A stretch of 64,000 bases of DNA, from positions 1,376,001 through 1,440,000 of the forward strand of contig OY764216.1 of assembly GCA_963668315.1 (NCBI GenBank), in the 5' to 3' direction. Below the pieces are notes generated by a model. That model made no database searches, had not been told where the DNA came from, and worked only from the letters and a program-made list of their open reading frames with translations. Position numbers and translations under genes: made by a program. Origin of the DNA: Spirochaetia bacterium (GTDB lineage Bacteria; Spirochaetota; Spirochaetia; DSM-2461). This document shows, in pieces, positions 1-64,000 of the stretch (positions are counted from its first letter, which is position 1; each line of letters opens with the position of its first letter).

Positions 1-45
1 AGGCTTGACGGTGAGCGTCATCAGGGTAATGATAATGGGGCGGGT

Positions 46-74
46 AAAAAAAGAGACTGCCCGAAGGCAGTCTC
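46..74 (-). terminator. Rho-independent terminator downstream of the flavoprotein gene
   Basis: GAGACTGCC-CGAA-GGCAGTCTC stem (UUCG loop on the minus strand) with a 7-A run, i.e. U-tract on minus. Confidence 0.85.
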
Positions 75-118
75 ATGCATTATGACTCAATGGCAATTAT
101 ACCGAAGTAAATGGTTGG

Positions 119-1999
119 TTATTTTACCGCGGCTGCCATAAGTTTTCCGGCTAATCTGCCCGACCCCAGAGCCAGACCGAAAGCGGAACCTTCGTTGTCG
201 TAGTAGGGGCTGGTATAAAGACTTCCCGCATCCAGACCGGCGGCGTAGAGGCCGGGTATGGGGTTATTCGAATCATCGATAACCCGCAGGGAGTCATCGA
301 CGCGTACGCCGCCCAGGGTACACCAGGCGCTCGGTTCGTATTCGAATACGTAAAAGGGGCCTTCCGACACAGGGATGAGGAAGGACTTATCCTTATAGAA
401 CTGCTCATCCCGTCCGGCCTCGCAGTAGGTATTGTATTCCGCTACAGTGGCGGGGAGGTTTTCCAGACCGAAATGGGCGCCCAGATCTTCAATGGTATCG
501 GCTTTGTAAGCCCAGCCCTGTTCAATGGCTTCCTGGAGCTGTTCCGGTGCTTTGTCAAGGATTTTGGCATGGGCGATGGAATCGGGGGCCGATGCGGAGA
601 GGTTCCTTTTTCCCGCTTCCCAGGAGTCGGGGCGGCCCAGCGTTTCGAAAATCCCGATTTTCGCCACGGAGTCGTAGTAGGCGGCGTCCATGACAGCGTA
701 GTACTTGTTCTCTCTTACGGTCGCTTCGGCGCCGCAGAGGGGGTTGTCGGCCATTTCCTTTTCGTTGAAGAAACGGTTGCCTTCCCTATTTACGAGAAGA
801 CCGCCGTAAATACCGAACCGCAGATTCTGATTGCAGTTAAAGCTCCAGGTTCCGGCCTTGGCGTTAGCCGCGGAAAATTCATTCGCGACGATACCCCAGT
901 TCCGATCTTCCGAACCGCCGGCGGCAAGGGCCATATCGATACCTTCACCGACGGAGAGGGTGTTTCCCAGGGGAATGATGTTGATATCGCCGAACTTTTC
1001 GTGGATTTTCTCTTCACTTCCCAGATAGCCGCCGGTGGCCAGGAGAACGACTTTCGCATGAATCGTCAGTTCCACATTTCCGGGCTGAGCCGCAACGACT
1101 CCTGTCACGGTGCCGTCTGCGTCCTGAACGAGGCTCGTTCCGCGGGTTTCGTAAAAGATCTTGCTGCCGTTGGCTTCTATCTCATCGGTGAGAAACTTCA
1201 TCCGGTCCACGCCTCTTTCCCGAAAGCCGTGGCGGGCCCGGAAACCGATTCCGTAGCTGTCGGGACGGAGCCAGACACCCATGCCCAGATCTTCAAAAAG
1301 ATCGATAGTTTCCCCCGTCTGGGAGAGGGCTTTCTTCAAAAGGCTTTCGTTGACGGTGTTTTTGGCGAAGCCGGACATATGGGTAAACAGAGTTTCAAGG
1401 GGCATATCCACACCCGCCTCTTTCTGCACGTTTGTTTCGGCGGCGATGGGACCCCCTGCATTGGCCCCGTTGCTTACTCCGGCGTTGGCGCCCTTTTCAA
1501 TAACGATGACATGGGCGCCCAGTTCGGACGCGGTCAGGGCGGCGGTCAGTCCCGCGGCTCCGGCTCCGACGACGACGATGTCGCAGGAGGCTTCTTTCTT
1601 TTCTGCTTTTGCCGTATCTTTTCCGCCGTTCTGTAGAGCGGCAAGATTACCGCCGGCCTGCTCAACACAGTCGGCAACGGCGCTGATAATCGCATTGGAT
1701 GTGTAAGTGGCCCCCGCGACGGTATCAATATTCAGAGACTGTTTGTCCACGATCGCCTGGGGAATTCTTTCCCGGGCCGGGTCGGAGATGCCGGGAGTTT
1801 CCTTACTGGAGATGATCTCCACGGACTGTATTTTCTTGGCGCTGAATTTTACCTGAACCTCTACCGGACCATTTTTGCCCTCCTGAGAGGACGTATATGT
1901 TCCGGCGGTGTAACTGTTTGCTCCTGACTGCCCGCAGCCCGTAACGCCGAAGAGCATAAGAGCGGCAAGAATCAGAGTAAGAAAAAGACCTTTTTTCAT
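119..1999 (-). CDS. Lipoprotein FAD-dependent oxidoreductase (flavocytochrome c / FAD_binding_2 family) with N-terminal FMN-binding domain
   Basis: Lipobox GVTG-C; FMN_bind with DTVAGAT; VVGAGAAG FAD motif; LATGG; TLGGV; IPGLYAAG. Confidence 0.9.
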   Translation of the reverse strand: MKKGLFLTLILAALMLFGVTGCGQSGANSYTAGTYTSSQEGKNGPVEVQVKFSAKKIQSVEIISSKETPGISDPARERIPQAIVDKQSLNIDTVAGATYTSNAIISAVADCVEQAGGNLAALQNGGKDTAKAEKKEASCDIVVVGAGAAGLTAALTASELGAHVIVIEKGANAGVSNGANAGGPIAAETNVQKEAGVDMPLETLFTHMSGFAKNTVNESLLKKALSQTGETIDLFEDLGMGVWLRPDSYGIGFRARHGFRERGVDRMKFLTDEIEANGSKIFYETRGTSLVQDADGTVTGVVAAQPGNVELTIHAKVVLLATGGYLGSEEKIHEKFGDINIIPLGNTLSVGEGIDMALAAGGSEDRNWGIVANEFSAANAKAGTWSFNCNQNLRFGIYGGLLVNREGNRFFNEKEMADNPLCGAEATVRENKYYAVMDAAYYDSVAKIGIFETLGRPDSWEAGKRNLSASAPDSIAHAKILDKAPEQLQEAIEQGWAYKADTIEDLGAHFGLENLPATVAEYNTYCEAGRDEQFYKDKSFLIPVSEGPFYVFEYEPSAWCTLGGVRVDDSLRVIDDSNNPIPGLYAAGLDAGSLYTSPYYDNEGSAFGLALGSGRLAGKLMAAAVK

Positions 2000-2040
2000 T
2001 ATTTGACCTATCCTTCAATTATAGATATTATTTTATCCAA

Positions 2041-2071
2041 AATATAAAGAATGCACCAAGTGCAGTGTCAA
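2041..2071 (-). promoter_or_regulatory. MerR-type promoter/operator for the flavoprotein gene
   Basis: Minus strand TTGACA-19 bp-TATATT with dyad TGCAC-ttg-GTGCA in the spacer. Confidence 0.85.
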
Positions 2072-2868
2072 GAGGATTTCGCCAGGGGAATTAAAATAAG
2101 CTGAAGCGCTTCGTCTCCGATTCGTAAATCCAATCCCTCAAAGTAGATAGATCCTCGCGGTGTGTAACCGATTTCCCTCGCGTGGTGAAGAGCCTTCTCT
2201 ATGATGTCCCTGGATATTTCCGGATATCCCAGGTTTTTTGAGAAAAATCTCAGGCATTCGCCGTTTCTTAAAAGACGAGAACCTTCCCTGTCTTTCTTTT
2301 CGAGAAGGGAGGCGTGCTTCGCGGGGATGGCAATTCCGAAATCCGGTTCTTCTCCCGTATCTTCCCCCTCCGCGGAAAGTTGTAATATGCGGCAGAAACG
2401 GGTCAGAGGGGACAGCTCTCCCCAGGAATTCAGCTTCTCATAACTGCTTATAGTAAAATCGTGGCTTTGAGAGGCGGGGAGGAAAAGGATGTCTTCCTCT
2501 TTGGATAGGGAATAATCCAGAAGCGTAACGGGGGAAGAGAATATTTTCTGGATTTTCTTCAGCGTTGAGATCCTGTATTCATTGATGATTCTCTGTTTTT
2601 TCAGCTCCCCGATCTGTGCCGCGGCAAAATCGGAGAGAGCCCTCTCGTCTTTCTCGCGAATGATCTGAACGGCCTCTTTGGTTGAAAATCCAAAAGACTG
2701 GAGCCGCTTGAATTTAATGATGACGAAGGCGTCCTGCAGAGTATAGGTTCTGTAGTTGTTTACCGGATTTTTCTGAGGATCGAGCAGCTGAATCCGTTCA
2801 TAGAAGCGCAGAGTGCTGAATTTCACACCCACCATCTCTATAAACTGCTTTGTCGAATAATACTCCAC
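2068..2868 (-). CDS. MerR family transcriptional regulator
   Basis: YSTKQFIEMVGVKFSTLRFYERIQLLDP..NNYRTY MerR HTH; GTG start at 2868 after a purine-rich RBS. Confidence 0.9.
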   Translation of the reverse strand: MEYYSTKQFIEMVGVKFSTLRFYERIQLLDPQKNPVNNYRTYTLQDAFVIIKFKRLQSFGFSTKEAVQIIREKDERALSDFAAAQIGELKKQRIINEYRISTLKKIQKIFSSPVTLLDYSLSKEEDILFLPASQSHDFTISSYEKLNSWGELSPLTRFCRILQLSAEGEDTGEEPDFGIAIPAKHASLLEKKDREGSRLLRNGECLRFFSKNLGYPEISRDIIEKALHHAREIGYTPRGSIYFEGLDLRIGDEALQLILIPLAKSS

Positions 2869-2917
2869 GGGTACTTCCTTTCCCCCGCTGGACGGGGGAT
2901 ATTCAGGGAGCTGTCTC

Positions 2918-4591
2918 CTACTCTTCGCCCCGTATTTCCACCCGGCGGATCTTTCCGCTGATCGTTTTGGGGAGCTCATCGACGAATTCGACGATGCGGG
3001 GGTATTTGTAGGGAGCCGTCACCTTCTTCACGTGGTTCTGAAGCTCCTTGGCCAGGGCATCCCCCGCCTTGGCTTTCCAGCTGTCGGCGAGCACGATCGT
3101 CGCTTTGACTATCTGACCGCGCATCTCATCGGGCACGGCGGTAATGGCGCATTCCAGAACACTCTCATGTTCCATCAGGGCGCTTTCCACCTCGAAGGGT
3201 CCGATCCTGTAACCGGAGCTTTTAATCACATCGTCCGTACGGCCGACGAACCAGAAAAAGCCGTCCTCATCCATCCAGGCTGTGTCTCCCGTGTAGTAAA
3301 CACCGTCGTGGTAGACCGATGAAGTAAGGGCCTCATCCCTGTAGTATCCTTTGAACAGTCCCACCGGCTTGAACTTGTCCAGCAGAATCACAATCTGTCC
3401 CACATCCCCCGGCGCGCAGAAGTTTCCCTCGTTATCCATTATGGCGATATTGTAGCCCGGGGCCGGTTTGCCCATGGAGCCCGGCTTGGGGGTCATTCCG
3501 GTAAAGCAGCCTATCGTGAGGGTCAGCTCCGTCTGACCGTAGCCTTCCATCAGCTCGAGGCCGGTGAGCGCTTTAAACTGATTGAAGACCTCCGGATTCA
3601 GCGGTTCTCCCGCCACGGCGCAGTACTTGAGGGACGAGAGATCGTATTGGCTCAGATCCTCGGCGATCATATACCGGTAGATCGTCGGCGGTGCGCAGAA
3701 GGTCGTCACCTTGAAGTCGGAAAGTTTCTTGAGCAGATGGGCGGGAACAAAGGCGTCCATATCGTAGACGAATACGGCGCTGCCGCAGAGCCACTGGCCG
3801 TAGATCTTGCCCCATACCGCTTTTGCCCATCCCGTGTCGGCCACGGTGAGGTGAAGCCCGTCGTTAATCACATTCTGCCAGTATTTGGCCGTTACGATAT
3901 GCCCCAGGGGATAGGAGAAATCGTGCTGGACCATTTTGGGGTTTCCCGTGGTCCCCGAAGTGAAATAGAGAAGGGACGTGTCGTCCAGGGTGGGCAGCTC
4001 GGAAGCTTCCGGCTTCACAAAATCGGCGCTCTCCTTTTCTATGGCGGCGTTGAAATCGATCCAGCCCGAATCCAGTCCTTCAGGAACATTGCTGCCGCTG
4101 GCCACATAGGCTCTGTACTTCAGGGTTTCCGAATCGGCCAGGGAATCGTCTATATGTCTGATGACTTCCTCATCGCCGACGGCAACGATCATCTTGATTC
4201 CGGCGGCGTTATTTCTGTAGACGATATCCTTCTTTGTTAAAAGGTGGGTAGCCGGAACGGCGGCGGCTCCGATTTTATGGAGAGCCAGGAGGCAGAACCA
4301 GAACTCGTACCGCCTCTTAAGGATCAGCATGACCGGATCGCCCTTCTTTATTCCCAGGCCTTTGAAGAAATTAGCCGTTTTATCGGTAAGAGCTCTGAGC
4401 TCCCTGAAAGTGAAAGTGCGGTCCTCATCGTTGTCATTGCACCAGACAATGGCTTTTTTGTCCGGTTCGTTTTCTGCATACCAGTCCACCACATCGTAGG
4501 CGAAATTAAAATCTTCAGGCACGTTTACCCGAAAATCCTTCTGCAGATCTTCATAGCGGCTGGATTCGCCGCTGATATATTTTTTATACAT
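2918..4591 (-). CDS. Acyl-CoA synthetase (AMP-forming, short/medium-chain type)
   Basis: [53 protein letters not shown] before ATG 4591. Confidence 0.93.
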
Positions 4592-4617
4592 TAGTAACAC
4601 TCCTGTTGTATTTTGAA

Positions 4618-5169
4618 TTAGAATATGACGGCCAGGAATTCGGCCGGACCTTCCTGGGTCTGCATGCCGTGGGGCCTGGTCGAGTCGAAGTAGACCGAAT
4701 CCCCCGCATCCAGATCGTATTCCCTGCCGTCGTGAAAGAACTTTATCCGGCCCTTGAGAATGTAGTTGAATTCCTGGCCCGGATGGGTATTCAGTTCCGG
4801 TTCGCTGTCCCCTGCCTTCGGATCCACCGTCACGAGGAAAGGTTCGGCCTTTCTATCGGCAAAGTTATAGGCAAGGCTCAAGTAACCGTAGGGATTCCGG
4901 CGGTTAACCCTGACGCCCTCATTGTTCCGTGTGATGGTTATTGAGTGCAGGTGGGGGCCGTCTCCGGTGAGAAGGGCGGTGAGTTCCACCCGGAAGAATC
5001 GGGCTATTGAATGGAGAACGCCCACGGGTATGTCATGCTCTCCGCTTTCGTAGGAGAGATAGGCTTCCTTCGTAACAGCGCAGGCGGCAGCAACCGTTTC
5101 GGGCTCTTCTCCCGAAATGTTCCGTAGTTCGACAATCCTCTGGGCAATTAATTTTATCTGTTCATCCAT
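4618..5169 (-). CDS. XRE-family HTH + cupin transcriptional regulator
   Basis: N-terminal HTH ([16 protein letters not shown]); cupin [20 protein letters not shown]; usual partner of this acyl-CoA synthetase type. Confidence 0.88.
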
Positions 5170-5190
5170 AAAGCAACCTCCCGATCAGCC

Positions 5191-5736
5191 TTAATTAAAA
5201 TTCATAGTCAGTAAATTCTCCTCTTTCTCCAACAGCCGCACGGAGAAAGAACCGCCTTCGATCACACCGAAGGAAGGGGCAAATCCGCCTTTGGGAAGAG
5301 ATATCGAACCGGGATTGAAATAGCATACTCCTTCCCGCTCTTCCAGAACGGGAATATGGGTATGTCCCGAAAGTCTTACATCTCCCGGCATTAGAGCGGG
5401 CAGACGGGATGCATCAAGGTGGCCATGGGTCAGGATAAAGCGATGATCCCCCCCCTCATATATAGCGTAATCGGCCATAATGGGAAATTCAAGGAGCATC
5501 TGATCCACTTCACTGTCACAATTGCCCCGGATAGCCAGAATCTCCCCCTTGAGCGGGTTCAGGGACTCCACCACACCGGGAGGGGCATAACCGTCGGGCA
5601 GAGGGTTGCGGGGGCCGTGATAGAGGATATCTCCCAGGATGAATAATCTGTCAAATAATTCTTTTTTATAGATAGCCAGCGCCTTTTCCAGGGCCGGCGT
5701 TTTGCCGTGAACATCGGATAAGATCATGATTTTCAT
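5191..5736 (-). CDS. yfcE: YfcE-family metallophosphodiesterase
   Basis: SDVHG, GDILYHGPRNPLP, RGNCDSEVDQM, THGH, GHTH, NPGS. Confidence 0.9.
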   Translation of the reverse strand: MKIMILSDVHGKTPALEKALAIYKKELFDRLFILGDILYHGPRNPLPDGYAPPGVVESLNPLKGEILAIRGNCDSEVDQMLLEFPIMADYAIYEGGDHRFILTHGHLDASRLPALMPGDVRLSGHTHIPVLEEREGVCYFNPGSISLPKGGFAPSFGVIEGGSFSVRLLEKEENLLTMNFN

Positions 5737-5941
5737 TTTTTTCTTTCCTTTTTGCCTATTGTGTCATAAAAAGAAGGGGAAGACAAGAGATTCCGTGGGT
5801 TCCGGGGGGGAGAATAAATCCTATATTTTCCCGTAATTCATTGACAATTTATAATAAATGAACCATATTCGTTTTTAATGGCTTTAAGACTTACAACGTG
5901 GTCTTATCGTATATTATATTCTTGTGTAGCAGGTAAATATA

Positions 5942-6547
5942 TTGGCTGTATGGGATCTTAAGAAACATCTTGATCGAATTTACAGGAAAAATCCCCAAAA
6001 CAATTCCTATATCATAGATATACAAATCAATCACTACCGTGATCTTTTCAATGATCTGGATCCTTCTCCCCTCAGGAAAAGGGATCTGGATCAGGATTTC
6101 ATCGCCTATCTGGAGGAATCCTCCGCCGAGATACCCGTAAAGTACCCCATTGAACTTGAGATTCACTGCGCCTTCTCCGAAGAACTGAAGGAGAGGGAAG
6201 AGCGGATCCGCATGGGGGTGCAGACCTATTACCGCTCCCTGCTGCTCAGCACCGATCATAAGATTTTTCTGACCCTCAGAAGAAGTTTGTTCTATCTGGC
6301 GGTGGGGGGACTGTTTCTTTTCCTCTCCTTTTTCCTGTCCCCTAAGCTCAGGGAGGGATATATCGACCGCATCATAATAGAAGGAATGAATATAGGGGGA
6401 TGGGTTTTCGTCTGGGAAGCACTGGCCTCCCTTTCATTTACCCTCAGCCGGCTCAGGAAAGAGAAAAAAAGACTTCTCCGCTTGATGGAGGGGGGTATTC
6501 GATTTCAGTACAAAGATAAGGAGGACTATCATGACACTGCTCGATAA
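5942..6547 (+). CDS. Hypothetical membrane protein (two C-terminal TM helices)
   Basis: ORF overlapping the next gene; DLFNDLDPSP..RDL motif; hydrophobic C-terminal segments; start uncertain. Confidence 0.7.
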   Translation: MAVWDLKKHLDRIYRKNPQNNSYIIDIQINHYRDLFNDLDPSPLRKRDLDQDFIAYLEESSAEIPVKYPIELEIHCAFSEELKEREERIRMGVQTYYRSLLLSTDHKIFLTLRRSLFYLAVGGLFLFLSFFLSPKLREGYIDRIIIEGMNIGGWVFVWEALASLSFTLSRLRKEKKRLLRLMEGGIRFQYKDKEDYHDTAR

Positions 6548-7592
6548 CGCCCGGGGAGAACTGAATTCCGTCTATGATGATATAGGGAGCCTCAGGTCCC
6601 AGGTCGTGGACCGGAACCTCTCCCAGGCACAGCGCTCGGAAGCCTACGGGGACATTATTGCCTCCCAAGTGGGCGACTCTTTCATGGCCCGGGCACGGAA
6701 CCTGGAGAGGGAGTACGGATTCAAACAGCTTTATCTGAAGTTTGAGGGCTCCAATCCCTCGGGTACCCAGAAGGACCGCATCGCCTTCGCCCAGGTGGAG
6801 GATGCCTTCCGGCAGGGATACACCCAGATTGTTTTCGCCACCTGCGGAAATTACGGTGTGGCCCTTGCCTTTGCCGCGTCCCTGGCGGGACTATCCTGCC
6901 TTATCTATATCCCCGAAACATACCACACGCCCCGGGAAGATGAGATGAAGCAGTGGGGCGCCACCATAATCAGGGCGGGCAGGGATTATGAGGAAGCCGT
7001 GGTCCTTTCCAGCGAGAGGGCAGCCGTGGGGGAATTCTATGATGCCAACCCCGGCTCCATCAATACGGATATTCAGCTCAAGGCATACGGGGAAATCGCC
7101 TCGGAGATCTATGATGAACTGCGGGACGCTCCCGCCGCCGTGGCCGTCCCCGTCTCCAACGGGACCACCCTGGCGGGGATCTACAAGGGGTTCCAGACTC
7201 TGTTCCGACGGGGAAAAATATCCCGCATGCCCCGGATGATCGCCGGTTCCTCCAGCGGGAAGAACCCCATCGTCAGCAGCTACCTCAAAGGCTACGATAC
7301 TTACAGGGACCTGGACCCGTCCCGCATACGGGAGAGCCAGGTTAACGAACCTCTGATAAACTGGCACTCCATAGACGGGGAGCTGGCTTTTCAGGCGGTT
7401 AAGGAGAGCGGGGGCTGGGCCGGGAATGTCTCGGATAAAACCATGACCGGCTTTTCCCGCTTCATCAAGAGTCACGAAGGGCTGTCCGTGCTTCCCGCTT
7501 CTACGGCGGGATTGAGCGCCCTTATCGACAGACATAAATCAGAACCTCTGCCGGGAGACCGGTATGTGGCCGTATTAACGGGGAGAAAATAG
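6531..7592 (+). CDS. PLP-dependent enzyme, threonine synthase-like (fold type II)
   Basis: LYLKFEGSNPSGTQKDR (PLP lysine), TCGNYG, VPVSNGT, VAVLTG. Confidence 0.85.
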   Translation: MTLLDNARGELNSVYDDIGSLRSQVVDRNLSQAQRSEAYGDIIASQVGDSFMARARNLEREYGFKQLYLKFEGSNPSGTQKDRIAFAQVEDAFRQGYTQIVFATCGNYGVALAFAASLAGLSCLIYIPETYHTPREDEMKQWGATIIRAGRDYEEAVVLSSERAAVGEFYDANPGSINTDIQLKAYGEIASEIYDELRDAPAAVAVPVSNGTTLAGIYKGFQTLFRRGKISRMPRMIAGSSSGKNPIVSSYLKGYDTYRDLDPSRIRESQVNEPLINWHSIDGELAFQAVKESGGWAGNVSDKTMTGFSRFIKSHEGLSVLPASTAGLSALIDRHKSEPLPGDRYVAVLTGRK

Positions 7593-7593
7593 A

Positions 7594-8655
7594 ATGGAAT
7601 TTGAAGGAAACGGTGTCGTCTACTGCGAAGGGGGCTTTGCCACAACATACGGTAAAACGGCTCACGGCCTGGTACGCTTTACCGAGCGCTACCGTATCGT
7701 CGCCGTGATAGACAGCACTCTGGAGGGTGAGCCGGACGGGGGAGAATTTCTGGACGGCAGACCCAAGGGGATCCCCGTTGTAAAGGATCTGGCCCGGGCG
7801 TTTCAGATCGCCGGGGAAAAGAACCTCGAACTGACCCACTTCATCATAGGGCTGGCCACGGACGGCGGCTACCTGACCGACGAAATCCGCCATGCCGTAA
7901 AAGATGCCCTTGAGCATGGGCTTAACGCCGATTCGGGCCTCCATGATTACCTTAATGATGACCCCGAACTCTCTTCCCTGGCCGCCCGCAAAGGATTGGT
8001 CCTCAGGGATATCCGACGGCCTTCGGAGGGAAGCAATCACATGTTCAGCGGAAAAATAAGCCAGGTCACCTCCCGGCGTATCGCCCTTCTGGGAACCGAT
8101 TCGGCTCTGGGAAAGCGTACCACCGCCTGGCTCCTTGTTCACGGCCTTCGCGGGAAGGGGCTTCCTTCCGAACTCATCGGGACGGGACAGACCGCCTGGC
8201 TGCAGGGGGCCCGGTACAGCCTGGTTCTGGATTCCCTGGTGAACGACTACGTCAGCGGGGAACTGGAAGAGGCGACCTGGCGGGCCTGGAGTGAGCAGAA
8301 GCCCGATTTTCTGGTGATCGAGGGGCAGGGCAGCCTGATGAACCCCGCCTATCCCGGGGGATTCGAGATTCTGGCCGCCTGTCGGCCCGACGGTATCATC
8401 ATGCAGCACGCTCCCGCCCGGGAGGAGTACGACGGCTTTCCCGGTTTTCCCATAGACTCCCTGGCAGATCAGATTTTTCTGGTTCAGTTCCTCTCCAAGA
8501 AAAAAGTCATCGGTATCACCATAAATCACGAAGGGATGGACAAATCCGAGATAGCCGGCGTGTGCCGGAAGCTGGAAGCCGAACACCATATCCCCGTATG
8601 CGATCCGCTGGTGGAGGGAATCGACAAAATGGTGGAAGCGGTAAGGGCTCTATGA
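7594..8655 (+). CDS. DUF1611 family protein (DgcN-like putative N-acetyltransferase)
   Basis: GKTAHGLVR, SGLH, GTDSALGKRTT, TGQT, IEGQGSL. Confidence 0.85.
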   Translation: MEFEGNGVVYCEGGFATTYGKTAHGLVRFTERYRIVAVIDSTLEGEPDGGEFLDGRPKGIPVVKDLARAFQIAGEKNLELTHFIIGLATDGGYLTDEIRHAVKDALEHGLNADSGLHDYLNDDPELSSLAARKGLVLRDIRRPSEGSNHMFSGKISQVTSRRIALLGTDSALGKRTTAWLLVHGLRGKGLPSELIGTGQTAWLQGARYSLVLDSLVNDYVSGELEEATWRAWSEQKPDFLVIEGQGSLMNPAYPGGFEILAACRPDGIIMQHAPAREEYDGFPGFPIDSLADQIFLVQFLSKKKVIGITINHEGMDKSEIAGVCRKLEAEHHIPVCDPLVEGIDKMVEAVRAL

Positions 8656-9716
8656 AAATCGACCGGATCGAACTGATCCCCCTCTCCCTGAAGCTTAAGA
8701 ATCCCTACTCCGTCGCCTATCACTACTTTGACCGGGCGGACCATCTGTTCATTCGTCTTGAATCGGGCGGCATTATCGGCTGGGGCTGCATGGCTCCGGA
8801 CGTTTTCGTCACCGGGGAATCGATAGAGAAAATCCTGCCCGAAGTCACCGATGCTCTGCCCGATCTTCTCAAGGGCAGCGATCCTTTCAGGCGGGTGAAG
8901 CTGCTGGATCGGATCAAAAAGCATTTCCCCGATTATCCCGGTGTCCGGGCTGCCGTGGATATGGCTTTATGGGACCTTATGGGCCATTACGCCGGGCTTC
9001 CCCTCTGGAAGATCATCGGCGGTTACCGGTCCCGTATCGAGACCAGCGTCACCATCGGAATCTGTTCCCTGGAGGAGACCCTGGAACAGGCGGAGGATTT
9101 TCTGGCCCGGGGATTCAATATCCTCAAAGTAAAGGGCGGGATTAATCCCGAGGAAGACGCGGAGCGTATGATAGCTCTCCATGAGAAATGGGGAAGCCGC
9201 ATACGGCTCCGGTTCGACGCCAACCAGGGCTATGACGTGCCGCAGACCTTGGATTTCCTTGATCGGATCCATAAGGTTCCCATCGAGCTCCTTGAACAGC
9301 CGACGGTCAAAAGGGACACCGATGCCCTGGGCGTGGTTACCAACCGTTCCTCTGTGCCTGTTATGGCCGACGAAAGTCTCCTTTCCCTTATGGATGCCTT
9401 CAAACTGGCCCGGAAAGGGCTCGTGGACATGATGAATATCAAAATCATGAAAGTGGGGGGGATCACCGAAGCGGTTCAGGTGGACAGCGTGGCCCAGTCG
9501 GCGAAAATAAAGGTCATGGTCGGGTGCATGGACGAATCGGCCCTGGGAATTTCTGCGGGGCTCCATTTCGCCCTGAGCCGTAAGAATATCCTTTATGCCG
9601 ATCTTGACGGACATCTGGACATTCTGGATGATCCTGCCGAAGGAACGGTGATCCTTAAGAAAGGGTGCCTATACCCCTCCGATGAACCGGGTCTGGGTTT
9701 CGCCGGACTGAATTAA
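8652..9716 (+). CDS. Enolase-superfamily dipeptide epimerase / N-acyl amino acid racemase
   Basis: KVK, DANQG, EQP, ADES, NIKIMKVGG, GCM, DLD motifs; ATGA overlap with the upstream gene. Confidence 0.9.
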   Translation: MKIDRIELIPLSLKLKNPYSVAYHYFDRADHLFIRLESGGIIGWGCMAPDVFVTGESIEKILPEVTDALPDLLKGSDPFRRVKLLDRIKKHFPDYPGVRAAVDMALWDLMGHYAGLPLWKIIGGYRSRIETSVTIGICSLEETLEQAEDFLARGFNILKVKGGINPEEDAERMIALHEKWGSRIRLRFDANQGYDVPQTLDFLDRIHKVPIELLEQPTVKRDTDALGVVTNRSSVPVMADESLLSLMDAFKLARKGLVDMMNIKIMKVGGITEAVQVDSVAQSAKIKVMVGCMDESALGISAGLHFALSRKNILYADLDGHLDILDDPAEGTVILKKGCLYPSDEPGLGFAGLN

Positions 9717-10783
9717 GGAGCCCAGCACTGGGTCTCGGTCCTGACGGGCCGGTTTTCCCTGACCGCTTTATCGATCATGAGTCCCAGGTAATGATCCTGG
9801 GACGCTTCCGCCAGGGAGTAGAAGGATTCTCCCCTCTCGATAAATTCCGTCATTTTGTCCAGGAGAGTGATAATGGCAATATCTTCATCGGAGAGGCTCA
9901 CCGGATAGGGGTTCCTGTAGATCCATTCGCTTCCGCCCAGAATCCCCTTCAGGTAATAGCCCTCCACATTTTCGTACTCCCCGGCCCGGCGGCGTACCAG
10001 GCTGAACTCGATAGGCGTCAGGTGATCTTTGAGATAAAGAACATGGTCGTCATTAATCTCTCCCCTTTCCCCCCTGATGAGAAAGCGGGACGAGCGGATC
10101 CAGGAGCGGTGCTGGTTCGTCTCGAAATCGTAGAGGCCCTTTTTCTCCCCGAAGGTGAGAACCGCCAGAGTATGGTCTGTGGCAATGACCTTTTCTTCCT
10201 TCGGCGGACCGCCCCGTCCGGGGCCTTCTAAAACGGGAATATCCGTACGGTGCGCCCGGATCTCCCCGTTCTCAAATCCGATTCCCAGGGCTCGCCGGAT
10301 AAGGCTGATGCCGTGGTAGCCGTGGCTTATGGATATATGGGCGTAACGGGCCGTTCCCAGAAGTCCGGAGCCGGCCAGAGAGAGGCGCGCCCGGTTCATG
10401 GGGTACAGGTGATACTGTTCGGCAATCTGTATGGGATAGCCCGGGGGGAGGGCGCTGTTCAGTTCTATGAGATCCTCCAGCCCGTCTGCGGGAGGCGTTT
10501 CCGCCAGGATGGGAAGTCCCAGGGCGGCCGTTTCTGCGATGACTTCATGGCCATGGCTTTTCGCTACGGCGATGATGACAAAATCGGGCCTGTCTTCGGA
10601 GACAAGTTTTTCCAGATCCGGATAGGCGGGGACATTCCATGCCTTACTGATGCGCTCCCTGTTTTCTCCGCTTCTAGAAACCACCCCGGCCACACGGTAT
10701 TTCCCCGGGAACTGGTTCAGTATCCTCAGGAAAATCCCCGCTCTCCATCCGCTTCCTATTACGGCAACCGATCGTTTTTTCAT
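9713..10783 (-). CDS. Gfo/Idh/MocA family oxidoreductase
   Basis: VAVIGSGWR Rossmann motif; ILAETPP in place of the EKP motif. Confidence 0.8.
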   Translation of the reverse strand: MKKRSVAVIGSGWRAGIFLRILNQFPGKYRVAGVVSRSGENRERISKAWNVPAYPDLEKLVSEDRPDFVIIAVAKSHGHEVIAETAALGLPILAETPPADGLEDLIELNSALPPGYPIQIAEQYHLYPMNRARLSLAGSGLLGTARYAHISISHGYHGISLIRRALGIGFENGEIRAHRTDIPVLEGPGRGGPPKEEKVIATDHTLAVLTFGEKKGLYDFETNQHRSWIRSSRFLIRGERGEINDDHVLYLKDHLTPIEFSLVRRRAGEYENVEGYYLKGILGGSEWIYRNPYPVSLSDEDIAIITLLDKMTEFIERGESFYSLAEASQDHYLGLMIDKAVRENRPVRTETQCWAP

Positions 10784-10827
10784 CTATTCCCCCTTCCTGG
10801 AGCCCGCCTTCTACCGGCGGGCAGACC

Positions 10828-13800
10828 TCACGTCAACTGATCGAGAATTTCGAGGGCTTCCCCGAATTCATATCGTTCGACTTTTTTTACGAATTTTTTA
10901 AAGAGAGGACTGCCTGAGAGATGACCGGCGGAGGGGAGGAGATCACCCAGAAAATCTACCGCCTCCGTATCGTATTCGGTGAGAAAGGCCCTCATTACGG
11001 TCAATTTCTCCGGGAATGTCCCATCCGGTATGGTTTCCGGATTTGGTTCCCCCTTCTCCTCCGCCCGGTAATTTTCCAGCTCCCCGAGAAATGGCCCGAG
11101 GCTCTCTTTGAGGGATGAGAACGCTTCCTCGAGGGCCCCCTCTTCTCCGTTCCGACGGAGCGCCCCTTCCAGGGCCTCGGCCTTCTCCGCTATCACTCCG
11201 GCTCCGATATTGCCCGCCGACCCCTTGAGCGAATGGGCCCAACGGGCGGCGGCTCCCTCGTCGCTATCTTCACGGGTCTTGAGAAAATCCTCCTCAAAGG
11301 AGCCGTAATTCTCGAGAAACTTCCCCAGAAGCTTGTGATAGAGGAGAACATTGCCGTCGAGGAAGATCAGGCCCTCCTCATAATTCAAGCCGGCGATATG
11401 CGGCGGTTCTATCTCCGCGGGGAGAGGCGCCGGCTGTGAAGACAAGGGAAGGACGGACGTCCCCTCGTCTTCAATCCATCTGTTAAGGGTCTTATACAGC
11501 TCCCTCGGATTAATCGGTTTGCCCAGATGATCGTTCATGCCGGCTTCCAGGGATTTCTCCTTATCCCCGGAGAGGACATTGGCTGTCATGGCGATAATCG
11601 GAAGGTTTTCAAAACGCTCAAGCTCACGGATCTTGGCTGTGGCTTCATAGCCGTCCATAAGGGGGAGCTGGCAGTCCATGAGAACCGCATCATAGTTTCC
11701 GGCGTAGATCATATCCACGGCTTCCTGCCCGTCCTCCGCCAGATCGACCGCCATGCCCGCCTGGGTAAGCAGCTCGCGGGCTACTTCCTGATTTATCTCG
11801 TTATCCTCCACGAGGAGAATTTTTCTTCCCGCGAGACGGGTCTTTATCTGGGCCACTTCATTTTTCAGGGATATATCCCTTTTGGGACGCATCTCCGCAA
11901 TTCCCAGGGCGTCCTGAATAGCGTTGAGCAGGGTCGACGGCATCACCGGTTTTGCCAGTACGCCGACAACAAGAGGGCTCGCTGCGGATTCGGAAAGCAG
12001 CTCCTCCCTGGCATAGGCCGTCATGAGTATAACCCGGGGAGGATTCGGCAGATCCGCTTCTATTTTGCGGGCCAGGGCAGGTCCTTCCTGCTGCGGCATA
12101 TTTCCGTCCATCAGGACAAAATCCCAGCCGCCGTCCGGGGGAGACAACAGCTTCTCCCAACCCTCATCCGCCGTCTCCGCTGTGTCCGTGGTAAAGCCGA
12201 AGCAGGCCAGCATCTGCCGATAGATCTCCCGGGCCGTACTGTTGTCATCTATCACCAGAATCTTCAGAGAATCCAGCTCACCGCATGACGCGAGCAGCGT
12301 CTCCCCCTGCTCCTGCCTCTCCAGGTCGACCGTGAAATGGAACGTGCTCCCCCGGCCGATCTGGCTGTCGATCCAAATTTCCCCGCCCATCAGGGCCGTC
12401 AGCCTTTTCGAGATAGCCAGCCCCAGGCCGGTTCCCCCGTATTTTCTTGTGGTGGAGCTGTCCGCCTGGGTAAAATCCTGGAATAGCTTTTTCTGCTGCT
12501 CGGCCGAAATTCCTATACCCGTATCCTTCACCCAGAAATGGTAGGGGTGCTCTCCTCCCAGCCCTTGGCCTTCCGTCCGGACACCGATCACGATGTCCCC
12601 TTCGTCGGTAAATTTCACCGCATTGTTCGCCAGATTCGTGAGTATCTGCTGGAGCCTGACCGGATCTCCTATGACGGCCGAGGGGGTATCCGGAGAGATA
12701 TCGAATATCAGTTCCAGCTCCGATTCGTCCAGGGAGTATCCCAATACGCCGTTCAGGTTATCGAATATGTCCTCCAGGAGGAAGCGCGTGTGCTCCAGCT
12801 CGATCCTGTCCGCTTCGATTTTGGAATAATCCAGTATGTCGTTCAGTATGGCCAGAAGATTTTCCGCCGCCCGGTGGGCTTTGGAGATGTAGCGCATCTG
12901 TTTGTCGTCCAGCCCGGACTCCATGGCCAGATGGGACAGGCCGATAATCGCATTCATGGGCGTTCGTATCTCATGGGACATGTTGGCGAGGAAATCCGAT
13001 TTAATACGGGTCGCCTCTTCGGCCGTCTCTTTGGCCACGGCCAGTTCCCTTTCCACCGCTTTCTGAGTGCTGATGTCCACATGCCAGCCGAGCCGGGTAC
13101 TCTGGCCGTCATACTCATAGGGATAGAGGGAGAGGAGGATATCCTTTTTTCCCGAGTTACTGTTGAGTTGGACCTCGTAGTTGGAAAGAAAGCCCTCTTT
13201 TATGAATTGGCTCTGAAGTTGTTCAAAATCCTCCCGGTCGTAGGGCTGAGAGGGGGGGCCTCCCTTTTCCATTCCCATCTTTTTCAGGGCTTCGTTCATA
13301 TAGATGATGATTCCCGCAGAAGAGGTAATACCCACGCCGATAGGACTCGTCTCCAGCATCTCCGCCAGTCTTTCCTTCTCCCGCTCAATGGTTTCCTGGG
13401 CCAGCAGTTCTTCCGTTATGTCCCTCATCACGGCGACATAGTGCCTGCTGCCGTTGAGATAGGTTTCGTTGACGGCGATCTCCATGGAAAAGGGAATCTC
13501 CCCCTTTCTCAAGGCCGTAACACGGTGCCGGTTCCCCAGAATCTTCCGTTCCGCTTCGAGCTTCTTGTCCTTCAGCGCCTCGGCTATGTTCCCCCTGTAG
13601 GGCTCGGCGAGAAGCTCCCCCATCGGGTGGTCCATAATCTCCGCCGCATCATAGCCGAAAAGTTCTTCCGCCACATTGCTGAAGAATGTAATGTTCCCGT
13701 CACTGTCCAGAACGATGATCCCGTTCATCACCGTATCGATGATCGTGGAGAGGCGCAGCGTCCGATCCCTGACTTTCGCTTCCAGATCCTCCTTCGCCTT

Positions 13801-15179
13801 CTCAAGAGCGGTACGGGCCTTGGCAATCTCGGTGATATCCGTCAGAGTTTCCATAAGATAGGTTTTGCCATTCCGGTCTATATGGCTGATGAATTTGGCT
13901 ACGGGGACTTCCCGTCCGGACTTGGTAATCAGGGTCTGCTGGATAATCCTGGGTTTGTCCCCGGGAGAGAGTTCCCGGCACTGTTTGTTGCAGAAGGAGC
14001 ATGTAAGCCCGTCGCAGGGCTGGCCGATCACCTCCTCCCTGGTACGTTCGATAAGTTCCAGGGCGTGGCTGTTTATTTCGACGATTCTCTCCGTATCGGG
14101 GTCAATCAGAAATATTCCCGTGGGAACCGAATTGATCAGCTTGGAAAGAAAGCTTTCACTCTCCTCCAAATCCTGCCTTGAGGCCTTAAGGGTTTCCAGG
14201 AGAATATTTATATTCCCGCCCAGTTCGCTTATTTCGTCTTTGCCCCCGATCGTGATTCTCTTCAGGGAATTATTGTTTTTAATCCAGTTGACCTGGGTGG
14301 ACAGGTATTCAATGCGGTTGACGATTATCTTCAGAAGAAAAATGAAAGCTCCCCCTCCGAACAACAGAGTCAGGAGGAGGAGAACCATGTAGAAATACCG
14401 GAAATTACGGAGGTGGGTATGGTAGTCTGTCCGGTCCTGAAACACCTGGAGCTTCAGTGTTTTTTGGCCCAGGATATCCTGCAGCCACACTTCTCCCACC
14501 CCCCGTGAGGCGCTTTCCTCGAAAATCCTTATTCCCTCAAAGGGATCGGAGCCGGGCAGGGACGATTCCAGATTAAAGGTAAAGCCGGACAAGTGAGAGT
14601 AGGAACTTATTATTTCCGGGGTGACCCGGCTGATGAATACCATCCATCCGGGGGAAGCGCCTTCTCCCGAATTGTCATACACGGGACGCTTGACGGCAAG
14701 AAGAAGCTCTCCGGGAGAGATTGTGAAATACCCCCCCCGGGACTCATCACTGCCTCCGATAGGGGGCATCTCACCGGTTATGAAGGACAGAATATGGCTC
14801 AACAGATCCGGATCATCCGCCCCTTCCTCATTCAGAGCCTGTCCATACAGCAGCTCCCCCCCGTTGTCCAGAAACGCCAGTGCCGCCAGATTGAGCCAGG
14901 AAAAATAATTGATGTCCAGGTTCTCATCGATATACTTCTGATTTAAATCCTCTGTGAACCGGTACGTATCATTCCAGGAGGAGTAGTCATTCAGCGTTGT
15001 GTTAAGTTGCTGCGCCACATAATCCAAGATCCCGACGGCCCGGCCCACGTCGCTTATGAGAGCGTCATCCATGGTCCTCTGGATCCCTTTTTCGATGATC
15101 ATATAGCCGAAGGAGACAATGGAGAGGCAGAAGACAGCGATAGCGAAGGCAAAGGAGCTGAAGTAAACCGCTCGGATCT

Positions 15180-15183
<4 letters not shown>
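10828..15183 (-). CDS. Hybrid sensor histidine kinase (CHASE4-like, HAMP, 3 PAS, HisKA, HATPase, 2 REC, Hpt)
   Basis: DYSSWNDTY sensor; [32 protein letters not shown]; two receiver domains; [13 protein letters not shown]. Confidence 0.93.
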
Positions 15184-16223
<1,040 letters not shown>

Positions 16224-16268
16224 AAAAAAAGTATACCGTCAAAGCGGTGATAAAACAATTGGTAAAAT

Positions 16269-18113
16269 TTATATTTTTACAACCTCCCGTCCGAACTGGC
16301 TGTGGTAGAGATCATAGTAGAACCCCTCCTTTGCCATCAGCTCCCGGTGAGTTCCCCGTTCGATAATCTTCCCCCCGTCCATGACAAGAATGGCATCGGC
16401 ATTCTTGATGGTGGAGAGGCGGTGGGCGATAACGAAACTCGTCCGTCCCTCCATCAGCTTGAGCATCCCCTCCTGGATATGAATCTCCGTCCGGGTGTCC
16501 ACGCTGGACGTGGCTTCATCCAGTATCAGGATGGCCGGGTCCGATAGGATCGCCCGGGCTATGGCCAGCAGCTGCCTCTGCCCTTCGGAAAGGTTGGCGC
16601 CGTTTTCGGAAATCTCCGTGTCGTAGCCCCTGGGCATGCGGTGGATGAACTGGTGGGCATTGGCCAGGGTCGCCGCCCGGATGATCTCCTCCTCCGTCGC
16701 GTCCAGCCGGCCGTAGCGGATATTTTCCCGGACGGTTCCGGAGAAGAGGAAGGTCTCCTGCAGCACGATGCCCAGGGCCTTCCGCAGATCGTTCTTGCGG
16801 ATGCGCCGGATATCTGTCCCGTCAAGGAAGATAGAACCCCTGTGGTAATCGTAGAACCGGGTGAGCAGATTGATTATCGTGGTCTTCCCCGCCCCCGTAT
16901 GTCCCACCAGGGCTATCGTCTGGCCCGGTTCGGCATGGATATCGATTCCCCGGATGACGGGTATATCCTCTTTATAACGGAAGTGGAGGTCCTCTATATC
17001 GACTTTTCCCCTGACTTCCCCAAGGCTCCGGGCATCCGGGGCGTCTCCGAACTCCGGCTCTTCATCGAGAATCTGGAAAACCCGTTCCGCCCCGGCTAGG
17101 GCGGACTGGATCGTCGTATAGAGCTGGGCTACCTGGTTGAGGGGCCGGGAAAACTGGCGGGAGTAGTTGAGGAAGGCCGCAATGGTTCCCACCGAAACAA
17201 GGCCGTACAGGGCCAGAACCCCTCCGGCGAAGGCGGTGACGGCATAATTCAGATTATTCATCATATTCATGAGGGGACCCATCAGGCCGGAGGTCACGTT
17301 GGCCCGGTGTGCCGCCTTTTTCATCAGAAGATTCTTTTCCGAAAAGGCCGCCAGAATTTCCTCTTCCCTGGTAAAGGCCTTGACCACCCTGTGTCCGGTG
17401 ATGCTCTCCTCTATGATGCCGTTCAGGGCTCCCAGCTGTTTCTGCTTTTCCCTGAATCCCTTTCTGGTATGGCCGGCGATTTTTTTGGTGGAGAAAATAA
17501 TCAGAGGGATGACGCAGAGGCAGATGAGGGCCAGCTGCCAGTTGATGGTGAGCATGACAATTCCCACCGTTATGATACTCAGCCCGGCGGAGAGGATTTC
17601 CAGAACCCCCGTCGAGAGGGTATTGCTGACATTATCGATATCATTGGTCAGCCGGCTCATCAGTTCACCGGTGGAGCGGGTGTCGAAAAAGCGGATGGTC
17701 AGATCCTGAAACTTCCCGAACACATCGTTCCTCAGATCTTTGATCGCCTTCTGGGAGATCCCTATCATTATCCACTGCTGAACCATCGTAAGCAGTGCGG
17801 CGGCGAGATAGAATATTCCCATAAGTCCCAGGATCCGCACCAGGGCGGGAAGGTTCACTCCTCCCGAAATATACTCGTCCAGAGCAATCTTCATCAGGTA
17901 GGGCCCGGCAATATTGAGAGCCGTGGTGATCAGTACGATCAGTATGACCAGGGTCAAAAGTCGCCTGCTGCGCTTCAGGTACTCCCAGAGGCGGAAGAGG
18001 GTGCCCCTGACATCCTTGGCTTTTTCCTTGGGCTTCATCAAGTGCCCCCGGGGACCGTGCCCGATGGGGACAACCACCGGCTGCGCCGCCTGTATCTTAT
18101 CCGGTGAACTCAT
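16269..18113 (-). CDS. Heterodimeric ABC exporter subunit (TMD+NBD)
   Basis: GHTGAGKT, LSEGQ, ILDE, IAHR; N-terminal TM domain. Confidence 0.92.
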   Translation of the reverse strand: MSSPDKIQAAQPVVVPIGHGPRGHLMKPKEKAKDVRGTLFRLWEYLKRSRRLLTLVILIVLITTALNIAGPYLMKIALDEYISGGVNLPALVRILGLMGIFYLAAALLTMVQQWIMIGISQKAIKDLRNDVFGKFQDLTIRFFDTRSTGELMSRLTNDIDNVSNTLSTGVLEILSAGLSIITVGIVMLTINWQLALICLCVIPLIIFSTKKIAGHTRKGFREKQKQLGALNGIIEESITGHRVVKAFTREEEILAAFSEKNLLMKKAAHRANVTSGLMGPLMNMMNNLNYAVTAFAGGVLALYGLVSVGTIAAFLNYSRQFSRPLNQVAQLYTTIQSALAGAERVFQILDEEPEFGDAPDARSLGEVRGKVDIEDLHFRYKEDIPVIRGIDIHAEPGQTIALVGHTGAGKTTIINLLTRFYDYHRGSIFLDGTDIRRIRKNDLRKALGIVLQETFLFSGTVRENIRYGRLDATEEEIIRAATLANAHQFIHRMPRGYDTEISENGANLSEGQRQLLAIARAILSDPAILILDEATSSVDTRTEIHIQEGMLKLMEGRTSFVIAHRLSTIKNADAILVMDGGKIIERGTHRELMAKEGFYYDLYHSQFGREVVKI

Positions 18114-19849
18114 TATACGGCCTCCTCATCTATCTGTGATTCATAAATCTCCCGGTACAGCCCGTTGGATTCCAGCAATTCCCCGTGCGTCCCCATCCCG
18201 GATATTTTCCCGTCCTCGATCACGATGATGCGGTCCGCATCCATAATGCTGGAGATACGCTGGGCGATAATCAGGACGGTGGACTGGGCCGTCCCCTCCC
18301 GCAGGGCCGAGCGGATGCGTTTTTCCGTGGCCAAATCCACCGCGCTGGTCGCGTCGTCGAGAATGATGACGGGAGCCTCCTTGGCCAGGGCCCGGGCAAT
18401 GGCTATGCGCTGTTTCTGCCCCCCCGAGAGGTTAACGCCCCGCTGGTTCACATCCGTTTCATAGCGCAGGGGGAGTTCTTCAATAAAACCGGCGATATTG
18501 GCTTTGGCGGCGGCCTCCTTCATCAGCTCCTCCTTTTCCGCCTGCTCCGACTTATGGTAGTCATAGAGAATATTCTCCCCTATGGTCCCGGCGAAAAGCA
18601 GTGTCTTCTGGGGAACCATGGCGATCTTTTTCCGCAGTTCCTTCGTGTTAAGCTGGCCGATGTCCTGGCCGTCGAGCAGAATCTCCCCCGAATCGATATC
18701 ATAGAAACGGGGAATCAGCTTGATCAGGCTGGATTTACCCGCTCCCGTGGCGCCGAGAAAGGCGACGGTCTCTCCCGGATTAATGGTAAAGGAAAGGTCC
18801 TTCAGAACCGGATCGCCCCCCTTGTCATAGGAAAAGGTCACGTTTCTGAACTCGATTTTCCCCTTGCCCGATCGGACGGCCTGGGGATCTTCCGGCTCCG
18901 TGATGTCCGGCCGGCTCTGCAGCACCTCCTGAACCCTTTCGGAAGAAGCCTGGGCCCGGGAAAAGCGCATGACCATATGGCTGAACATCATAAGGGAGTG
19001 GAGAAGCTGTCTGAGGTAATTGATAAAGGCGATGAGGGCCCCGATCTTCAGTGCTCCCGTATCAATCAGCCCCGCTCCGAACCACAGGGCCGTAATGATA
19101 CCGCCGTTCAGAAGTATCTGCATGGCCGGATTCATGAGAGACACGGTGCGGTTGGCTCGAACGGTATAATCGTTCAAGTCGTCGTTGGCCCTGCGGAATT
19201 TTTCCGTTTCGTAGTCCTCCCTCACGAAGGCCTTCACCAGCCTCTTTCCCGCCAGGTTCTCCTGAAGCCGGGTATTCAGGCGGTCGAGCTTCTGCTGGAC
19301 ACTGAAGAAGAGGGGATAGGTGCGGGCGATCAGAACGGTCATGATTATCAACAGCAGGGGTATGAAGATGATGAAGATGGCGGAAAGCTGAGTGCTGATG
19401 GCGATGGCCATGATCAGGCTTCCCACAATCTGCAGAGGAGTCCTTACCATCGCCCTGAGAATCATCATGGTCACCTCTTCGAGCTGGGTCACGTCGTTTG
19501 TCAGGCGGATTATCAGATTCCCCGTTTCCAGTTCGTCCAGGTTCTTATGGGAGAGGGAGAGCACTTTCGTGAAAAGATCCCTCCGCAGGTCCGCTCCCAC
19601 CCCGGTGGAGGCACGGCTTGCCAGGTAGGAGCAGCCCGATCCTCCCGCAAAGGCGATGAGGGAGTAGAGGATCATGCGTATCCCCATCTGAAAAACCAGG
19701 GAGAGATTCCCCGACGCGATTCCCCGATCCACAATCTGGGCCATGGTCGCCGGCAGCATGAGATCCATCAGAACTTCCACCATCATCATAAGGGGAGCCG
19801 ACAAGGCGAATAGCCAGTATTTTTTCAGGTAGCGGAAAATCGTCTTCAT
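18113..19849 (-). CDS. Heterodimeric ABC exporter subunit (TMD+NBD, degenerate Walker B and H-switch)
   Basis: GATGAGKS, LSGGQ, ILDD, IAQR (TM287/288-like asymmetry). Confidence 0.92.
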   Translation of the reverse strand: MKTIFRYLKKYWLFALSAPLMMMVEVLMDLMLPATMAQIVDRGIASGNLSLVFQMGIRMILYSLIAFAGGSGCSYLASRASTGVGADLRRDLFTKVLSLSHKNLDELETGNLIIRLTNDVTQLEEVTMMILRAMVRTPLQIVGSLIMAIAISTQLSAIFIIFIPLLLIIMTVLIARTYPLFFSVQQKLDRLNTRLQENLAGKRLVKAFVREDYETEKFRRANDDLNDYTVRANRTVSLMNPAMQILLNGGIITALWFGAGLIDTGALKIGALIAFINYLRQLLHSLMMFSHMVMRFSRAQASSERVQEVLQSRPDITEPEDPQAVRSGKGKIEFRNVTFSYDKGGDPVLKDLSFTINPGETVAFLGATGAGKSSLIKLIPRFYDIDSGEILLDGQDIGQLNTKELRKKIAMVPQKTLLFAGTIGENILYDYHKSEQAEKEELMKEAAAKANIAGFIEELPLRYETDVNQRGVNLSGGQKQRIAIARALAKEAPVIILDDATSAVDLATEKRIRSALREGTAQSTVLIIAQRISSIMDADRIIVIEDGKISGMGTHGELLESNGLYREIYESQIDEEAV

Positions 19850-20289
19850 CTCTTTTCTTCCCTCTCTTCCAGAGCCAGGCTCATCTGTTCCTGCACTTTG
19901 AGAAGAAGCTTTCTGAAAATTTCCTGCTCCTCCTCCGTCATGGAGTGAAATATCCGTTCGTCCGTACGGGAGAAAAGGTCCCGTATCTGCAAATGTACGG
20001 CTTTGCCCTCTTCGGTGAGGGAAATAAGGGTCTGCCGCTGATTGTTCTCATCAATATGGCGGACTACCAGTCCTTTCTTTTCCAGAGACTGGACCATGCG
20101 GGTGAGAGTGGAGGGGGAGATATTCATTTTTTTGGCCAGGCTGGTCTGATTAATGGGCTCCCTCTCATCGTGAAGCACAAAGAAAAGGCGCGGCTGTCCA
20201 CGATAGATACCGAAGGATTCGAATATCATATGGTGGAACCGGTGGTGCAGCCTGGCCGTATCGGAGAAAACTATCCCTAAGGGTTTCAT
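19846..20289 (-). CDS. MarR family regulator
   Basis: QTSLAKKMNISPSTLTRMVQSLEKKGLVVR..LTEEG. Confidence 0.92.
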   Translation of the reverse strand: MKPLGIVFSDTARLHHRFHHMIFESFGIYRGQPRLFFVLHDEREPINQTSLAKKMNISPSTLTRMVQSLEKKGLVVRHIDENNQRQTLISLTEEGKAVHLQIRDLFSRTDERIFHSMTEEEQEIFRKLLLKVQEQMSLALEEREEKR

Positions 20290-20310
20290 GAAACCTCCCT
20301 GAAAAAATAG

Positions 20311-20382
20311 GTTGCTATGCGAAAGATTGGCATAACAACAGTTCGTATGCGAAATAATAGCATCCCGCTAAAAGAGAGTCAA
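20311..20382 (-). promoter_or_regulatory. Sigma70 promoter and putative MarR operators
   Basis: Minus TTGACT-17-TATTAT; downstream repeated GTTnnTATGCGAAA, near-palindrome TTCGTATGCGAA and inverted GTTG.TATGC/GCATA.CAAC. Confidence 0.65.
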
Positions 20383-20478
20383 GAAATAAAGAGAGCCTCT
20401 TTTTCGTAATTTTCCCTGCGGGCTCATGGAAATTCCCAATCAAGTGATTTACATTAGAATTATTCACAGGAGTCAAAA

Positions 20479-20976
20479 ATGAAAAAGATATTGATTATTT
20501 TTCTCGCCGCAGCTCTGGCGGCAGCCCCCGTTTTCGCCGCAGGACCGACCGAACAGGAAGTGGGCGATACCCTGGCCGGGGTTATGATGGTTTATGCCCT
20601 TGTTGTAATGGGCTCCATGTTCGGAGCCATGCCCGAAGGGGCCGACGTGGACCTGGATATGCAGACGGGAGAATCCTCCCTGATATGTGATGACCTTGAT
20701 GTGGAGCCTCTCATGTCTTCCCAGGCCGCCATGGGAATGACCGCCTCCATGAACGGCGATGATGATGTTCCCGAAATTCTCTTTTCCCGTATATCCGGTG
20801 AGATCTCCGCCAGCGGGGAAGGGAATATGCTCCTGGATGTCACTCTCAAAGGAGGTCCCGTCAAAAATCTCGTACTGGAAATGGAAGAAGAGACCATAAC
20901 GAAGTTCAAAGCCGATGGCAAGGACTACCTTTATCTGACCCATGATCCCGCATTTATGGAAATGATTGAAGAATAG
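20479..20976 (+). CDS. Hypothetical exported protein
   Basis: AGGAG RBS; signal peptide MKKILIIFLAAALAAAPVFA; acidic mature part. Confidence 0.75.
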   Translation: MKKILIIFLAAALAAAPVFAAGPTEQEVGDTLAGVMMVYALVVMGSMFGAMPEGADVDLDMQTGESSLICDDLDVEPLMSSQAAMGMTASMNGDDDVPEILFSRISGEISASGEGNMLLDVTLKGGPVKNLVLEMEEETITKFKADGKDYLYLTHDPAFMEMIEE

Positions 20977-20980
20977 AACT

Positions 20981-22036
20981 ATGAAATCATTATATGCTCT
21001 CGGCTCATACACCGACCGTCCGGGATTAAAAATGCCCGGGAAAGGAATATCACTGCTTGAACTGGACGAGGCGAAGGGTTCCCTAAGGGAAATCCACAGC
21101 TTCACCGGGGTTAAAAATCCGTCTTATCTCTGTTTTGACAGAAGGGAAAAGCTTTTGCTGGCCGCGACGGAAAATGATGAAAACAGAGGGGCCGTTACCA
21201 GTTTCCGCCTGTCCGGAAACCGGGCTCTTTCCCGGCTTTCCTTTATCGATGGGCCAGGGCGGGCGAACTGTCATGTTAATATGGACAGCACCTGCCGCCT
21301 TGTTTTCGCCGCTTCCTACGGGGAAGGGCGTCTGAAGGTCTACTCCCTGGAAGGGGGAAGGCTGATTGAGAATATTCTCGACCATAACTACGAAGGAAAG
21401 GGCCCCAACGAAGAGAGGCAGGAGCACTCCCATGCCCATCAGGCGGTTCTTTCCCCCGATGAGCGGTGGCTTTACGTGGCCGATCTGGGGAGCGACTGCC
21501 TCTGGATACACGATATGGATGACTTGAGTGCTCCTCCCCGGTCCGTTAAGACCCCCCCCGGGAAAGGTCCGAGGCACATGGTGTTCCACCGGGAGAGCCA
21601 AAGACTCTATGTTGTATGCGAGCTCATCCCCGCGCTGCTGGTTTTTGACTGGGACAGCCGGACGGGGAATCTGTCCCTCATCCAGGACGCGGCAACCGTC
21701 GAAGACGGTGACAATCCAAAGGCTCAGCCGTCGGCTGTCAAAATTCATCCTTCCGGAAAAACCGTAACCCTGGCGAACCGCTTCACTGACACGGTCACCG
21801 TTTTTGATATCAACGGGGAGAGCGGTCTTGTCGAGAACAGACTGATTTTTCCCGGACGGGGACTCATATGCCGGGACCTGGAGTTTTCTCCATCCGGGAA
21901 GTGGCTTCTCATGGCATACCAGGAGTCCTGCGATATACAGCTCTGCCCCTTTGATCAGGAAACGGGCCGCCCCGTCGTCGGCTGGGGAGAAGCCTTTGAG
22001 ACAGGAACGCCGACCTGTCTTGTCCCTCTGGACTGA
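20981..22036 (+). CDS. Lactonase family protein (6-phosphogluconolactonase-like beta-propeller)
   Basis: GSYT, NPSY, ASYGEG, HAHQ, DLGSD, GPRH, ANR. Confidence 0.88.
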   Translation: MKSLYALGSYTDRPGLKMPGKGISLLELDEAKGSLREIHSFTGVKNPSYLCFDRREKLLLAATENDENRGAVTSFRLSGNRALSRLSFIDGPGRANCHVNMDSTCRLVFAASYGEGRLKVYSLEGGRLIENILDHNYEGKGPNEERQEHSHAHQAVLSPDERWLYVADLGSDCLWIHDMDDLSAPPRSVKTPPGKGPRHMVFHRESQRLYVVCELIPALLVFDWDSRTGNLSLIQDAATVEDGDNPKAQPSAVKIHPSGKTVTLANRFTDTVTVFDINGESGLVENRLIFPGRGLICRDLEFSPSGKWLLMAYQESCDIQLCPFDQETGRPVVGWGEAFETGTPTCLVPLD

Positions 22037-22268
22037 TCTATATTCCCCCGTCAGAGGCGGGGGCCGTTCCTACATTTCGGGAAAGTAAAAAAAAGAAGAT
22101 TCCTACAAGCGGGAAGCTTTATTGCCTCTAATCGGCTGAAAAGGCTTTGATTCTCCGCTGGTATGCTCTTTGCATAACTATGTTCATATCAAAAAAGGGG
22201 CCGGCAGTTTTCAGCCATTTTCTGTCCGGCCCCTTGCATGGGATACAACATGCCAGAAGGAGTGCAAT

Positions 22269-22577
22269 ATGATTTTTCCCCCGAAGCCCTTAGGATTTGT
22301 TAAGCAGGGACTGGCAGAGATGGGGCAGGAAATGTCTTATGTATATGACGATCTCATCTTTCCCGAGCATACGGCTTATATCATTCAGTTCGGTAAGGAA
22401 AATTACGAGCTGAACATATACTTCAATACCGAGTGTCCCGAGAAAGAGTCGGCCGTTTTGAAAGAGGAACTGACCAATACCTTCGCCGGCTCTATCGGAT
22501 TCTCTCTGAACTTTCCCGGCCGTTTCACCCTGACCCCCAACGAAGAGTCGGAGGAGATGGAGATAGCTTTTACCTAG
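22269..22577 (+). CDS. Hypothetical protein
   Basis: AAGGAG RBS before ATG 22269; acidic 102-aa ORF (SYVYDDLIFPEH). Confidence 0.7.
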   Translation: MIFPPKPLGFVKQGLAEMGQEMSYVYDDLIFPEHTAYIIQFGKENYELNIYFNTECPEKESAVLKEELTNTFAGSIGFSLNFPGRFTLTPNEESEEMEIAFT

Positions 22578-22696
22578 TACTCCCTTCGGAACTGAAAAAA
22601 CAGGGGAAAATCCTGTAGCAATAATAGAAATAGTTCACTATTATTATCTGGAAATAATCGATACTGAAAATTATACTGATTATAAGGAGTTCCCCT

Positions 22697-23284
22697 ATGA
22701 AAAGATTATTAACGATTCTGTTCTCTCTGCTGTCCGTCCTGATCCTGTTTTCCTGCAAGTCAGACGGCGAGCCCCAGGCGGAACAGGAAGCGCGGGCTCT
22801 GTCCGTCGATGCGCCCCATTGGTTCCTCGTTCCTCCCCAGGCCAAGGATGCTATCTACGGCATTGGCGTCGCCACCTCTTCCGATCTGTCCCGGGCCAGA
22901 GACATGGCCTCCTCCCGGGCGCGTGCCGATATTGCCAAACAGCTCAGTGTCAGCGTAGAAACCATGCTGACCGATTACTTTCAGGAGGCCGGAACCGGAG
23001 ATGACTCCCAGGCCATCGAAATGATCGAGTCGATCACCAAGGAAGTCGCCGATGTGGATCTGAGGGGTGCCAAAACCATAGAAGCCTATGTCGCCGACGA
23101 CGGAAAGGTATATATACTGGCCGAATATTCCATGAATCAGTTTATTGAGGAACAGGTGGCTGAAGTATTCCAGAGAAACGAAAGCGCCGCCTTTGCCGAG
23201 TTCAAAGCCCAGCAGGCCCTGGACCGTCTGTCGGCGGAAGTGGAGAGCAATCCTCCCCGGTCCGATGCTAACGAGAGCGAATAG
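22697..23284 (+). CDS. LPP20-family lipoprotein
   Basis: Lipobox LFS-C; APHWFLVPP..IYGIG; ARADIAKQL. Confidence 0.8.
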   Translation: MKRLLTILFSLLSVLILFSCKSDGEPQAEQEARALSVDAPHWFLVPPQAKDAIYGIGVATSSDLSRARDMASSRARADIAKQLSVSVETMLTDYFQEAGTGDDSQAIEMIESITKEVADVDLRGAKTIEAYVADDGKVYILAEYSMNQFIEEQVAEVFQRNESAAFAEFKAQQALDRLSAEVESNPPRSDANESE

Positions 23285-24116
23285 GGGGTTCCCTGTCTAT
23301 TGGGCCGGTAAGGGGAGAGGGATCGTCCCCGCTCTCCTCTTTCTCGCTTTTCTCTTATCCTGCCGGTCGGCCCCTTCCCCTGCGGAAGATGCCCCGGGTG
23401 AGGGCCCTGATGCTGTTGAGGAGCTTTCCGATGCGTCCTTACTGCCCTCATGGATCATTGACAGCTCTCCTGTGAACGGCCGGCCCGTATTCGTTGTCTT
23501 CACGGGCAATTTGTACTCCGACGACGATGAAATGGAGGCGGCCCTCATGGCGGCTGCCGGGGAAGCGGTCAGATATCTGGGGGCCTATGTCAATGCGAAG
23601 GAGCTGAGCCAGGAGGGCAATACCACCCTGGGTTATGCTTCGGATATACGAATCGATTACCCCGAAGAGAGAGCCGCCGATTATAAGGACATGCTGGAGC
23701 TGGACCGGGTGGCCCGGTACAAATCCGCCACTATCGCCCGATTTCTTTTTACGGGGAAATCATCGTCTCTGCAGATTTTCTCCGGGGGTAAACCGCCCTC
23801 CTGGATCGTGTCGCCTCCCGCCGTGGAGGGGTATGTTTTCGCCGTGGGAGCGGCAAAATCCCACAGCACCTGGGAAAAATCTTTTGAAGCCTCCGATGAG
23901 AAAGCTATTGCTCAGCTGGCCTATGCCCTTTTTGGAAAAGTGGGAAACCAGAAAAATCTGCTTGACCGGGAGAGCTCCTCTACGGGCAGTACCTACTCCC
24001 TGGAAACGGTATATATGAGAGGAGAAGGAATTCTCCGGGAGCTTCTGATTGCCGGGCGCTGGGTCGATGAGGGAGAAACTCTCTTCTATTCCCTGGCCGC
24101 TGCCCCGCTTCAATAG
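23265..24116 (+). CDS. LPP20-like lipoprotein (two PxW-type domains)
   Basis: Lipobox LLS-C; LPSWI and PPSWIVSPP..FAVG; start uncertain. Confidence 0.65.
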   Translation: MLTRANRGFPVYWAGKGRGIVPALLFLAFLLSCRSAPSPAEDAPGEGPDAVEELSDASLLPSWIIDSSPVNGRPVFVVFTGNLYSDDDEMEAALMAAAGEAVRYLGAYVNAKELSQEGNTTLGYASDIRIDYPEERAADYKDMLELDRVARYKSATIARFLFTGKSSSLQIFSGGKPPSWIVSPPAVEGYVFAVGAAKSHSTWEKSFEASDEKAIAQLAYALFGKVGNQKNLLDRESSSTGSTYSLETVYMRGEGILRELLIAGRWVDEGETLFYSLAAAPLQ

Positions 24117-24223
24117 GCTGATATTTCCCAGAATCTTCTCTTCTTTACCCTCTTACCGCTGGAAGAAGAGGACTACTGTGTATAGTATTAGTTCTATACC
24201 TGTAAAATAATTCTGGGGATTTC

Positions 24224-25507
24224 ATGAAATATTTAACATATCCGGCCATCATATTCAGCGTGTCTCTTCTTTTTTCCTGTTCCTCCGATTCCGGGGCTTC
24301 GGCTTCCCGTGAGAGTGATTCATCCGCAGCGGTAGCACAGGCATCTCCCGGCTGGATACTGCATCCCCCCAGGGAGAAGGATTATATTTTCGGAATCGGC
24401 TGTGACCCCGATCCGGAACTGGCGAAGCAGCGCTCCCTGATAAATGCGGGGCAGCAGATGGGATCCCGAATTCAGACGAGCCTTGAGGAGTATGTCCGCG
24501 AGGGGGAAGGCGCGTCGGAGAGCCTTGTGACGTCCTTCCAGACCGAGGTTACCGATCAGAGTCTTAAAGGGGCCAAATTCGTCGATCAGTACTGCGATGA
24601 TCTGGGAACCTACTGGGTACTCTCCCGCGCCCCCCTCTCCTGTACGCTGGATATGGCGGAATCGATGCTTCTGAGTTATCAGCTTGAACTGTCCGTGGAT
24701 AAGGCGGCGGTGAATCGGATTCTTGACAGGGCTTCAGAAGAGCTGGCCGTCCAGGAAGCTTACTATCGGGAAGAATTGAAGGATGACGAGGTCGGAGCTC
24801 TGGTTCTCGAATCGGGGGCCGCCCGCCTGTTTGTCTATCCTGAGTATCAGTTTCCCATGAGCTGGGAAGAAGCCGCTCACCGGGCCGGGACTCTTTCGGC
24901 TTACGGTTATTCCGACTGGCGTCTCCCCACAAGAACGGAACTGGATATTCTGATCGAACACAGGGAAAGCCTGCCCGGTTTTCGAAGCGACTGGTACTGG
25001 ACGGCCCATAATCTGGACAGCCGTTTCAGTATCGTGAAAAGTCTGAAGAACGGAAAGGATAAAATGTACAGTAAGGAGAGTACCCAGAGTTTCTATATGG
25101 TCCGCAGCGATGATTTCCCCTACACCATGATACCCCGTACGACCGGGAGGGAAGGGGAGAAGGCAACCCTGTCGGGAGCCTATGTCTTCAGCAGCGGGGA
25201 TATGGATCTCTATATCTCGGAATATCACAGCCCCGTCACCTGGGCCGATGCAAAGGCCGCCTGCGACAGTCTGACTTCCTTCGGGTTCGACGACTGGAGG
25301 CTTCCGACGGAAGAGGAGATGCTGCTTCTCTTTCAGCATGAAGATTCCCTGACCGATTTCCGCTATGACTGGTATTGGACCTCGGATGAGAAGAACCGGC
25401 GAAAGGCCCTAATCCTCAATATGGCCAGCGGGAAAAGCAGTTATTACAAAAAGAAAAGCGCCCAGAGCTTCTATGCCGTAAGGACAGAAACCCGGGCTGG
25501 TAACTAG
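24224..25507 (+). CDS. Lipoprotein with LPP20-like domain and two DUF1566-like domains
   Basis: Lipobox LFS-C; PGWILHPP..FGIG; two repeats of W..A....GxxDWRLPT..E..WYWT. Confidence 0.78.
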   Translation: MKYLTYPAIIFSVSLLFSCSSDSGASASRESDSSAAVAQASPGWILHPPREKDYIFGIGCDPDPELAKQRSLINAGQQMGSRIQTSLEEYVREGEGASESLVTSFQTEVTDQSLKGAKFVDQYCDDLGTYWVLSRAPLSCTLDMAESMLLSYQLELSVDKAAVNRILDRASEELAVQEAYYREELKDDEVGALVLESGAARLFVYPEYQFPMSWEEAAHRAGTLSAYGYSDWRLPTRTELDILIEHRESLPGFRSDWYWTAHNLDSRFSIVKSLKNGKDKMYSKESTQSFYMVRSDDFPYTMIPRTTGREGEKATLSGAYVFSSGDMDLYISEYHSPVTWADAKAACDSLTSFGFDDWRLPTEEEMLLLFQHEDSLTDFRYDWYWTSDEKNRRKALILNMASGKSSYYKKKSAQSFYAVRTETRAGN

Positions 25508-26559
25508 ATCTTCAGCGCTTCCTGTCGTTTGTAGTGGTCCTCAAGAACCAGCGCCGCCATGGCTTCCACCACAGGGACCATACGGGGACACAGACAGGGA
25601 TCGTGCCTTCCTCGGGTCACGATATCCCGTTCCTGCCCTTCCTTGTCTATCGTTTTCTGGGGCGCCTCGATGGAGGACGTCGGCTTTACCGCGATACGGA
25701 ACACAATCTCCTCTCCGGTGGAGATTCCCCCCAGGGTTCCTCCGGCATTGTTGGTCTGGAAACCGTCCTTGTCCATCCAGTCGTTATGTTCCGTTCCCAG
25801 CATATCCACGCAGCCGAAACCCGAACCGAACTCCACGCCCTTCACGCCGCCCAGGGAAAGAACCGCTTTCCCCAGATCGGCTTCCAGTTTATCGAAAACC
25901 GGTTCGCCCAGTCCGGGGGGAAGGCCGTTGATGCGGCACTCCACCATTCCTCCCGTACTGTTACCCTCTTCGGCCAGCTGAACGATTCGCTCGTACATCT
26001 TCGCCGCGGCTTCCCTGTCGGGACAGCGCATGGGATTCTTTTCTATCTGGTCCAGGTCGATTGTTTCGCAGCCGAAACCGGCGGCCCGCAGGGTATAGGC
26101 GGTAATGGTCACCCCCCGCTGTGAAAGGAGTTTTCTGGCTATGGCCCCGGCGGCCACCCGTCCGGCCGTCTCCCGGCCCGAGGCCCTTCCCGAACCCCGG
26201 TGATCCCGGATGGCGTATTTTTTCAGGTAGGTAAAATCCGCATGGCCCGGGCGGAACATATTCACAATGTCATCGTAGGCGCTGGGCTGCTGGTCCTTAT
26301 TGTGGAGGAGCATCATCAGAGGCGTCCCCGTCGTTTTCCCCTCGTAGACACCGCTCAGGATATGTACTTCGTCGGTTTCCTTGCGGGGGGTCGTAACGGC
26401 GGACTGCCCCGGTTTTCTCCGGTCCAGCTCTTTCTGTATATCCGCCTCGTTCAGCTCGAGCAGAGGAGGGACCCCGTCGACAATGACGCCGACGCCGCCT
26501 CCATGGGATTCTCCGAATGTGGTGATTCTGAATAACTGTCCGAAACTATTGCCTGCCAT
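25504..26559 (-). CDS. aroC: Chorismate synthase
   Basis: MAGNSFG..TTFGESHG, RPGHAD, GRASGRET, KPTSSI, GRHDPC; GAGGAGG RBS. Confidence 0.97.
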   Translation of the reverse strand: MAGNSFGQLFRITTFGESHGGGVGVIVDGVPPLLELNEADIQKELDRRKPGQSAVTTPRKETDEVHILSGVYEGKTTGTPLMMLLHNKDQQPSAYDDIVNMFRPGHADFTYLKKYAIRDHRGSGRASGRETAGRVAAGAIARKLLSQRGVTITAYTLRAAGFGCETIDLDQIEKNPMRCPDREAAAKMYERIVQLAEEGNSTGGMVECRINGLPPGLGEPVFDKLEADLGKAVLSLGGVKGVEFGSGFGCVDMLGTEHNDWMDKDGFQTNNAGGTLGGISTGEEIVFRIAVKPTSSIEAPQKTIDKEGQERDIVTRGRHDPCLCPRMVPVVEAMAALVLEDHYKRQEALKI

Positions 26560-26787
26560 GGGGGCCTCCTCTGGTCGCATCGGCTGGGCGGCAGCATCAT
26601 CTTCCGGCCTGCCTGCCGTCATTTTCCGTAGAAACAGGGTAGCCGGATGGGCTTTGATGGTCAAGGGCGAAAGGGAGAGGGGAGAAATATCCGTCAAAAA
26701 CATAGATGGGTCTACGCAGTTTTCCCGATAGGTATTATACTGGGGATAATCGCAGGATGTATTCCCGGGAAAAGAGAGGAGGAACCA

Positions 26788-27204
26788 TTGGGAGAAACGA
26801 TACGCTTCGGGGTATCCATGGACAGCGACCTGGTTGAACTTCTTGACAGACTGACCCTGGACCAGGGGCATGAAAACCGTTCTGAAACAATTCGGTCTCT
26901 GGTGAGGAATGAGCTGGTGGAGACCGGTTCTCAGGATCCCGACAGGGAAGTCATAGGCACGGTTACTCTTCTTTACCACTACGGAACCAGGCTGCCCCGG
27001 GTCCTTGTGAAGGATTATCCGTCGGTAAAAATTTCTGCCAATATCCAGCTTCACGAGGATCATGAAATCTGTGTGAAAGTCATGGTGGTAAAAGGGAAGG
27101 GGGGCGAGGTCCGCGACTGGGCTCGGAAGCTTCTTTCCGGAAAGAAGATCATCGGGGAACTTTCCATCAGCGCCACAGAGGAACTGTACAGGGAACTGTT
27201 GTAG
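26788..27204 (+). CDS. NikR-like ribbon-helix-helix metalloregulator
   Basis: RFGVSMDSDL..NRSETIRSLVR RHH; VIGTVTLLY..C..VMVVKG ACT-like domain; GGAGG RBS + TTG start. Confidence 0.85.
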   Translation: MGETIRFGVSMDSDLVELLDRLTLDQGHENRSETIRSLVRNELVETGSQDPDREVIGTVTLLYHYGTRLPRVLVKDYPSVKISANIQLHEDHEICVKVMVVKGKGGEVRDWARKLLSGKKIIGELSISATEELYRELL

Positions 27205-27227
27205 GGCATGTGACAAGAGCCACCGTA

Positions 27228-27292
27228 TTGACCTTAGAAATAAAAGGTTTTATTCTATTTTGATGTGACACGAAAAAATTAAAACGTGTCAC
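27228..27292 (+). promoter_or_regulatory. Sigma70 promoter plus 28-bp NikR-type operator
   Basis: TTGACC-17-TATTCT, then perfect inverted repeat GTGACACG-N12-CGTGTCAC (27265-27292). Confidence 0.8.
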
Positions 27293-27329
27293 CCTTTTTG
27301 ACAGGTCGATTATAACAGGAGACATCAGA

Positions 27330-28475
27330 TTGAATACGTATCATGACAGAAGGGCTTTCCGCCCGAGAGCTGCGGCTCTGATCTTAGGTTTTATGATCCT
27401 CATCAGTTCCCAGGGCCTTTTTTCCATGGCCCGGGAAGAGGCATTCGAGACAGACTCATCCTTCACTGTCACCGACATGAGGGGAAGGGAAATCACGGTT
27501 CCGGGAGAAATCAGTCGCGTCATAGCCCTGGATGCCGGTGCTCTGAGGCTGATCAGCTACCTCGACGCCACAGATAAGGTCATCGCCGTGGAAGATGAGG
27601 GTCACGGACGGGAAATCTCTGATTACGGATTTTTCTCCCTGGCAACCTACCGTATCGCCTTTCCCGAACTGCGTGAACTTCCCAGTATCGGCAATAAGGA
27701 GAACCATGAGGGAATCATTGCGGCAGCGCCTGATCTCATTATCACTTCCACCGTGGATCCGGGGCAGCTGGATCAGCTTCAGAACGTTCTGGGGATTCCC
27801 GTTTTTGCCGTTAATGTCGATGTGGAACTCTTTGATAGGGAACTCTTCAATTTTCAGCTGACAAAACTCGGACAGATTCTGGGACGGCAGGATAGGGCAA
27901 AGGAGCTAATCGACGGAATCGATGCTGTTCTTGCCGATCTGGAAGCCCGTGCCTCCCTAGCGTCCGTGGCGAAACGGGCTTATGCCGGAGGAATGATGTT
28001 CTACGGCCCCGCCGATATTCTCAGGACGACGGGAGATTATCTTCCCTTTGATTTCAGCGGCGCCGAAAATGTCATGCCCACCAACCCTGTGGGAAACCTT
28101 CAGCCCTATATGACATCCGTGGAGGACCTGATCGCGGCCGCTCCCGACTATGTGTTTATCGATGGGGCGAACATGAACCTTTCCCGCTCCGGGTTTGAAA
28201 CGAACCGCAAAGTGCTGGAAGAGCAGGTTCCCGCCTTTGAGAATCAGCAGGTCTACTCCACTTTCGTATACAAATATTACGGGACAAACTGGGAAAATCA
28301 GCTTATCAATGCCTTTTTTGTCGGAAAAGTGCTCTATCCCGATTTGTATGGCGATATTGTCGTCGAAGACAAGGCCGAGGAAATCTGGCAGCTCTTTTTC
28401 GGAAGATCCCTGACCTATGATCAGGTGGTTCAGGCTCAGAAGGGCGGACCTGAAAAGGTTGACTGGTTTAACTGA
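27330..28475 (+). CDS. ABC transporter substrate-binding protein (metal-chelate/cobalamin, class III)
   Basis: TVTDMRGREITVP..RVIAL, LPSIG, PDLII, PDYVF; AGGAG RBS + TTG. Confidence 0.88.
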   Translation: MNTYHDRRAFRPRAAALILGFMILISSQGLFSMAREEAFETDSSFTVTDMRGREITVPGEISRVIALDAGALRLISYLDATDKVIAVEDEGHGREISDYGFFSLATYRIAFPELRELPSIGNKENHEGIIAAAPDLIITSTVDPGQLDQLQNVLGIPVFAVNVDVELFDRELFNFQLTKLGQILGRQDRAKELIDGIDAVLADLEARASLASVAKRAYAGGMMFYGPADILRTTGDYLPFDFSGAENVMPTNPVGNLQPYMTSVEDLIAAAPDYVFIDGANMNLSRSGFETNRKVLEEQVPAFENQQVYSTFVYKYYGTNWENQLINAFFVGKVLYPDLYGDIVVEDKAEEIWQLFFGRSLTYDQVVQAQKGGPEKVDWFN

Positions 28476-28477
28476 TT

Positions 28478-29539
28478 ATGAATCATGGTGCTGTCGATCC
28501 TCTTTTCCATCTATACCGCTTAGAGAGAAGAAGCCGGGGAATATTCCTGGCCATAGCAGGGGGCGTTCTTCTGCTGCTGGTCCTTTTTTCCCTGTCGGCA
28601 GGCACCATAAGGATTCCTTTCAAGGATGTGCTCTCCTACCTTTTCAGGCTGGATGCCGCCGGACAGGGCCGTATCATATGGGACGTCAGGATGCCTCGGG
28701 TTCTGGCCGCACTCCTTGTCGGCGCGGGGCTGTCCCTGTCCGGAACTGTAATGCAGTCCGTACTGCGCAATCCCCTGGCCTCTCCCTATACCCTGGGACT
28801 CTCCAGCGCCGCCGCCTTCGGTGCATCCTTTGCCATCGTCTTTTTCGGCGCGGGAACGGGCACTTCCTCCACGATCATCATCAGCAGTTCCTTCACCGTG
28901 GCCGCTTCGGCTTTTCTCTTCTGCTCCCTGTCCACGCTGGCCATTCTCCTGCTTACCGTACTGACAAAGATATCCGCCGAAAGCATGGTCCTGGCCGGTA
29001 TTGCCATCGGGTCGCTCTTTTCCGCCGGCCTTACCCTTATGCAGTATCTGGCCGACAGCGTGCAGCTGGCCAGCATCGTCTCCTGGACGTTCGGGGATCT
29101 GGGCCGGGCCAACTGGCAATTCCTGGCCATAACTGCGGTAGTCCTGATTCCCGTCTGCCTTCTTTTCTACTATTTCCGCTGGGATTTCAATGCCCTGGAC
29201 ACAGGTGAGGACGCGGCCCGGGGGCTGGGCGTGAAGACGGGAGCCCTGCGCATCGGAGGAATGGCCGCCGCCTCTCTTATCTCGGCTGTGATCGTCTCCT
29301 TCTTCGGGACCATCGCATTCATCGGACTTCTGGGCCCCCATATCGCCCGAAGGATTCTGGGCGCCGATCACCGCTTCCTCCTGATCTCCTCCCCCCTCAT
29401 CGGAGCCCTGATACTTCTGGCCGCCGATACGGCCGCCCGGACGGTTCTTACCCCTATGGTCCTGCCCGTGGGAATTCTGACCTCCCTCTGCGGTGGCCCT
29501 CTGTTCATCTATCTTCTTGTCGCAAGGAGGAGGGGATGA
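28478..29539 (+). CDS. FecCD/BtuC family permease
   Basis: RMPRVL, LRNPLASPYTLG, G.IAFIGLLGPHIAR, LPVG. Confidence 0.93.
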   Translation: MNHGAVDPLFHLYRLERRSRGIFLAIAGGVLLLLVLFSLSAGTIRIPFKDVLSYLFRLDAAGQGRIIWDVRMPRVLAALLVGAGLSLSGTVMQSVLRNPLASPYTLGLSSAAAFGASFAIVFFGAGTGTSSTIIISSSFTVAASAFLFCSLSTLAILLLTVLTKISAESMVLAGIAIGSLFSAGLTLMQYLADSVQLASIVSWTFGDLGRANWQFLAITAVVLIPVCLLFYYFRWDFNALDTGEDAARGLGVKTGALRIGGMAAASLISAVIVSFFGTIAFIGLLGPHIARRILGADHRFLLISSPLIGALILLAADTAARTVLTPMVLPVGILTSLCGGPLFIYLLVARRRG

Positions 29540-30288
29540 TTCTTTCTGTTCAGGGACTGCAATTCCAGTATAAAAGTCATCCCGTCATCAAGGAGGCTTC
29601 CTTCTGTGTGAAGGAAGGGGAGATCCTTACCATTCTGGGGCCGAACGGCGCCGGAAAAACAACTCTCCTCAAGTGCCTGAACCGGATTCTGATTCCCCGG
29701 GGCGGATCGGTTCTTATAGACGGAACGGATATCCACTCCCTGAGGCCGGTCCAGATCGCCCGCAGAATAGGCTGGGTTCCCCAGCAGGGCGAAAAAACCC
29801 GTATGAAAGTTTACGATCTGATTCTTCTGGGAAGAAAACCCTATTTCCGCTGGGCTCCGGGGAAAAGGGATCACCTGCTGGTGGAAGAAGCCATCAAGCT
29901 GATGGGTATTGAATCTCTGGCCATGCGTTACGCCGATGAAATAAGCGGAGGGGAGTTTCAGCTGGTGCAGATTGTCAGGGCCATGGCTCAGGCGCCCCGG
30001 GTCATTCTTTTTGATGAACCGACCAGCAGCCTGGATATCAGCAACCAGCATCGTCTAATGTCCCGTATCAGTCCCCTCATTCACTCAAGCCCCATGTCGG
30101 CGGTAATGACCCTTCACGATATCAATCTGGCCCTGCGTTATTCCGATAAATTTCTCCTCCTCCGGGACGGTATCGTCTATGCGGCGGGGGGCCGGGAGAT
30201 TATCACTCCGCAAAATATCCTCAAGGTATACGACATGGATGTCCTGGTGGAAGAAGCCGGCGGATATCCCGTCGTCATTCCTCTCTGA
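29536..30288 (+). CDS. ABC transporter ATP-binding protein (FecE/BtuD-like)
   Basis: GPNGAGKT, ISGGE, LFDEPT, LHDINLA. Confidence 0.93.
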   Translation: MILSVQGLQFQYKSHPVIKEASFCVKEGEILTILGPNGAGKTTLLKCLNRILIPRGGSVLIDGTDIHSLRPVQIARRIGWVPQQGEKTRMKVYDLILLGRKPYFRWAPGKRDHLLVEEAIKLMGIESLAMRYADEISGGEFQLVQIVRAMAQAPRVILFDEPTSSLDISNQHRLMSRISPLIHSSPMSAVMTLHDINLALRYSDKFLLLRDGIVYAAGGREIITPQNILKVYDMDVLVEEAGGYPVVIPL

Positions 30289-30305
30289 CCGGTCGGATTT
30301 CTCCC

Positions 30306-30860
30306 ATGAGAGTTACCCGGGCCATCGAAGAACAGCGGCAGCTTTATCCCCTGTCGACCTTGGCTGATATCTATAAAAGCTTTTTTCAGGATGAGTTCGG
30401 CCCGGGACACCTTCTTGCCGATCGGCAGAGAGCCCTGGAATATTACAATGGGGAGCTCGCCGATATGAGAAGCCGGAGCCGTTATAAGATCGAACCCTGC
30501 GGAGCGGGAGAGCATTTCTGTCGTCTTCACTTGGATCTTGTTCTTGACGGATTGATCAGCCGGGAAGACTATTTTGAGGCATTCCTGGCCGGGGCGGAGG
30601 GATTTTCTCTTCCCGACGGGGAGGGTTGGAAAAACAAATGGCTGTCAATTCTCCGTTCTCCCGGGAATTGGCAGGGTACCCTTGATCATTTTGAGGAAGA
30701 TGCCCATGGAATCCTATCTCGACTGGACGGGGGCGAATACGCCATGAATCACAGCGGCCGCTACAGGCAGGCCTATGACCCTCATTACCGTATCTTTTCC
30801 ATCCGGCATGCCGATGCCTTGATGGCTTCCCTATCCCCTAAAATCCGTCCTTTCTCATAA
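30306..30860 (+). CDS. Hypothetical protein, last gene of the ABC operon
   Basis: DIYKSFFQDEFGPGH and HSGRYRQAYDPHYRI segments; 17 nt after the ATPase gene. Confidence 0.75.
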   Translation: MRVTRAIEEQRQLYPLSTLADIYKSFFQDEFGPGHLLADRQRALEYYNGELADMRSRSRYKIEPCGAGEHFCRLHLDLVLDGLISREDYFEAFLAGAEGFSLPDGEGWKNKWLSILRSPGNWQGTLDHFEEDAHGILSRLDGGEYAMNHSGRYRQAYDPHYRIFSIRHADALMASLSPKIRPFS

Positions 30861-30908
30861 AGAGCAATTGCACGCTTCTTCCATCCTCTCTCTTTCTTAA
30901 AAAAGAGA

Positions 30909-30937
30909 GTAACACTTTTCCTCCGCCTCACTGTTTA
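30909..30937 (+). promoter_or_regulatory. Putative ECF-sigma promoter
   Basis: GTAAC-N17-CTGTTTA (AAC -35 / GTT-type -10) upstream of the ECF operon. Confidence 0.4.
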
Positions 30938-30969
30938 AGAGTTATACCAACTTGACAAAGAGGTCGATA

Positions 30970-31602
30970 ATGAAAAAGATAACCATTGTTTTAGTTTTAG
31001 TTATGATTACCGCCAGCCTTTTCGCCCAGGTGAAATTCCGCATGAACGGAGCCTGCGACTGGCATGCAGAAGAGGAAAAATCAGAGATGGGCGGAATCCG
31101 TCTGGAACTTGTGGGGCAGGAACTCGGCTTCGGCGTTGAAGTCATGGGTAATTCCAGCTGCGAAGATGAGCCGGTGGAGGGGGAGACCTACTGGGGCGAA
31201 TGGCAGGGAGAAGTCTTTGTCAATTATCACTTTTTCGGGAATAATTCTTTCCTGGATCCCTATCTGCAGGCCGGATACGGCTGTGCTGGCAAGGACTACT
31301 GGACCGTAGATGAGGGTTCGCAGGAGTTGAATATCTCCCTTTATCCCTCCTTCTCCGCCGGAGTCAACATGGTTTTCAAGGGCGGTCTCATTCTGGGCAT
31401 TCGCAACAGCTATCGTCCGGATAACCGGTATGTGCCCGGTTCAGATCTGCCCGTTTATGATTTGTCAAAGAATCAGTTTACCCTTAATATCGGCCACCAG
31501 TTCGGCGGAAGGGATAAAAGAGAGAGAGCAAGAGATGAGCGTTACGGATGCTGGAAGTGGTGCTGGTGCGAAGACGGCGACTGTGACAGGGATGACGATT
31601 AG
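30970..31602 (+). CDS. Exported beta-barrel-like protein with Cys/Trp/Asp-rich C-terminal tail
   Basis: Signal peptide ..ASLFA; amphipathic strands (LDPYLQAGYG, FTLNIGHQF); tail GCWKWCWCEDGDCDRDDD. Confidence 0.7.
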   Translation: MKKITIVLVLVMITASLFAQVKFRMNGACDWHAEEEKSEMGGIRLELVGQELGFGVEVMGNSSCEDEPVEGETYWGEWQGEVFVNYHFFGNNSFLDPYLQAGYGCAGKDYWTVDEGSQELNISLYPSFSAGVNMVFKGGLILGIRNSYRPDNRYVPGSDLPVYDLSKNQFTLNIGHQFGGRDKRERARDERYGCWKWCWCEDGDCDRDDD

Positions 31603-31616
31603 TCAAGGAGGACGTT

Positions 31617-32108
31617 CTGCCCGTTGACGTAGAAGCATTATATACCAAGTACGGACCTATGGTCCTCAGAAGATGCCGGCAGATGCTGGGAAACGAGGAC
31701 CAGGCCCTGGACGCCATGCAGGATGTCTTTGTCAAAGTGATAAACAAGAAGGACAGCCTCAAGGCGACCTATCCGTCCAGTCTCCTCTATACCATGGCTA
31801 CCAATCACTGCCTGAATATTCTGAGCCGGGAGAAGAGAACCTCCTGCGATAACGAGATTCTTGAGATGATCGTGTCCTTGGACAGGGTGGAGGAGAAGGC
31901 CCTGGACCGAATGTTTCTGGACCAGCTTTTTTCCGGTCAGAAAGCGTCCACCCGGACCATAGCGGTTCTTCATTATATGGATGGACTGACCCTGGAAGAG
32001 ACATCCCAGCTGAGCGGACTTTCCGTCTCCGGGGTGAGGAAGCGGTTGAGGAAGCTGAGAGAAGCGGGATTGGAAATGGAAGGATATACGGCGGAGAGAA
32101 GCAAATGA
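31617..32108 (+). CDS. ECF RNA polymerase sigma factor
   Basis: Region 2 (LYTKYGPMVLRRC..ALDAMQDVF) and region 4 (GLTLEETSQLSGLSVSGVRKRL); probable CTG start 5 nt after AAGGAGG. Confidence 0.9.
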   Translation: MPVDVEALYTKYGPMVLRRCRQMLGNEDQALDAMQDVFVKVINKKDSLKATYPSSLLYTMATNHCLNILSREKRTSCDNEILEMIVSLDRVEEKALDRMFLDQLFSGQKASTRTIAVLHYMDGLTLEETSQLSGLSVSGVRKRLRKLREAGLEMEGYTAERSK

Positions 32109-32899
32109 AAGATAATAAAAAAATAATGACAGAACTGTTCCGCCTGGGGGAGCTGCCCGAAGGCTGGGAAGATAAAGTTGACAGAGAAACCATTGACGGT
32201 GATGTGAGCGAGCTTCTCTCTTCCGACCGTGATATTCTGGATAGGTACAGGCCTTCCCGGATGGCCGCCGAGATTGAGGAGAAGGCACGGAGCGCCCGGG
32301 CCGGCAGGAAACGGAATCGTGTCAGGACGGCGGTTGCCTATACGGCGGCGGCCGCGGCCATGCTGGTCATGGGGCTGATTCTTCCCGGAATCATGACCGA
32401 ATCTACCGAATTTGACCCTGCCGGAACGACCCGGATCAAAGGTCAGTCGGAAGCCGGACTTACCGTCTACCGCAATACGGGACTTTCCACGGAAGTTCTC
32501 GATGAGAACAGTACGGCCCGGGAAGGGGATCTCATTCAGCTGGGCTATTCCGTCTTTACCGAAATGCCCTACGGTATCATCCTTTCCATAGACGGCCGGG
32601 GAATTGTCACACGCCATCTGGCGCCGGAAGGCCAGATCTCCGAAAAACTTCTCCCCGGAGGAGAACATCTTCTGGATTTTGCCTACGAGCTTGATGATGC
32701 CCCACGGTTCGAAACATTCTATCTGCTTGTCTCCGACAGGCCCTTTCCCGTGGATCCTGTGATCGATCTTCTTTCCAGGGAAGCCCGGGGAGAGGGAAAT
32801 ATCATCGATATTCCGGAGATCATAGGAAAAAGCTCTCTCGATTCCCGCGGAATTGGAAAAATGGTTCAATTCGCGGTATCAATACCCAAAGAGGATTAG
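32105..32899 (+). CDS. Putative membrane anti-sigma factor
   Basis: ATGA-coupled to the ECF gene; ~75-aa cytoplasmic N-terminus, single TM, TRIKG, periplasmic beta domain (GDLIQLGY..ILSIDGRG..YELDDAP). Confidence 0.78.
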   Translation: MKDNKKIMTELFRLGELPEGWEDKVDRETIDGDVSELLSSDRDILDRYRPSRMAAEIEEKARSARAGRKRNRVRTAVAYTAAAAAMLVMGLILPGIMTESTEFDPAGTTRIKGQSEAGLTVYRNTGLSTEVLDENSTAREGDLIQLGYSVFTEMPYGIILSIDGRGIVTRHLAPEGQISEKLLPGGEHLLDFAYELDDAPRFETFYLLVSDRPFPVDPVIDLLSREARGEGNIIDIPEIIGKSSLDSRGIGKMVQFAVSIPKED

Positions 32900-32903
32900 T
32901 ACA

Positions 32904-34994
32904 GTGAAGAAAAATACTCTCTTTATGATATTTTTTACCCTATCCGTTCTTTTCAGTGCCCGATGGGGGAGCGCTCTGAATGCAGAAGCCATGGAAGTCC
33001 GCCGTTTCGGCCTGTTTATCGGAGCCAACAACGGAGGGGATGAGCGCCAGACTCTGCTTTATGCCGATGATGACGCCCGGGATATGATGCTGACCATGGA
33101 GCAGATAGGGGGCATCGATCCTTCGGACAGCCTCCTGCTTCTGAACCCCACCGCCGGGAAAATCCGGGAGGCCCTGAAAATCATCTCCCTTCAAATCGAA
33201 GATGTTAACCCCCTGGTCAGACGGACGGAAATCATGTTCTACTACTCGGGACACTCCAACGGTCAGGGGCTTCTTCTGGCCGATGAAGATCTCTCCTACA
33301 AGGATATCAGAGACTCCCTGGACACGACCGGCGCGGATGTGGTCATCGCCGTTCTCGATTCCTGCTCATCCGGCGCCTTTACCAGGGCCAAGGGCGGCGA
33401 GAGACGCTCCCCCTTCCTGATCGACGAATCGTCCAGCATGGAGGGACATGCCTTTCTCACTTCCAGTTCCGAATCTGAACTGTCCCAGGAATCGGATCTT
33501 ATCGAGGGATCTTTCTTTACCCATTACCTTATCTCCGGTCTGCGGGGAGCGGCTGACAATACGGGAGACGGGCGTGTTTCGCTTAATGAGATTTATGAGC
33601 ATACCTTCCGGGAAACCCTTTCTTCCACGGAATCCACCATCGGCGGCCCTCAGCATGCTACCTATGAGATTCAGCTGACCGGTACGGGCGATTTGGTTTT
33701 GACCGATCTGACGATTCCCACCTCTGCGCTTCTGATCTCCGGGGAACTGGCAGGGCGCTTTTCCGTACGCTCCGGAGACAAACTGATAGCGGAGTTTTCC
33801 AAATACCGGGAGGATACCTTTAAAATGGCCCTTCCCGCCGGGGAATATACCATTAATATGGCCGATGGGGACGATGTCCGTTATGCCGATATCGAACTGA
33901 GTCGCAACGGACAGTTCTTTCTTACCGAGAAGGATTTTTCCAGCCGGCGGCTTGTCTGGACCCGCTTCCGAGGGGAGAGGAACTCCGATGAGGAGGTGGA
34001 AATCCCCTTTACCCTTTCACTCTTTCCCGGCATAAATTATCCCACTCTTCCCGATAACTCCGTTGTCATGCTGCAGGCGGGATTGAGTGCCTATGCCCCC
34101 CGGTTTGAAGGGGTGCAGGCCAGCTATCTGTTCAATATCACCCAGGATGACAGTGAGGGAGTTCAGGTTTCCCAGAATTTCAATATTGCCCGAAGTAATT
34201 TTCAAGGCATTCAGGGAGCGGGTATATTCAACATAGCCGGGGGAAACCTCCAGGGAGTACAGGGCGCCGGACTTTTCAATATCGCCGGAGATGAGCTGAG
34301 CGGACTTCAGGCGGCGGGACTTTTTAATATGGCCGGGCGCCCCTCTTCGGGAGTACAGCTCTCCGGCCTATTCAATATAGCCGGAGAGCTGGAGGGTTTT
34401 CAGGCGGCGGGTTTGTTCAATTCGACCGATTATCTGGACGGTATGCAGATCTCCCTGGTAAACAAGGCGGGAACGGTCGACGGGTTTCAGCTCGGGCTGG
34501 TCAATATCGCCCGTGAAATGGACGGCTTGGCCGTGGGGCTTATCAATATTTCCCGGAACGGAATCGTCGATCTGGGTGCCTGGTATGACAGCGGGGACGG
34601 TAAAATGTATACCTTCTTTCAGTCGGGAAGTCCCTATTTCTACACGCTCTATTTCATCGGCAATGAATTTCCCGACCATTCGGAAAGGGAGACTGTCTGG
34701 GGGGCCCATGCCGGATGCCGCCTGGGACTGGGCCCCCTGGAGATCGATCTGGACGGAGGATTCAGAAGCGCCTGGCAGGATGTCATGGATTCGGGAGCCG
34801 ATACTCCCTATCTTCTTCCCTCCGGCCGGGCTGTGATCGCGTTCAAAGGTCTGGGACTCTTCTGCGGATTCAGTGCGGTCATGTCTTTCCCGGGAAGTTA
34901 TGAATCCACCCTCTACGACGGGGACAGCTTCGCTCTCTTCGGGAATGAGGATTACCATATCTATCCGGACTTTATCATCGGCTTAAGGATCTGA
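32904..34994 (+). CDS. Exported caspase-family (peptidase C14) protein with C-terminal surface repeats and barrel-like domain
   Basis: Signal peptide; RFGLFIGAN; YYSGH (His) and VLDSC (Cys) dyad; GSFFTHYLISGLRGAAD; C-terminus IIGLRI. Confidence 0.88.
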   Translation: MKKNTLFMIFFTLSVLFSARWGSALNAEAMEVRRFGLFIGANNGGDERQTLLYADDDARDMMLTMEQIGGIDPSDSLLLLNPTAGKIREALKIISLQIEDVNPLVRRTEIMFYYSGHSNGQGLLLADEDLSYKDIRDSLDTTGADVVIAVLDSCSSGAFTRAKGGERRSPFLIDESSSMEGHAFLTSSSESELSQESDLIEGSFFTHYLISGLRGAADNTGDGRVSLNEIYEHTFRETLSSTESTIGGPQHATYEIQLTGTGDLVLTDLTIPTSALLISGELAGRFSVRSGDKLIAEFSKYREDTFKMALPAGEYTINMADGDDVRYADIELSRNGQFFLTEKDFSSRRLVWTRFRGERNSDEEVEIPFTLSLFPGINYPTLPDNSVVMLQAGLSAYAPRFEGVQASYLFNITQDDSEGVQVSQNFNIARSNFQGIQGAGIFNIAGGNLQGVQGAGLFNIAGDELSGLQAAGLFNMAGRPSSGVQLSGLFNIAGELEGFQAAGLFNSTDYLDGMQISLVNKAGTVDGFQLGLVNIAREMDGLAVGLINISRNGIVDLGAWYDSGDGKMYTFFQSGSPYFYTLYFIGNEFPDHSERETVWGAHAGCRLGLGPLEIDLDGGFRSAWQDVMDSGADTPYLLPSGRAVIAFKGLGLFCGFSAVMSFPGSYESTLYDGDSFALFGNEDYHIYPDFIIGLRI
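34107..34560 (+). repeat. Ten tandem 14-16 aa GxQxxGxFNxA repeats (LA_2272-like beta-solenoid)
   Basis: QGIQGAGIFNIAGGNL / QGVQGAGLFNIAGDEL / SGLQAAGLFNMAGRPS etc. Confidence 0.85.
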
Positions 34995-35072
34995 TAAGGG
35001 TGATCTTCTCTTGGCGAAAGAGAGGAAAAAGGGTAAAATATCAGGAAAAGATTGCATGCAAAGGAGCTATCT

Positions 35073-35471
35073 ATGGGAAATTATCCCGATTTTACCTATG
35101 CCCATACGGGACTTAACGTCGATGACAGGGAAGCCTGCGAAAAATGGTATGTAGAGAATCTTAATCTGAAGATTGTCCGTTCCGTTCCCGGCAATATGAG
35201 TTTTCTTGCCGATCCTACGGGCCGGGTTGTCCTGGAGATCTACTCCAATAAAGCGGCTCCGGTTCTGGACTTTCCCGGTATTCATTTCCTGTCTCTTCAT
35301 CTTGCCTTTCTTGTGGATGACCCGGAAAAAAGAGCGTCGGAATTGATTAAGGCGGGGGCGACAATCGCCGAAGACTATAAAATCACCGATGTGGGGGACA
35401 GAATGATTATGCTTCAAGATCCCTTCGGTGTGGCTATTCAATTAATCAAGAGACAGGAACCCATGTTCTGA
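35073..35471 (+). CDS. VOC/glyoxalase family protein
   Basis: HTGLNV, LEIY, HLAFLVDD, DPFGVAIQL; AAGGAG RBS. Confidence 0.88.
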   Translation: MGNYPDFTYAHTGLNVDDREACEKWYVENLNLKIVRSVPGNMSFLADPTGRVVLEIYSNKAAPVLDFPGIHFLSLHLAFLVDDPEKRASELIKAGATIAEDYKITDVGDRMIMLQDPFGVAIQLIKRQEPMF

Positions 35472-35503
35472 TGAGTTCTTAAAGAGGCAGATGAACTTGC
35501 TTC

Positions 35504-35529
35504 AGGAGAATATTGCGGAATATTCTCCT
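35504..35529. terminator. Hairpin between convergent genes
   Basis: AGGAGAATATT-GCGG-AATATTCTCCT. Confidence 0.55.
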
Positions 35530-35821
35530 AATCCTTATTTTTCTTTTTGTTCCGTGACAGGGAGAGGCTTCCGAATCCTCCGAGAATACCCATATAAAAA
35601 CCAAGATCGTACCAGAAGCCCGTATTATGGACCTCGTAGATATTGAGATGCTCGCGGAATATACTGAATATCAGAGATATCGGGGCCACCCATCCGTGCC
35701 AGATTCCCCAGAGCATGTTGGCCGGAGCCTCTCCTGTTGCTTTTCCATCGCCGGGAAGGCAGGATGCCAGAAGAAACATCATGGATAGCATCAGGATGAT
35801 GTATTTTGTTTTCACTTTCAT
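35528..35821 (-). CDS. Small membrane lipoprotein, hypothetical
   Basis: Lipobox LAS-C; GIWHGW..YEVHNTGFWYDLGF. Confidence 0.8.
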   Translation of the reverse strand: MKVKTKYIILMLSMMFLLASCLPGDGKATGEAPANMLWGIWHGWVAPISLIFSIFREHLNIYEVHNTGFWYDLGFYMGILGGFGSLSLSRNKKKNKD

Positions 35822-36000
35822 ATCGATCTCCCTTTTTAACAGTATACTCCTTTAGAACAGTTCGGCAAGGAAAAACTGTCACAGTTCCCAGGAAGAACTT
35901 CTGCAACCGGGAGATTCCCCATAGCCTCCCTTTATCCGGACGTGCTTCGCTATGGAAAAAGTACGGGAAATATATAAAATTAAGGTATGAGGAGATGATC

Positions 36001-36285
36001 ATGAAAAAATATATAAAAAAGCCCCTGATATTTGCCGCCTTCCTGATGCTCTATTCCTGTGCGACAGTTACGGTTCCCGTAGCGGCCACATCCAACGATC
36101 TGGGACGGCTTGTGGGGCGATCGTCCGGTACGGTCTGGTTGGGTATTTTCGGAGAGGCCGATGCCAGTATTATGGAAGCGTGCCGCGACGGGGGAATCCG
36201 GGAGATCTCCACGGTGGACTTCAAAACGGAGCTTCTTTTTCTGGGCCTGGGAAAGCGCTATACCTGCATCGTGACGGGAGAGTAA
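36001..36285 (+). CDS. TRL-like family lipoprotein
   Basis: Lipobox LYS-C; DASI.EA..GGI..ISTVD..C.VTGE; GAGGAG RBS. Confidence 0.78.
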   Translation: MKKYIKKPLIFAAFLMLYSCATVTVPVAATSNDLGRLVGRSSGTVWLGIFGEADASIMEACRDGGIREISTVDFKTELLFLGLGKRYTCIVTGE

Positions 36286-36310
36286 AAAAAAGGGACGAAT
36301 ACTCGTCCCT
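36284..36310 (-). terminator. Rho-independent terminator (fab operon)
   Basis: AGGGACGA-ATAC-TCGTCCCT preceded by an A-run (U-tract on minus). Confidence 0.65.
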
Positions 36311-36408
36311 AAACAGTGCAATTCTTACAGAAGTTGTTAATTTTTTCCGGCAACGCCGAAAGGTGGTATATATTACTTTACCCTCCCGAGGGGAGGGGTA
36401 AGGCCCGG

Positions 36409-37581
36409 TTAAAGGGTATTCACGTCGGCGGAGTAATCCACCCCTTCCACTTCAAAACCGTGGAGTTCCATGTAATCCTTCTTGAAACCTTCCAGATCTC
36501 CCTTTTCTGCCAGGAGATCTTCATCCACCCTGTCCCAGAGGGAAGCGACGGCTTTCTGCACGTCGTCGGCCATTTCCCAGTCGTCCATGCGGACGAATCC
36601 CTGGCCGTCTTTTATGGTCCCTTCCGATCCGTAGATCTTATCGGACAGCATACGCTGCATCTGTTCGCGGCAGCCCTCGTGGGTTCCCTTTTCCTTCATG
36701 ATTTTGAAGAGCAGGGCTATGTAAACCGAGACACCGGGAATAACGGCGCTTGATCGTGTTACCAGAGCTTTGTTGACCGAGATAAAGGCTTCACCGGAGA
36801 GATCGTTCAGCTCTTTCTGAAGTTCGCTGGCCGTAGCTTCCAGGTGTAGCTTGGCCTGTCCGATTGTTCCTTCCCGGTAAATAGGGTAGGTCATGGGGGA
36901 ACCGATATAGGTATAGGCCACGGTCTTGACGCCATCGGCCAGAACGCCGGCTTCCTTCATCGTTTTGATCCAGAGAGCCCAGTCCTCGCCGCCCATCACC
37001 TTGACGGTGGCGTTGATTTCCTCTTCCGATGCCGGGTCCAGGGTCAGACTTTTCAGTTTTCCGCTCAGGTCCATGGCAAAAGAGGTATAGGGTTCTTTGA
37101 TGGTCTTAAGGACAGACCGGTACATCTCTCCCGTATCGGGATCGGTCCTGACAGGAGAGGCAAGGCTGTATACAACCATATCCACCTGTCCGTCCTCGAA
37201 GAACGTTTTGATCCTGTCGATGACGGTTTTTCTCGTATCATGGGAAAAGGCATCGGCGTTGATGCTTTCGGCTTTCAGACCATCAGCCTGAGCCGCCGCA
37301 TCAAAGGTTCTGTTATTGTAGAAACCGGGTGTTCCCGGTCTTTTGGCGCTGCCCTCTTTTTCAAAGGAAACGCCCAGAGTATCGGCTCCGCCGGAGAAAG
37401 CGGCGGAAATTCTGGTGGCCAGGCCGAATCCGGTGGAACAGCCCAGAACCAATACTCTTTTAGGCATGGAGACCTTAGGCTGAGCCTTGGCCCACTCGAT
37501 GTCTCTTTTTACGATGGCCTCGCATCCCACAGGGTGGGAGGTAAGGCAGACGTTGTTCATGATTTTAGGTTCAATTATCAT
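36409..37581 (-). CDS. fabV: Enoyl-ACP / trans-2-enoyl-CoA reductase FabV
   Basis: HPVGC, GCSTGFGL, YSLASP, VMGGEDW, YIG..Y..GTIG.AK. Confidence 0.93.
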   Translation of the reverse strand: MIIEPKIMNNVCLTSHPVGCEAIVKRDIEWAKAQPKVSMPKRVLVLGCSTGFGLATRISAAFSGGADTLGVSFEKEGSAKRPGTPGFYNNRTFDAAAQADGLKAESINADAFSHDTRKTVIDRIKTFFEDGQVDMVVYSLASPVRTDPDTGEMYRSVLKTIKEPYTSFAMDLSGKLKSLTLDPASEEEINATVKVMGGEDWALWIKTMKEAGVLADGVKTVAYTYIGSPMTYPIYREGTIGQAKLHLEATASELQKELNDLSGEAFISVNKALVTRSSAVIPGVSVYIALLFKIMKEKGTHEGCREQMQRMLSDKIYGSEGTIKDGQGFVRMDDWEMADDVQKAVASLWDRVDEDLLAEKGDLEGFKKDYMELHGFEVEGVDYSADVNTL

Positions 37582-38003
37582 TACGCTTCTCCTGCTAAGC
37601 ACATCCAGCTGGCCTGACAGGCCAGTTCGTCACCCACAAAGGCTTTGCCTTTCTGTTTGATCATCCGGCCGGAAACCATTTCGTTCTCGATTTCAAAACG
37701 GACTTCGTCGCCGGGAACAACCTGACGGCGGAACTTCGCCTTTTCAACGGTTGCCAGGAAGAAGAGGGCGCTCGCCGCAGCGGCTCCGCTCTTCTTCAGG
37801 CCGGCGCCGCCGACCTGTGCCATCGCTTCAATCAGCAGTACGCCCGGCACGACGGGATGACCGGGGAAATGTCCTTTGAAAAAGAAATCCGATTCGGTGT
37901 ACTTTCTATATCCAATTATGTTCTTTTCGTCACATTTTTCAATACGATCGACAAAAAGAAAGGGATCTCTGTGAGGGAGAAGCTGTTCAATTTCGTTACT
38001 CAT
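37581..38003 (-). CDS. fabZ: 3-hydroxyacyl-ACP dehydratase
   Basis: LPHRDPFLFVD, FKGHFP..PGVLLIEAMAQ. Confidence 0.95.
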   Translation of the reverse strand: MSNEIEQLLPHRDPFLFVDRIEKCDEKNIIGYRKYTESDFFFKGHFPGHPVVPGVLLIEAMAQVGGAGLKKSGAAAASALFFLATVEKAKFRRQVVPGDEVRFEIENEMVSGRMIKQKGKAFVGDELACQASWMCLAGEA

Positions 38004-38010
38004 AGTGTTC

Positions 38011-39252
38011 TTACCCCTTATACTTCTTAATTACGATGGAACCGTTGTGTCCGCCGAATCCCAGGTTGTCCGAAAGGGTCGCATTGACCTCCATTTCTAT
38101 TCCTTTGTTGGGAACATAATCCAGATCACATTTTTCGTCGGCTTCGAAGAGGTTCATTGTTCCGGGAACAAAACTGTCCTGGATGGCCTTGATACAGACA
38201 ATGGCCTCAACACCGCCGGTGGCACCCAGCATATGGCCGTGCATGGCTTTGGTGGAGCTTACCTTGACCTTTTTGGCATGATCGCCGAAGGCTTCCTTGA
38301 TGGCCAGGGTCTCGCAGGGGTCATTAATGGGGGTGGAGGTACCATGGGCGTTGATATAATCGATATCTTCCGGCTTGAGCCCGGCGTCTTCCACGGCAAT
38401 TTTCATACTGGCAGCGCCCCCCTTACCTTCGGGGTCGGGCGCGGTGAGATGACCGGCATCGCAGGTCATTCCGAAACCGGCGATTTCGGCGTAAATCGTG
38501 GCTCCCCTTTTCTTGGCATGTTCCAGTTCTTCAAGAACCAGAATGCCCGCGCCCTCGCCCATGACAAAACCGTCCCGGTCCTTGTCAAAGGGGCGGCTGG
38601 CTGTTTTGGGGTCGTCATTCCGGGTACTGAGGGCCAGGAGTTTGTTGAACGAACCCACCGCAAAGGGGGTAATCGTCGCTTCCGTTCCGCCGGAGACGAT
38701 GATGTCGGCCATGCCGGAGCGGATGGTGTTCATCGCGTAGCCGATGGCATCCGTGCCGGAGGCACAGGCCGTGGCCAGGGCAAAACAGGGGCCGTGCAGG
38801 CCGTATTTGATGGAAACGTTTGCCGGACCTTCGTTGCTGATCAGCTTCGGTATGGCCATGGGGGCGATACCTGCCTGGGGGCCTTTGGCTGCCAGGCCGC
38901 GGATATTTTCCTCGGTTACTTCGAATCCGCCGATTCCGCATCCCAGGATACAGCCGGCTCTGTTGTGATCGAAGTTATCCTCCGTAAGGCCGGCATCATT
39001 CATGGCTTCCGCAGTGGCGGCCACGGCAAACTGGGTGAATCGGGCCATCTTCCGGGCTTCTTTTCTGTCCATAAAATCGGAAGCGTTAAAGTCTTTGACT
39101 TCTGCGGCAATTTTGGTGGCGAATTCGGTCGTATCGAACTGAGTGATCAGATCGATACCGATCGTACCGGCTTTTATGTTTTTCCAGAATTCTTCTACGC
39201 TGTGTCCTATGGGATTGATGGTTCCCATTCCGGTTACTACTACTCTTCTCAT
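38011..39252 (-). CDS. fabF: Beta-ketoacyl-ACP synthase II
   Basis: TACASG, NAHGTST, GHMLGA, GFGGHN. Confidence 0.96.
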   Translation of the reverse strand: MRRVVVTGMGTINPIGHSVEEFWKNIKAGTIGIDLITQFDTTEFATKIAAEVKDFNASDFMDRKEARKMARFTQFAVAATAEAMNDAGLTEDNFDHNRAGCILGCGIGGFEVTEENIRGLAAKGPQAGIAPMAIPKLISNEGPANVSIKYGLHGPCFALATACASGTDAIGYAMNTIRSGMADIIVSGGTEATITPFAVGSFNKLLALSTRNDDPKTASRPFDKDRDGFVMGEGAGILVLEELEHAKKRGATIYAEIAGFGMTCDAGHLTAPDPEGKGGAASMKIAVEDAGLKPEDIDYINAHGTSTPINDPCETLAIKEAFGDHAKKVKVSSTKAMHGHMLGATGGVEAIVCIKAIQDSFVPGTMNLFEADEKCDLDYVPNKGIEMEVNATLSDNLGFGGHNGSIVIKKYKG

Positions 39253-39266
39253 TTTATCTTCTCCTC

Positions 39267-40004
39267 CTACATTACCATTCCGCCGTCAACGGTCAGAACC
39301 TGACCGGTAACGTAGCGAGCCATATCCGATGCCAGGAAAAGCACTGCATTGGCTATATCTTGCGGTTCACCCAGCTGATTCATGGGAATCTGTGCCTGAA
39401 TGGATTCTTTAATATCATCTTTAAGTTTTTCTGTCATATCGGTCTTGATAAAACCGGGGGCAATGGCGTTAACCCGAACGCCCCTTTTGGCCGTTTCCTT
39501 GGCCAGAGCCTTGGTAAAACCGATTAAGCCGGCTTTGCTGGCGGCGTAGTTCGTCTGTCCTGCGTTACCCATGAGGCCGATAACGGAAGCCATATTGATG
39601 ATGACGCCCGATCTCTGACGGATCATGAAACGGGAAGCTTCCCTGGCCACGATAAAGGCTCCGGTCAGGTTCACATCAAGAACCTGCTGCCACTGTTCGG
39701 TACTCATGCGGAAGACAAGTCCGTCTTTTTCAATGCCCGCGTTGTTGATGACTACATCCAGTCCGTCCTTGGTGACTTCTTCCAGAATCTTCACAACGCC
39801 CGCTTCATCGGTCACATTTCCCTGGTACCATTTAAGGGAGGTGCCTGCCGCTTTGGCTTTTTCCTCCATCTCGCTGTGGAAGGGGCTTTCCTTCGTGCTC
39901 AGATAGGAAACATGGGCACCCTGTTCGAGACAGGCCATGACAATTGCTTTCCCGATACCCCGGGAACCACCGGTTACAAATACTTTCTTATCCTTTAACA
40001 GCAT
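39267..40004 (-). CDS. fabG: 3-oxoacyl-ACP reductase
   Basis: TGGSRGIG, NNAG, YAASK, VDGGM. Confidence 0.95.
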   Translation of the reverse strand: MLLKDKKVFVTGGSRGIGKAIVMACLEQGAHVSYLSTKESPFHSEMEEKAKAAGTSLKWYQGNVTDEAGVVKILEEVTKDGLDVVINNAGIEKDGLVFRMSTEQWQQVLDVNLTGAFIVAREASRFMIRQRSGVIINMASVIGLMGNAGQTNYAASKAGLIGFTKALAKETAKRGVRVNAIAPGFIKTDMTEKLKDDIKESIQAQIPMNQLGEPQDIANAVLFLASDMARYVTGQVLTVDGGMVM

Positions 40005-40022
40005 GATTACCTCGCTTATATA

Positions 40023-41006
40023 TTACCAAATTAAATAGTTCCCGCCGTAGGTCAATCCGGCGCCGAACCCAACGGTCAGTATTTTCTGACCTTTCTTGAG
40101 AAGACCCCTTCTGTCCATATCGGAAAGGGCCAGGGGAATGGACGCTCCGGAAGTATTGGCGAATTCGTCCATATTCAGGTAGAACTTGTCAAGAGGGATC
40201 TTATCCCGCTTGGCCGCCGCCTCTATGATGCGTCTGTTAGCCTGATGGGGGACGATCCAGTCGATGTCATCTACGGACAAATTATTCCTTTCCATTAAAT
40301 CTTTCAATATGACCGTGTTGGCCCGAACGGCGAATTCATAAACCCGCCGGCCGTCCATCTGCAGAAAATGGTCTTTGCCCACGATTTCTCCCTCTATGAA
40401 GGGATTGGAGGTTCCCCCCCGGTTATGGCTCAGCGCATCGGAGCCCGAGCCTTCGGCCCTTAAGAGAGAGTTGATTACCCCCCGGGGTTCTCCTTCGCCG
40501 GCTTCGAGAACAACCGCTCCCGCTCCGTCTCCGAAGAGGATGCAGTTGTTTCTGTTGGTCCAGTCCAGGACACGGGAGAGCCTTTCCGTGCCGATAACCA
40601 GGATCTTATGGCAGGTCCCGTTATTTATAAGGCCCTTGCCCAGCTCCAGTCCGTAGACGAAGCCGGAGCAGGCGGCTTTGATATCCATGGCGCCGCAGCT
40701 GTTGTTTCCCAAAAGATCCTGTATCAGGCAGGCGGTGGAGGGCATTTCATGATAATCCGCCGTTATGGTGGAGACAAGGATCATATCAATGTCCTGCGCC
40801 GTAATGCCCCGCTTCTCCAGGGCTTCCTGGGCAGCCTTATATCCCATGTATGAGGTCGTTTCTGTGTCTGAGGAGATATGCCGATTTCCTATTCCCGTGT
40901 GGGAACGGATCCATTCATCACTGGTATCAAGGGTTTTCGCCAATTCATCATTAGAGACCCTTTTTTCCGGAACGTAATGTCCCAATGAACTGATATAAGC
41001 ATTCAT
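40023..41006 (-). CDS. fabH: Beta-ketoacyl-ACP synthase III
   Basis: AACSGF, PHQAN, NTSGASIP, GFGAGLTYG; start 41006 or 41015. Confidence 0.95.
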   Translation of the reverse strand: MNAYISSLGHYVPEKRVSNDELAKTLDTSDEWIRSHTGIGNRHISSDTETTSYMGYKAAQEALEKRGITAQDIDMILVSTITADYHEMPSTACLIQDLLGNNSCGAMDIKAACSGFVYGLELGKGLINNGTCHKILVIGTERLSRVLDWTNRNNCILFGDGAGAVVLEAGEGEPRGVINSLLRAEGSGSDALSHNRGGTSNPFIEGEIVGKDHFLQMDGRRVYEFAVRANTVILKDLMERNNLSVDDIDWIVPHQANRRIIEAAAKRDKIPLDKFYLNMDEFANTSGASIPLALSDMDRRGLLKKGQKILTVGFGAGLTYGGNYLIW

Positions 41007-41013
41007 GAATCTC

Positions 41014-41073
41014 ATTATTTACATTTTCTGCCATTTTGTCAATATTGACAGATTCCACTATTGGGGATATATT
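41014..41073. promoter_or_regulatory. Back-to-back divergent promoters for the fab and acc operons
   Basis: Palindrome TGTCAATATTGACA gives TTGACA on both strands; + strand TTGACA-17-TATATT. Confidence 0.65.
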
Positions 41074-41113
41074 AGAAAAAGCGATTGAATTTTGAAATAA
41101 AGGAGTATCTCCC

Positions 41114-41584
41114 GTGTCGAATGGTTTTGTAAAGGATAAGGAAGACCTGTTTGAATTAATGGAGAAATTCGAAAAATCTGATATGAGCGAACTGACTCTC
41201 AAATTTGACGATCAGCTCATTAAAATGAAAAAGGGGGGCGATCAGAATATTATGGCACCCCTGGCTCCCATGGCCCAGCAGTACGCCGCTGCACCTGCGG
41301 TATCCGCAAGTGCTCCGGCTTCCGATGCTCCGGCCGCCGTCGAGGGTGAAATTATCTCCGCCCCTCTGGTGGGAACCTTTTACCGTCAGCCCGCACCGGA
41401 TGCCCCTCCCTTCGTAGAAGCGGGGACCAAAGTTAAAGCCGGTGACACTCTTTGTATTCTGGAAGCCATGAAGATCATGAATGAGCTGGAAGCGGAGTTT
41501 GACTGTGAAATACTGGAAGTTCTGATTGATTCGGGGGCTCTCGCCGAATTCGGAACACCTCTTTACCGGGTAAAACGCTTATGA
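41114..41584 (+). CDS. accB: Acetyl-CoA carboxylase biotin carboxyl carrier protein
   Basis: SAPLVGTFY, EAMKIMNE, Ala/Pro linker. Confidence 0.95.
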   Translation: MSNGFVKDKEDLFELMEKFEKSDMSELTLKFDDQLIKMKKGGDQNIMAPLAPMAQQYAAAPAVSASAPASDAPAAVEGEIISAPLVGTFYRQPAPDAPPFVEAGTKVKAGDTLCILEAMKIMNELEAEFDCEILEVLIDSGALAEFGTPLYRVKRL

Positions 41585-42897
41585 TCAAGCGCCTTCTGAT
41601 AGCAAACAGAGGGGAGATCGCCGTTCGAATTATCAGAACTTGCCGCGAATTGGACATTGAAACGGTTGTGGTTTATTCCCAGGCGGACGAAGACTCCCTG
41701 CCCGTAAAAATGGCTGATCAGGCCGTTTGCATTGGACCTCCGTCCTCCACGGAGAGTTATCTTAAGAAAGAAAGCCTCATCAGTACGGCCCTGGCCACGA
41801 GATGTGAGGCTATACATCCCGGGGTCGGTTTTCTTTCGGAGAACGCCGATTTTGCCGAAATGTCCAGGGAGGCAGGTCTGATCTTTATCGGTCCCGACCC
41901 CCGGGTCACCCGGATGCTGGGAGACAAGGTTCAGGCCAAGAGAACCGCCGATGAAGCGGGTCTTCCCCTGATCCCCGGCAGCGACGGCGCTGTGGAGTCG
42001 GTGGAAAAGGCTCTGGAACTGTCCAGGAGTATGGGATTCCCCCTTATCGTGAAAGCAGCTTCCGGCGGCGGCGGAAAGGGTATGCGCATCGTTAATTCCG
42101 AAGCGGAATTGAAATCGGCATTTCCCATAGCCAGCCAGGAGGCGGCCAATAATTTCGGCGACCCGACTCTGTATATGGAAAAATACATGACCAGGCCCCG
42201 TCACGTGGAAGTTCAGCTTCTGGCCGACGGTAAGGATAACGTCATCTATCTGGGGGAGAGGGATTGTTCTGTACAGAAAAATCACCAGAAACTCCTGGAA
42301 GAGTCTCCCTCCACCATCCTTACCGATGATATGCGGGACAGGATTGAAAAAGCTTCGGTGACCCTTTTCAGAAATATCGGGTACTGCGGAGCGGGAACGA
42401 TCGAATTCCTCGTGGAAGGGGGAGAGTTCTTTTTCATGGAGGTCAACGCCCGGGTGCAGGTGGAACATACCGTTACCGAACTCATGACGGGAGTGGATAT
42501 AATCCGCCAGCAGATTCTGGCCTGTACCACCGGTCGGATGGAAATAACCCAGGACGATGTGAATGTTAAGGGTTATGCCCTTGAGGCCCGTATCAATGCC
42601 AGAGGTGCCGGTCGGATTACAAACTTTTTTCCTCCCCTGGGACCCTACGTCAGGGTTGATACTCATATCTTCCCCGGCTATCTGGTTCCTCCCTATTACG
42701 ATTCCATGATAGCGAAGGTTCTTGTTCAGGCACCCAACAGAACACAGGGAATCAAGCGGATGATCCGTGTTCTCAAGGAAATGGAGCTGGAAGGGGTAGA
42801 GACCAACCGGGATGAGCAGATCGTTCTGCTGAAATGCCGTCCCTTCCAGTCGGGTAATTTCGATACGGCCCTCTACGGCCAGATCATTAAAGACTGA
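41581..42897 (+). CDS. accC: Biotin carboxylase
   Basis: IANRGEIA, GGGGKGMR, ERDCSVQ, EVNARVQVEH. Confidence 0.95.
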   Translation: MIKRLLIANRGEIAVRIIRTCRELDIETVVVYSQADEDSLPVKMADQAVCIGPPSSTESYLKKESLISTALATRCEAIHPGVGFLSENADFAEMSREAGLIFIGPDPRVTRMLGDKVQAKRTADEAGLPLIPGSDGAVESVEKALELSRSMGFPLIVKAASGGGGKGMRIVNSEAELKSAFPIASQEAANNFGDPTLYMEKYMTRPRHVEVQLLADGKDNVIYLGERDCSVQKNHQKLLEESPSTILTDDMRDRIEKASVTLFRNIGYCGAGTIEFLVEGGEFFFMEVNARVQVEHTVTELMTGVDIIRQQILACTTGRMEITQDDVNVKGYALEARINARGAGRITNFFPPLGPYVRVDTHIFPGYLVPPYYDSMIAKVLVQAPNRTQGIKRMIRVLKEMELEGVETNRDEQIVLLKCRPFQSGNFDTALYGQIIKD

Positions 42898-42907
42898 GGA
42901 TAACCCT

Positions 42908-43708
42908 ATGGTAGATATGAATAATCCCTATGCCCAGGTCCAGGAGGCAGAGTGCCCCCGGTGCATGACCGTCATGACCGCCGAGGCTATGAAAAATCAC
43001 TATCAGGTATGCACAGGCTGCGGCTATCACTTCCGCATGCCCGCCGCCGCCCGAATCCATCATATTGTTGACGAAGGTTCTTTTCAGGAAATGGATCATG
43101 ACCTGGTCAGTAAAAACCCCATTGCCATCAAGGGGTACGAGGAGAAAATCTCCGAGGCCCAGAAAAAGTCCGATCTGTCCGATGCCGTGGTAACCGGTAC
43201 CGCCAGAATCGACGGGCAGAACTGTGTCCTGGGGGTTATGTCCTTCCAGTTCATGGGAGGCAGCATGGGATCCGTCGTAGGTGAGAAGATCACCCGGGCC
43301 ATGCTTCATGGAGCCGATACGAATCAGCCTGTGATTCTCTTTACCGCTTCCGGCGGCGCCCGTATGCAGGAGGGAATCTTTTCCCTGATGCAGATGGCAA
43401 AAACGGCCAATGCCGCCGCCCTGCTTGATGATCTGGGTATCCCCCTGTTTATCGTTCTTACCCATCCTACTACCGGTGGTGTAACGGCTTCCTTCGCCAT
43501 GCTGGGCGATGTCACTCTGGCCGAACCGGGCGCCCTGATCGGGTTTGCCGGTCCCCGGGTTATCGAGGGAACGATCAATAAGAAACTTCCCGCCGGTTTC
43601 CAGAGTGCCGAATTCCAGCAGGAAAAGGGGTTCGTTGATAAAATCGTCCCCCGGAAGGAACTCAAAAAGACCCTGTCCTTTCTGATCAGGACCCATACAG
43701 GAGCGTAA
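42908..43708 (+). CDS. accD: Acetyl-CoA carboxylase carboxyltransferase beta subunit
   Basis: CPRC..CTGC zinc finger, GGSMGSVVGEK, SGGARMQEG, GFAGPRVIE. Confidence 0.95.
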   Translation: MVDMNNPYAQVQEAECPRCMTVMTAEAMKNHYQVCTGCGYHFRMPAAARIHHIVDEGSFQEMDHDLVSKNPIAIKGYEEKISEAQKKSDLSDAVVTGTARIDGQNCVLGVMSFQFMGGSMGSVVGEKITRAMLHGADTNQPVILFTASGGARMQEGIFSLMQMAKTANAAALLDDLGIPLFIVLTHPTTGGVTASFAMLGDVTLAEPGALIGFAGPRVIEGTINKKLPAGFQSAEFQQEKGFVDKIVPRKELKKTLSFLIRTHTGA

Positions 43709-43711
43709 GCT

Positions 43712-44671
43712 GTGGACGAACTGAAAAACAAGCTGGAAGAGCTGAAGGCTCTGGCCGGCAAGGAAAATCTGGATATAAACAAAAATCTGGCAGAGATCGA
43801 GGCTATGCTCAATGTGGGCAAGGATTCTCCCACCTGGGAAAAGGTCCAGCTGGCCCGCCGCCTGGACAGACCGGGGGCTCTTGAATACATCAGCCTGATC
43901 TGCGACGAGTTCATGGAGCTGCACGGCGACCGTTATTTCAAGGATGATCCGGCCCTTATCGGAGGCATCGGCACAATCAACGGTCAGGCCATCACTTTTA
44001 TCGGAAATCAGAAGGGTTCCAACCTCAAGGAGAACCTCTACCGCAACCACGGTATGGGAAGCCCCGAAGGCTACCGGAAGGCCCTGCGCCTGGTTAAACA
44101 GGCCGAGAAGTTCCACCGTCCTGTCGTCTCCTTCATAGATACATCGGGTGCCTATCCCGGACCCGAAGCGGAAGCGCGGGGAATCGGAGAGGCTATTGCC
44201 CGGAATCTCAAGGAATTTTCCCTGGTGAAGGTTCCCATTATCTGTTTCGTCATTGGCGAAGGCGGATCGGGCGGTGCCCTGGGAATCGGCGTGGGCGATA
44301 AGCTTTACATGCTGGAAAATTCCATCTACTCCGTCATATCCCCGGAAGGTTTCGCTTCGATTCTTCTGCGTGACAGCAATAAGGCCAAGGAAGCGGCGGA
44401 TATCATGAAGATGACAGCCAAGGATCTCTTCGAGTTCGGCATTATACACGGCATCATTCCCGAAGCTCCCGGCGGAGCCCAGAATGATCCGTCCTACACC
44501 GCGAATATGATCAAGGAGCTCATCCTTTCCAATATCGAAGTGCTTAGTAAAAAGAAACCGGACAGCCTCATACGCTACCGGTCCCGTAAAATCCGGGAAA
44601 TCGGTCAGTTTACCGAAAACGCCGGGAAAGAGCAGGACCTTTTCAGTCTGTTTTCCCGTCTCTTCTCATAA
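43712..44671 (+). CDS. accA: Acetyl-CoA carboxylase carboxyltransferase alpha subunit
   Basis: ELHGDR, PEGYRKALR, GEGGSGGAL, SVISPEG. Confidence 0.95.
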   Translation: MDELKNKLEELKALAGKENLDINKNLAEIEAMLNVGKDSPTWEKVQLARRLDRPGALEYISLICDEFMELHGDRYFKDDPALIGGIGTINGQAITFIGNQKGSNLKENLYRNHGMGSPEGYRKALRLVKQAEKFHRPVVSFIDTSGAYPGPEAEARGIGEAIARNLKEFSLVKVPIICFVIGEGGSGGALGIGVGDKLYMLENSIYSVISPEGFASILLRDSNKAKEAADIMKMTAKDLFEFGIIHGIIPEAPGGAQNDPSYTANMIKELILSNIEVLSKKKPDSLIRYRSRKIREIGQFTENAGKEQDLFSLFSRLFS

Positions 44672-45587
44672 ACTCATGCGGGGTTCGGTTCTTCCGGATC
44701 CCGCTGTTATTTTCCCTGCCCGCTGGATGAATTTCGTCATAAACGACAAGGCACCTCTCCCGCAGAGACCGTAGAACCGGAGAGTCTTTCACGGGGTTAC
44801 CAAGAAGGTTCACATATTCCAGGTCAGGCAGATTCATCAGAGGGCTTAGATCTTCCACTTCGTTAAACGAAAGATCCACCGTCTTGAGGCTTTTTAAGAA
44901 TTCCAGAGGGGATATATCCTCTATTTCGTTTCTGCCCAGATAGAGTGCGGAAAGACAGGGAATCTCATCGATCCCCCATAATCTTGCTATTCTATTTCCC
45001 TCCAGATTCAGGCTGGTTATATTCCGGCAGTATTCAATCCCCTTAAGATCTTCTATTTCACTCCATGAGAGATCCAGGGCACCTTCCAGATAGTAAAGAT
45101 CCTTGGGGAGAAAATCGGAAAAAAGATTCCCGTACATCATGGCATGGACCGCTTCGAGGAAGCCCCAATTCTCCGAAATCTCTTCTCTTACAGAGAGCCC
45201 GTCCAGGTAATCCGTCCAAAGACCGTCGCCCCTATGAACCATCTCGCCATCGGTTGTGTAGGTCTCATGAACGGTCGGGATGGTCTGAACGGGGACTTCC
45301 GAGGCTATCTTGATATTCTGTCTCATCCTCATCAGAGCTCTGTTGTTGCCTTCGGCTGTATAATGGCGGATCATATTGTGAAAATGACTTTTTCTGTCCG
45401 GATGGAACATCACCATAAGTCTTTTAAAGAGCCGGCCGCCCTTTGCCGGGAAATCCTCCGGATTCAGCCCCGCACTCCGGGCCAGGGCATCAAGTGTTTC
45501 CCTGTCTCTTCTCCCATAGGCATTAATGATCCTGGAGGTGATTTTCCCCAGATTTTCTTCACTGTAAAGTCTTAATAAATCTTTCAC
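44643..45587 (-). CDS. Leucine-rich repeat protein with N-terminal HPD (J-domain-like) segment
   Basis: FKRLMVMFHPDR; about five LxxLxLxxNxIxDLxPL repeats. Confidence 0.75.
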   Translation of the reverse strand: MKDLLRLYSEENLGKITSRIINAYGRRDRETLDALARSAGLNPEDFPAKGGRLFKRLMVMFHPDRKSHFHNMIRHYTAEGNNRALMRMRQNIKIASEVPVQTIPTVHETYTTDGEMVHRGDGLWTDYLDGLSVREEISENWGFLEAVHAMMYGNLFSDFLPKDLYYLEGALDLSWSEIEDLKGIEYCRNITSLNLEGNRIARLWGIDEIPCLSALYLGRNEIEDISPLEFLKSLKTVDLSFNEVEDLSPLMNLPDLEYVNLLGNPVKDSPVLRSLRERCLVVYDEIHPAGRENNSGIRKNRTPHEFMRRDGKTD

Positions 45588-45793
45588 GATTCCCCCTGTT
45601 TGACGGAAGCATTCTTGACAAAAAAAGAAAAGAATACTAGAATTTAGTTAACGAATTATAAATATATATCCGGTAAAGAAATAATTAATTAATCGCCTTG
45701 TGGTAATATAGCTCTTACCTTTTATGGAATCAAGAATAAGCTTCAATTTTCTCTTTTTTGAATCCGGGGAAACATGGTATAGTTTTATTTATT

Positions 45794-46600
45794 ATGGCAT
45801 TTCAACGTATAGGGGAGCTTTCCGGACTGACGGGAATCCCCGCATCAACACTCAGATTTTATGAGACCCATGGAATTACCCAACCTCTTAAAGAAGCTCA
45901 AAATCAGTATCGCTTATACACTCCGCAGGATTCCTGCCGTGTTTTAATCACGAAAATGTTGAGAAGTTTCGGGTGTAATCTGGATGAGGCTTTTCAGGTC
46001 GTGACCAGAAATGATTTGCCTTCCACACTGGATTTTCTGGAAGAGAGAGAAAGACAGCTCGATAGGGAGATCGGCATGCTGGAAGATCGGAAACGGGGGC
46101 TACAGGAGCATAGGAAACGAATCGGGGATACCATGGCGTTACAGGGGCGTGTTAAAATCTCAGAACGAAATGCTTTCTATCGTTTCGCTTCAATCTCGGG
46201 GGGGCAGATTCTGAAAAACCATCAGCTTAAGGAACTTTCCTCTCAATGGATGGAACAGCTGCCTTTTCTCCATTATTCCATGGAGATTCCGGTCGGAAAA
46301 GAGGGCGTTTATCCCGAGGATGTGTCCTGGGGATTCTCTATGGATGAGAAGGAGCTTGACAAACTGAATCTGGAAATCCCCCGTGAGGCGGAATATTTCC
46401 CCTCATCCAGAGTTGTGGAGACCTGTCTTCTTCGAGAATCGGCCGGTTTTCTGGATGAGAGAGACCGGGATATCGTCAGGCAGTTCCGGGAAATCTCTCC
46501 CTGTGAAATCACCGGTCCTGTGGTCGGAGAGTTTTTAATGATATGCCATGAGGACGGCCAGGAGTACTATCTCTATCATCTCAGCTGTTCAGTTAAATAA
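45794..46600 (+). CDS. MerR family transcriptional regulator
   Basis: RIGELSGLTGIPASTLRFYE..NQYRLY. Confidence 0.92.
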   Translation: MAFQRIGELSGLTGIPASTLRFYETHGITQPLKEAQNQYRLYTPQDSCRVLITKMLRSFGCNLDEAFQVVTRNDLPSTLDFLEERERQLDREIGMLEDRKRGLQEHRKRIGDTMALQGRVKISERNAFYRFASISGGQILKNHQLKELSSQWMEQLPFLHYSMEIPVGKEGVYPEDVSWGFSMDEKELDKLNLEIPREAEYFPSSRVVETCLLRESAGFLDERDRDIVRQFREISPCEITGPVVGEFLMICHEDGQEYYLYHLSCSVK

Positions 46601-46625
46601 ATAACGATAAAATTATATCTTTTCC

Positions 46626-46656
46626 TTGACCTTCAAGCGGCTTTAAACTTTATGCT
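46626..46656 (+). promoter_or_regulatory. MerR-type promoter/operator for the second flavoprotein gene
   Basis: TTGACC-19 bp-TATGCT with imperfect dyad TTCAAG-cgg-CTTTAA. Confidence 0.8.
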
Positions 46657-46701
46657 TACCCCTGTTATCCCCTCTATTCAAGGTGAGGGGCAGGAGGAAT
46701 T

Positions 46702-48558
46702 ATGAGTTTACTTAGAAAATCAGGTATGATCTTCCTTTTTTTCGCAGCCTTTTTTTGTCTGTTGATCGGCTGTTCCGGAGGAAAGGGTGATTTGACATTC
46801 AACGCGGGAACTTACCAGGCCGAGGGGCAAGGGCATAACGGGCCTGTTCAGGTAGAAGTAAAGTTCAGCGGCAGCAAAATTGAAACTGTGCGGGTCACTG
46901 AGCATAACGAATCGGATGGAATCGCCGACAAAGCTCTTGAGACGATTCCCATGGAGATTGTCAAGGAACAGAGCCTCTCCGTGGATACTGTCTCCGGCGC
47001 CACCTATGTCAGTCGGGCGATTATTGATGCGGTAGCCGATGCGGTAAAGCAGGCGGGAGAAGATCCCGCTAAGCTGATTGGCGAGGTTGCAGGGAAGAGT
47101 GAGAAAGGGGAAGTGAAGGACATTGAAACTCAGGTCGTCATAGCGGGTGCCGGTGGAGCCGGACTGGCTGCGGCAACAGCCTCCATCCAGGCCGGCTACG
47201 AGACGATTCTTCTGGAGAAACAGTCCTATGCGGGCGGCGGCTTCAATTACGTGGAAGGTGTCTTCGGACTGGACAGCCCTATCCAGAAAGCGGCCGGTGT
47301 TGATCTGGATCTGGAGGAGATGTTCAAGGAATCCATGGATTTTCATCACTGGCTTGCCAATTCCGCTTTGGTTAAGGCTTTCTATGAGAATGCCGGCGAT
47401 TCCATTCAATGGCTTATGGACAGGGGTGTGAAATTCCGCGGGGTTATTACGGCCAATCCGCCGAACGGCAATGTGGCCTGGCACCTTTTCGAGGGAGGTC
47501 AGGCGGGACGTCTGGCTGTTCAGTCTCTGAAAAAAATTATTGAAGAGAGTCCTAACGGGCAGCTGCTGTTTGAAACACCCGCCCGGGAGCTGATTATTGA
47601 AAATGGAAAAGTGGCCGGCATCAAAGCGGTTCAGGCGGACGGAACCGTGCTGAACATCCATGCCGATGCCGTCATTCTGGCAACGGGCGGTTTTTCCAGT
47701 AATGAGGAGCTGAAGGAGAAGTATCTCCGCTTTTCCGGATATCAGAATATCGGAGCCGGCGGACGGGAGGGTGACGGTATCCGAATGCTGGAGCAGGTTG
47801 ATGCCCAGTTCACCGGGATGAGCGCCGTACTGGAAGCCGGACTGGTTATGCCCATTCCGATCAGCCAGCAGATGGGACCGGAAACCCGTTATCCCGGAAT
47901 TCTGGGGACGATCTATAATGAGGGACTTCTGACTGTCAGCCAGCAGGGAGACCGGTACATGAACGAGAGACTGCCCATCGAATTCCGGTCCAATGCCACG
48001 GAAAAAGTGGGAGGGAAGGCCTACGTCGTCTTTGATCAGAAAACCGTCAGGGAATTTATGACGACCGGGCAGAGATTCGGCTTCGGAGCCCCCTCTGTCC
48101 TGCCCCAGCTGCAGGAAGGACTGGATCTGGCTCTTTCCGAGAATGCCGAATGGATAGCCAAGGCCGACAGTCTGGAGGAACTGGCCGAAAAGACCGGTAT
48201 GGATCCTCAAAGACTCGGGGTGAGCGTTTCAAAGATTAATCAGTATACCGCCGACGGTTATGACCCCGATTATTATCTGGAGAAAAAAGCCCTTTTCTCC
48301 ATAGACGAAGGACCTTTCTATGCCGTGGAAGTTGTTCTGGGAATGTATGCCACGGTGGGCGGTTCCCAGGTGACCAAAGATCTTCAGGTCGTTAATACTA
48401 AGGGTGAGATTGTGCCCGGACTGTATGCAATCGGCCTAGATGCGGGCGGACTTTACGGAGATACCTACGATATGCGCATAGCCAATGGCGCAGCCAGCGG
48501 ATTCTCCATCACCAGTGCCCGGCTGGCGGTAAGGCATATAGAGAGCTGGCTGAAATAG
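46702..48558 (+). CDS. Lipoprotein FAD-dependent oxidoreductase with N-terminal FMN-binding domain
   Basis: Lipobox LIG-C; DTVSGAT; IAGAGGAG; LATGG; VPGLYAIG. Confidence 0.9.
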   Translation: MSLLRKSGMIFLFFAAFFCLLIGCSGGKGDLTFNAGTYQAEGQGHNGPVQVEVKFSGSKIETVRVTEHNESDGIADKALETIPMEIVKEQSLSVDTVSGATYVSRAIIDAVADAVKQAGEDPAKLIGEVAGKSEKGEVKDIETQVVIAGAGGAGLAAATASIQAGYETILLEKQSYAGGGFNYVEGVFGLDSPIQKAAGVDLDLEEMFKESMDFHHWLANSALVKAFYENAGDSIQWLMDRGVKFRGVITANPPNGNVAWHLFEGGQAGRLAVQSLKKIIEESPNGQLLFETPARELIIENGKVAGIKAVQADGTVLNIHADAVILATGGFSSNEELKEKYLRFSGYQNIGAGGREGDGIRMLEQVDAQFTGMSAVLEAGLVMPIPISQQMGPETRYPGILGTIYNEGLLTVSQQGDRYMNERLPIEFRSNATEKVGGKAYVVFDQKTVREFMTTGQRFGFGAPSVLPQLQEGLDLALSENAEWIAKADSLEELAEKTGMDPQRLGVSVSKINQYTADGYDPDYYLEKKALFSIDEGPFYAVEVVLGMYATVGGSQVTKDLQVVNTKGEIVPGLYAIGLDAGGLYGDTYDMRIANGAASGFSITSARLAVRHIESWLK

Positions 48559-48582
48559 TCAGGAAAATGTAATCATATCCGC

Positions 48583-48621
48583 AAAAAAAAGCCCGTCACG
48601 GAGAAGATCCGGCGGGCTTTT
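48583..48621. terminator. Probable bidirectional terminator
   Basis: A-run, GCCCG..CGGGC stem, T-run, between convergent genes. Confidence 0.7.
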
Positions 48622-48671
48622 CTATTATAGGAATCCCGTAAAGGGGATTCATTGAATTCGGGAGAACCGGT

Positions 48672-48983
48672 TTATTTCTTTTCTTCCAGAGTTACCCGTT
48701 CCTCATCCAGCAGCTTTTCGTATTCCACCAGAACAGATTCGGCTTCCTTGAGAGATTCAAGGGCTTCCGCCGCGGTATTTTTGGCCTCCAACGAAGAGTT
48801 GAGCAGGCTTATGAGTGCTTCTCCCTGTTCCAGAAGAGCCATGTTCTGCCTTTCAAGAGCCTCTATCCTCTCTTCCTGATTGTTCAGTACTTCCAGAAAA
48901 GGGTTGGAAGAAGTGTATTCGCTCTCATCGGTCAGCACCAGAAGCGTATCTAATTGACCATTAATAACAACTTTCTTAATCAT
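48672..48983 (-). CDS. Hypothetical coiled-coil protein
   Basis: Glu/Leu-rich helical ORF with upstream TTGTTT-17-TACGAT. Confidence 0.6.
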   Translation of the reverse strand: MIKKVVINGQLDTLLVLTDESEYTSSNPFLEVLNNQEERIEALERQNMALLEQGEALISLLNSSLEAKNTAAEALESLKEAESVLVEYEKLLDEERVTLEEKK

Positions 48984-49026
48984 TCTTCTCTAATCGTAAC
49001 AGTTCGTCTCCGGTAAAACAAGTCTT

Positions 49027-50508
49027 TTATCCCTCTTTTTGGAGAAGAGGTTCGGGAAGATGGGCTTTGTTCAGCAAATCGGGCAGGCTTTTTACGGGAT
49101 TAAAGCATTTCGCAGGGATTTCCACAAATGTCGTATTCCAGAAAGCCATCGATCCATTCCAGAGACCGGGGTGCTCCAAGGCTTTCAAGGGGCGACCGTT
49201 AAGGGATTTTTCCACGGTAAAAACGGCATTTCTGTCCACAAATTCCTCAAGATCGATTTTCTCGCCTGAGCAGTTTTTCGGGGAACAGGCAATAAAGACG
49301 GGATTGAAGTGGGTTATCCCTTTCAGTTTTTCTTCGGTCCCTTCCTGCTTCCGGTCTATCTGAGCCGTTTCCACTATCTGGAGCGAGCAGTTGCCCCGGC
49401 CGTCGATAATCCAGAAGGGACCGCCACCCGTATCTCCGTCGTTTCTCACCATGCCGCAGATCCTTACGGGGCGGTTCAGACGCTTCAGAAGGGTCCGGGT
49501 ATCCTCTCTGCCGCAGGAATCAATCCCGCTCCAGCGCTTGAGGGCCTTGCAGGCCGCCTCATGGCTGGCATCGTCCGGGTTCCGGCGCAGATTCTCTTCG
49601 GCCTGGGCCAGTTCTTCCCGGGCTGAAATCAGCAGGGCTCCGAAAATACGGAACCACCGGGCCGAGAGCTCTCTGTATGAACCGGATCCCACATTGTCGA
49701 TGTTCTTGAGAAATATGATATCCTTCTCCAGGGTGTTCAGGTTTCTTATAAGAGAGCCGTGCCCGCCGGGACGCATGAGGAGTGAGCCGTCCTCCCTTCT
49801 GAACAGTTCGCCCTTACCGTCCAGGGCAGGCGTATCGGTTCCCGGCTCCTGAAAGGAGTAACTGATGTTGTATTTTACTCCGAACCTTTCCTCCAGGAAG
49901 GGTACGATCTCTTTCTGCTTTGCTTCAAACAGTCTTTTATGGTCGGGGGAAATGGTGAAATGGATATTCACGGTGCCTTCCCCCTGACAGAGAGCTCCCT
50001 CGCGCAGATGATCTTCAAAGGGTGTTATGCTCCGGCCCTCTTCGCGATGAAAGGGAAGCATGCCCTTGGGGAGAGCGCCCCAGTTCCAGCCTTCCTCTCC
50101 GAGAAGAAAGCTCAGGAGAGCCCATTTCTCTTCATCCCTTTCCGGTTCGCCCTTTATGCCCAGATCGGGATAAAAGGAGAAATCCTTCAGGTTTTCAAAG
50201 AATCTGACGGTGTCCGATGTATCGGTCCCTTTATCCAGATAGGAGAAGAAGTCCTTGAACATCCGGGTGGCTGCCCCCGAGGCGGGTACGAATTTTTCCG
50301 AAGAGAAATTATTCTTGCGGGAAAGCCATATCTTTTCGAGGGCGGCTGTCTCTTCTTCGTTCAATTTCAGAATTCCGTCGCCCACAACGGCGGGACGGAC
50401 AAGGTCGGCAGGTGCGGCGCCCTTTCTGAGAGTTTCCACCAGAAGAAAGAATTCTTCCTCTCCCATACCTCTGTCTTTCAGCATTTTCCTGTCTTCTTCG
50501 GTAAGCAT
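49027..50508 (-). CDS. DUF4301 family protein
   Basis: KFVPASGAATRMFK, RPGGHGSL, FLKNIDNV, GGGPFW, HFNPV, EHPGLWNGSM. Confidence 0.85.
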   Translation of the reverse strand: MLTEEDRKMLKDRGMGEEEFFLLVETLRKGAAPADLVRPAVVGDGILKLNEEETAALEKIWLSRKNNFSSEKFVPASGAATRMFKDFFSYLDKGTDTSDTVRFFENLKDFSFYPDLGIKGEPERDEEKWALLSFLLGEEGWNWGALPKGMLPFHREEGRSITPFEDHLREGALCQGEGTVNIHFTISPDHKRLFEAKQKEIVPFLEERFGVKYNISYSFQEPGTDTPALDGKGELFRREDGSLLMRPGGHGSLIRNLNTLEKDIIFLKNIDNVGSGSYRELSARWFRIFGALLISAREELAQAEENLRRNPDDASHEAACKALKRWSGIDSCGREDTRTLLKRLNRPVRICGMVRNDGDTGGGPFWIIDGRGNCSLQIVETAQIDRKQEGTEEKLKGITHFNPVFIACSPKNCSGEKIDLEEFVDRNAVFTVEKSLNGRPLKALEHPGLWNGSMAFWNTTFVEIPAKCFNPVKSLPDLLNKAHLPEPLLQKEG

Positions 50509-50690
50509 TCTTTATCCTTTTTAATATCTGGAATAGTTTCAATATATCATAGGATCGGGGATTAATCCTGTCAGCTTTTTATGAGAACGGCCATTTTCGG
50601 GAAAGATGTTTTTACCTTGGGTAAAAAAACTTGACCTTTTGCATCTGCCTTAGTATTTTAGGTGAAAACAAAAGGCATCATGAGGTTAAT

Positions 50691-51341
50691 ATGACGAAAA
50701 AAGCCCCTGAGCAGGAAGAAATTAAAGATTCCTCTCCGGAAGGTGTGGAAGAAGATGTGTCTCTTGAAGAAACACAGAACGAAGAGGCGGATCGGGAAGA
50801 AAATCCCGATGAAGAAGAGGATGATCTGATGAAAGAACTTGAAGCCCTTAAGGAAGAAAACGGAACTCTCAAGGATCAGCTTTTAAGGAAGTCCGCCGAT
50901 TTTGAGAATTACAGAAAACGGATGCTGCGGGAAAAGCAGGATACCGTAAAATTCGGTAACCAGGAAATCCTGAAGGATTTGATAGAGGTTATCGATAACT
51001 TTGAAAGAGCGCTTAATTCTTCGGGGGAATCAAAGGATTTCGATTCTTTTTATGACGGAATTTCCATGATTGAGCAGCAGTTTACCAATATGCTGGCTTC
51101 GAAGTACAACCTTGTTAAGATGACAGACAGCGGAGAAGAGTACGATCCCAATTGTCACGAAGCGCTTATGATGGAGGAAACCGAAGAAGTAAAGGTCCCC
51201 ACGGTTATGGAAATTTTCCAGACCGGCTATTTACTTCACGACCGGGTACTGAGACCGGCAAAAGTGAAAGTGGGCAAACCTGCGATACCCGCTGAGCCGA
51301 ATGATGAAATTGACGCCGACGATGAAACGGCGGAAGCATAG
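50691..51341 (+). CDS. grpE: Nucleotide exchange factor GrpE
   Basis: ADFENYRKR, DNFERAL, YDPNCHEA, GY.LHDRVLRPAKVKV; upstream TTGACC-17-TATTTT. Confidence 0.96.
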   Translation: MTKKAPEQEEIKDSSPEGVEEDVSLEETQNEEADREENPDEEEDDLMKELEALKEENGTLKDQLLRKSADFENYRKRMLREKQDTVKFGNQEILKDLIEVIDNFERALNSSGESKDFDSFYDGISMIEQQFTNMLASKYNLVKMTDSGEEYDPNCHEALMMEETEEVKVPTVMEIFQTGYLLHDRVLRPAKVKVGKPAIPAEPNDEIDADDETAEA

Positions 51342-51378
51342 AATATAAAATAGAGAGTTAGGACGTAAGGAGACTGAA

Positions 51379-53319
51379 ATGGGTAAGATTATTGGTATTG
51401 ACTTGGGTACGACAAACTCCTGTGTCGCCGTTATGGAAGGCGGCGAACCCCAGGTTATTCAGAACGAAGAGGGACAGAGAACGACTCCCTCCATTGTAGC
51501 TTATACAGAAAAGGGCGAACGCCTTGTGGGACAGCCGGCCAAGAACCAGATGGTTACCAACCCGGAGAATACGATCTTTTCCATTAAGCGTTTCATGGGA
51601 CGTCATTATAATGAAGTCAGTGAAGAGCTGGGAATGATCCCCTATAAAGTGGAGAAAGGTGCTTCCGGAGATATCCGGGTGGACTCCCGCGGCAAGCAGT
51701 ATTCCCCTCCCGAAATTTCCGCCGCCATTCTTCAGAAGATGAAGAAGACCGCAGAAGATTATCTCGGTGAGTCGGTAACCGAAGCGGTTATTACCGTTCC
51801 CGCCTATTTTAACGATGCCCAGAGACAGGCTACCAAAGATGCGGGACGCATCGCCGGTCTCGAAGTAAAGAGAATTGTTAACGAGCCTACCGCCGCCGCC
51901 CTTTCCTACGGTTTCGGCAAGGAACAGAACGATCATAAAATCGCCGTTTACGACCTGGGAGGCGGTACTTTCGATATCTCTATCCTGGAACTGGGTGACG
52001 GTGTTTTCGAAGTTAAGTCAACCAACGGTGATACCCACCTCGGAGGTGATAACTTCGACCAGGTGATCATTGACTGGCTTGTTTCCAGCTTCAAGAACGA
52101 TCAGGGAATCGATCTGTCCCAGGACAGAATGGCCCTTCAGAGACTCAAGGAAGCGGCGGAGAAGGCAAAGAAAGAGCTTTCCACGACCCAGTCTTCGGAC
52201 ATCAACCTGCCCTTTATCACGGCAGACGCCTCCGGTCCCAAGCACCTTCAGTATAACCTGAGCCGTGCCAAGTTCGAGCAGATGGCAGGCAGCCTGGTGG
52301 AAAGAACCAGAATCCCCTGTGAAAAAGCCCTTAAAGATGCCGGTTACACTCCTGCCGATATTGACGAAGTTATCCTCGTCGGAGGTTCCTCCCGAATCCC
52401 CGCCGTACAGGAAATGGTAAAGGCCATTTTTAAGAAAGAGCCCCACAGAGGTGTGAACCCCGATGAAGTAGTTGCCATGGGTGCTGCCATCCAGGGCGGT
52501 GTACTCGGCGGTGATGTTAACGATATTCTTCTTCTGGATGTTACGCCCCTTTCCCTCGGTATCGAGACTCTGGGCGGTGTAACCACAAGACTTATCGAAA
52601 GAAACACTACGATCCCCACCAAGAAAAGCCAGATCTTTTCCACCGCTGCGGATAACCAGAATGCCGTTTCCATCAAAGTCCTTCAGGGTGAGCGTGAAAT
52701 GGCCAAGGATAACCGTGTCCTGGGCAACTTTGACCTGGTCGGTATTCCCCCCGCACCCCGCGGCGTTCCCCAGATCGAGGTAACCTTCGATATTGACGCC
52801 AACGGTATTGTGCACGTTTCCGCCAAGGATATGGGTACGGGCAAGGAACAGAAGATCAGAATCGAATCTTCCTCCGGTCTTTCCGAGAGCGAAATCGAGA
52901 AGATGGTTCATGACGCAGAGGCGAATGCCGCTTCAGATAAGGCTGTACGCGAAAAAGCGGAAGTTACCAATGAAGCTGACAGCATGATCTACCAGACCGA
53001 GAAATCCCTCGGAGAACTGGGAGATAAGATCAGCGCCGATGAAAAGAGCAAGATTGAGGCGGCGATTTCCGATCTCAAGAAAGCTCTTGAAGGGGGAGAT
53101 CTGGAGAATATCAAGGCTAAAAACGAAGCTTTGAAACAGGCCTCCTATAAACTGGCGGAAGAGGTGTATAAGCAGCAGGCCGGTCAGCAGGCCGGCGGAG
53201 CAGGTCCCGACATGGGGGCAGGCGCCGGACCCGGACCGGATATGGGCGGAGCAGGAGAACAGTCTTCTTCCGACGACAATTCGGCTGAAGATGCTGACTA
53301 CGAAGTTGTGGACGAGTAA
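51379..53319 (+). CDS. dnaK: Chaperone DnaK
   Basis: [40 protein letters not shown]. Confidence 0.99.
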
Positions 53320-53324
53320 AATCG

Positions 53325-54452
53325 GTGGCCAAGAAAGATTACTACGAAGTTCTGGGGGTCGAGAAATCGGCCCAGCCGGACGAGATAAAAAAAGCTTACA
53401 GAAAACTTGCAATCAAGTATCATCCGGACCGTAACCAGGGAGATGATGAAGCGGAGAAGAAATTCAAGGAAGCCACCGAGGCTTATGAAGTTCTTTCCGA
53501 TGAGAAGAAACGTCAGGCCTATGACCAATACGGCTTTGCCGGTGTTGACGGCATGGGCGGACCTTCATTCAACTCTCAGGCTTTCTCGGGCTTCGAGGAT
53601 ATCTTCGGTGACTTCTCCTCTATTTTCGACTCCTTTTTCGGAGGAGGAATGGGGGGGCACGCCCGGGGAGGCCGCAGAGCCAACCGCGGGCAGGATCTCC
53701 GTTATGATTTGAGGATCGACTTCTCCGAAGCGGTCTACGGAGTCAAAAAAGAGATCGAGTACCACCGTCAGGCGGCCTGTCCCTCCTGCCACGGCAGCGG
53801 TGCCGAATCGGGCAGCGGAACGAAAACCTGTCCTTCCTGCGGAGGAACGGGTCAGGTAAGGAGAAGTTCCGGCTTCTTCAGTATAGCCTCTCCCTGTTCG
53901 GCATGTAACGGGGAAGGGACGATCATCGAGAATCCCTGCCATGACTGCCGCGGCTCCGGTGTGGTGAGAAAAAGCCAGAAGGTCAAAGTTACCATTCCTG
54001 CCGGAATCGACGGCGGGAAGAGAATACGGCTGGACGGTCAGGGCAACGCTCCCCAGAAGGGGGGTGTCCCGGGTGATCTTTACGTCTATATAGATGTAAA
54101 ACCCCATCCCCATTTCGAGAGGGATGAGTATGATCTCTACTGTGTTGTACCTATCTCCTTTTCCCAGGCCGCATTGGGCACGGATATTCTCGTTCGTACT
54201 CTTGACGATAAGAAAATCAAGCTCAAGATTGCCTCGGGAACTCAAAACGGGAAAATTCTCCGGATCAAAGGAGAAGGAGTCCCTGTCCTTCACGGCGGAG
54301 GCCGGAAGGGCGATATGTATGTGAAGATCTTTGTGGAGGTCCCCACGAAACTTTCCGCCAAGGAGAAGTCCATTCTTAAGGATTTCGCCCAGGTTCATGG
54401 AGAGACAAGTGAACCGATACCTTATACGCTGGACCAACTGAGAAAAATATAA
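53325..54452 (+). CDS. dnaJ: Chaperone DnaJ
   Basis: J domain HPD, G/F region, four CxxCxGxG repeats. Confidence 0.98.
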
Positions 54453-54475
54453 TCTGCAGCGGCAGTAAAACATGG

Positions 54476-54506
54476 AAAGCCGGTCCGGAAAGGATCGGCT
54501 TTTTTT
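54476..54506 (+). terminator. Rho-independent terminator of the dnaK operon
   Basis: AAAGCCGGTCC-loop-GGATCGGCTTTTTTT. Confidence 0.85.
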
Positions 54507-54547
54507 ATTTGTACAATAAATAATGTTGATCTATATTGTAGGAAGAT

Positions 54548-56251
54548 ATGGTAAGTAAAACGTCAATCCTTTACCTGTTCGTCCTGCTCGCCCTTTCCTG
54601 TCATCTATATTCCGAGTCCCTGCAGGTGTCGGAAGGAGTTCTGGATCTGCGTTTCAAGGAACTCTCCGGTGTTTTACCGCTGGTGGGGGAGTGGGACTTT
54701 CAGAATGACAAGGGGGAAAGGTCACGGATTAAGGTCCCCGGAGGATGGGAAAGCAACACCGGGTACAACATTGGCCGGGGCGTTTATTCCCTGACCATTC
54801 TTAACGATCACAGGCCGGGCGGTGACGCGGGCCTTCTTCTGACAAAGCTCAATCAGAATCTGCGGGTTTATATAAACGGGAGCCTTGTCTTTGATTCCAT
54901 AAGCACAGGAAATACTTTTCTCAATTATACCCGTTCTGTCATTCCTGTTCCCAAAGAGGATATCGTAAAAATCGTCATTGTTATGGATAATTCTTTCTTC
55001 CGCAGGGGAGGAATGCACCATGCTATTCTTATTGGACCCTACAGCCGTATCCTTAAGTATAAATACGGAAATATGATAAGGGAGTCGGCTATCTCCGGGA
55101 TTCTCTTCTTTCTGTTTCTTTACAATTTATTTCTTTTCATAAACCACTATTCCCTGAGATCCAGTCTCTACCTGAGTCTTGTCTCCCTCTTCTTTGCTTT
55201 AAGAGGTCTGCTGTCCGGAGAGCTTCTCGTGGAGATGTTACTTCCCGATATCATGTTCTATTACCAGTTCCGCTGGGACTTTATCCTTCTTTATCTGGGT
55301 GTCGTCTGTATTATTCTTTTTGTATGGACGTTTTTTGATTTTGAAGGCAGAAGCCTGAGGCTGATGACCCGGCTGTTCGTTGTGACAGGTCTTATCCTTG
55401 CTCTTATCACACTACTCATTCCAAGGGCTGCGGTCAGCAGCAGCATCTTTATCCTGCAGGGGTATGGGCTTCTAGGTTTCTTCTACGGAATTTACCTCCT
55501 GCTTATCCAGATAAGGAGAGGAGAGCTTGAGGCTCTGTTCATATTTCTTGGTTCCCTGGTCTTTTTCTGCTTCACCTGCCTTGATATCTATACCATACAC
55601 AGGGGAAAACTCCTCTATGAGCTGACTCAGCAGGGACTTCTTTTCTTTCTGCTTTCCGATTTCCTGGTTCTGACAAGGAAGTTCGGCAAGGCATATCTCA
55701 AGGCCGAAAAATTATCCCGGGAACTTGAGAAGGAAGTGGCCCGACAGACCGGAGAACTCAAAGAACTGTCCCGTACCGACCCCCTGACGGGAATAAACAA
55801 CCGACGCCGGTTCTTTGAGCTGGGGCACAGGGAGATAGGGATTCATAAACGGCAGGGAAGGCCGCTCTCTCTTTTGATGTTCGATCTGGATCATTTCAAG
55901 AAGATAAATGACAGGTACGGCCATAGTATCGGAGACAAAGCTTTGATTTTTACGACGGAACTATGCCGGGAAGAAGTCAGGGCTTCCGATATCTTCGGCA
56001 GACTGGGAGGAGAGGAATTCGCCTTGATTCTCCTGGAAACGGAACTTGAGAAAGCCAGGGACACCGCCGAGAGAATACGAAGCAGGCTGGAAATCTCTTC
56101 AACGGGGAGAAGTGACGGAATTCCCCCCATGACAATGAGTATAGGAATTATTTCCTTCAAACCGGAGGAATCCCTGGAAGAAGGTCTGGAAAGGGCTGAT
56201 AATTTGATGTATAAGGCCAAAGAGGGCGGAAGAAACCGGATTATTGGATAA
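54548..56251 (+). CDS. Membrane diguanylate cyclase (7TM-DISM-like sensor + GGDEF)
   Basis: Signal peptide, beta-rich extracellular domain, ~7 TM, DPLTG, RASD I-site, GGEEF. Confidence 0.9.
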   Translation: MVSKTSILYLFVLLALSCHLYSESLQVSEGVLDLRFKELSGVLPLVGEWDFQNDKGERSRIKVPGGWESNTGYNIGRGVYSLTILNDHRPGGDAGLLLTKLNQNLRVYINGSLVFDSISTGNTFLNYTRSVIPVPKEDIVKIVIVMDNSFFRRGGMHHAILIGPYSRILKYKYGNMIRESAISGILFFLFLYNLFLFINHYSLRSSLYLSLVSLFFALRGLLSGELLVEMLLPDIMFYYQFRWDFILLYLGVVCIILFVWTFFDFEGRSLRLMTRLFVVTGLILALITLLIPRAAVSSSIFILQGYGLLGFFYGIYLLLIQIRRGELEALFIFLGSLVFFCFTCLDIYTIHRGKLLYELTQQGLLFFLLSDFLVLTRKFGKAYLKAEKLSRELEKEVARQTGELKELSRTDPLTGINNRRRFFELGHREIGIHKRQGRPLSLLMFDLDHFKKINDRYGHSIGDKALIFTTELCREEVRASDIFGRLGGEEFALILLETELEKARDTAERIRSRLEISSTGRSDGIPPMTMSIGIISFKPEESLEEGLERADNLMYKAKEGGRNRIIG

Positions 56252-56303
56252 AGTCCTATCCCCCGTGTTTGATCGGCAAATATAATTTGGTTATACTTAC
56301 TGC

Positions 56304-58010
56304 ATGGTTCGCTTTCCTCTGCTGTTCGCAGTATTAACTTCTTTATGCTCCACTCTTTTTCCCCTTTCGGCATCGAAGGGGACGATTGACCTGCGGGGTG
56401 AGGATTTTACCCGTGTATACCGTCTGACCGGAGAGTGGATTTTTACCGATACCAGCGGAAATAAATCGCTAAGATCTGCACCGGACAGCTGGAATGATAT
56501 TTACGGAACACCCCTGGGGAAGGGGTCGTATTCAATCCGGATTCTTCTTCCCGAAACACTCGATAAGGATCTGGCTCTATTTCTCCCCAAGTATAACCAG
56601 ATCGTTACTGTCCGTTCCGGAGACAGGACTCTTTACGGGGCGGAACACCCGGGGAAGGATAGTCCCGGCTTTATCAAGGATCTGATAGTCTGGCGTGAAT
56701 CGGGAGATTTTATCCTCAGCATTGATCTGGAGAACTTTTTTTACAGAAAAGGAGGACTTCATCATGCTCCCTATCTGGGCAGTTATGACTCCATCATCCG
56801 GTACAGGAACAGATTACTTCTTTCCCAGGCTTCTGTCGTGGCCATACTCTTCTTTTTATTTCTCTTCAGCTTTTTCCTCTATCTGAACAAGTACTTCTCC
56901 CTGTCCTCCCTGGCTCTGGGATTGGCGGCACTGACATTTTCCTTGCGGGGGCTGATGACGGGCGAGATACTTTGTGAGATATATTTTCCGTCCATTCCCT
57001 GGCAGATCCCTTACCGGGCAGACTATGTCCTTCTGTATCTGGGAGGGATGTTTATCATCCACCATCTCTTCTTCTATTTTGAGGCGCGAGATTCTCATCA
57101 CGGTATGACCGCACGGCTTCTGGAAATCCTCGGTATGGCCGGGGCTCTCCTCTCCCTGATACTCCCTCTTCGCCTGGTCAGTCTGAGCATCTATGTCGTC
57201 CAGTTTTATGGTATGGCCATTTTCGTAAACTGCCTGATTTTATTGTCCCATATGGTCAAAAAGAAAAATCCCGAAGCGAGGATCATCTTTGCCGGGGCAT
57301 TTCTCTTTTTTATTCTTGCGGCTGTGGATATCATTAATACCCACGGCAGACACATCATTCCCAATGCGACGCAGAAGGGGATGCTGCTCTTTATTCTGTC
57401 CCAGTTTATCGTGCTGACGAGAAGATTGGTAAAGGCCCATCGAAAATCGGAAATGCTCTCAAAGGAACTGGAGCAGGAAGTCTCCCGGCAGACATGGGAA
57501 CTGAAAAAGCTTTCCCGGACCGACCCTCTCACCGGGATTGGAAACCGGCGGCAGTTTTACGAGCTGGGAGAAAGGGAAACGGCCATCCATAACAGATACG
57601 GCCACCCCCTTGCTCTTATGATGCTTGATCTTGACCACTTTAAGAAGATCAACGACCAGTACGGGCATAGCGCCGGGGATAATGCGCTTATCCATATGAC
57701 CCGCATAATCCATCAGTTTATAAGGGAAACGGATATATTCGGACGACTGGGAGGGGAGGAGTTTGCCCTGCTCCTATTGGAAACGCCCCTCTCCCGTGGG
57801 AAGGAAGCGGCCCAGCGCATCAGGCGGGAATTGGAGAAATCCACAGAAAACGGGGAAAGCGGGATTCCCCCCATGACGGTAAGCATCGGCCTTGTCTCCC
57901 TTCGGGAAGGAGAAACCCTGGCCGATGCCATGGAGCGGGCCGATGCCCTTATGTACGAGGCCAAGAAGAACGGCCGCAACAGAGTCGTGACAGAGGAAAT
58001 CAGCGGATAA
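56304..58010 (+). CDS. Membrane diguanylate cyclase (7TM-DISM-like sensor + GGDEF), tandem paralog
   Basis: Same architecture; RETD I-site, GGEEF. Confidence 0.9.
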   Translation: MVRFPLLFAVLTSLCSTLFPLSASKGTIDLRGEDFTRVYRLTGEWIFTDTSGNKSLRSAPDSWNDIYGTPLGKGSYSIRILLPETLDKDLALFLPKYNQIVTVRSGDRTLYGAEHPGKDSPGFIKDLIVWRESGDFILSIDLENFFYRKGGLHHAPYLGSYDSIIRYRNRLLLSQASVVAILFFLFLFSFFLYLNKYFSLSSLALGLAALTFSLRGLMTGEILCEIYFPSIPWQIPYRADYVLLYLGGMFIIHHLFFYFEARDSHHGMTARLLEILGMAGALLSLILPLRLVSLSIYVVQFYGMAIFVNCLILLSHMVKKKNPEARIIFAGAFLFFILAAVDIINTHGRHIIPNATQKGMLLFILSQFIVLTRRLVKAHRKSEMLSKELEQEVSRQTWELKKLSRTDPLTGIGNRRQFYELGERETAIHNRYGHPLALMMLDLDHFKKINDQYGHSAGDNALIHMTRIIHQFIRETDIFGRLGGEEFALLLLETPLSRGKEAAQRIRRELEKSTENGESGIPPMTVSIGLVSLREGETLADAMERADALMYEAKKNGRNRVVTEEISG

Positions 58011-59346
58011 GTTCTGAAAACGCCCGGTTTATCTTCTCTTCCATGGCCGTCCGCTCAGCCTCCAGGGCTTTGAGCGCTTCCTTCGACGGGTCCAGGTTCA
58101 GGCATCCCGTTGTTCCCGGATAGGTCCGGGATTTCAGAGAATCCTCCGGATCTCGCGACTGCAGCGATGTGAGATTCAGACCCACTTCCCGATAGGCATC
58201 ACGGAAGCTGGCGCCATCGGCCACCAGCTCCAGAGCATAATCGGTGGCATAGATGTCCGGAGTAAAGCCTTTAATCAGATTGTCCCTGTTCACTGTCATC
58301 TTCTCTACTGTCAGATCCATAATACGAAGAGAGATCAGGGCCAGGTGACAGCCTTTGAGAAAGGGTTCCTTGGTTTCCTGGAAATCCCGGTTGTATCCGG
58401 AGGGAAGGGAGCGGACAATGTTTTTCACCTGCATGGCATAGGCCGAGAGGGTGCCCGATTTGGCGCGGAGCAGTTCCAGGCCGTCGGGGTTCTTCTTCTG
58501 GGGCATGATGCTGGAGCCGGAACAGAGATCCATGGGAAGGGAAAAGTAACCGAATTCCGGGAGGGAGAAGAGAATCAGGTCCTGGGCCATCTTGCTCAGA
58601 GTCAGTCCCGTCTGGTCCAGCAGGTCCAGGATAAGCGACTCTATTCTGCCGCGGGAGTTATTCACGTAAAGCACGTTGTTCTGAACCCGGGAGAATCCCA
58701 TCAGGTCGGCGGTCATCTGCCTGTCCAGGGGAAGGGGAACGCCGTAACTGGCTGCCGACCCCAGGGGGTTCTGATCTACCACATCGAAAAGTCCCCGGGC
58801 CAGTCGGAACTGATCGGTCAACTCCTCCGCCCAGGCGGCCATCCAGAGACCGACCGAGGAGGGCATGGCGATCTGCATATGGGTACGTCCCGGCATGGGA
58901 GTGCCTGCATGCTCATCGGCCAGGGTATAGAGACGGTCCGCCAGGGAACCGAGGGTCTTCATATAGGTAAGGAGAAAGGAGCGGGCGTAGAGACGCAGGG
59001 CCGTGATGACCTGGTCATTGCGGCTTCGGCCGGTATGAATCTTCTTGCCGGCGTCCCCTATATGTTCGGTGAGGTAATTCTCTATGGCCGTATGGCCGTC
59101 TTCATCGCTCCGCAGAATTGGGAAAGCCCCTTTTCCGTGAAGATCGAGAATCTCCCTGATGCCTTTTTTGAGGCCATTCAGTTCCTCTTCGGAGAGAATC
59201 CCGATTTTCGTCAGCATAGCCGCATGGGCCGTGCTGGCCAGGCAGTCCGATTCCACCAGGTCCTGATCCAGCAGATAATCGCTGCCCACCGTAAATTCTT
59301 CTATCAATTCGTTTAATTCGTAATTCTTTGCCCAGATCTTGCTCAT
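58000..59346 (-). CDS. argH: Argininosuccinate lyase
   Basis: HTGRSRNDQV, GRTHMQ, GSSIMPQKKNPD, GYNRDFQE. Confidence 0.96.
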   Translation of the reverse strand: MSKIWAKNYELNELIEEFTVGSDYLLDQDLVESDCLASTAHAAMLTKIGILSEEELNGLKKGIREILDLHGKGAFPILRSDEDGHTAIENYLTEHIGDAGKKIHTGRSRNDQVITALRLYARSFLLTYMKTLGSLADRLYTLADEHAGTPMPGRTHMQIAMPSSVGLWMAAWAEELTDQFRLARGLFDVVDQNPLGSAASYGVPLPLDRQMTADLMGFSRVQNNVLYVNNSRGRIESLILDLLDQTGLTLSKMAQDLILFSLPEFGYFSLPMDLCSGSSIMPQKKNPDGLELLRAKSGTLSAYAMQVKNIVRSLPSGYNRDFQETKEPFLKGCHLALISLRIMDLTVEKMTVNRDNLIKGFTPDIYATDYALELVADGASFRDAYREVGLNLTSLQSRDPEDSLKSRTYPGTTGCLNLDPSKEALKALEAERTAMEEKINRAFSELIR

Positions 59347-59450
59347 GGGCTGTATTATAGCCAACCGGGACTGACGTGACAAACCCTATTCACCCAAAAG
59401 ACACAGGATTTCCTTTGAGAAATCCCCTTCGTTAAGCTATATTTAGGGGT

Positions 59451-60059
59451 ATGAAGTTAAAAATTGCCTCTCTGGTCTTTCTTCTGGTTCTTATTCCTGT
59501 TTATAGTCTGGATATTGATATAAGCGTCGGGCCGGCCTACGCCTTTTACGGGTTTCATGCAGCAGAGGGTACCACGGTGGAATTGGAGTCACAGTATCAT
59601 ACCATCGGAGCGGATCTGGGCGGCACCTGTATCCTGACTCCGGAGTGGGAAATCCGGTCGAATCTGTTTCTCGGATTTCCCGTAAGCGGTGCTGTTTATC
59701 TGGACAATGAATTGTATAATAAGCCGGATCTCTCGGAATACGATCTGTATTCCTTCTATTTTAATCTAACCACGGGGCCGGCATACAGAATCGGGAAAAA
59801 TGCATTCTCCCTGTCTCTGGGGCCGATCCTTGTTCTGAATGACTTTGTACTGGCCGCCTCCGATGACGATCCGGAATACGTTATTTCCTATACCCTGGGA
59901 ATCGGAGGAGCGGGACATATCGAATACTCTCTGGACAACTGGATTCTTTATGCCGATATTAAGGGCGCTTTTAATTTCCGTGAGATGCTGGTGAAGCATG
60001 ACGATTTTTCCTATGCCTACGGCGGGGAAGTCTCTTTGGGAGGCGTATGGAGACTCTGA
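59451..60059 (+). CDS. Exported beta-barrel-like hypothetical protein
   Basis: Signal peptide; alternating beta strands; C-terminal GGVWRL. Confidence 0.65.
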   Translation: MKLKIASLVFLLVLIPVYSLDIDISVGPAYAFYGFHAAEGTTVELESQYHTIGADLGGTCILTPEWEIRSNLFLGFPVSGAVYLDNELYNKPDLSEYDLYSFYFNLTTGPAYRIGKNAFSLSLGPILVLNDFVLAASDDDPEYVISYTLGIGGAGHIEYSLDNWILYADIKGAFNFREMLVKHDDFSYAYGGEVSLGGVWRL

Positions 60060-61612
60060 TGAATTTCAAATATGCGATATTGGGAGCCATTCTGCTTTTA
60101 GAATTGGTATCCTGTCCTTTACCCGATGGGGAAACAAACACTTATGCCGAAAGTCTGACAAGCTATATTGATTATCGGAATAAATCGACGGACTGGACCG
60201 TGATGTATTATGTGGATGGTGATAACAATCTGGAGACTTATCTGCTTGATGATATCAGTGAGCTTTCCGAGGGGCTGGAATCTACTGACCTGATCAATGT
60301 TATCGCCCTGGTCGACCGGGTTGATGGCTATTCCTCCGACTCTTCCGTTTTGGGCAGTGATTTTACCGATACCCGTCTTTTCAGGATTGGAAGCGGTGAA
60401 ATCTATGATATACCGGGGAAGGAGTATTTTCCCGATATCGGGGAGAATCTTTCCGGCGAATATAACATGGGAGACGGGGAGACCTTAAAGAGTTTTATTG
60501 AATATTGCAAAGCCTATTATCCGGCGGAGAATTATGCATTGATATTTTCCAATCATGGAGGGGGAGTCAGAGGGAGCGTCAGTGATCGCTCTACATCCGA
60601 AAGTAGCACCGCCGCTTTGCCAAGTAAAGCGGTTTGTTATGACGATTCTTCCAATGGAGACTGTCTATATACGGCGGAAATTACCGATATTCTGGATAGT
60701 TCACATTCGGTGGATCTCATGGTATATGATGCCTGTGATCTGGGCCTGGTGGAGATAGCCTATCAATACCGACCAAACAGCGGGGACTTTTCTGCTGATT
60801 ATATGGCGGCTTCCTCTACTACCGTCTGGGGATATGGATTACCCTATGATGCCATTTTCGAGCGGATCTCCCGGAGCCGTTCAGGGACGACGGGTTATAG
60901 AAGCAATGTGAAGGATGGAATAGACTATGATACGGTTTATTATTCTCCTTCTTCTTTGACGCCGAAAGAGTTCGGGCTGATTATAGTGGAGGAGCAGGAA
61001 AGGTCTACCCAGAATTCAAGTGATGGGACCGGGGAGGCTTTTTCCCTCTATGATCTCTCTGCGGTTGAAGCCGTCGTGGGAGAGCTGAATAACAAGGCCG
61101 CATCTCTAGGATTGGGAACAGGCGATCTGGATACGGCACAGTCCGCCTGTATTGCTTATGAAGACTCTGTTTATACTTCATCGGCAAATTATAACTCAAC
61201 CTATTACCCCCACTATGATTTATATGATTTCGGTTATTATATTGATAGTACTGATTCACCCCTCGAGAATGGCATAAAAGAGTATGTTGATGATATGGTC
61301 GTAGCTTCCTTCGGGGGATCTACATTTTCATCTGACTTTAAAGAAGGGGAAGAAGGCTTGGGATTTTTCTTCCCCGATGGTGACGACGCATATCTGGATG
61401 CTACACGCTGGGCTTATGAGTGGTGGTATACGGGAGAGGATACGGGGGCTTTATGGGATGATTCCTATCTATATGGGAAACTGGATTTCTGTACTGCCGA
61501 TGACGACGGCATCGTAGACGGGTGGTTCGAACTGCTCCAGTCGCTGTACAATCCCTATGATCCCCAGAGCCAATCGTCAGCTTATGACGCTTATCACCCC
61601 GGAAGATATTAA
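60059..61612 (+). CDS. Clostripain-family (C11) cysteine peptidase lipoprotein
   Basis: Lipobox LVS-C; WTVMYYVDGDNNLE; NMGD; NHGGG (His); YDAC (Cys). Confidence 0.88.
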   Translation: MNFKYAILGAILLLELVSCPLPDGETNTYAESLTSYIDYRNKSTDWTVMYYVDGDNNLETYLLDDISELSEGLESTDLINVIALVDRVDGYSSDSSVLGSDFTDTRLFRIGSGEIYDIPGKEYFPDIGENLSGEYNMGDGETLKSFIEYCKAYYPAENYALIFSNHGGGVRGSVSDRSTSESSTAALPSKAVCYDDSSNGDCLYTAEITDILDSSHSVDLMVYDACDLGLVEIAYQYRPNSGDFSADYMAASSTTVWGYGLPYDAIFERISRSRSGTTGYRSNVKDGIDYDTVYYSPSSLTPKEFGLIIVEEQERSTQNSSDGTGEAFSLYDLSAVEAVVGELNNKAASLGLGTGDLDTAQSACIAYEDSVYTSSANYNSTYYPHYDLYDFGYYIDSTDSPLENGIKEYVDDMVVASFGGSTFSSDFKEGEEGLGFFFPDGDDAYLDATRWAYEWWYTGEDTGALWDDSYLYGKLDFCTADDDGIVDGWFELLQSLYNPYDPQSQSSAYDAYHPGRY

Positions 61613-61623
61613 AAGAGGCTACT

Positions 61624-62154
61624 ATGAAGAAATATTTTTTGATTTGTACAGCGGTATTTTCTCTCTCCTTTCTTGCCGCAGGAGGGAAGGGCGAGTCGGT
61701 CAGTGATCCTGGCACAGCCTCGGGGGAAGGGCGTTCCATCAAGATTTCCTACCAGATACAGAAAAATGATGAAGGAAGTCGCTCCGAGGGCAGTATCCAT
61801 ATCCTCACGATTAATGGTTATACCCTGCCCTATGTCTTTTCCTATGTTTATGCGGCGGATGTCCCCTATGTCTTTGAGGATAAGACTCAGCGCTGGGATG
61901 ACGGCGGGTATATCAGAAATCTGGATGATAAGGGGACACCGCGCTTTGAAAAGTCTGCCCGGGAAATATCGGAGGATGACTGGACTCTCGGCTGGTATGA
62001 AGGTTCTACGCAGAAGAAAGGTACGCCCCGCTCTTGGGTCTATGTGGAGCGGGAGAATCTCAAGGCATTTGTAAATCCCGATGAATTAAGACGGTTTATC
62101 GAATATGAAAAGCCGGAATCTATCGCTAAGAACGAGCTCTTAGCTGTTCCGTAA
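61624..62154 (+). CDS. Hypothetical exported protein
   Basis: GAGG RBS; signal peptide followed by AGGKGE. Confidence 0.7.
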   Translation: MKKYFLICTAVFSLSFLAAGGKGESVSDPGTASGEGRSIKISYQIQKNDEGSRSEGSIHILTINGYTLPYVFSYVYAADVPYVFEDKTQRWDDGGYIRNLDDKGTPRFEKSAREISEDDWTLGWYEGSTQKKGTPRSWVYVERENLKAFVNPDELRRFIEYEKPESIAKNELLAVP

Positions 62155-62211
62155 ACCCGTTTCCCCGGGGATTATTTCACGATACCTATTTACGGATGAT
62201 AGGGGAAGCCA

Positions 62212-62967
62212 TTATTCTGCATCAATTGTCGCAGTAATCGTATAAATCATATCGTCATAACTTCCGCCCGTATCCGCTAAATACTGCGGTTCCGGGACCC
62301 AGACATAGGCGGCATCCGCCTCCGTTGAAAAATAGGAAAAGGATGGGGGGAATTGAGTTAGATCGGGGGACTGATCATAACCCGCGGTGGTGTTAACCGT
62401 TCCATTGCACATCCATCCGGTAAGAGAGAGGGGATATTCCGACTGCAGGTTGTCCAGGTCAATGAGAGGTGATTTATAGAGCATCGCGGGCCTGTCTTTC
62501 GGAAAATAGGTATTATTGTTAAAAGATCTGTCTACCTCAAAGAGAATATAAAATTTACTATTCGATGAAGTGTCAAAATAAGGGGATCTCGAGACGGTAA
62601 AATCACCGTCTTCGGTTGGCGCGGTTACGGCATCGATCTCGCCTTTGTCCATACCGCCCGTTGAATAATCGAGATCATTTATCGCGCCGCCGTCAGTTCT
62701 GTTCCAGATGGGCAATGCGCAGCCCGATACCCCGAAATGAAATGATGAAAGACGGAGAGGCTGAAGGGTAAGTCCATTTTCATCTTCTATCCAGCAGGCG
62801 TAGGCTATGGAACGGTTGTCCGGGGCGCCCCAGTCATGACTGCTGACGCTGACATTGATTGATGTTACAGCGGAATCTGATGAAACCGGCGAAGAAACGG
62901 GACACCCCATTGATAAAAAAAACACTGTACAAAATATGCCTATTTTGAAAACATAACCTATTTTCAT
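62212..62967 (-). CDS. Lipoprotein, DUF2271-like
   Basis: Lipobox SMG-C; ACWIEDENG..LPIW..DAVTAPT. Confidence 0.6.
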   Translation of the reverse strand: MKIGYVFKIGIFCTVFFLSMGCPVSSPVSSDSAVTSINVSVSSHDWGAPDNRSIAYACWIEDENGLTLQPLRLSSFHFGVSGCALPIWNRTDGGAINDLDYSTGGMDKGEIDAVTAPTEDGDFTVSRSPYFDTSSNSKFYILFEVDRSFNNNTYFPKDRPAMLYKSPLIDLDNLQSEYPLSLTGWMCNGTVNTTAGYDQSPDLTQFPPSFSYFSTEADAAYVWVPEPQYLADTGGSYDDMIYTITATIDAE

Positions 62968-63061
62968 TTCATTCTCTCCTGAGTTCTGAATAAATAACGT
63001 CTGTATAATTTACCGCAGCCCTGGAAAAATTACCCGCCATAACCTAAATCTTCCTGTTATT

Positions 63062-63101
63062 GAACGTTTCTATTGACAAGAACGTTTCGCGGGTGTATGT
63101 T
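63062..63101 (+). promoter_or_regulatory. Sigma70 promoter of trpE flanked by repeated GAACGTTTC
   Basis: TTGACA-17-TATGTT; GAACGTTTC at 63062 and 63080. Confidence 0.55.
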
Positions 63102-63163
63102 TCTTTGTATAGTATCGTATCTTTGAATAGAAACATAGGCTGTCCGGTCTGAAAGGAAGGAAT

Positions 63164-64000
63164 ATGGAATACAGGATCAAGGAAATAAGGGGTGAGGGAT
63201 TCACTCCCTTCGCTCTCGCGAAGAAATTAAATGCCCCGGTAATATTGGAGTCGACATCTCTGGATCAGGGTAAGGCCCGCTATTCCCTTCTTTTAGTGGA
63301 AGAGGCTTTCCGGGTGGTTCAGGAAGGTCCTGGAGACTTCCTCATCCAATCGGGCCGCAGCTGGGAAAGACGAAAGGAAGAGGGGAAGGATCTGCTGCAT
63401 ATTCTGGAAGAGTACAGCGCTCCCTTTAAGGATGTGGAAACGGATTTTCCCTTTCCCGCCGGGGGAATCGGCTATCTATCCTATGAGTTTTCCCGTTTCT
63501 GCGATAAAATCCGCTTCCCCGAAGCGGCTGTTAACCAGGGACCGGCAGGAGTATTCCTTTTTGGTCATATTTTTCTTATCTATGACCATTTTACCGATAT
63601 GATCCATCTTGTGGGGCTCAATTATCAGGATAAGTGTATTGACCTGGAAGTAGCGCTGGACAGAGTGGAAAAGCGGATTTTCGACATGGATTTCAATTAT
63701 CTGAATGGAGAGAACCGGGAGTATACCGCCAAGGTTGTCTCACCTTCCAATGAGAAAGAGAGATATATGGAGAAGGTGGAGAAACTGAAGGAGGAGATTA
63801 TCAAGGGTAATCTTCTGCAGGCCGTACCTTCCCGCCGTCTGGAGATCGAGACGGATCAGCCCGCTATTGAAGCCTACCGGAATCTTCGGTCATCCAACCC
63901 GTCGCCCTATCTGTTTTATTTCAATTTCGGCGATTACCAGCTCTTCGGCTCCTCCCCTGAAGTTCATGTCAAATCGGACGGAAGGGATGTTATCATTAAA
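63164..64000 (+). CDS. trpE: Anthranilate synthase component I (partial, runs off the window end)
   Basis: My translation: MEYRIKEIRGEGFTPF..ILES..ARYS..GGIGYLSYE..YRNLRSSNPSPYLFY..GSSPE; GGAAGGA RBS; PabB not excluded. Confidence 0.85.
   Translation, partial: MEYRIKEIRGEGFTPFALAKKLNAPVILESTSLDQGKARYSLLLVEEAFRVVQEGPGDFLIQSGRSWERRKEEGKDLLHILEEYSAPFKDVETDFPFPAGGIGYLSYEFSRFCDKIRFPEAAVNQGPAGVFLFGHIFLIYDHFTDMIHLVGLNYQDKCIDLEVALDRVEKRIFDMDFNYLNGENREYTAKVVSPSNEKERYMEKVEKLKEEIIKGNLLQAVPSRRLEIETDQPAIEAYRNLRSSNPSPYLFYFNFGDYQLFGSSPEVHVKSDGRDVIIK

Follow-up and report, generated by a model that had tools for sequence, protein, structure and literature searches.

Bacterial relatives of the caspases are widespread and, to our knowledge, few of them have been matched to a natural substrate or trigger. 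Several gene contexts and pathways link them to sigma factors. According to Asplund-Samuelsson et al. (2012; PMC3501461), four metacaspase operons of Myxococcus xanthus share a sigma-70 gene, a pairing that they also describe for Anaeromyxobacter, Haliangium, Sorangium, Ralstonia, and Fibrobacter. In Craspase, cleavage of the anti-sigma factor Csx30 by a caspase-fold protease relieves sigma inhibition (PMC10028731), and the C-terminal domains of Csx30 include a DUF4384 group (PMC10028731; bioRxiv 10.1101/2022.08.17.504292). RseP dependence has been shown for truncated DdvA (PMC11506125, PMC6061681). Furthermore, the sigma factor group ECF25 includes members from Spirochaetes, Fibrobacteres, Deltaproteobacteria, and Acidobacteria (PMC7826278).

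The present analysis concerns a 64,000-nucleotide stretch of DNA (the window), in which an ECF sigma factor, a transmembrane (TM) protein, and a caspase-family protease constitute the core of a module (Table 1). The module is located between ABC transporter and fatty-acid genes. An open reading frame (ORF) check of the window confirmed the four tightly packed, co-oriented forward-strand genes of the initial annotation in the same positions, together with the ATGA overlap, as the start codon of the TM protein at 32105 overlaps the stop codon of the sigma gene; the protease gene starts with GTG, 4 nt past the stop codon of the TM gene. Of the four-gene operon then proposed, the trio of sigma factor, TM protein, and caspase is co-conserved, whereas the first gene is an accessory regulon member outside the core, occurring within the operon in 8/20 spirochaete loci and 5/80 GTDB loci. 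The product of this gene, annotated as a barrel-like exported protein, does have a signal-like N-terminus, together with a Cys/Trp/acidic C-terminal tail, but its barrel likeness is weak by Pfam (OMP_b-brl, E 0.047).

Gene-neighborhood comparison, which the initial annotation had called for, was based on the best 80 of 511 GTDB loci, which are mutually related. The sigma gene is directly upstream of the TM protein gene in 78/80 loci (the remaining two begin at a contig edge), and the caspase gene is directly downstream in 76/80 (one contig end, three absent). The order recurs across phyla, including Spirochaetota, Acidobacteriota, Fibrobacterota, Myxococcota, Latescibacterota, and others, and is therefore not attributable to chance. 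In two of the three caspase-less loci, the same caspase subfamily is present elsewhere in the genome: in one case it stands alone, and in the other it adjoins a second anti-sigma gene that has the same promoter. Among 108 myxobacterial caspase loci inspected over short flanks, 77 have both sigma and anti-sigma genes upstream, and one Myxococcus genome contains at least 10 candidate loci; the myxobacterial ECF and caspase neighborhoods named in the initial annotation are real, and the operons described in 2012 (PMC3501461) very probably belong to this family. The family is large, since the anti-sigma profile matched 2,288 clusters (50% identity) at E ≤ 1e-30.

Table 1. Positions of genes, promoters, and conserved sites of the module in the window.
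Feature	Position	Strand	Evidence
Putative promoter for the operon-encoded sigma factor, GTAACA-N17-TGTT	30909..30935	+	de novo motif, PWM
Small exported protein, beta-barrel-like and accessory, 210 aa	30970..31602	+	signal-like N-terminus, OMP_b-brl
ECF sigma factor, 163 aa	31617..32108	+	Sigma70_r2, Sigma70_r4_2, TIGR02937
Predicted anti-sigma factor	32105..32899	+	hhalign to zinc anti-sigma domains, structure model
T-R-I-K-G of the anti-sigma linker, with a predicted site-1 cut after K112	32429..32443	+	conservation, disorder
Exported C14 caspase-family protease, 696 aa	32904..34994	+	Pfam, NCBIfam, structure model
Catalytic His117 (codon 33252) and Cys154 (codon 33363)	33252..33365	+	conservation
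T-R-A-K-G after catalytic Cys, predicted self-processing site	33381..33395	+	conservation, disorder
T-R-F-R-G between Ig domain and outer-membrane part, predicted second self-cut	33960..33974	+	conservation, disorder
Membrane lipoprotein, 97 aa, predicted regulon member	35528..35821	-	promoter motif 61 nt upstream
Further promoter site, GTGACA-N17-TGTT, preceding the lipoprotein gene	35856..35882	-	PWM

The sigma factor belongs to the ECF class (group 4), as it has only regions 2 and 4 and a length within the expected range of approximately 160–200 aa. Sigma70_r2 (42.4 bits) and TIGR02937 exceed the Pfam and NCBIfam cut-offs, respectively, Sigma70_r4_2 (24 bits, E 3e-5) is slightly under the Pfam cut-off, and the Pfam search yielded no region 3 match. 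The start codon is a CTG after AGGAGG, 14 codons ahead of the first ATG, and is conserved in the homologous loci L021-L024. De novo motif discovery upstream of homologous sigma genes yielded GT[AG]AC-N18-TGT, present in 67/73 loci versus 18/73 on the reverse strand as a control. The operon site, 61 nt ahead of the first start codon, has the highest PWM score in the whole genome, and the third-best site precedes the gene, beyond the initially annotated range, of a lipoprotein that has no Pfam family match, the orthologues of which, elsewhere in genomes G002 and G003, carry the same motif upstream. GTRACA-N17-TGTT also heads other genes of the outer membrane or for lipoproteins, namely those for small barrels, for a TonB-dependent receptor, and for lipoproteins, and we infer that it is the dedicated promoter for this sigma factor.

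The TM protein is likely a class I anti-sigma factor, as judged by its helical N-terminal domain, its TM segment, and its +1 position. Briefly, its 264 residues comprise a zinc-less anti-sigma domain (about 1–70), the single TM segment already annotated (about 75–93), a disordered linker (97–112, pLDDT < 50), and an Ig-like, DUF4384-type periplasmic domain (118–262). The N-terminus aligns with the zinc anti-sigma domains of paralogues (hhalign probability 95.8, E 6.5e-9), which match zf-HC2 below the cut-off, and the model (pLDDT 86.8) has helices at 2–14, 27–47, and 50–92. The HxxxCxxC zinc motif occurs in 0/71 members of this subfamily versus 47/89 Myxococcota paralogues. DUF4384 (PF14326) is matched at E ≤ 0.01 by 16 of the 71 relatives (best 2.6e-6), the protein of the window being unmatched, and one homologue carries the NCBI name "ActD-like protein." A DdvA-type TPR-CHAT anti-sigma factor was considered and rejected, given the length of the protein with its Ig-like domain, the absent zinc motif, and the separate C14 protease. 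The linker carries an R-x-K-G motif (K in 81/81, G in 80/81, and R in 73/81 sequences) flanked by unconserved columns and located outside the membrane, a median of 17 residues after the TM segment; only 4/126 single-pass ORFs of this genome have it in that position. The anti-sigma factor of locus L030 retains the motif although the caspase query used here retrieved no caspase from that 2-Mb genome of unstated completeness, which counts against a role of the motif as a cleavage site.

The protease consists of a signal peptide, a caspase domain (32–268), an Ig-like domain (275–340), an LA_2272 beta-helix (365–549), and a barrel modeled with eight strands (554–695). Peptidase_C14 (PF00656) scores 30.3 bits against a cut-off of 21.4, and the LA_2272 repeat is above the NCBIfam cut-off, while assignment to the EACC1-associated caspases (NF047832) was rejected at 59.5 bits against 140. 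In structure comparison by VIA-align, the caspase domain resembles metacaspase 4 (6w8r; Z 20.6, rmsd 2.8, 206 aligned), the beta-helix resembles 3p4g (Z 16.5, rmsd 2.7, 191 aligned), with adhesins among its matches, and the barrel resembles the OprF N-terminal barrel (4rlc; Z 14.5, rmsd 2.2, 112 aligned), with further matches to PagL and OmpW. The initial annotation was therefore correct both in its repeat solenoid and barrel-like C-terminus and in its His 33252/Cys 33363 dyad, as the codons of His117 and Cys154 lie exactly there. H117, C154, D57, and D152 are each present in 74/74 aligned rows, and the intact dyad indicates that catalysis is under selection. D57 and D152 align with the acidic S1 positions of metacaspases, in which the equivalent Asp residues presumably form the S1 pocket, and the S1 pocket of the protease is predicted to suit basic residues (Arg/Lys). 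Orthocaspases favor a basic P1 residue (PMC8283722).

Because the caspase, Ig, and beta-helix domains precede an eight-stranded outer-membrane barrel in the model, they are probably periplasmic and anchored by that barrel. The solenoid, likewise N-terminal to the barrel, is then probably periplasmic and not the surface sensor first envisaged, and it is missing in 23/63 complete homologues; among 18 repeat-less homologues, nine match OMP_b-brl below the cut-off. Two predicted self-processing sites lie in regions of pLDDT < 50: the loop after the catalytic Cys (disordered at 162–174; R161 in 73/74, K163 in 74/74, and G164 in 73/74) and the segment behind the Ig domain (disordered at 351–361; R356 in 72/74 and G357 in 71/74).

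R-x-K-G is thus common to the anti-sigma linker and the disordered post-Cys loop, so that the protease likely activates the sigma factor by cutting its inhibitor there. On balance, we consider it probable, with substantial room for doubt, that the module is a conserved, self-regulated envelope switch, in which an outer-membrane caspase serves as the dedicated site-1 protease and cuts the anti-sigma factor at R-x-K-G. By homology and gene order, the anti-sigma factor would keep the sigma factor at the inner membrane, while the protease is predicted to be exported and inserted via its eight-stranded barrel, with the caspase, Ig, and beta-helix domains in the periplasm. An outer-membrane cue, which at a guess would most likely be barrel clustering or mis-assembly or a loop-bound ligand, may join caspase domains, whereupon the protease would cut itself after K163 and R356, in each case before Gly, the latter cut detaching the catalytic portion from its outer-membrane anchor. 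The protease would then cut the anti-sigma factor between K112 and Gly, removing the DUF4384 domain, and, since this cut lies a median of 17 residues from the membrane, the TM segment would be exposed to RseP. An RseP-type M50 site-2 protease is encoded in the genome (PF02163 above cut-off; G000 C1:4687059-4688333), and, by analogy with RseA, RseP and cytoplasmic proteases may complete anti-sigma breakdown. The freed sigma factor would transcribe its own operon and the genes of small barrels, the TonB-dependent receptor, and lipoproteins.

More tentatively, and with the balance somewhat against it, the module may represent an undescribed class of trans-envelope signaling in which a clustered outer-membrane receptor-protease frees itself, crosses the periplasm, and cleaves the anti-sigma factor at a copy of its own motif. 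If so, variable barrels would be different inputs, the motif would insulate paralogous channels, caspase-less Ig and barrel genes with the same promoter would be decoys or co-receptors, and the module would parallel, in bacteria, the receptor-coupled initiator caspases, but in the service of transcriptional signaling and not of death.

An unlikely alternative is that the linker acts as a pseudo-substrate, or as a docking peptide, that restrains or is protected by the protease, with another protease making the site-1 cut; the signal would then pass via an altered linker–protease contact, as in TonB-type cell-surface signaling. The motif common to the two proteins is as compatible with an inhibitory or docking peptide as with a substrate; inhibitory loops copy the protease's own loop, as the anti-sigma motif does here, and DUF4384 surface motifs are conserved far beyond the needs of a simple steric cap. 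Furthermore, Haliangium has a dedicated caspase inhibitor, PCi, beside a sigma gene (bioRxiv 10.1101/2023.06.23.546230), and TonB-dependent transducers protect their anti-sigma factors (PMC11637429). Cleavage is nevertheless favored by the invariant dyad and by the site's distance from the membrane, at which cutting would leave the TM segment open to RseP. Matching of K or R within myxobacterial caspase/anti-sigma pairs agrees in 80/87 under a fixed scoring rule, an agreement due mostly to one deep split in the tree and not significant with kinship controlled (independent-pairs sign test, p 0.5–1, 3–6 usable pairs). Along the tree, 4/5 caspase K/R changes are matched by an anti-sigma change, and at least four pairs truly disagree (L159, L183, L186, and L190). 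The post-Cys (K/R)-G also occurs in the caspase of locus L143, which has no nearby sigma gene, so the loop motif is family-wide.

It is also rather improbable that the protease is solely an output of the sigma factor, processing or degrading other envelope proteins while a general protease, such as DegS/HtrA or Prc, controls the anti-sigma factor. Such a role would suit its place within the predicted transcript of the sigma factor, the outer-membrane proteins and lipoproteins that make up the remaining predicted targets, and the broad specificity of PCaspase; however, it leaves the protease motif in the anti-sigma factor and the clade-wise K/R agreement unexplained, and in myxobacteria each sigma/anti-sigma pair retains a caspase of its own (the 77/108 short-flank loci). 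We give little credence to the idea that the module, like DdvS/DdvA, serves anti-phage defense or conflict by turning on defense or death genes: although a caspase-fold protease with a sigma factor is typical of CRISPR/CBASS-linked systems, and a barrel in the outer membrane could serve to detect adsorbing phage, PADLOC at 1e-20 matched only 2/86 neighboring ORFs (one AbiEii and one probable sigma-54-type activator), a further 86 neighbors are mostly housekeeping by Pfam, the predicted targets are envelope genes, and the flanks in the window are transport and fatty-acid genes. An autotransporter-like surface enzyme, with an outward-facing caspase that never meets the anti-sigma factor, is highly improbable despite the autotransporter-like succession of signal peptide, beta-helix, and C-terminal barrel, the NCBIfam label of LA_2272 as a surface repeat, and the adhesin matches, as autotransporter barrels have 12 strands, we know of no eight-stranded barrel that passes a passenger, and the eight modeled strands (matching OprF-N, PagL, and OmpW) and the dispensable helix argue against a classical autotransporter.

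For a bacterial caspase relative, the switch favored here would supply a candidate natural substrate with a cut site defined to the residue, along with two sites of self-processing and a promoter for use in reporters, and the many myxobacterial paralogues make it a tractable model. If it is true, the module would add a site-1 protease of a new class and a TonB-independent signal route that links the outer membrane to transcription.

Among known systems, FecA/FecR/FecI likewise places an outer-membrane protein, an inner-membrane anti-sigma factor, and an ECF sigma factor in one envelope-spanning locus. Such TonB-dependent cell-surface signaling involves a plug, a large barrel, a signaling domain, and a FecR-type anti-sigma factor; it was rejected here, as the barrel is small, eight-stranded, and joined to a protease, without plug or signaling domain, and Pfam gives no FecR match among the 71 anti-sigma factors. 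As far as the text of PMC3501461 used here goes, the 2012 operons are gene contexts, without anti-sigma factor, barrel anchor, cleavage motif, promoter, mechanism, or experiment, and a literature search found no published mechanism for this module. ECF25 resembles the module in its mostly single-pass anti-sigma factor at +1 with a zinc domain and/or DUF4384 (Casas-Pastor et al., 2021; PMC7826278), whereas its promoter is GGAAC/GTC (subgroups s1 and s2) versus GTRAC/GTGTT here; the word "caspase" is absent from the main text and the examined portion of the supplement. The RpoE-RseA-DegS-RseP pathway shares the ECF sigma factor, the single-pass anti-sigma factor, the extramembrane site-1 cut (predicted here) followed by RseP, and the envelope regulon (PMC7826278, PMC11506125). 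Unlike DegS, an inner-membrane PDZ serine protease, the candidate is an operon-encoded clan CD cysteine protease with an outer-membrane anchor. DdvS/DdvA of Myxococcus xanthus also combines an ECF sigma factor, a TM anti-sigma factor, and a periplasmic caspase fold proposed for the site-1 cut; in DdvA, TPR-CHAT is part of the same polypeptide, and a CBASS/CRISPR island is under its control (PMC11506125, PMC6061681), whereas the protease here is a barrel-bearing C14 enzyme encoded separately and its neighbors are not defense genes. The Type III-E Craspase Csx29/Csx30/CASP-sigma similarly unites a caspase-fold protease, an anti-sigma factor, and an ECF-like sigma factor (PMC10028731; bioRxiv 10.1101/2022.08.17.504292), but is cytoplasmic, of the CHAT family, and RNA-triggered, whereas the present module has exported parts and no CRISPR link. 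The cutting of anti-sigma factors by caspase-fold proteases has precedents in Csx29/Csx30 (PMC10028731) and in the proposal for DdvA (PMC11506125).

Translation of the locus bears out four co-oriented ORFs on the + strand, with the ATGA overlap between the sigma stop and the gene of the transmembrane (TM) protein, a predicted anti-sigma; the codons of His117 and Cys154, the protease dyad, are located at 33252 and 33363, as the initial annotation had read them, and the protease start codon lies 4 nt past the TM gene stop. Both Sigma70_r2 and Peptidase_C14 score above their Pfam cut-offs, and an LA_2272 repeat is matched in the protease (NCBIfam). The first gene had been described as encoding an exported barrel-like protein, for which the Pfam OMP barrel match is weak. 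Its C-terminus (31500–31602, +) carries a charged, acidic, Cys/Trp-rich tail beyond the last predicted strand, which is retained solely in the two closest homologues and is a possible metal-binding or disulfide tail. The sigma ORF initiates with CTG at 31617, preceded by AGGAGG (31606–31619, +); CTG is retained in the homologous loci L021–L024, GTG or TTG is used in many other sigma homologues, and such non-ATG starts may lower sigma translation. Upstream of the module (26647–30860, +), a NikR-like regulator, an iron/cobalamin-type ABC transporter, and an unknown 184-aa ORF were read from translations; these neighbors are not conserved together with the module.

Features of the module, its putative promoter sites, and the modeled protease
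Feature	Position	Basis
Predicted module promoter	window 30909–30935	best motif site in genome
Barrel gene (210 aa)	window 30970–31602 (+)	translation
ECF sigma	window 31617–32108 (+)	translation
TM protein (predicted anti-sigma)	window 32105–32899 (+)	translation
C14 protease	window 32904–34994 (+)	translation
97-aa lipoprotein gene with second motif site ahead	window 35821–35528 (−); region 35528–35882	motif scan
Caspase domain	protease residues 32–268	AlphaFold2 model
Ig-like domain	protease residues 275–340	AlphaFold2 model
Beta-helix	protease residues 365–549	AlphaFold2 model
Eight C-terminal strands	protease residues 554–695	AlphaFold2 model

The core of the module is assigned three genes because of gene-order counts across loci. 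The TM protein was detected in 21 genomes out of a set of 41 relatives that includes the window's own genome. All 20 loci inspected from related genomes carry the sigma gene upstream; the caspase gene follows downstream in 19, the contig ending in the other, and 8 have the barrel gene upstream. A GTDB scan for the TM protein confirmed at least 511 of 602 candidates, and the best 80 of these at least 511 loci, which overlap partly with the genomes of the former set, were analyzed; they span Spirochaetota, Acidobacteriota, Fibrobacterota, Myxococcota, Latescibacterota, and others, and the closest relatives among the matches listed are Spirochaetaceae. Co-conservation of the three core proteins holds in this neighborhood check of the best 80: the sigma gene is immediately 5′ of the TM gene in 78 (the other two begin at a contig edge), and the caspase gene immediately 3′ in 76 (L098 ends; it is absent in L030, L050, and L065). 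A four-gene core was rejected, as the barrel gene is within the operon in 5 of the same 80. The same caspase subfamily is encoded at another place in the genomes that hold L050 and L065, in one case as a gene on its own and in the other following a second anti-sigma that shares the promoter; the query used retrieved no member from the L030 and L098 genomes. In two myxobacteria (L149 and L150 with L050, L065, L147, and L148), the subfamily is split into three units, namely sigma with anti-sigma, anti-sigma with caspase behind a copy of the same promoter, and an isolated caspase. Split or shortened sigma, anti-sigma, or caspase ORFs occur in the L034, L098, L069, L077, and L099 assemblies, possibly through frameshift or assembly error.

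The anti-sigma model (71 sequences, pLDDT 87) comprises N-terminal helices, one TM segment, a disordered linker (residues 97–112), and an Ig-like sandwich. Its profile matched 2,288 clusters at E ≤ 1e-30, and the N-terminal part aligns with the zinc anti-sigma domains that myxobacterial paralogues carry (prob 95.8, E 6.5e-9); the HxxxCxxC motif occurs in 0 of 71 members of the window's subfamily, and a weak DUF4384 match in 16 of 71. A profile search of the PDB returned nothing meaningful, and fold searches with the part beyond the N-terminal domain retrieved generic Ig-like sandwiches only (best Z 8.5), Foldseek giving no match at E ≤ 0.001. The literature search did not reveal where the name ‘ActD-like’, given to a homologue, comes from.

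The protease model (39 sequences, pLDDT 85) resembles metacaspase 4 (Z 20.6) and caspases, with its tail matching PagL, OmpW, and the N-terminal barrel of OprF (Z 14.5); a sequence search of the PDB gave no match at E ≤ 0.1, and a profile search matched metacaspases. The dyad, D57, and D152 are invariant across 74 aligned caspases, one from the window and 73 from other loci, after three loci with a truncation or frameshift had been set aside. D57 and D152 align with metacaspase Asp residues, which we take to form the S1 pocket for basic residues. Basic specificity is described for orthocaspases in the consulted part of one report (PMC8283722).

Basic motifs recur in both partners. In the anti-sigma linker, K112 is conserved in 81/81 rows, G113 in 80/81, and R110 in 73/81, at a median of 17 residues past the TM segment and beside unconserved columns; of the 126 single-pass ORFs in the window's genome, only 4 have R-x-K-G at the corresponding place, and 44 have any K/R-G. 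The protease bears T-R-x-K-G six to ten residues beyond Cys154 (K in 74/74) and T-x-x-R-G past the Ig domain (R in 72/74), both within the model's only internal low-confidence segments. Coupling was assessed in 41 Myxococcota genomes and further fetched loci, with 60 of the remaining matches from that genome sample taken; among 108 caspase loci, an anti-sigma is found within short flanks in 89, and both anti-sigma and sigma in 77. P1 was called by a fixed rule in both partners of 87 pairs and is identical (K or R) in 80; hand correction, which reassigned two motif calls and removed a third, gives 82 of 86. Both partners have R-G in one large clade and K-G in that of the window, and protease and anti-sigma switch together in L218, L178/L109, and L189; mismatches occur in L159, L183, L186, and L190, and another three are apparently errors of the rule. 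An independent-pairs test on a tree built without the loop was not significant (3–6 pairs, p 0.5–1), and the kinship-controlled result stays so after correction. A caspase lacking a nearby sigma (L143) also bears a post-Cys R-G, and R-x-K-G is absent from three unrelated C14 proteins encoded in the same genome as the window, on which grounds the loop motif is family-wide and probably a self-processing site. The anti-sigma keeps a copy of this loop motif, which makes it a candidate substrate. That the protease is the dedicated site-1 enzyme of the anti-sigma, as initially proposed, is the account we favor with some confidence; the linker could alternatively serve as an inhibitor or docking peptide, which we regard as unlikely. 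The three unrelated C14 proteins are exported and clustered at about 5,435,000–5,478,500 of the genome's contig C1, where the proteins look unlike the remainder of the genome, and foreign DNA or contamination is possible.

De novo word counting upstream of homologous sigmas yielded GT[AG]ACA-N17-TGTT. Of the 73 loci whose upstream sequence was long enough, from which the motif itself was derived, 67 contain it, compared with 18 when the reverse strand is scanned. Across the whole genome the pattern shows no enrichment, with 20 sites against 33–39 in shuffles, and therefore only sites repeated at orthologues are trusted. In five relatives (22 sites), the motif lies ahead of the operon in five, a TonB-receptor-like protein in four, a small lipoprotein in two (plus the window), and an LPP20 lipoprotein in one (plus own genome); PspA is among the one-off targets. 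The TonB-receptor-like gene (Plug domain; L112, L118, L119, and L120) has no match found in the window's genome. The 97-aa lipoprotein belongs to no known family; an Atlas search retrieved unnamed lipoprotein clusters only, and its orthologues elsewhere in two relatives' genomes (G002 and G003) also carry the motif. Elsewhere, the motif precedes small barrels as well as Ig+barrel or repeat+barrel genes that lack a caspase and adjoin the module; the latter (L027:9546-10571, L052:9472-10470, L063:9528-10553, and L035:10240-11349) lie directly 3′ of the protease, each with its own promoter copy, and are possible decoys or co-receptors. A protease that is solely an output of the sigma factor is an improbable reading of the operon.

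Whether the module belongs to defense was weighed on 172 neighboring ORFs from 43 loci, picked by a crude longest-ORF rule: PADLOC matched 2 of 86, and a further 86 are mostly housekeeping genes, so that a defense-island context was rejected and a defense system is very unlikely. In 8-stranded barrels, everything N-terminal to the barrel is periplasmic, and the caspase, Ig-like domain, and beta-helix are therefore predicted to be periplasmic. The surface-exposed autotransporter reading was rejected on this modeled topology, and a surface enzyme is scarcely credible. On this topology, the repeat solenoid that forms the beta-helix, initially taken for a surface sensor, is more likely a spacer; 23 of 63 complete homologues lack it, and a below-cut-off OMP_b-brl match occurs in 9 of 18 repeat-less proteins. 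A stand-alone LA_2272-type repeat+barrel protein without caspase is encoded on C1 (1,136,749–1,137,129, −), adjoining a gene that by eye resembles DUF4097-type envelope proteins.

The observation of the initial annotation is thus confirmed and its interpretation supported in part. Under the site-1 account, we infer that an outer-membrane cue would cluster the protease, which would cut itself at K163 and R356, leaving the anchor; the freed protease would cut the anti-sigma at K112, RseP, a homologue of which is encoded in the genome, would release the sigma, and free sigma would raise its own operon and outer-membrane and lipoprotein genes. The module is predicted to be an ECF switch gated by a protease, here an unusual caspase of the outer membrane, and the site-1 interpretation is now testable at the residue level.

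The literature search found no published mechanism for a sigma/anti-sigma/caspase module, most subscription papers being outside its scope. Sigma-70/metacaspase operons were noted in M. xanthus, other myxobacteria, Ralstonia, and Fibrobacter, and the consulted part of that article gives no mechanism (PMC3501461). The ECF classification, in the portions consulted, does not mention ‘caspase’ and names DUF4384 for ECF25 only, the reported promoter of which differs from that of the window's module (PMC7826278). According to the accessible text of the respective reports, caspase-fold proteases are linked to sigma factors in the defense systems DdvS/DdvA (PMC11506125, PMC6061681), Csx29/Csx30 (PMC10028731, bioRxiv 10.1101/2022.08.17.504292), and PCaspase/PCi (bioRxiv 10.1101/2023.06.23.546230), whereas their architectures differ from that of the module; EACC2-caspase loci with ECF sigmas, as far as described in the sections consulted, likewise have a different arrangement (PMC8195603).

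Follow-up and report, generated by a model that had tools for sequence, protein, structure and literature searches.

The operon and its predicted promoter

The window, i.e., the whole stretch of 64,000 nucleotides of Spirochaetia bacterium DNA that was analysed, contains an operon in which the gene of a stress-type ECF sigma factor is followed by those of a single-pass anti-sigma factor and an exported C14 caspase, an order conserved across homologous loci. The sigma gene (31617..32108, + strand, as are all features of the operon given below) matched TIGR02937 sigma70-ECF and Sigma70_r2, both above cut-off, and probably starts at a CTG at 31617 behind AAGGAGG, the first ATG being found only at 31659. 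Overlapping its stop codon is the gene of the predicted 264-aa anti-sigma factor (32105..32899), which was recognised as single-pass from hydropathy and an AlphaFold model, and whose product, judging from gene order, topology and motif, may bind the sigma factor as its inhibitor. The third gene (32904..34994) encodes a caspase-fold protease of 696 aa, with PF00656 and NF047436 matches above cut-off and matches in a fold search; it has repeats and a short tail and matched no TonB-receptor family, which sets the operon apart from the FecA/FecR/FecI type. In close relatives only (10 of 31 loci) the operon opens with a further gene, that in the window (30970..31602) encoding an exported protein with a weak OMP_b-brl match (E 0.047, under the cut-off). 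The ORFs across 26000-42000 of the window, judged from their translations, we take to be transport and metabolic genes.

The anti-sigma factor and the caspase were found together in an identical set of 59 of 401 Spirochaetota genomes, and in 97 of 151 genomes of Myxococcota. At E<=1e-30 the anti-sigma profile matched 2,269 clusters (50% identity), a large family, and the loci sampled from it are interrelated and include duplicates. Operons of similar gene content have been on record since Asplund-Samuelsson et al. 2012, who listed four metacaspase operons with sigma-70 genes in M. xanthus, and others in Anaeromyxobacter, Haliangium, Sorangium, Ralstonia and Fibrobacter (PMC3501461). These probably represent the same arrangement as in the window, and the listing, in its accessible part, names no anti-sigma factor, cleavage motif, localisation or mechanism (PMC3501461). 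The ECF25 group, with members in Deltaproteobacteria and Spirochaetes, likewise has a single-pass anti-sigma factor at +1, in that group often with DUF4384; the accessible part of the ECF25 supplement text does not mention a caspase (PMC7826278).

Ahead of the operon lies a predicted ECF-type promoter, GTAACA-N17-TGTT (30909..30935), recognised as a conserved upstream motif. Of 183 regions that precede homologous sigma genes, 59 contained the pattern GT[AG]ACA-N17-TGTT, 57 of these at 28-65 nt before the start, and GT[AG]ACA was aligned in all ten loci whose first gene is the OMP gene. It is thus predicted to be a conserved promoter of the autoregulatory type. A second match on the minus strand (35856..35882), 32 nt before a lipoprotein-like ORF of 97 aa (35528-35821, minus strand), is a lead only, because its score of 16.5 is not above that of genome-wide shuffled DNA. 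No regulon could be called genome-wide, as there were 13 strict promoter matches against ~20 expected, and matrix scores >16 were no commoner in the genome than in shuffled DNA.

The exported caspase

The caspase, numbered here from the GTG at 32904, consists of a signal-peptide-like N-terminus, a caspase domain, an Ig-like domain, LA_2272 repeats and a predicted beta-barrel tail. A hydrophobic N-terminus (by hydropathy only) is shared by 173 of 175 homologs. The PF00656 match scored 30.3 bits against a cut-off of 21.4, and the H117-C154 dyad is intact, each residue being present in 104/104 homologs, as are the acidic D57, D152 and E196. In a profile alignment D57, the Asp of alpha-1, and D152 line up with metacaspase Asp residues, and the three residues appear to mirror the acidic trio of MALT1, Asp365/Asp462/Glu500 (PMC4357240), E196 being equated with Glu500 by position alone. 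The S1 pocket, with residues on alpha-1, L4 and L5, is accordingly predicted to be acidic and of the Arg/Lys type (metacaspase/paracaspase, C14B).

The predicted model agreed with this placement, aligning with AtMC4 over 205 residues (Z 21.0, rmsd 3.0) and with MALT1 over 194 (Z 19.9, rmsd 3.0); hydrolytic metacaspase, caspases and MALT1 gave 19.9-21.0, and the caspase-fold ligases GPI transamidase and OaAEP1 gave Z 19.5 and 19.0. In a PDB sequence search the single protein matched nothing and the profile matched metacaspases only. The definition of a narrow-sense orthocaspase (MaOC1 type, with a p20-like part only), which is the lack of a p10-like subdomain (PMC7475262), does not fit, as the model spans both p20 and p10 of AtMC4 (1-421) and all of the MALT1 caspase domain (339-561).

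Downstream of the caspase domain, residues ~271-345 (33714..33938) form an Ig-like beta-sandwich, an all-strand segment of the model with beta-sandwich matches at Z 7.1-8.1, followed by LA_2272-type repeats of approximate limits (34092..34559), where NF047436 matched above cut-off and which are missing from short homologs. The end of the protein (34560..34994) has an alternating strand pattern suggestive of an outer-membrane beta-barrel anchor. Tails past the third of the sites described below were mainly 150-212 or 270-560 residues long; those of the short homologs matched OMP_b-brl in 3 of 22 (best E 4e-5) and Opa60 at E 0.012. The tail type of the window's own caspase gave no direct barrel match by profile and no alignment with the short-homolog tails. 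We infer that the caspase is anchored by an outer-membrane barrel and is placed in the periplasm.

Lys/Arg-Gly pairs at three sites

An earlier note on this DNA had picked out three similar peptides, TRIKG past the anti-sigma membrane helix (32429-32443), TRAKG after catalytic C154 (33381-33395) and TRFRG before the repeat/barrel tail (33960-33974), and all three are present at these places, in frame with the respective genes. It had proposed that they represent a shared T-R-x-[K/R]-G cleavage code, and had named conservation in homologs as a check. What survived comparison was the second half of the code, as a basic residue followed by Gly is near-invariant at all three sites, and the T-R part proved variable, with the full pattern present at all three in just 9 of 166 triads (65/177 loci at site 1, 111/190 at site 2 and 18/188 at site 3). 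These triad counts leave out the window's own locus (L035), the distant L031 and the N-terminal-only matches L095-L102.

Site 1, T109-R-I-K112-G113, has its predicted cut at K112/G113, 17 residues past the membrane helix of the anti-sigma factor. By hydropathy and the AlphaFold model, this protein comprises cytoplasmic helices, the membrane helix (~75-95), a linker and an Ig-like DUF4384-related domain. The Ig-like part gave fold matches up to Z 8.9, Foldseek with the anti-sigma model gave zero matches at E<=0.001, and DUF4384 matched (E<=0.01) in 21 of 70 homologs and not in the query itself. In the alignment K112 was kept in 119/120 and G113 in 115/120, within a linker that is otherwise unalignable, and [K/R]-G was present in 146/146 representatives, chosen via a profile that includes the motif, against 27/146 in a control window. 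Across loci K112-G113 was kept in 175 of 177, while its distance to the Ig domain varied from 3 to 24 residues, which is the behaviour expected of a short linear motif. Among other DUF4384 proteins the equivalent window had [K/R]-G in just 2 of 30, and in L095, a close sigma paralog whose anti-sigma factor has a TPR domain and no adjoining caspase, the motif was absent. Eight of nine anti-sigma factors without a neighbouring caspase domain still had K-G, with paralogous caspases elsewhere in all 8 genomes. The sole anti-sigma factor with Met in place of Lys (M-G), that of L207, was scored as a miss, its chance upstream R-G being disregarded, and its genome was the sole such one in which no family caspase was found (n=1, in an assembly that is perhaps incomplete).

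Site 2, T160-R-A-K163-G164, lies in the L4 loop, and here K163 and G164 were present in 104/104 homologs (<60% identity) and R161 in 84/104, which makes K163 rather than R161 most likely the P1 residue. As the site adjoins invariant active-site residues, its conservation may be structural; the equivalent loop in MALT1 stays uncut (PMC4357240). Site 3, T353-R-F-R356-G357, follows the Ig-like domain and precedes the repeat/barrel tail, and in the same 104 homologs position 356 was R in 58 and K in 45 (i.e., [R/K] in 103), G357 was kept in 102 and R354 in only 15. It was found in 186 of 188 loci, at a fixed distance to the Ig-like domain in 175 of those 186, and was missing from two caspases, L042 and L092; one site-3 count, L209, probably reflects a frameshifted assembly.

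All three sites are loops with pLDDT under 50 in the AlphaFold models (anti-sigma residues 97-113, caspase residues 161-177 and 354-356), and the residues flanking the pairs at sites 2 and 3 vary among homologs. All synonymous codons are used at the [K/R]-G pairs, and therefore selection is on the protein. The conserved code is [K/R]-G, to which only sites 1 and 2 add a preference for Arg two positions ahead of Lys. Beyond this pair there is no common code, because P1 differs between sites (K,K,R in 104 of 164 triads, and so unequal in most) and the P3 Arg is lacking at site 3. Joint Lys/Arg switching between anti-sigma factor and caspase was mostly not seen, site 3 being R (111) or K (75) and site 1 constantly K, and was hinted at only in L195 and the distant subfamily L227 and L231. 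The long six-frame segments of the source genome, 2,580,496 residues in all, contained T-R-x-[K/R]-G 42 times, so that ~0.016 would be expected by chance in the 960 residues concerned; this figure exaggerates the case, as the three peptides had been seen before the pattern was drawn up.

That the three peptides are unrelated, their conservation structural or due to chance and without common meaning, we consider quite improbable. The five-residue identity is indeed lineage-specific, and further K/R-G pairs are conserved within folded regions (R165-G166 of the anti-sigma factor in 119/120; R214-G215 of the caspase in 92 and 104 of 104), but sites 1 and 3 are invariant within hypervariable, predicted-disordered linkers, and the DUF4384 fold does without the motif elsewhere.

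A predicted cleavage cascade and its precedents

For most caspase-fold proteases of bacteria, to our knowledge, no substrate has been identified. In this operon the three Lys/Arg-Gly pairs are likely to be the places that the exported caspase would recognise and cut, and we lean towards the caspase cutting the anti-sigma factor at K112/G113 as the site-1 step, likely after having cut itself. The caspase would be suspended in the periplasm from its outer-membrane barrel; upon a signal it would, with about an even chance in our estimation, sever its own linker at R356/G357, so that a 36-kDa piece made up of the caspase and Ig-like domains could travel to the inner membrane, and it might also, though we would count on this somewhat less, cut itself in the L4 loop at K163/G164. 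We consider it somewhat more likely than not that the anti-sigma factor loses its periplasmic domain (17 kDa) to the caspase. RseP would next cut the anti-sigma membrane helix, and the freed sigma factor would transcribe its own operon from GT[AG]ACA-N17-TGTT, a positive feedback. The complete series of three cuts in this order is rather doubtful. The genome does encode an M50 site-2 protease (one PF02163 match, E 1.4e-49), and the products of the anti-sigma and caspase genes are both predicted to be extracytoplasmic; a predicted complex of caspase 31-362 with the periplasmic part of the anti-sigma factor scored 0.01, which counts neither for nor against contact. The earlier note's view of the caspase as a protease that processes itself and clips the anti-sigma factor is supported in part, by the conservation of the pairs, the intact dyad, the acidic Arg/Lys S1 pocket and the low-confidence loops in which the sites lie, and has lost its five-residue code.

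The alternative with the best claim, to which we give a modest chance, is that the motifs are pseudo-substrates in the active site, L4 or the linker shutting the protease and the anti-sigma K-G acting as inhibiting or docking bait, in which case the sigma factor would be freed by loss of contact or another route and any cutting would be slow or incidental. AtMC4 inhibits itself with Lys225 placed in its S1 pocket (bioRxiv 2020.03.09.983940), PCi, per the accessible text, both inhibits PCaspase and gets cut (bioRxiv 2023.06.23.546230), MALT1 L4 is ordered by substrate rather than cut (PMC4357240), and the fixed distance of site 3 from the Ig-like domain (175/186) is as binding in cis would predict. 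That the basic residue is invariably followed by Gly at each of the three sites, on the other hand, agrees with cleavage of a bond whose P1' residue is small. Site 1, moreover, is 17 residues beyond the membrane, in the region in which the site-1 cuts of anti-sigma factors fall (RseA; the DdvA linker).

Less probable again is that the sites are all three the work of a different protease, Lys/Arg-specific and acting upstream, and that the caspase has other substrates. PCaspase, in the accessible account, is activated by another protease, SAVED-CHAT (bioRxiv 2023.06.23.546230), and orphan anti-sigma factors retain K-G; their genomes, however, have family caspases elsewhere, the S1 pocket of the caspase already suits these sites, and no such protease accompanies the triad in the loci read (scans covered three genes, and the neighbours inspected vary). 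Transpeptidation, i.e., a cut after Lys/Arg with the acyl end joined to a new N-terminal Gly in a domain swap between anti-sigma factor and anchor or in envelope tagging, is very improbable, as the invariant P1' Gly and the fold matches to GPI transamidase (Z 19.5) and OaAEP1 (Z 19.0) are offset by equal or higher matches to hydrolytic metacaspase, caspases and MALT1 (Z 19.9-21.0), and hydrolytic caspases too usually take small P1' residues.

If the caspase does cut at these pairs, ECF sigma factors would have an input route of a new kind, through an exported caspase dedicated to the site-1 cut, and the role of these caspases would be signalling, not death. In any case, a large caspase family is paired here with a putative substrate, with the exact bonds that it may cut and the fragment sizes to be expected, and with a candidate promoter. 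A broader, and doubtful, extension is that of widespread trans-envelope signalling with the caspase as receptor: the barrel, as an interchangeable outer-membrane module, would sense a ligand, and the caspase would release itself at [R/K]-G, cross the periplasm and clip the anti-sigma K-G, turning on an autoregulated sigma factor. Were this so, the substrate of thousands of bacterial caspases would be defined, and they would act in signalling without killing the cell.

A full-text literature search, thin on subscription journals, found no description of this anti-sigma factor, motif or mechanism; the likenesses to known systems that follow are drawn from the accessible parts of the sources cited. 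The overarching similarity is to E. coli RseA/DegS/RseP, with its ECF sigma factor, single-pass anti-sigma factor with a periplasmic domain, near-membrane site-1 cut (here a candidate), RseP and promoter of the autoregulatory type (PMC10028731, PMC11506125). Here, in contrast, the candidate for the site-1 cut is a dedicated C14 caspase from the same operon, which carries the motif twice and has a predicted anchor in the outer membrane. In DdvS/DdvA of Myxococcus xanthus, where the ECF sigma factor likewise has a transmembrane anti-sigma factor, a caspase-fold domain has been proposed to cut the juxtamembrane linker ahead of RseP, that domain being a CHAT (TPR-CHAT) fused to the anti-sigma factor and the regulon a CBASS/CRISPR island (PMC11506125), whereas in the window the protease, of the C14 family, has a gene of its own and the 264-aa anti-sigma factor has a 145-residue Ig-like domain. 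In Craspase, the caspase-like Csx29 cuts the anti-sigma factor Csx30, which holds RpoE/CASP-sigma, once near its C-terminal domain, and some Csx30 C-termini are DUF4384 (bioRxiv 2022.08.17.504292, PMC10028731). Craspase is cytoplasmic, RNA-triggered, of the CHAT family and cuts after Met427, and the window system is exported, with no CRISPR link and a predicted Lys-Gly cut. Among the matches listed for the anti-sigma fold there were no Csx30 or PCi-like chains, and a relationship may nevertheless exist.

PCaspase/PCc-sigma/PCi of the Haliangium type III-B CRISPR system is similar in having a C14 caspase beside a sigma factor and a small partner, in proteolytic activation and in the cutting of the partner; PCaspase differs in being activated by SAVED-CHAT, in its broad specificity, in causing cell death and in cutting the sigma factor itself (bioRxiv 2023.06.23.546230). 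A CRISPR-associated caspase module of the Craspase or PCaspase kind was rejected for the window, given the signal-peptide-like N-terminus in 173/175 homologs and the surrounding ORFs, presumably of transport and metabolism. DdvA, Csx29/Csx30 and AtMC4 were the precedents counted in favour of caspase-type cutting.

Three basic-glycine sites in the anti-sigma and the caspase

The three T-R-x-[K/R]-G peptides that the earlier note read as a shared cleavage code are all present and in frame: TRIKG (site 1, 32429-32443, K112-G113) in the predicted anti-sigma gene (32105-32899, + strand, 264 aa), and TRAKG (site 2, 33381-33395, K163-G164) and TRFRG (site 3, 33960-33974, R356-G357) in the caspase gene (32904-34994, + strand; residues numbered from GTG 32904). 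The upstream ECF sigma gene, identified by family-profile matches, overlaps the anti-sigma gene; its start is probably CTG 31617, five bases past AAGGAGG (31605-31619), and ATG 31659 would lose a conserved segment. Based on model and hydropathy, the anti-sigma is predicted to start with cytoplasmic helices and to cross the membrane once, through a hydrophobic helix spanning roughly residues 75-95; a linker modelled at low confidence (97-113) then leads to an Ig-like domain. DUF4384 matched 21 of 70 anti-sigma homologs and not the window's own; one homolog is labelled 'ActD-like protein'.

The caspase gene product matches the C14 protease family, and its model gave Z 21.0 against metacaspase AtMC4 and 19.9 against MALT1 in a fold database. 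Its dyad is H117/C154, with K163 nine residues past the Cys. Ahead of the caspase domain, 173 of 175 homologs have a hydrophobic stretch at the N-terminus. C-terminal of the domain lie a modelled beta-sandwich, LA_2272 repeats and a tail whose strand pattern resembles that of a beta-barrel. Of 22 short-homolog tails, three matched OMP_b-brl, and there was a weak match to Opa60; we infer a barrel in the window's caspase, since its own tail type gave no direct barrel match in profile searches or in alignment to the short-homolog tails. One stand-alone protein of LA_2272-type repeats with a barrel-like tail and no caspase is encoded elsewhere in the genome (C1:1,136,464-1,137,369, - strand).

Because the pattern was defined after the peptides had been seen, conservation was the fair test. 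At site 1, the best 120 homologs retained K112 in 119 and G113 in 115 (Ser in five), T109 in 68 and R110 in 61. Among 146 representatives, each from a different 50%-identity cluster, sampled with a profile containing the motif and with the site located by an Ig-domain-only profile, [K/R][G/S] lay at most 16 residues upstream of the Ig domain in all 146 (adjacent control window, 27/146), with P3 Arg in 132, P1 Lys in 145 and P1' Gly in 145. Across 177 genomic loci the pair was K-G in 175, R-G in one and M-G in one, 3 to 24 residues from the Ig-like domain. In 104 caspases below 60% identity, K163 and G164 were invariant, R161 was kept in 84 and T160 in 80, which makes K163 the better P1 candidate; site 3 had R (58) or K (45) followed by G (102), with R354 in only 15. 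Site 3 was present in 186 of 188 loci, with identical spacing in 175. The five-residue form was complete at all three sites in only 9 of 166 triads, so that the common element appears to be [K/R]-G, with sites 1 and 2 conforming to x-R-x-K-G. All synonymous codons are in use at the sites. An acidic residue often lies five before the basic one at sites 1 (D/E, 78/120) and 3 (E, 89/119) in homologs and is absent from the window's proteins (32423-32425, 33954-33956).

Proposed cleavages and alternative readings

In our preferred reading, which we consider somewhat better than even, [K/R]-G is the recognition element of the caspase, which would split the anti-sigma between K112 and G113 into pieces of 12.6 and 16.7 kDa; exposure of the membrane helix to RseP would then free the sigma factor. 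An M50 site-2 protease is encoded in the genome. Self-cleavage at R356/G357 would take a 36-kDa caspase plus Ig-like part off its anchor, an attractive step because the tail (only 150-212 residues follow site 3 in most complete homologs) would otherwise tether the enzyme to the outer membrane, well away from site 1, which lies 17 residues beyond the inner membrane. The earlier proposal that the protease activates itself, leaves its anchor and clips the anti-sigma draws partial support from [K/R]-G conservation, with the code narrowed to that pair. What a widespread family of bacterial caspases cuts, and what it does, can now be tested directly.

The enzyme would suit such sites. D57, D152 and E196 are invariant together with the dyad in the 104 caspases; D57 and D152 line up with aspartates of metacaspases, and the three seem to mirror Asp365, Asp462 and Glu500 (E196 by position), described as determining Arg specificity in MALT1 (PMC4357240). 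MaOC1 is reported to activate autocatalytically by a cut after Arg219 (PMC7475262) and to prefer basic clusters (PMC7935541). Self-cleavage at K163 is less certain: the corresponding L4 loop of MALT1 stays uncut in the account available (PMC4357240), which weakens site 2 as an obligatory activation cut. In AtMC4, Lys225 is described as occupying the S1 pocket in self-inhibition and as being cut upon activation (bioRxiv 2020.03.09.983940); that the motifs here serve as pseudo-substrates or bait for binding is unlikely, though the foremost of the alternatives. Activation by an outside protease we regard as improbable.

The caspase domain was absent next door in 9 of 110 Myxococcota loci, and eight of these kept K-G, which would argue against a strict link between motif and caspase; all eight genomes encode paralogous family caspases. 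In the ninth (L207), Met replaces Lys and no family caspase was found in the genome, a single case in a possibly incomplete assembly. At three loci (L108:1944-2885, L116, L122) a short barrel-like-tail gene without a caspase domain follows sigma and anti-sigma, and K-G is kept. At L095:1780-3965, the sigma and the cytoplasmic part of the anti-sigma are closely paralogous to those here, and the periplasmic domain is of TPR type; this locus has neither motif nor adjoining caspase, and a TPR neighbour in the caspase's place would put the same sigma module under a different input. R-G followed the helix in one of seven unrelated anti-sigmas. Only 2 of the best 30 loci of other DUF4384 proteins had [K/R]-G in the equivalent window, so the fold does not require the motif. 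A distant triad subfamily (L227:1432-3524, L231) carries R-S or R-G in the anti-sigma and R-G in the caspase loop, possibly a joint Lys-to-Arg shift. The L217 caspase (G391:C96) has an internal stop between core and Ig-like domain; both motifs are still there.

That the three motifs share no meaning is very improbable. The full pattern has 42 matches across the genome's long reading segments, which total 2.58 million residues; three copies in 960 residues are unlikely by chance, but the pattern was picked post hoc. Other basic-Gly pairs are kept in folded parts of both proteins, so conservation by itself is no proof; the weight comes from conservation in disordered, variable linkers (pLDDT <50 at all three sites in AlphaFold models). 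Transpeptidation is the least probable reading of all.

Promoter, distribution and known systems

GT[AG]ACA-N17-TGTT, likely the sigma factor's own promoter, was found ahead of 59 of 183 homologous sigma genes, in the window's own phylum and in Myxococcota; in 57 cases it sits 28-65 nt short of the start. In loci starting with an OMP gene it precedes that gene, as does the window's copy (30909-30935), ahead of an OMP-like gene whose product has a short C-terminal tail rich in Cys, Trp and Asp (31540-31600). Genome-wide matches were not above chance as indicators of a wider regulon. A second match (35856-35882, - strand) accompanies a 97-aa lipoprotein-like ORF (35528-35821, - strand), convergent with the operon and lacking a Pfam match, with homologs at two other loci (L001, L033).

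The closest relatives are in Spirochaetales. Full-length anti-sigma and caspase were present in an identical 59 of 401 genomes of the phylum (six more had only weak N-terminal anti-sigma matches), and among 151 Myxococcota genomes the anti-sigma was in 101, the caspase in 99 and both in 97, counts that include kin genomes and are hence non-independent. Since tails vary from subfamily to subfamily and some myxobacteria have up to 14 caspase paralogs, diversified sensing is suggested.

The triad is proposed to work like RseA-type regulated proteolysis and resembles the proposed autoproteolysis of DdvA (PMC11506125). It also recalls the Csx29-Csx30 pair, in which Csx29 cuts Csx30 and the C-terminal domain of some Csx30 proteins is DUF4384 (bioRxiv 2022.08.17.504292, PMC10028731), and PCaspase with PCc-sigma and PCi (bioRxiv 2023.06.23.546230). 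It belongs to none of these systems. A 2012 paper (PMC3501461) lists sigma-70/metacaspase operons in M. xanthus and other bacteria, with no anti-sigma or mechanism in the text available; DUF4384 is reported in ECF25 anti-sigmas, with no caspase mentioned in the supplement text available (PMC7826278). The part of the literature searched in full text, in which an earlier description may be missing, contained no description of motif or mechanism.

Outside the window, the genome segment C1:5,429,000-5,486,000 contains at least eight clustered caspase-like ORFs, several with signal-peptide-like starts, and three DUF4384 domains; one exported DUF4384-caspase fusion there has T-A-R-G directly ahead of its DUF4384 domain.
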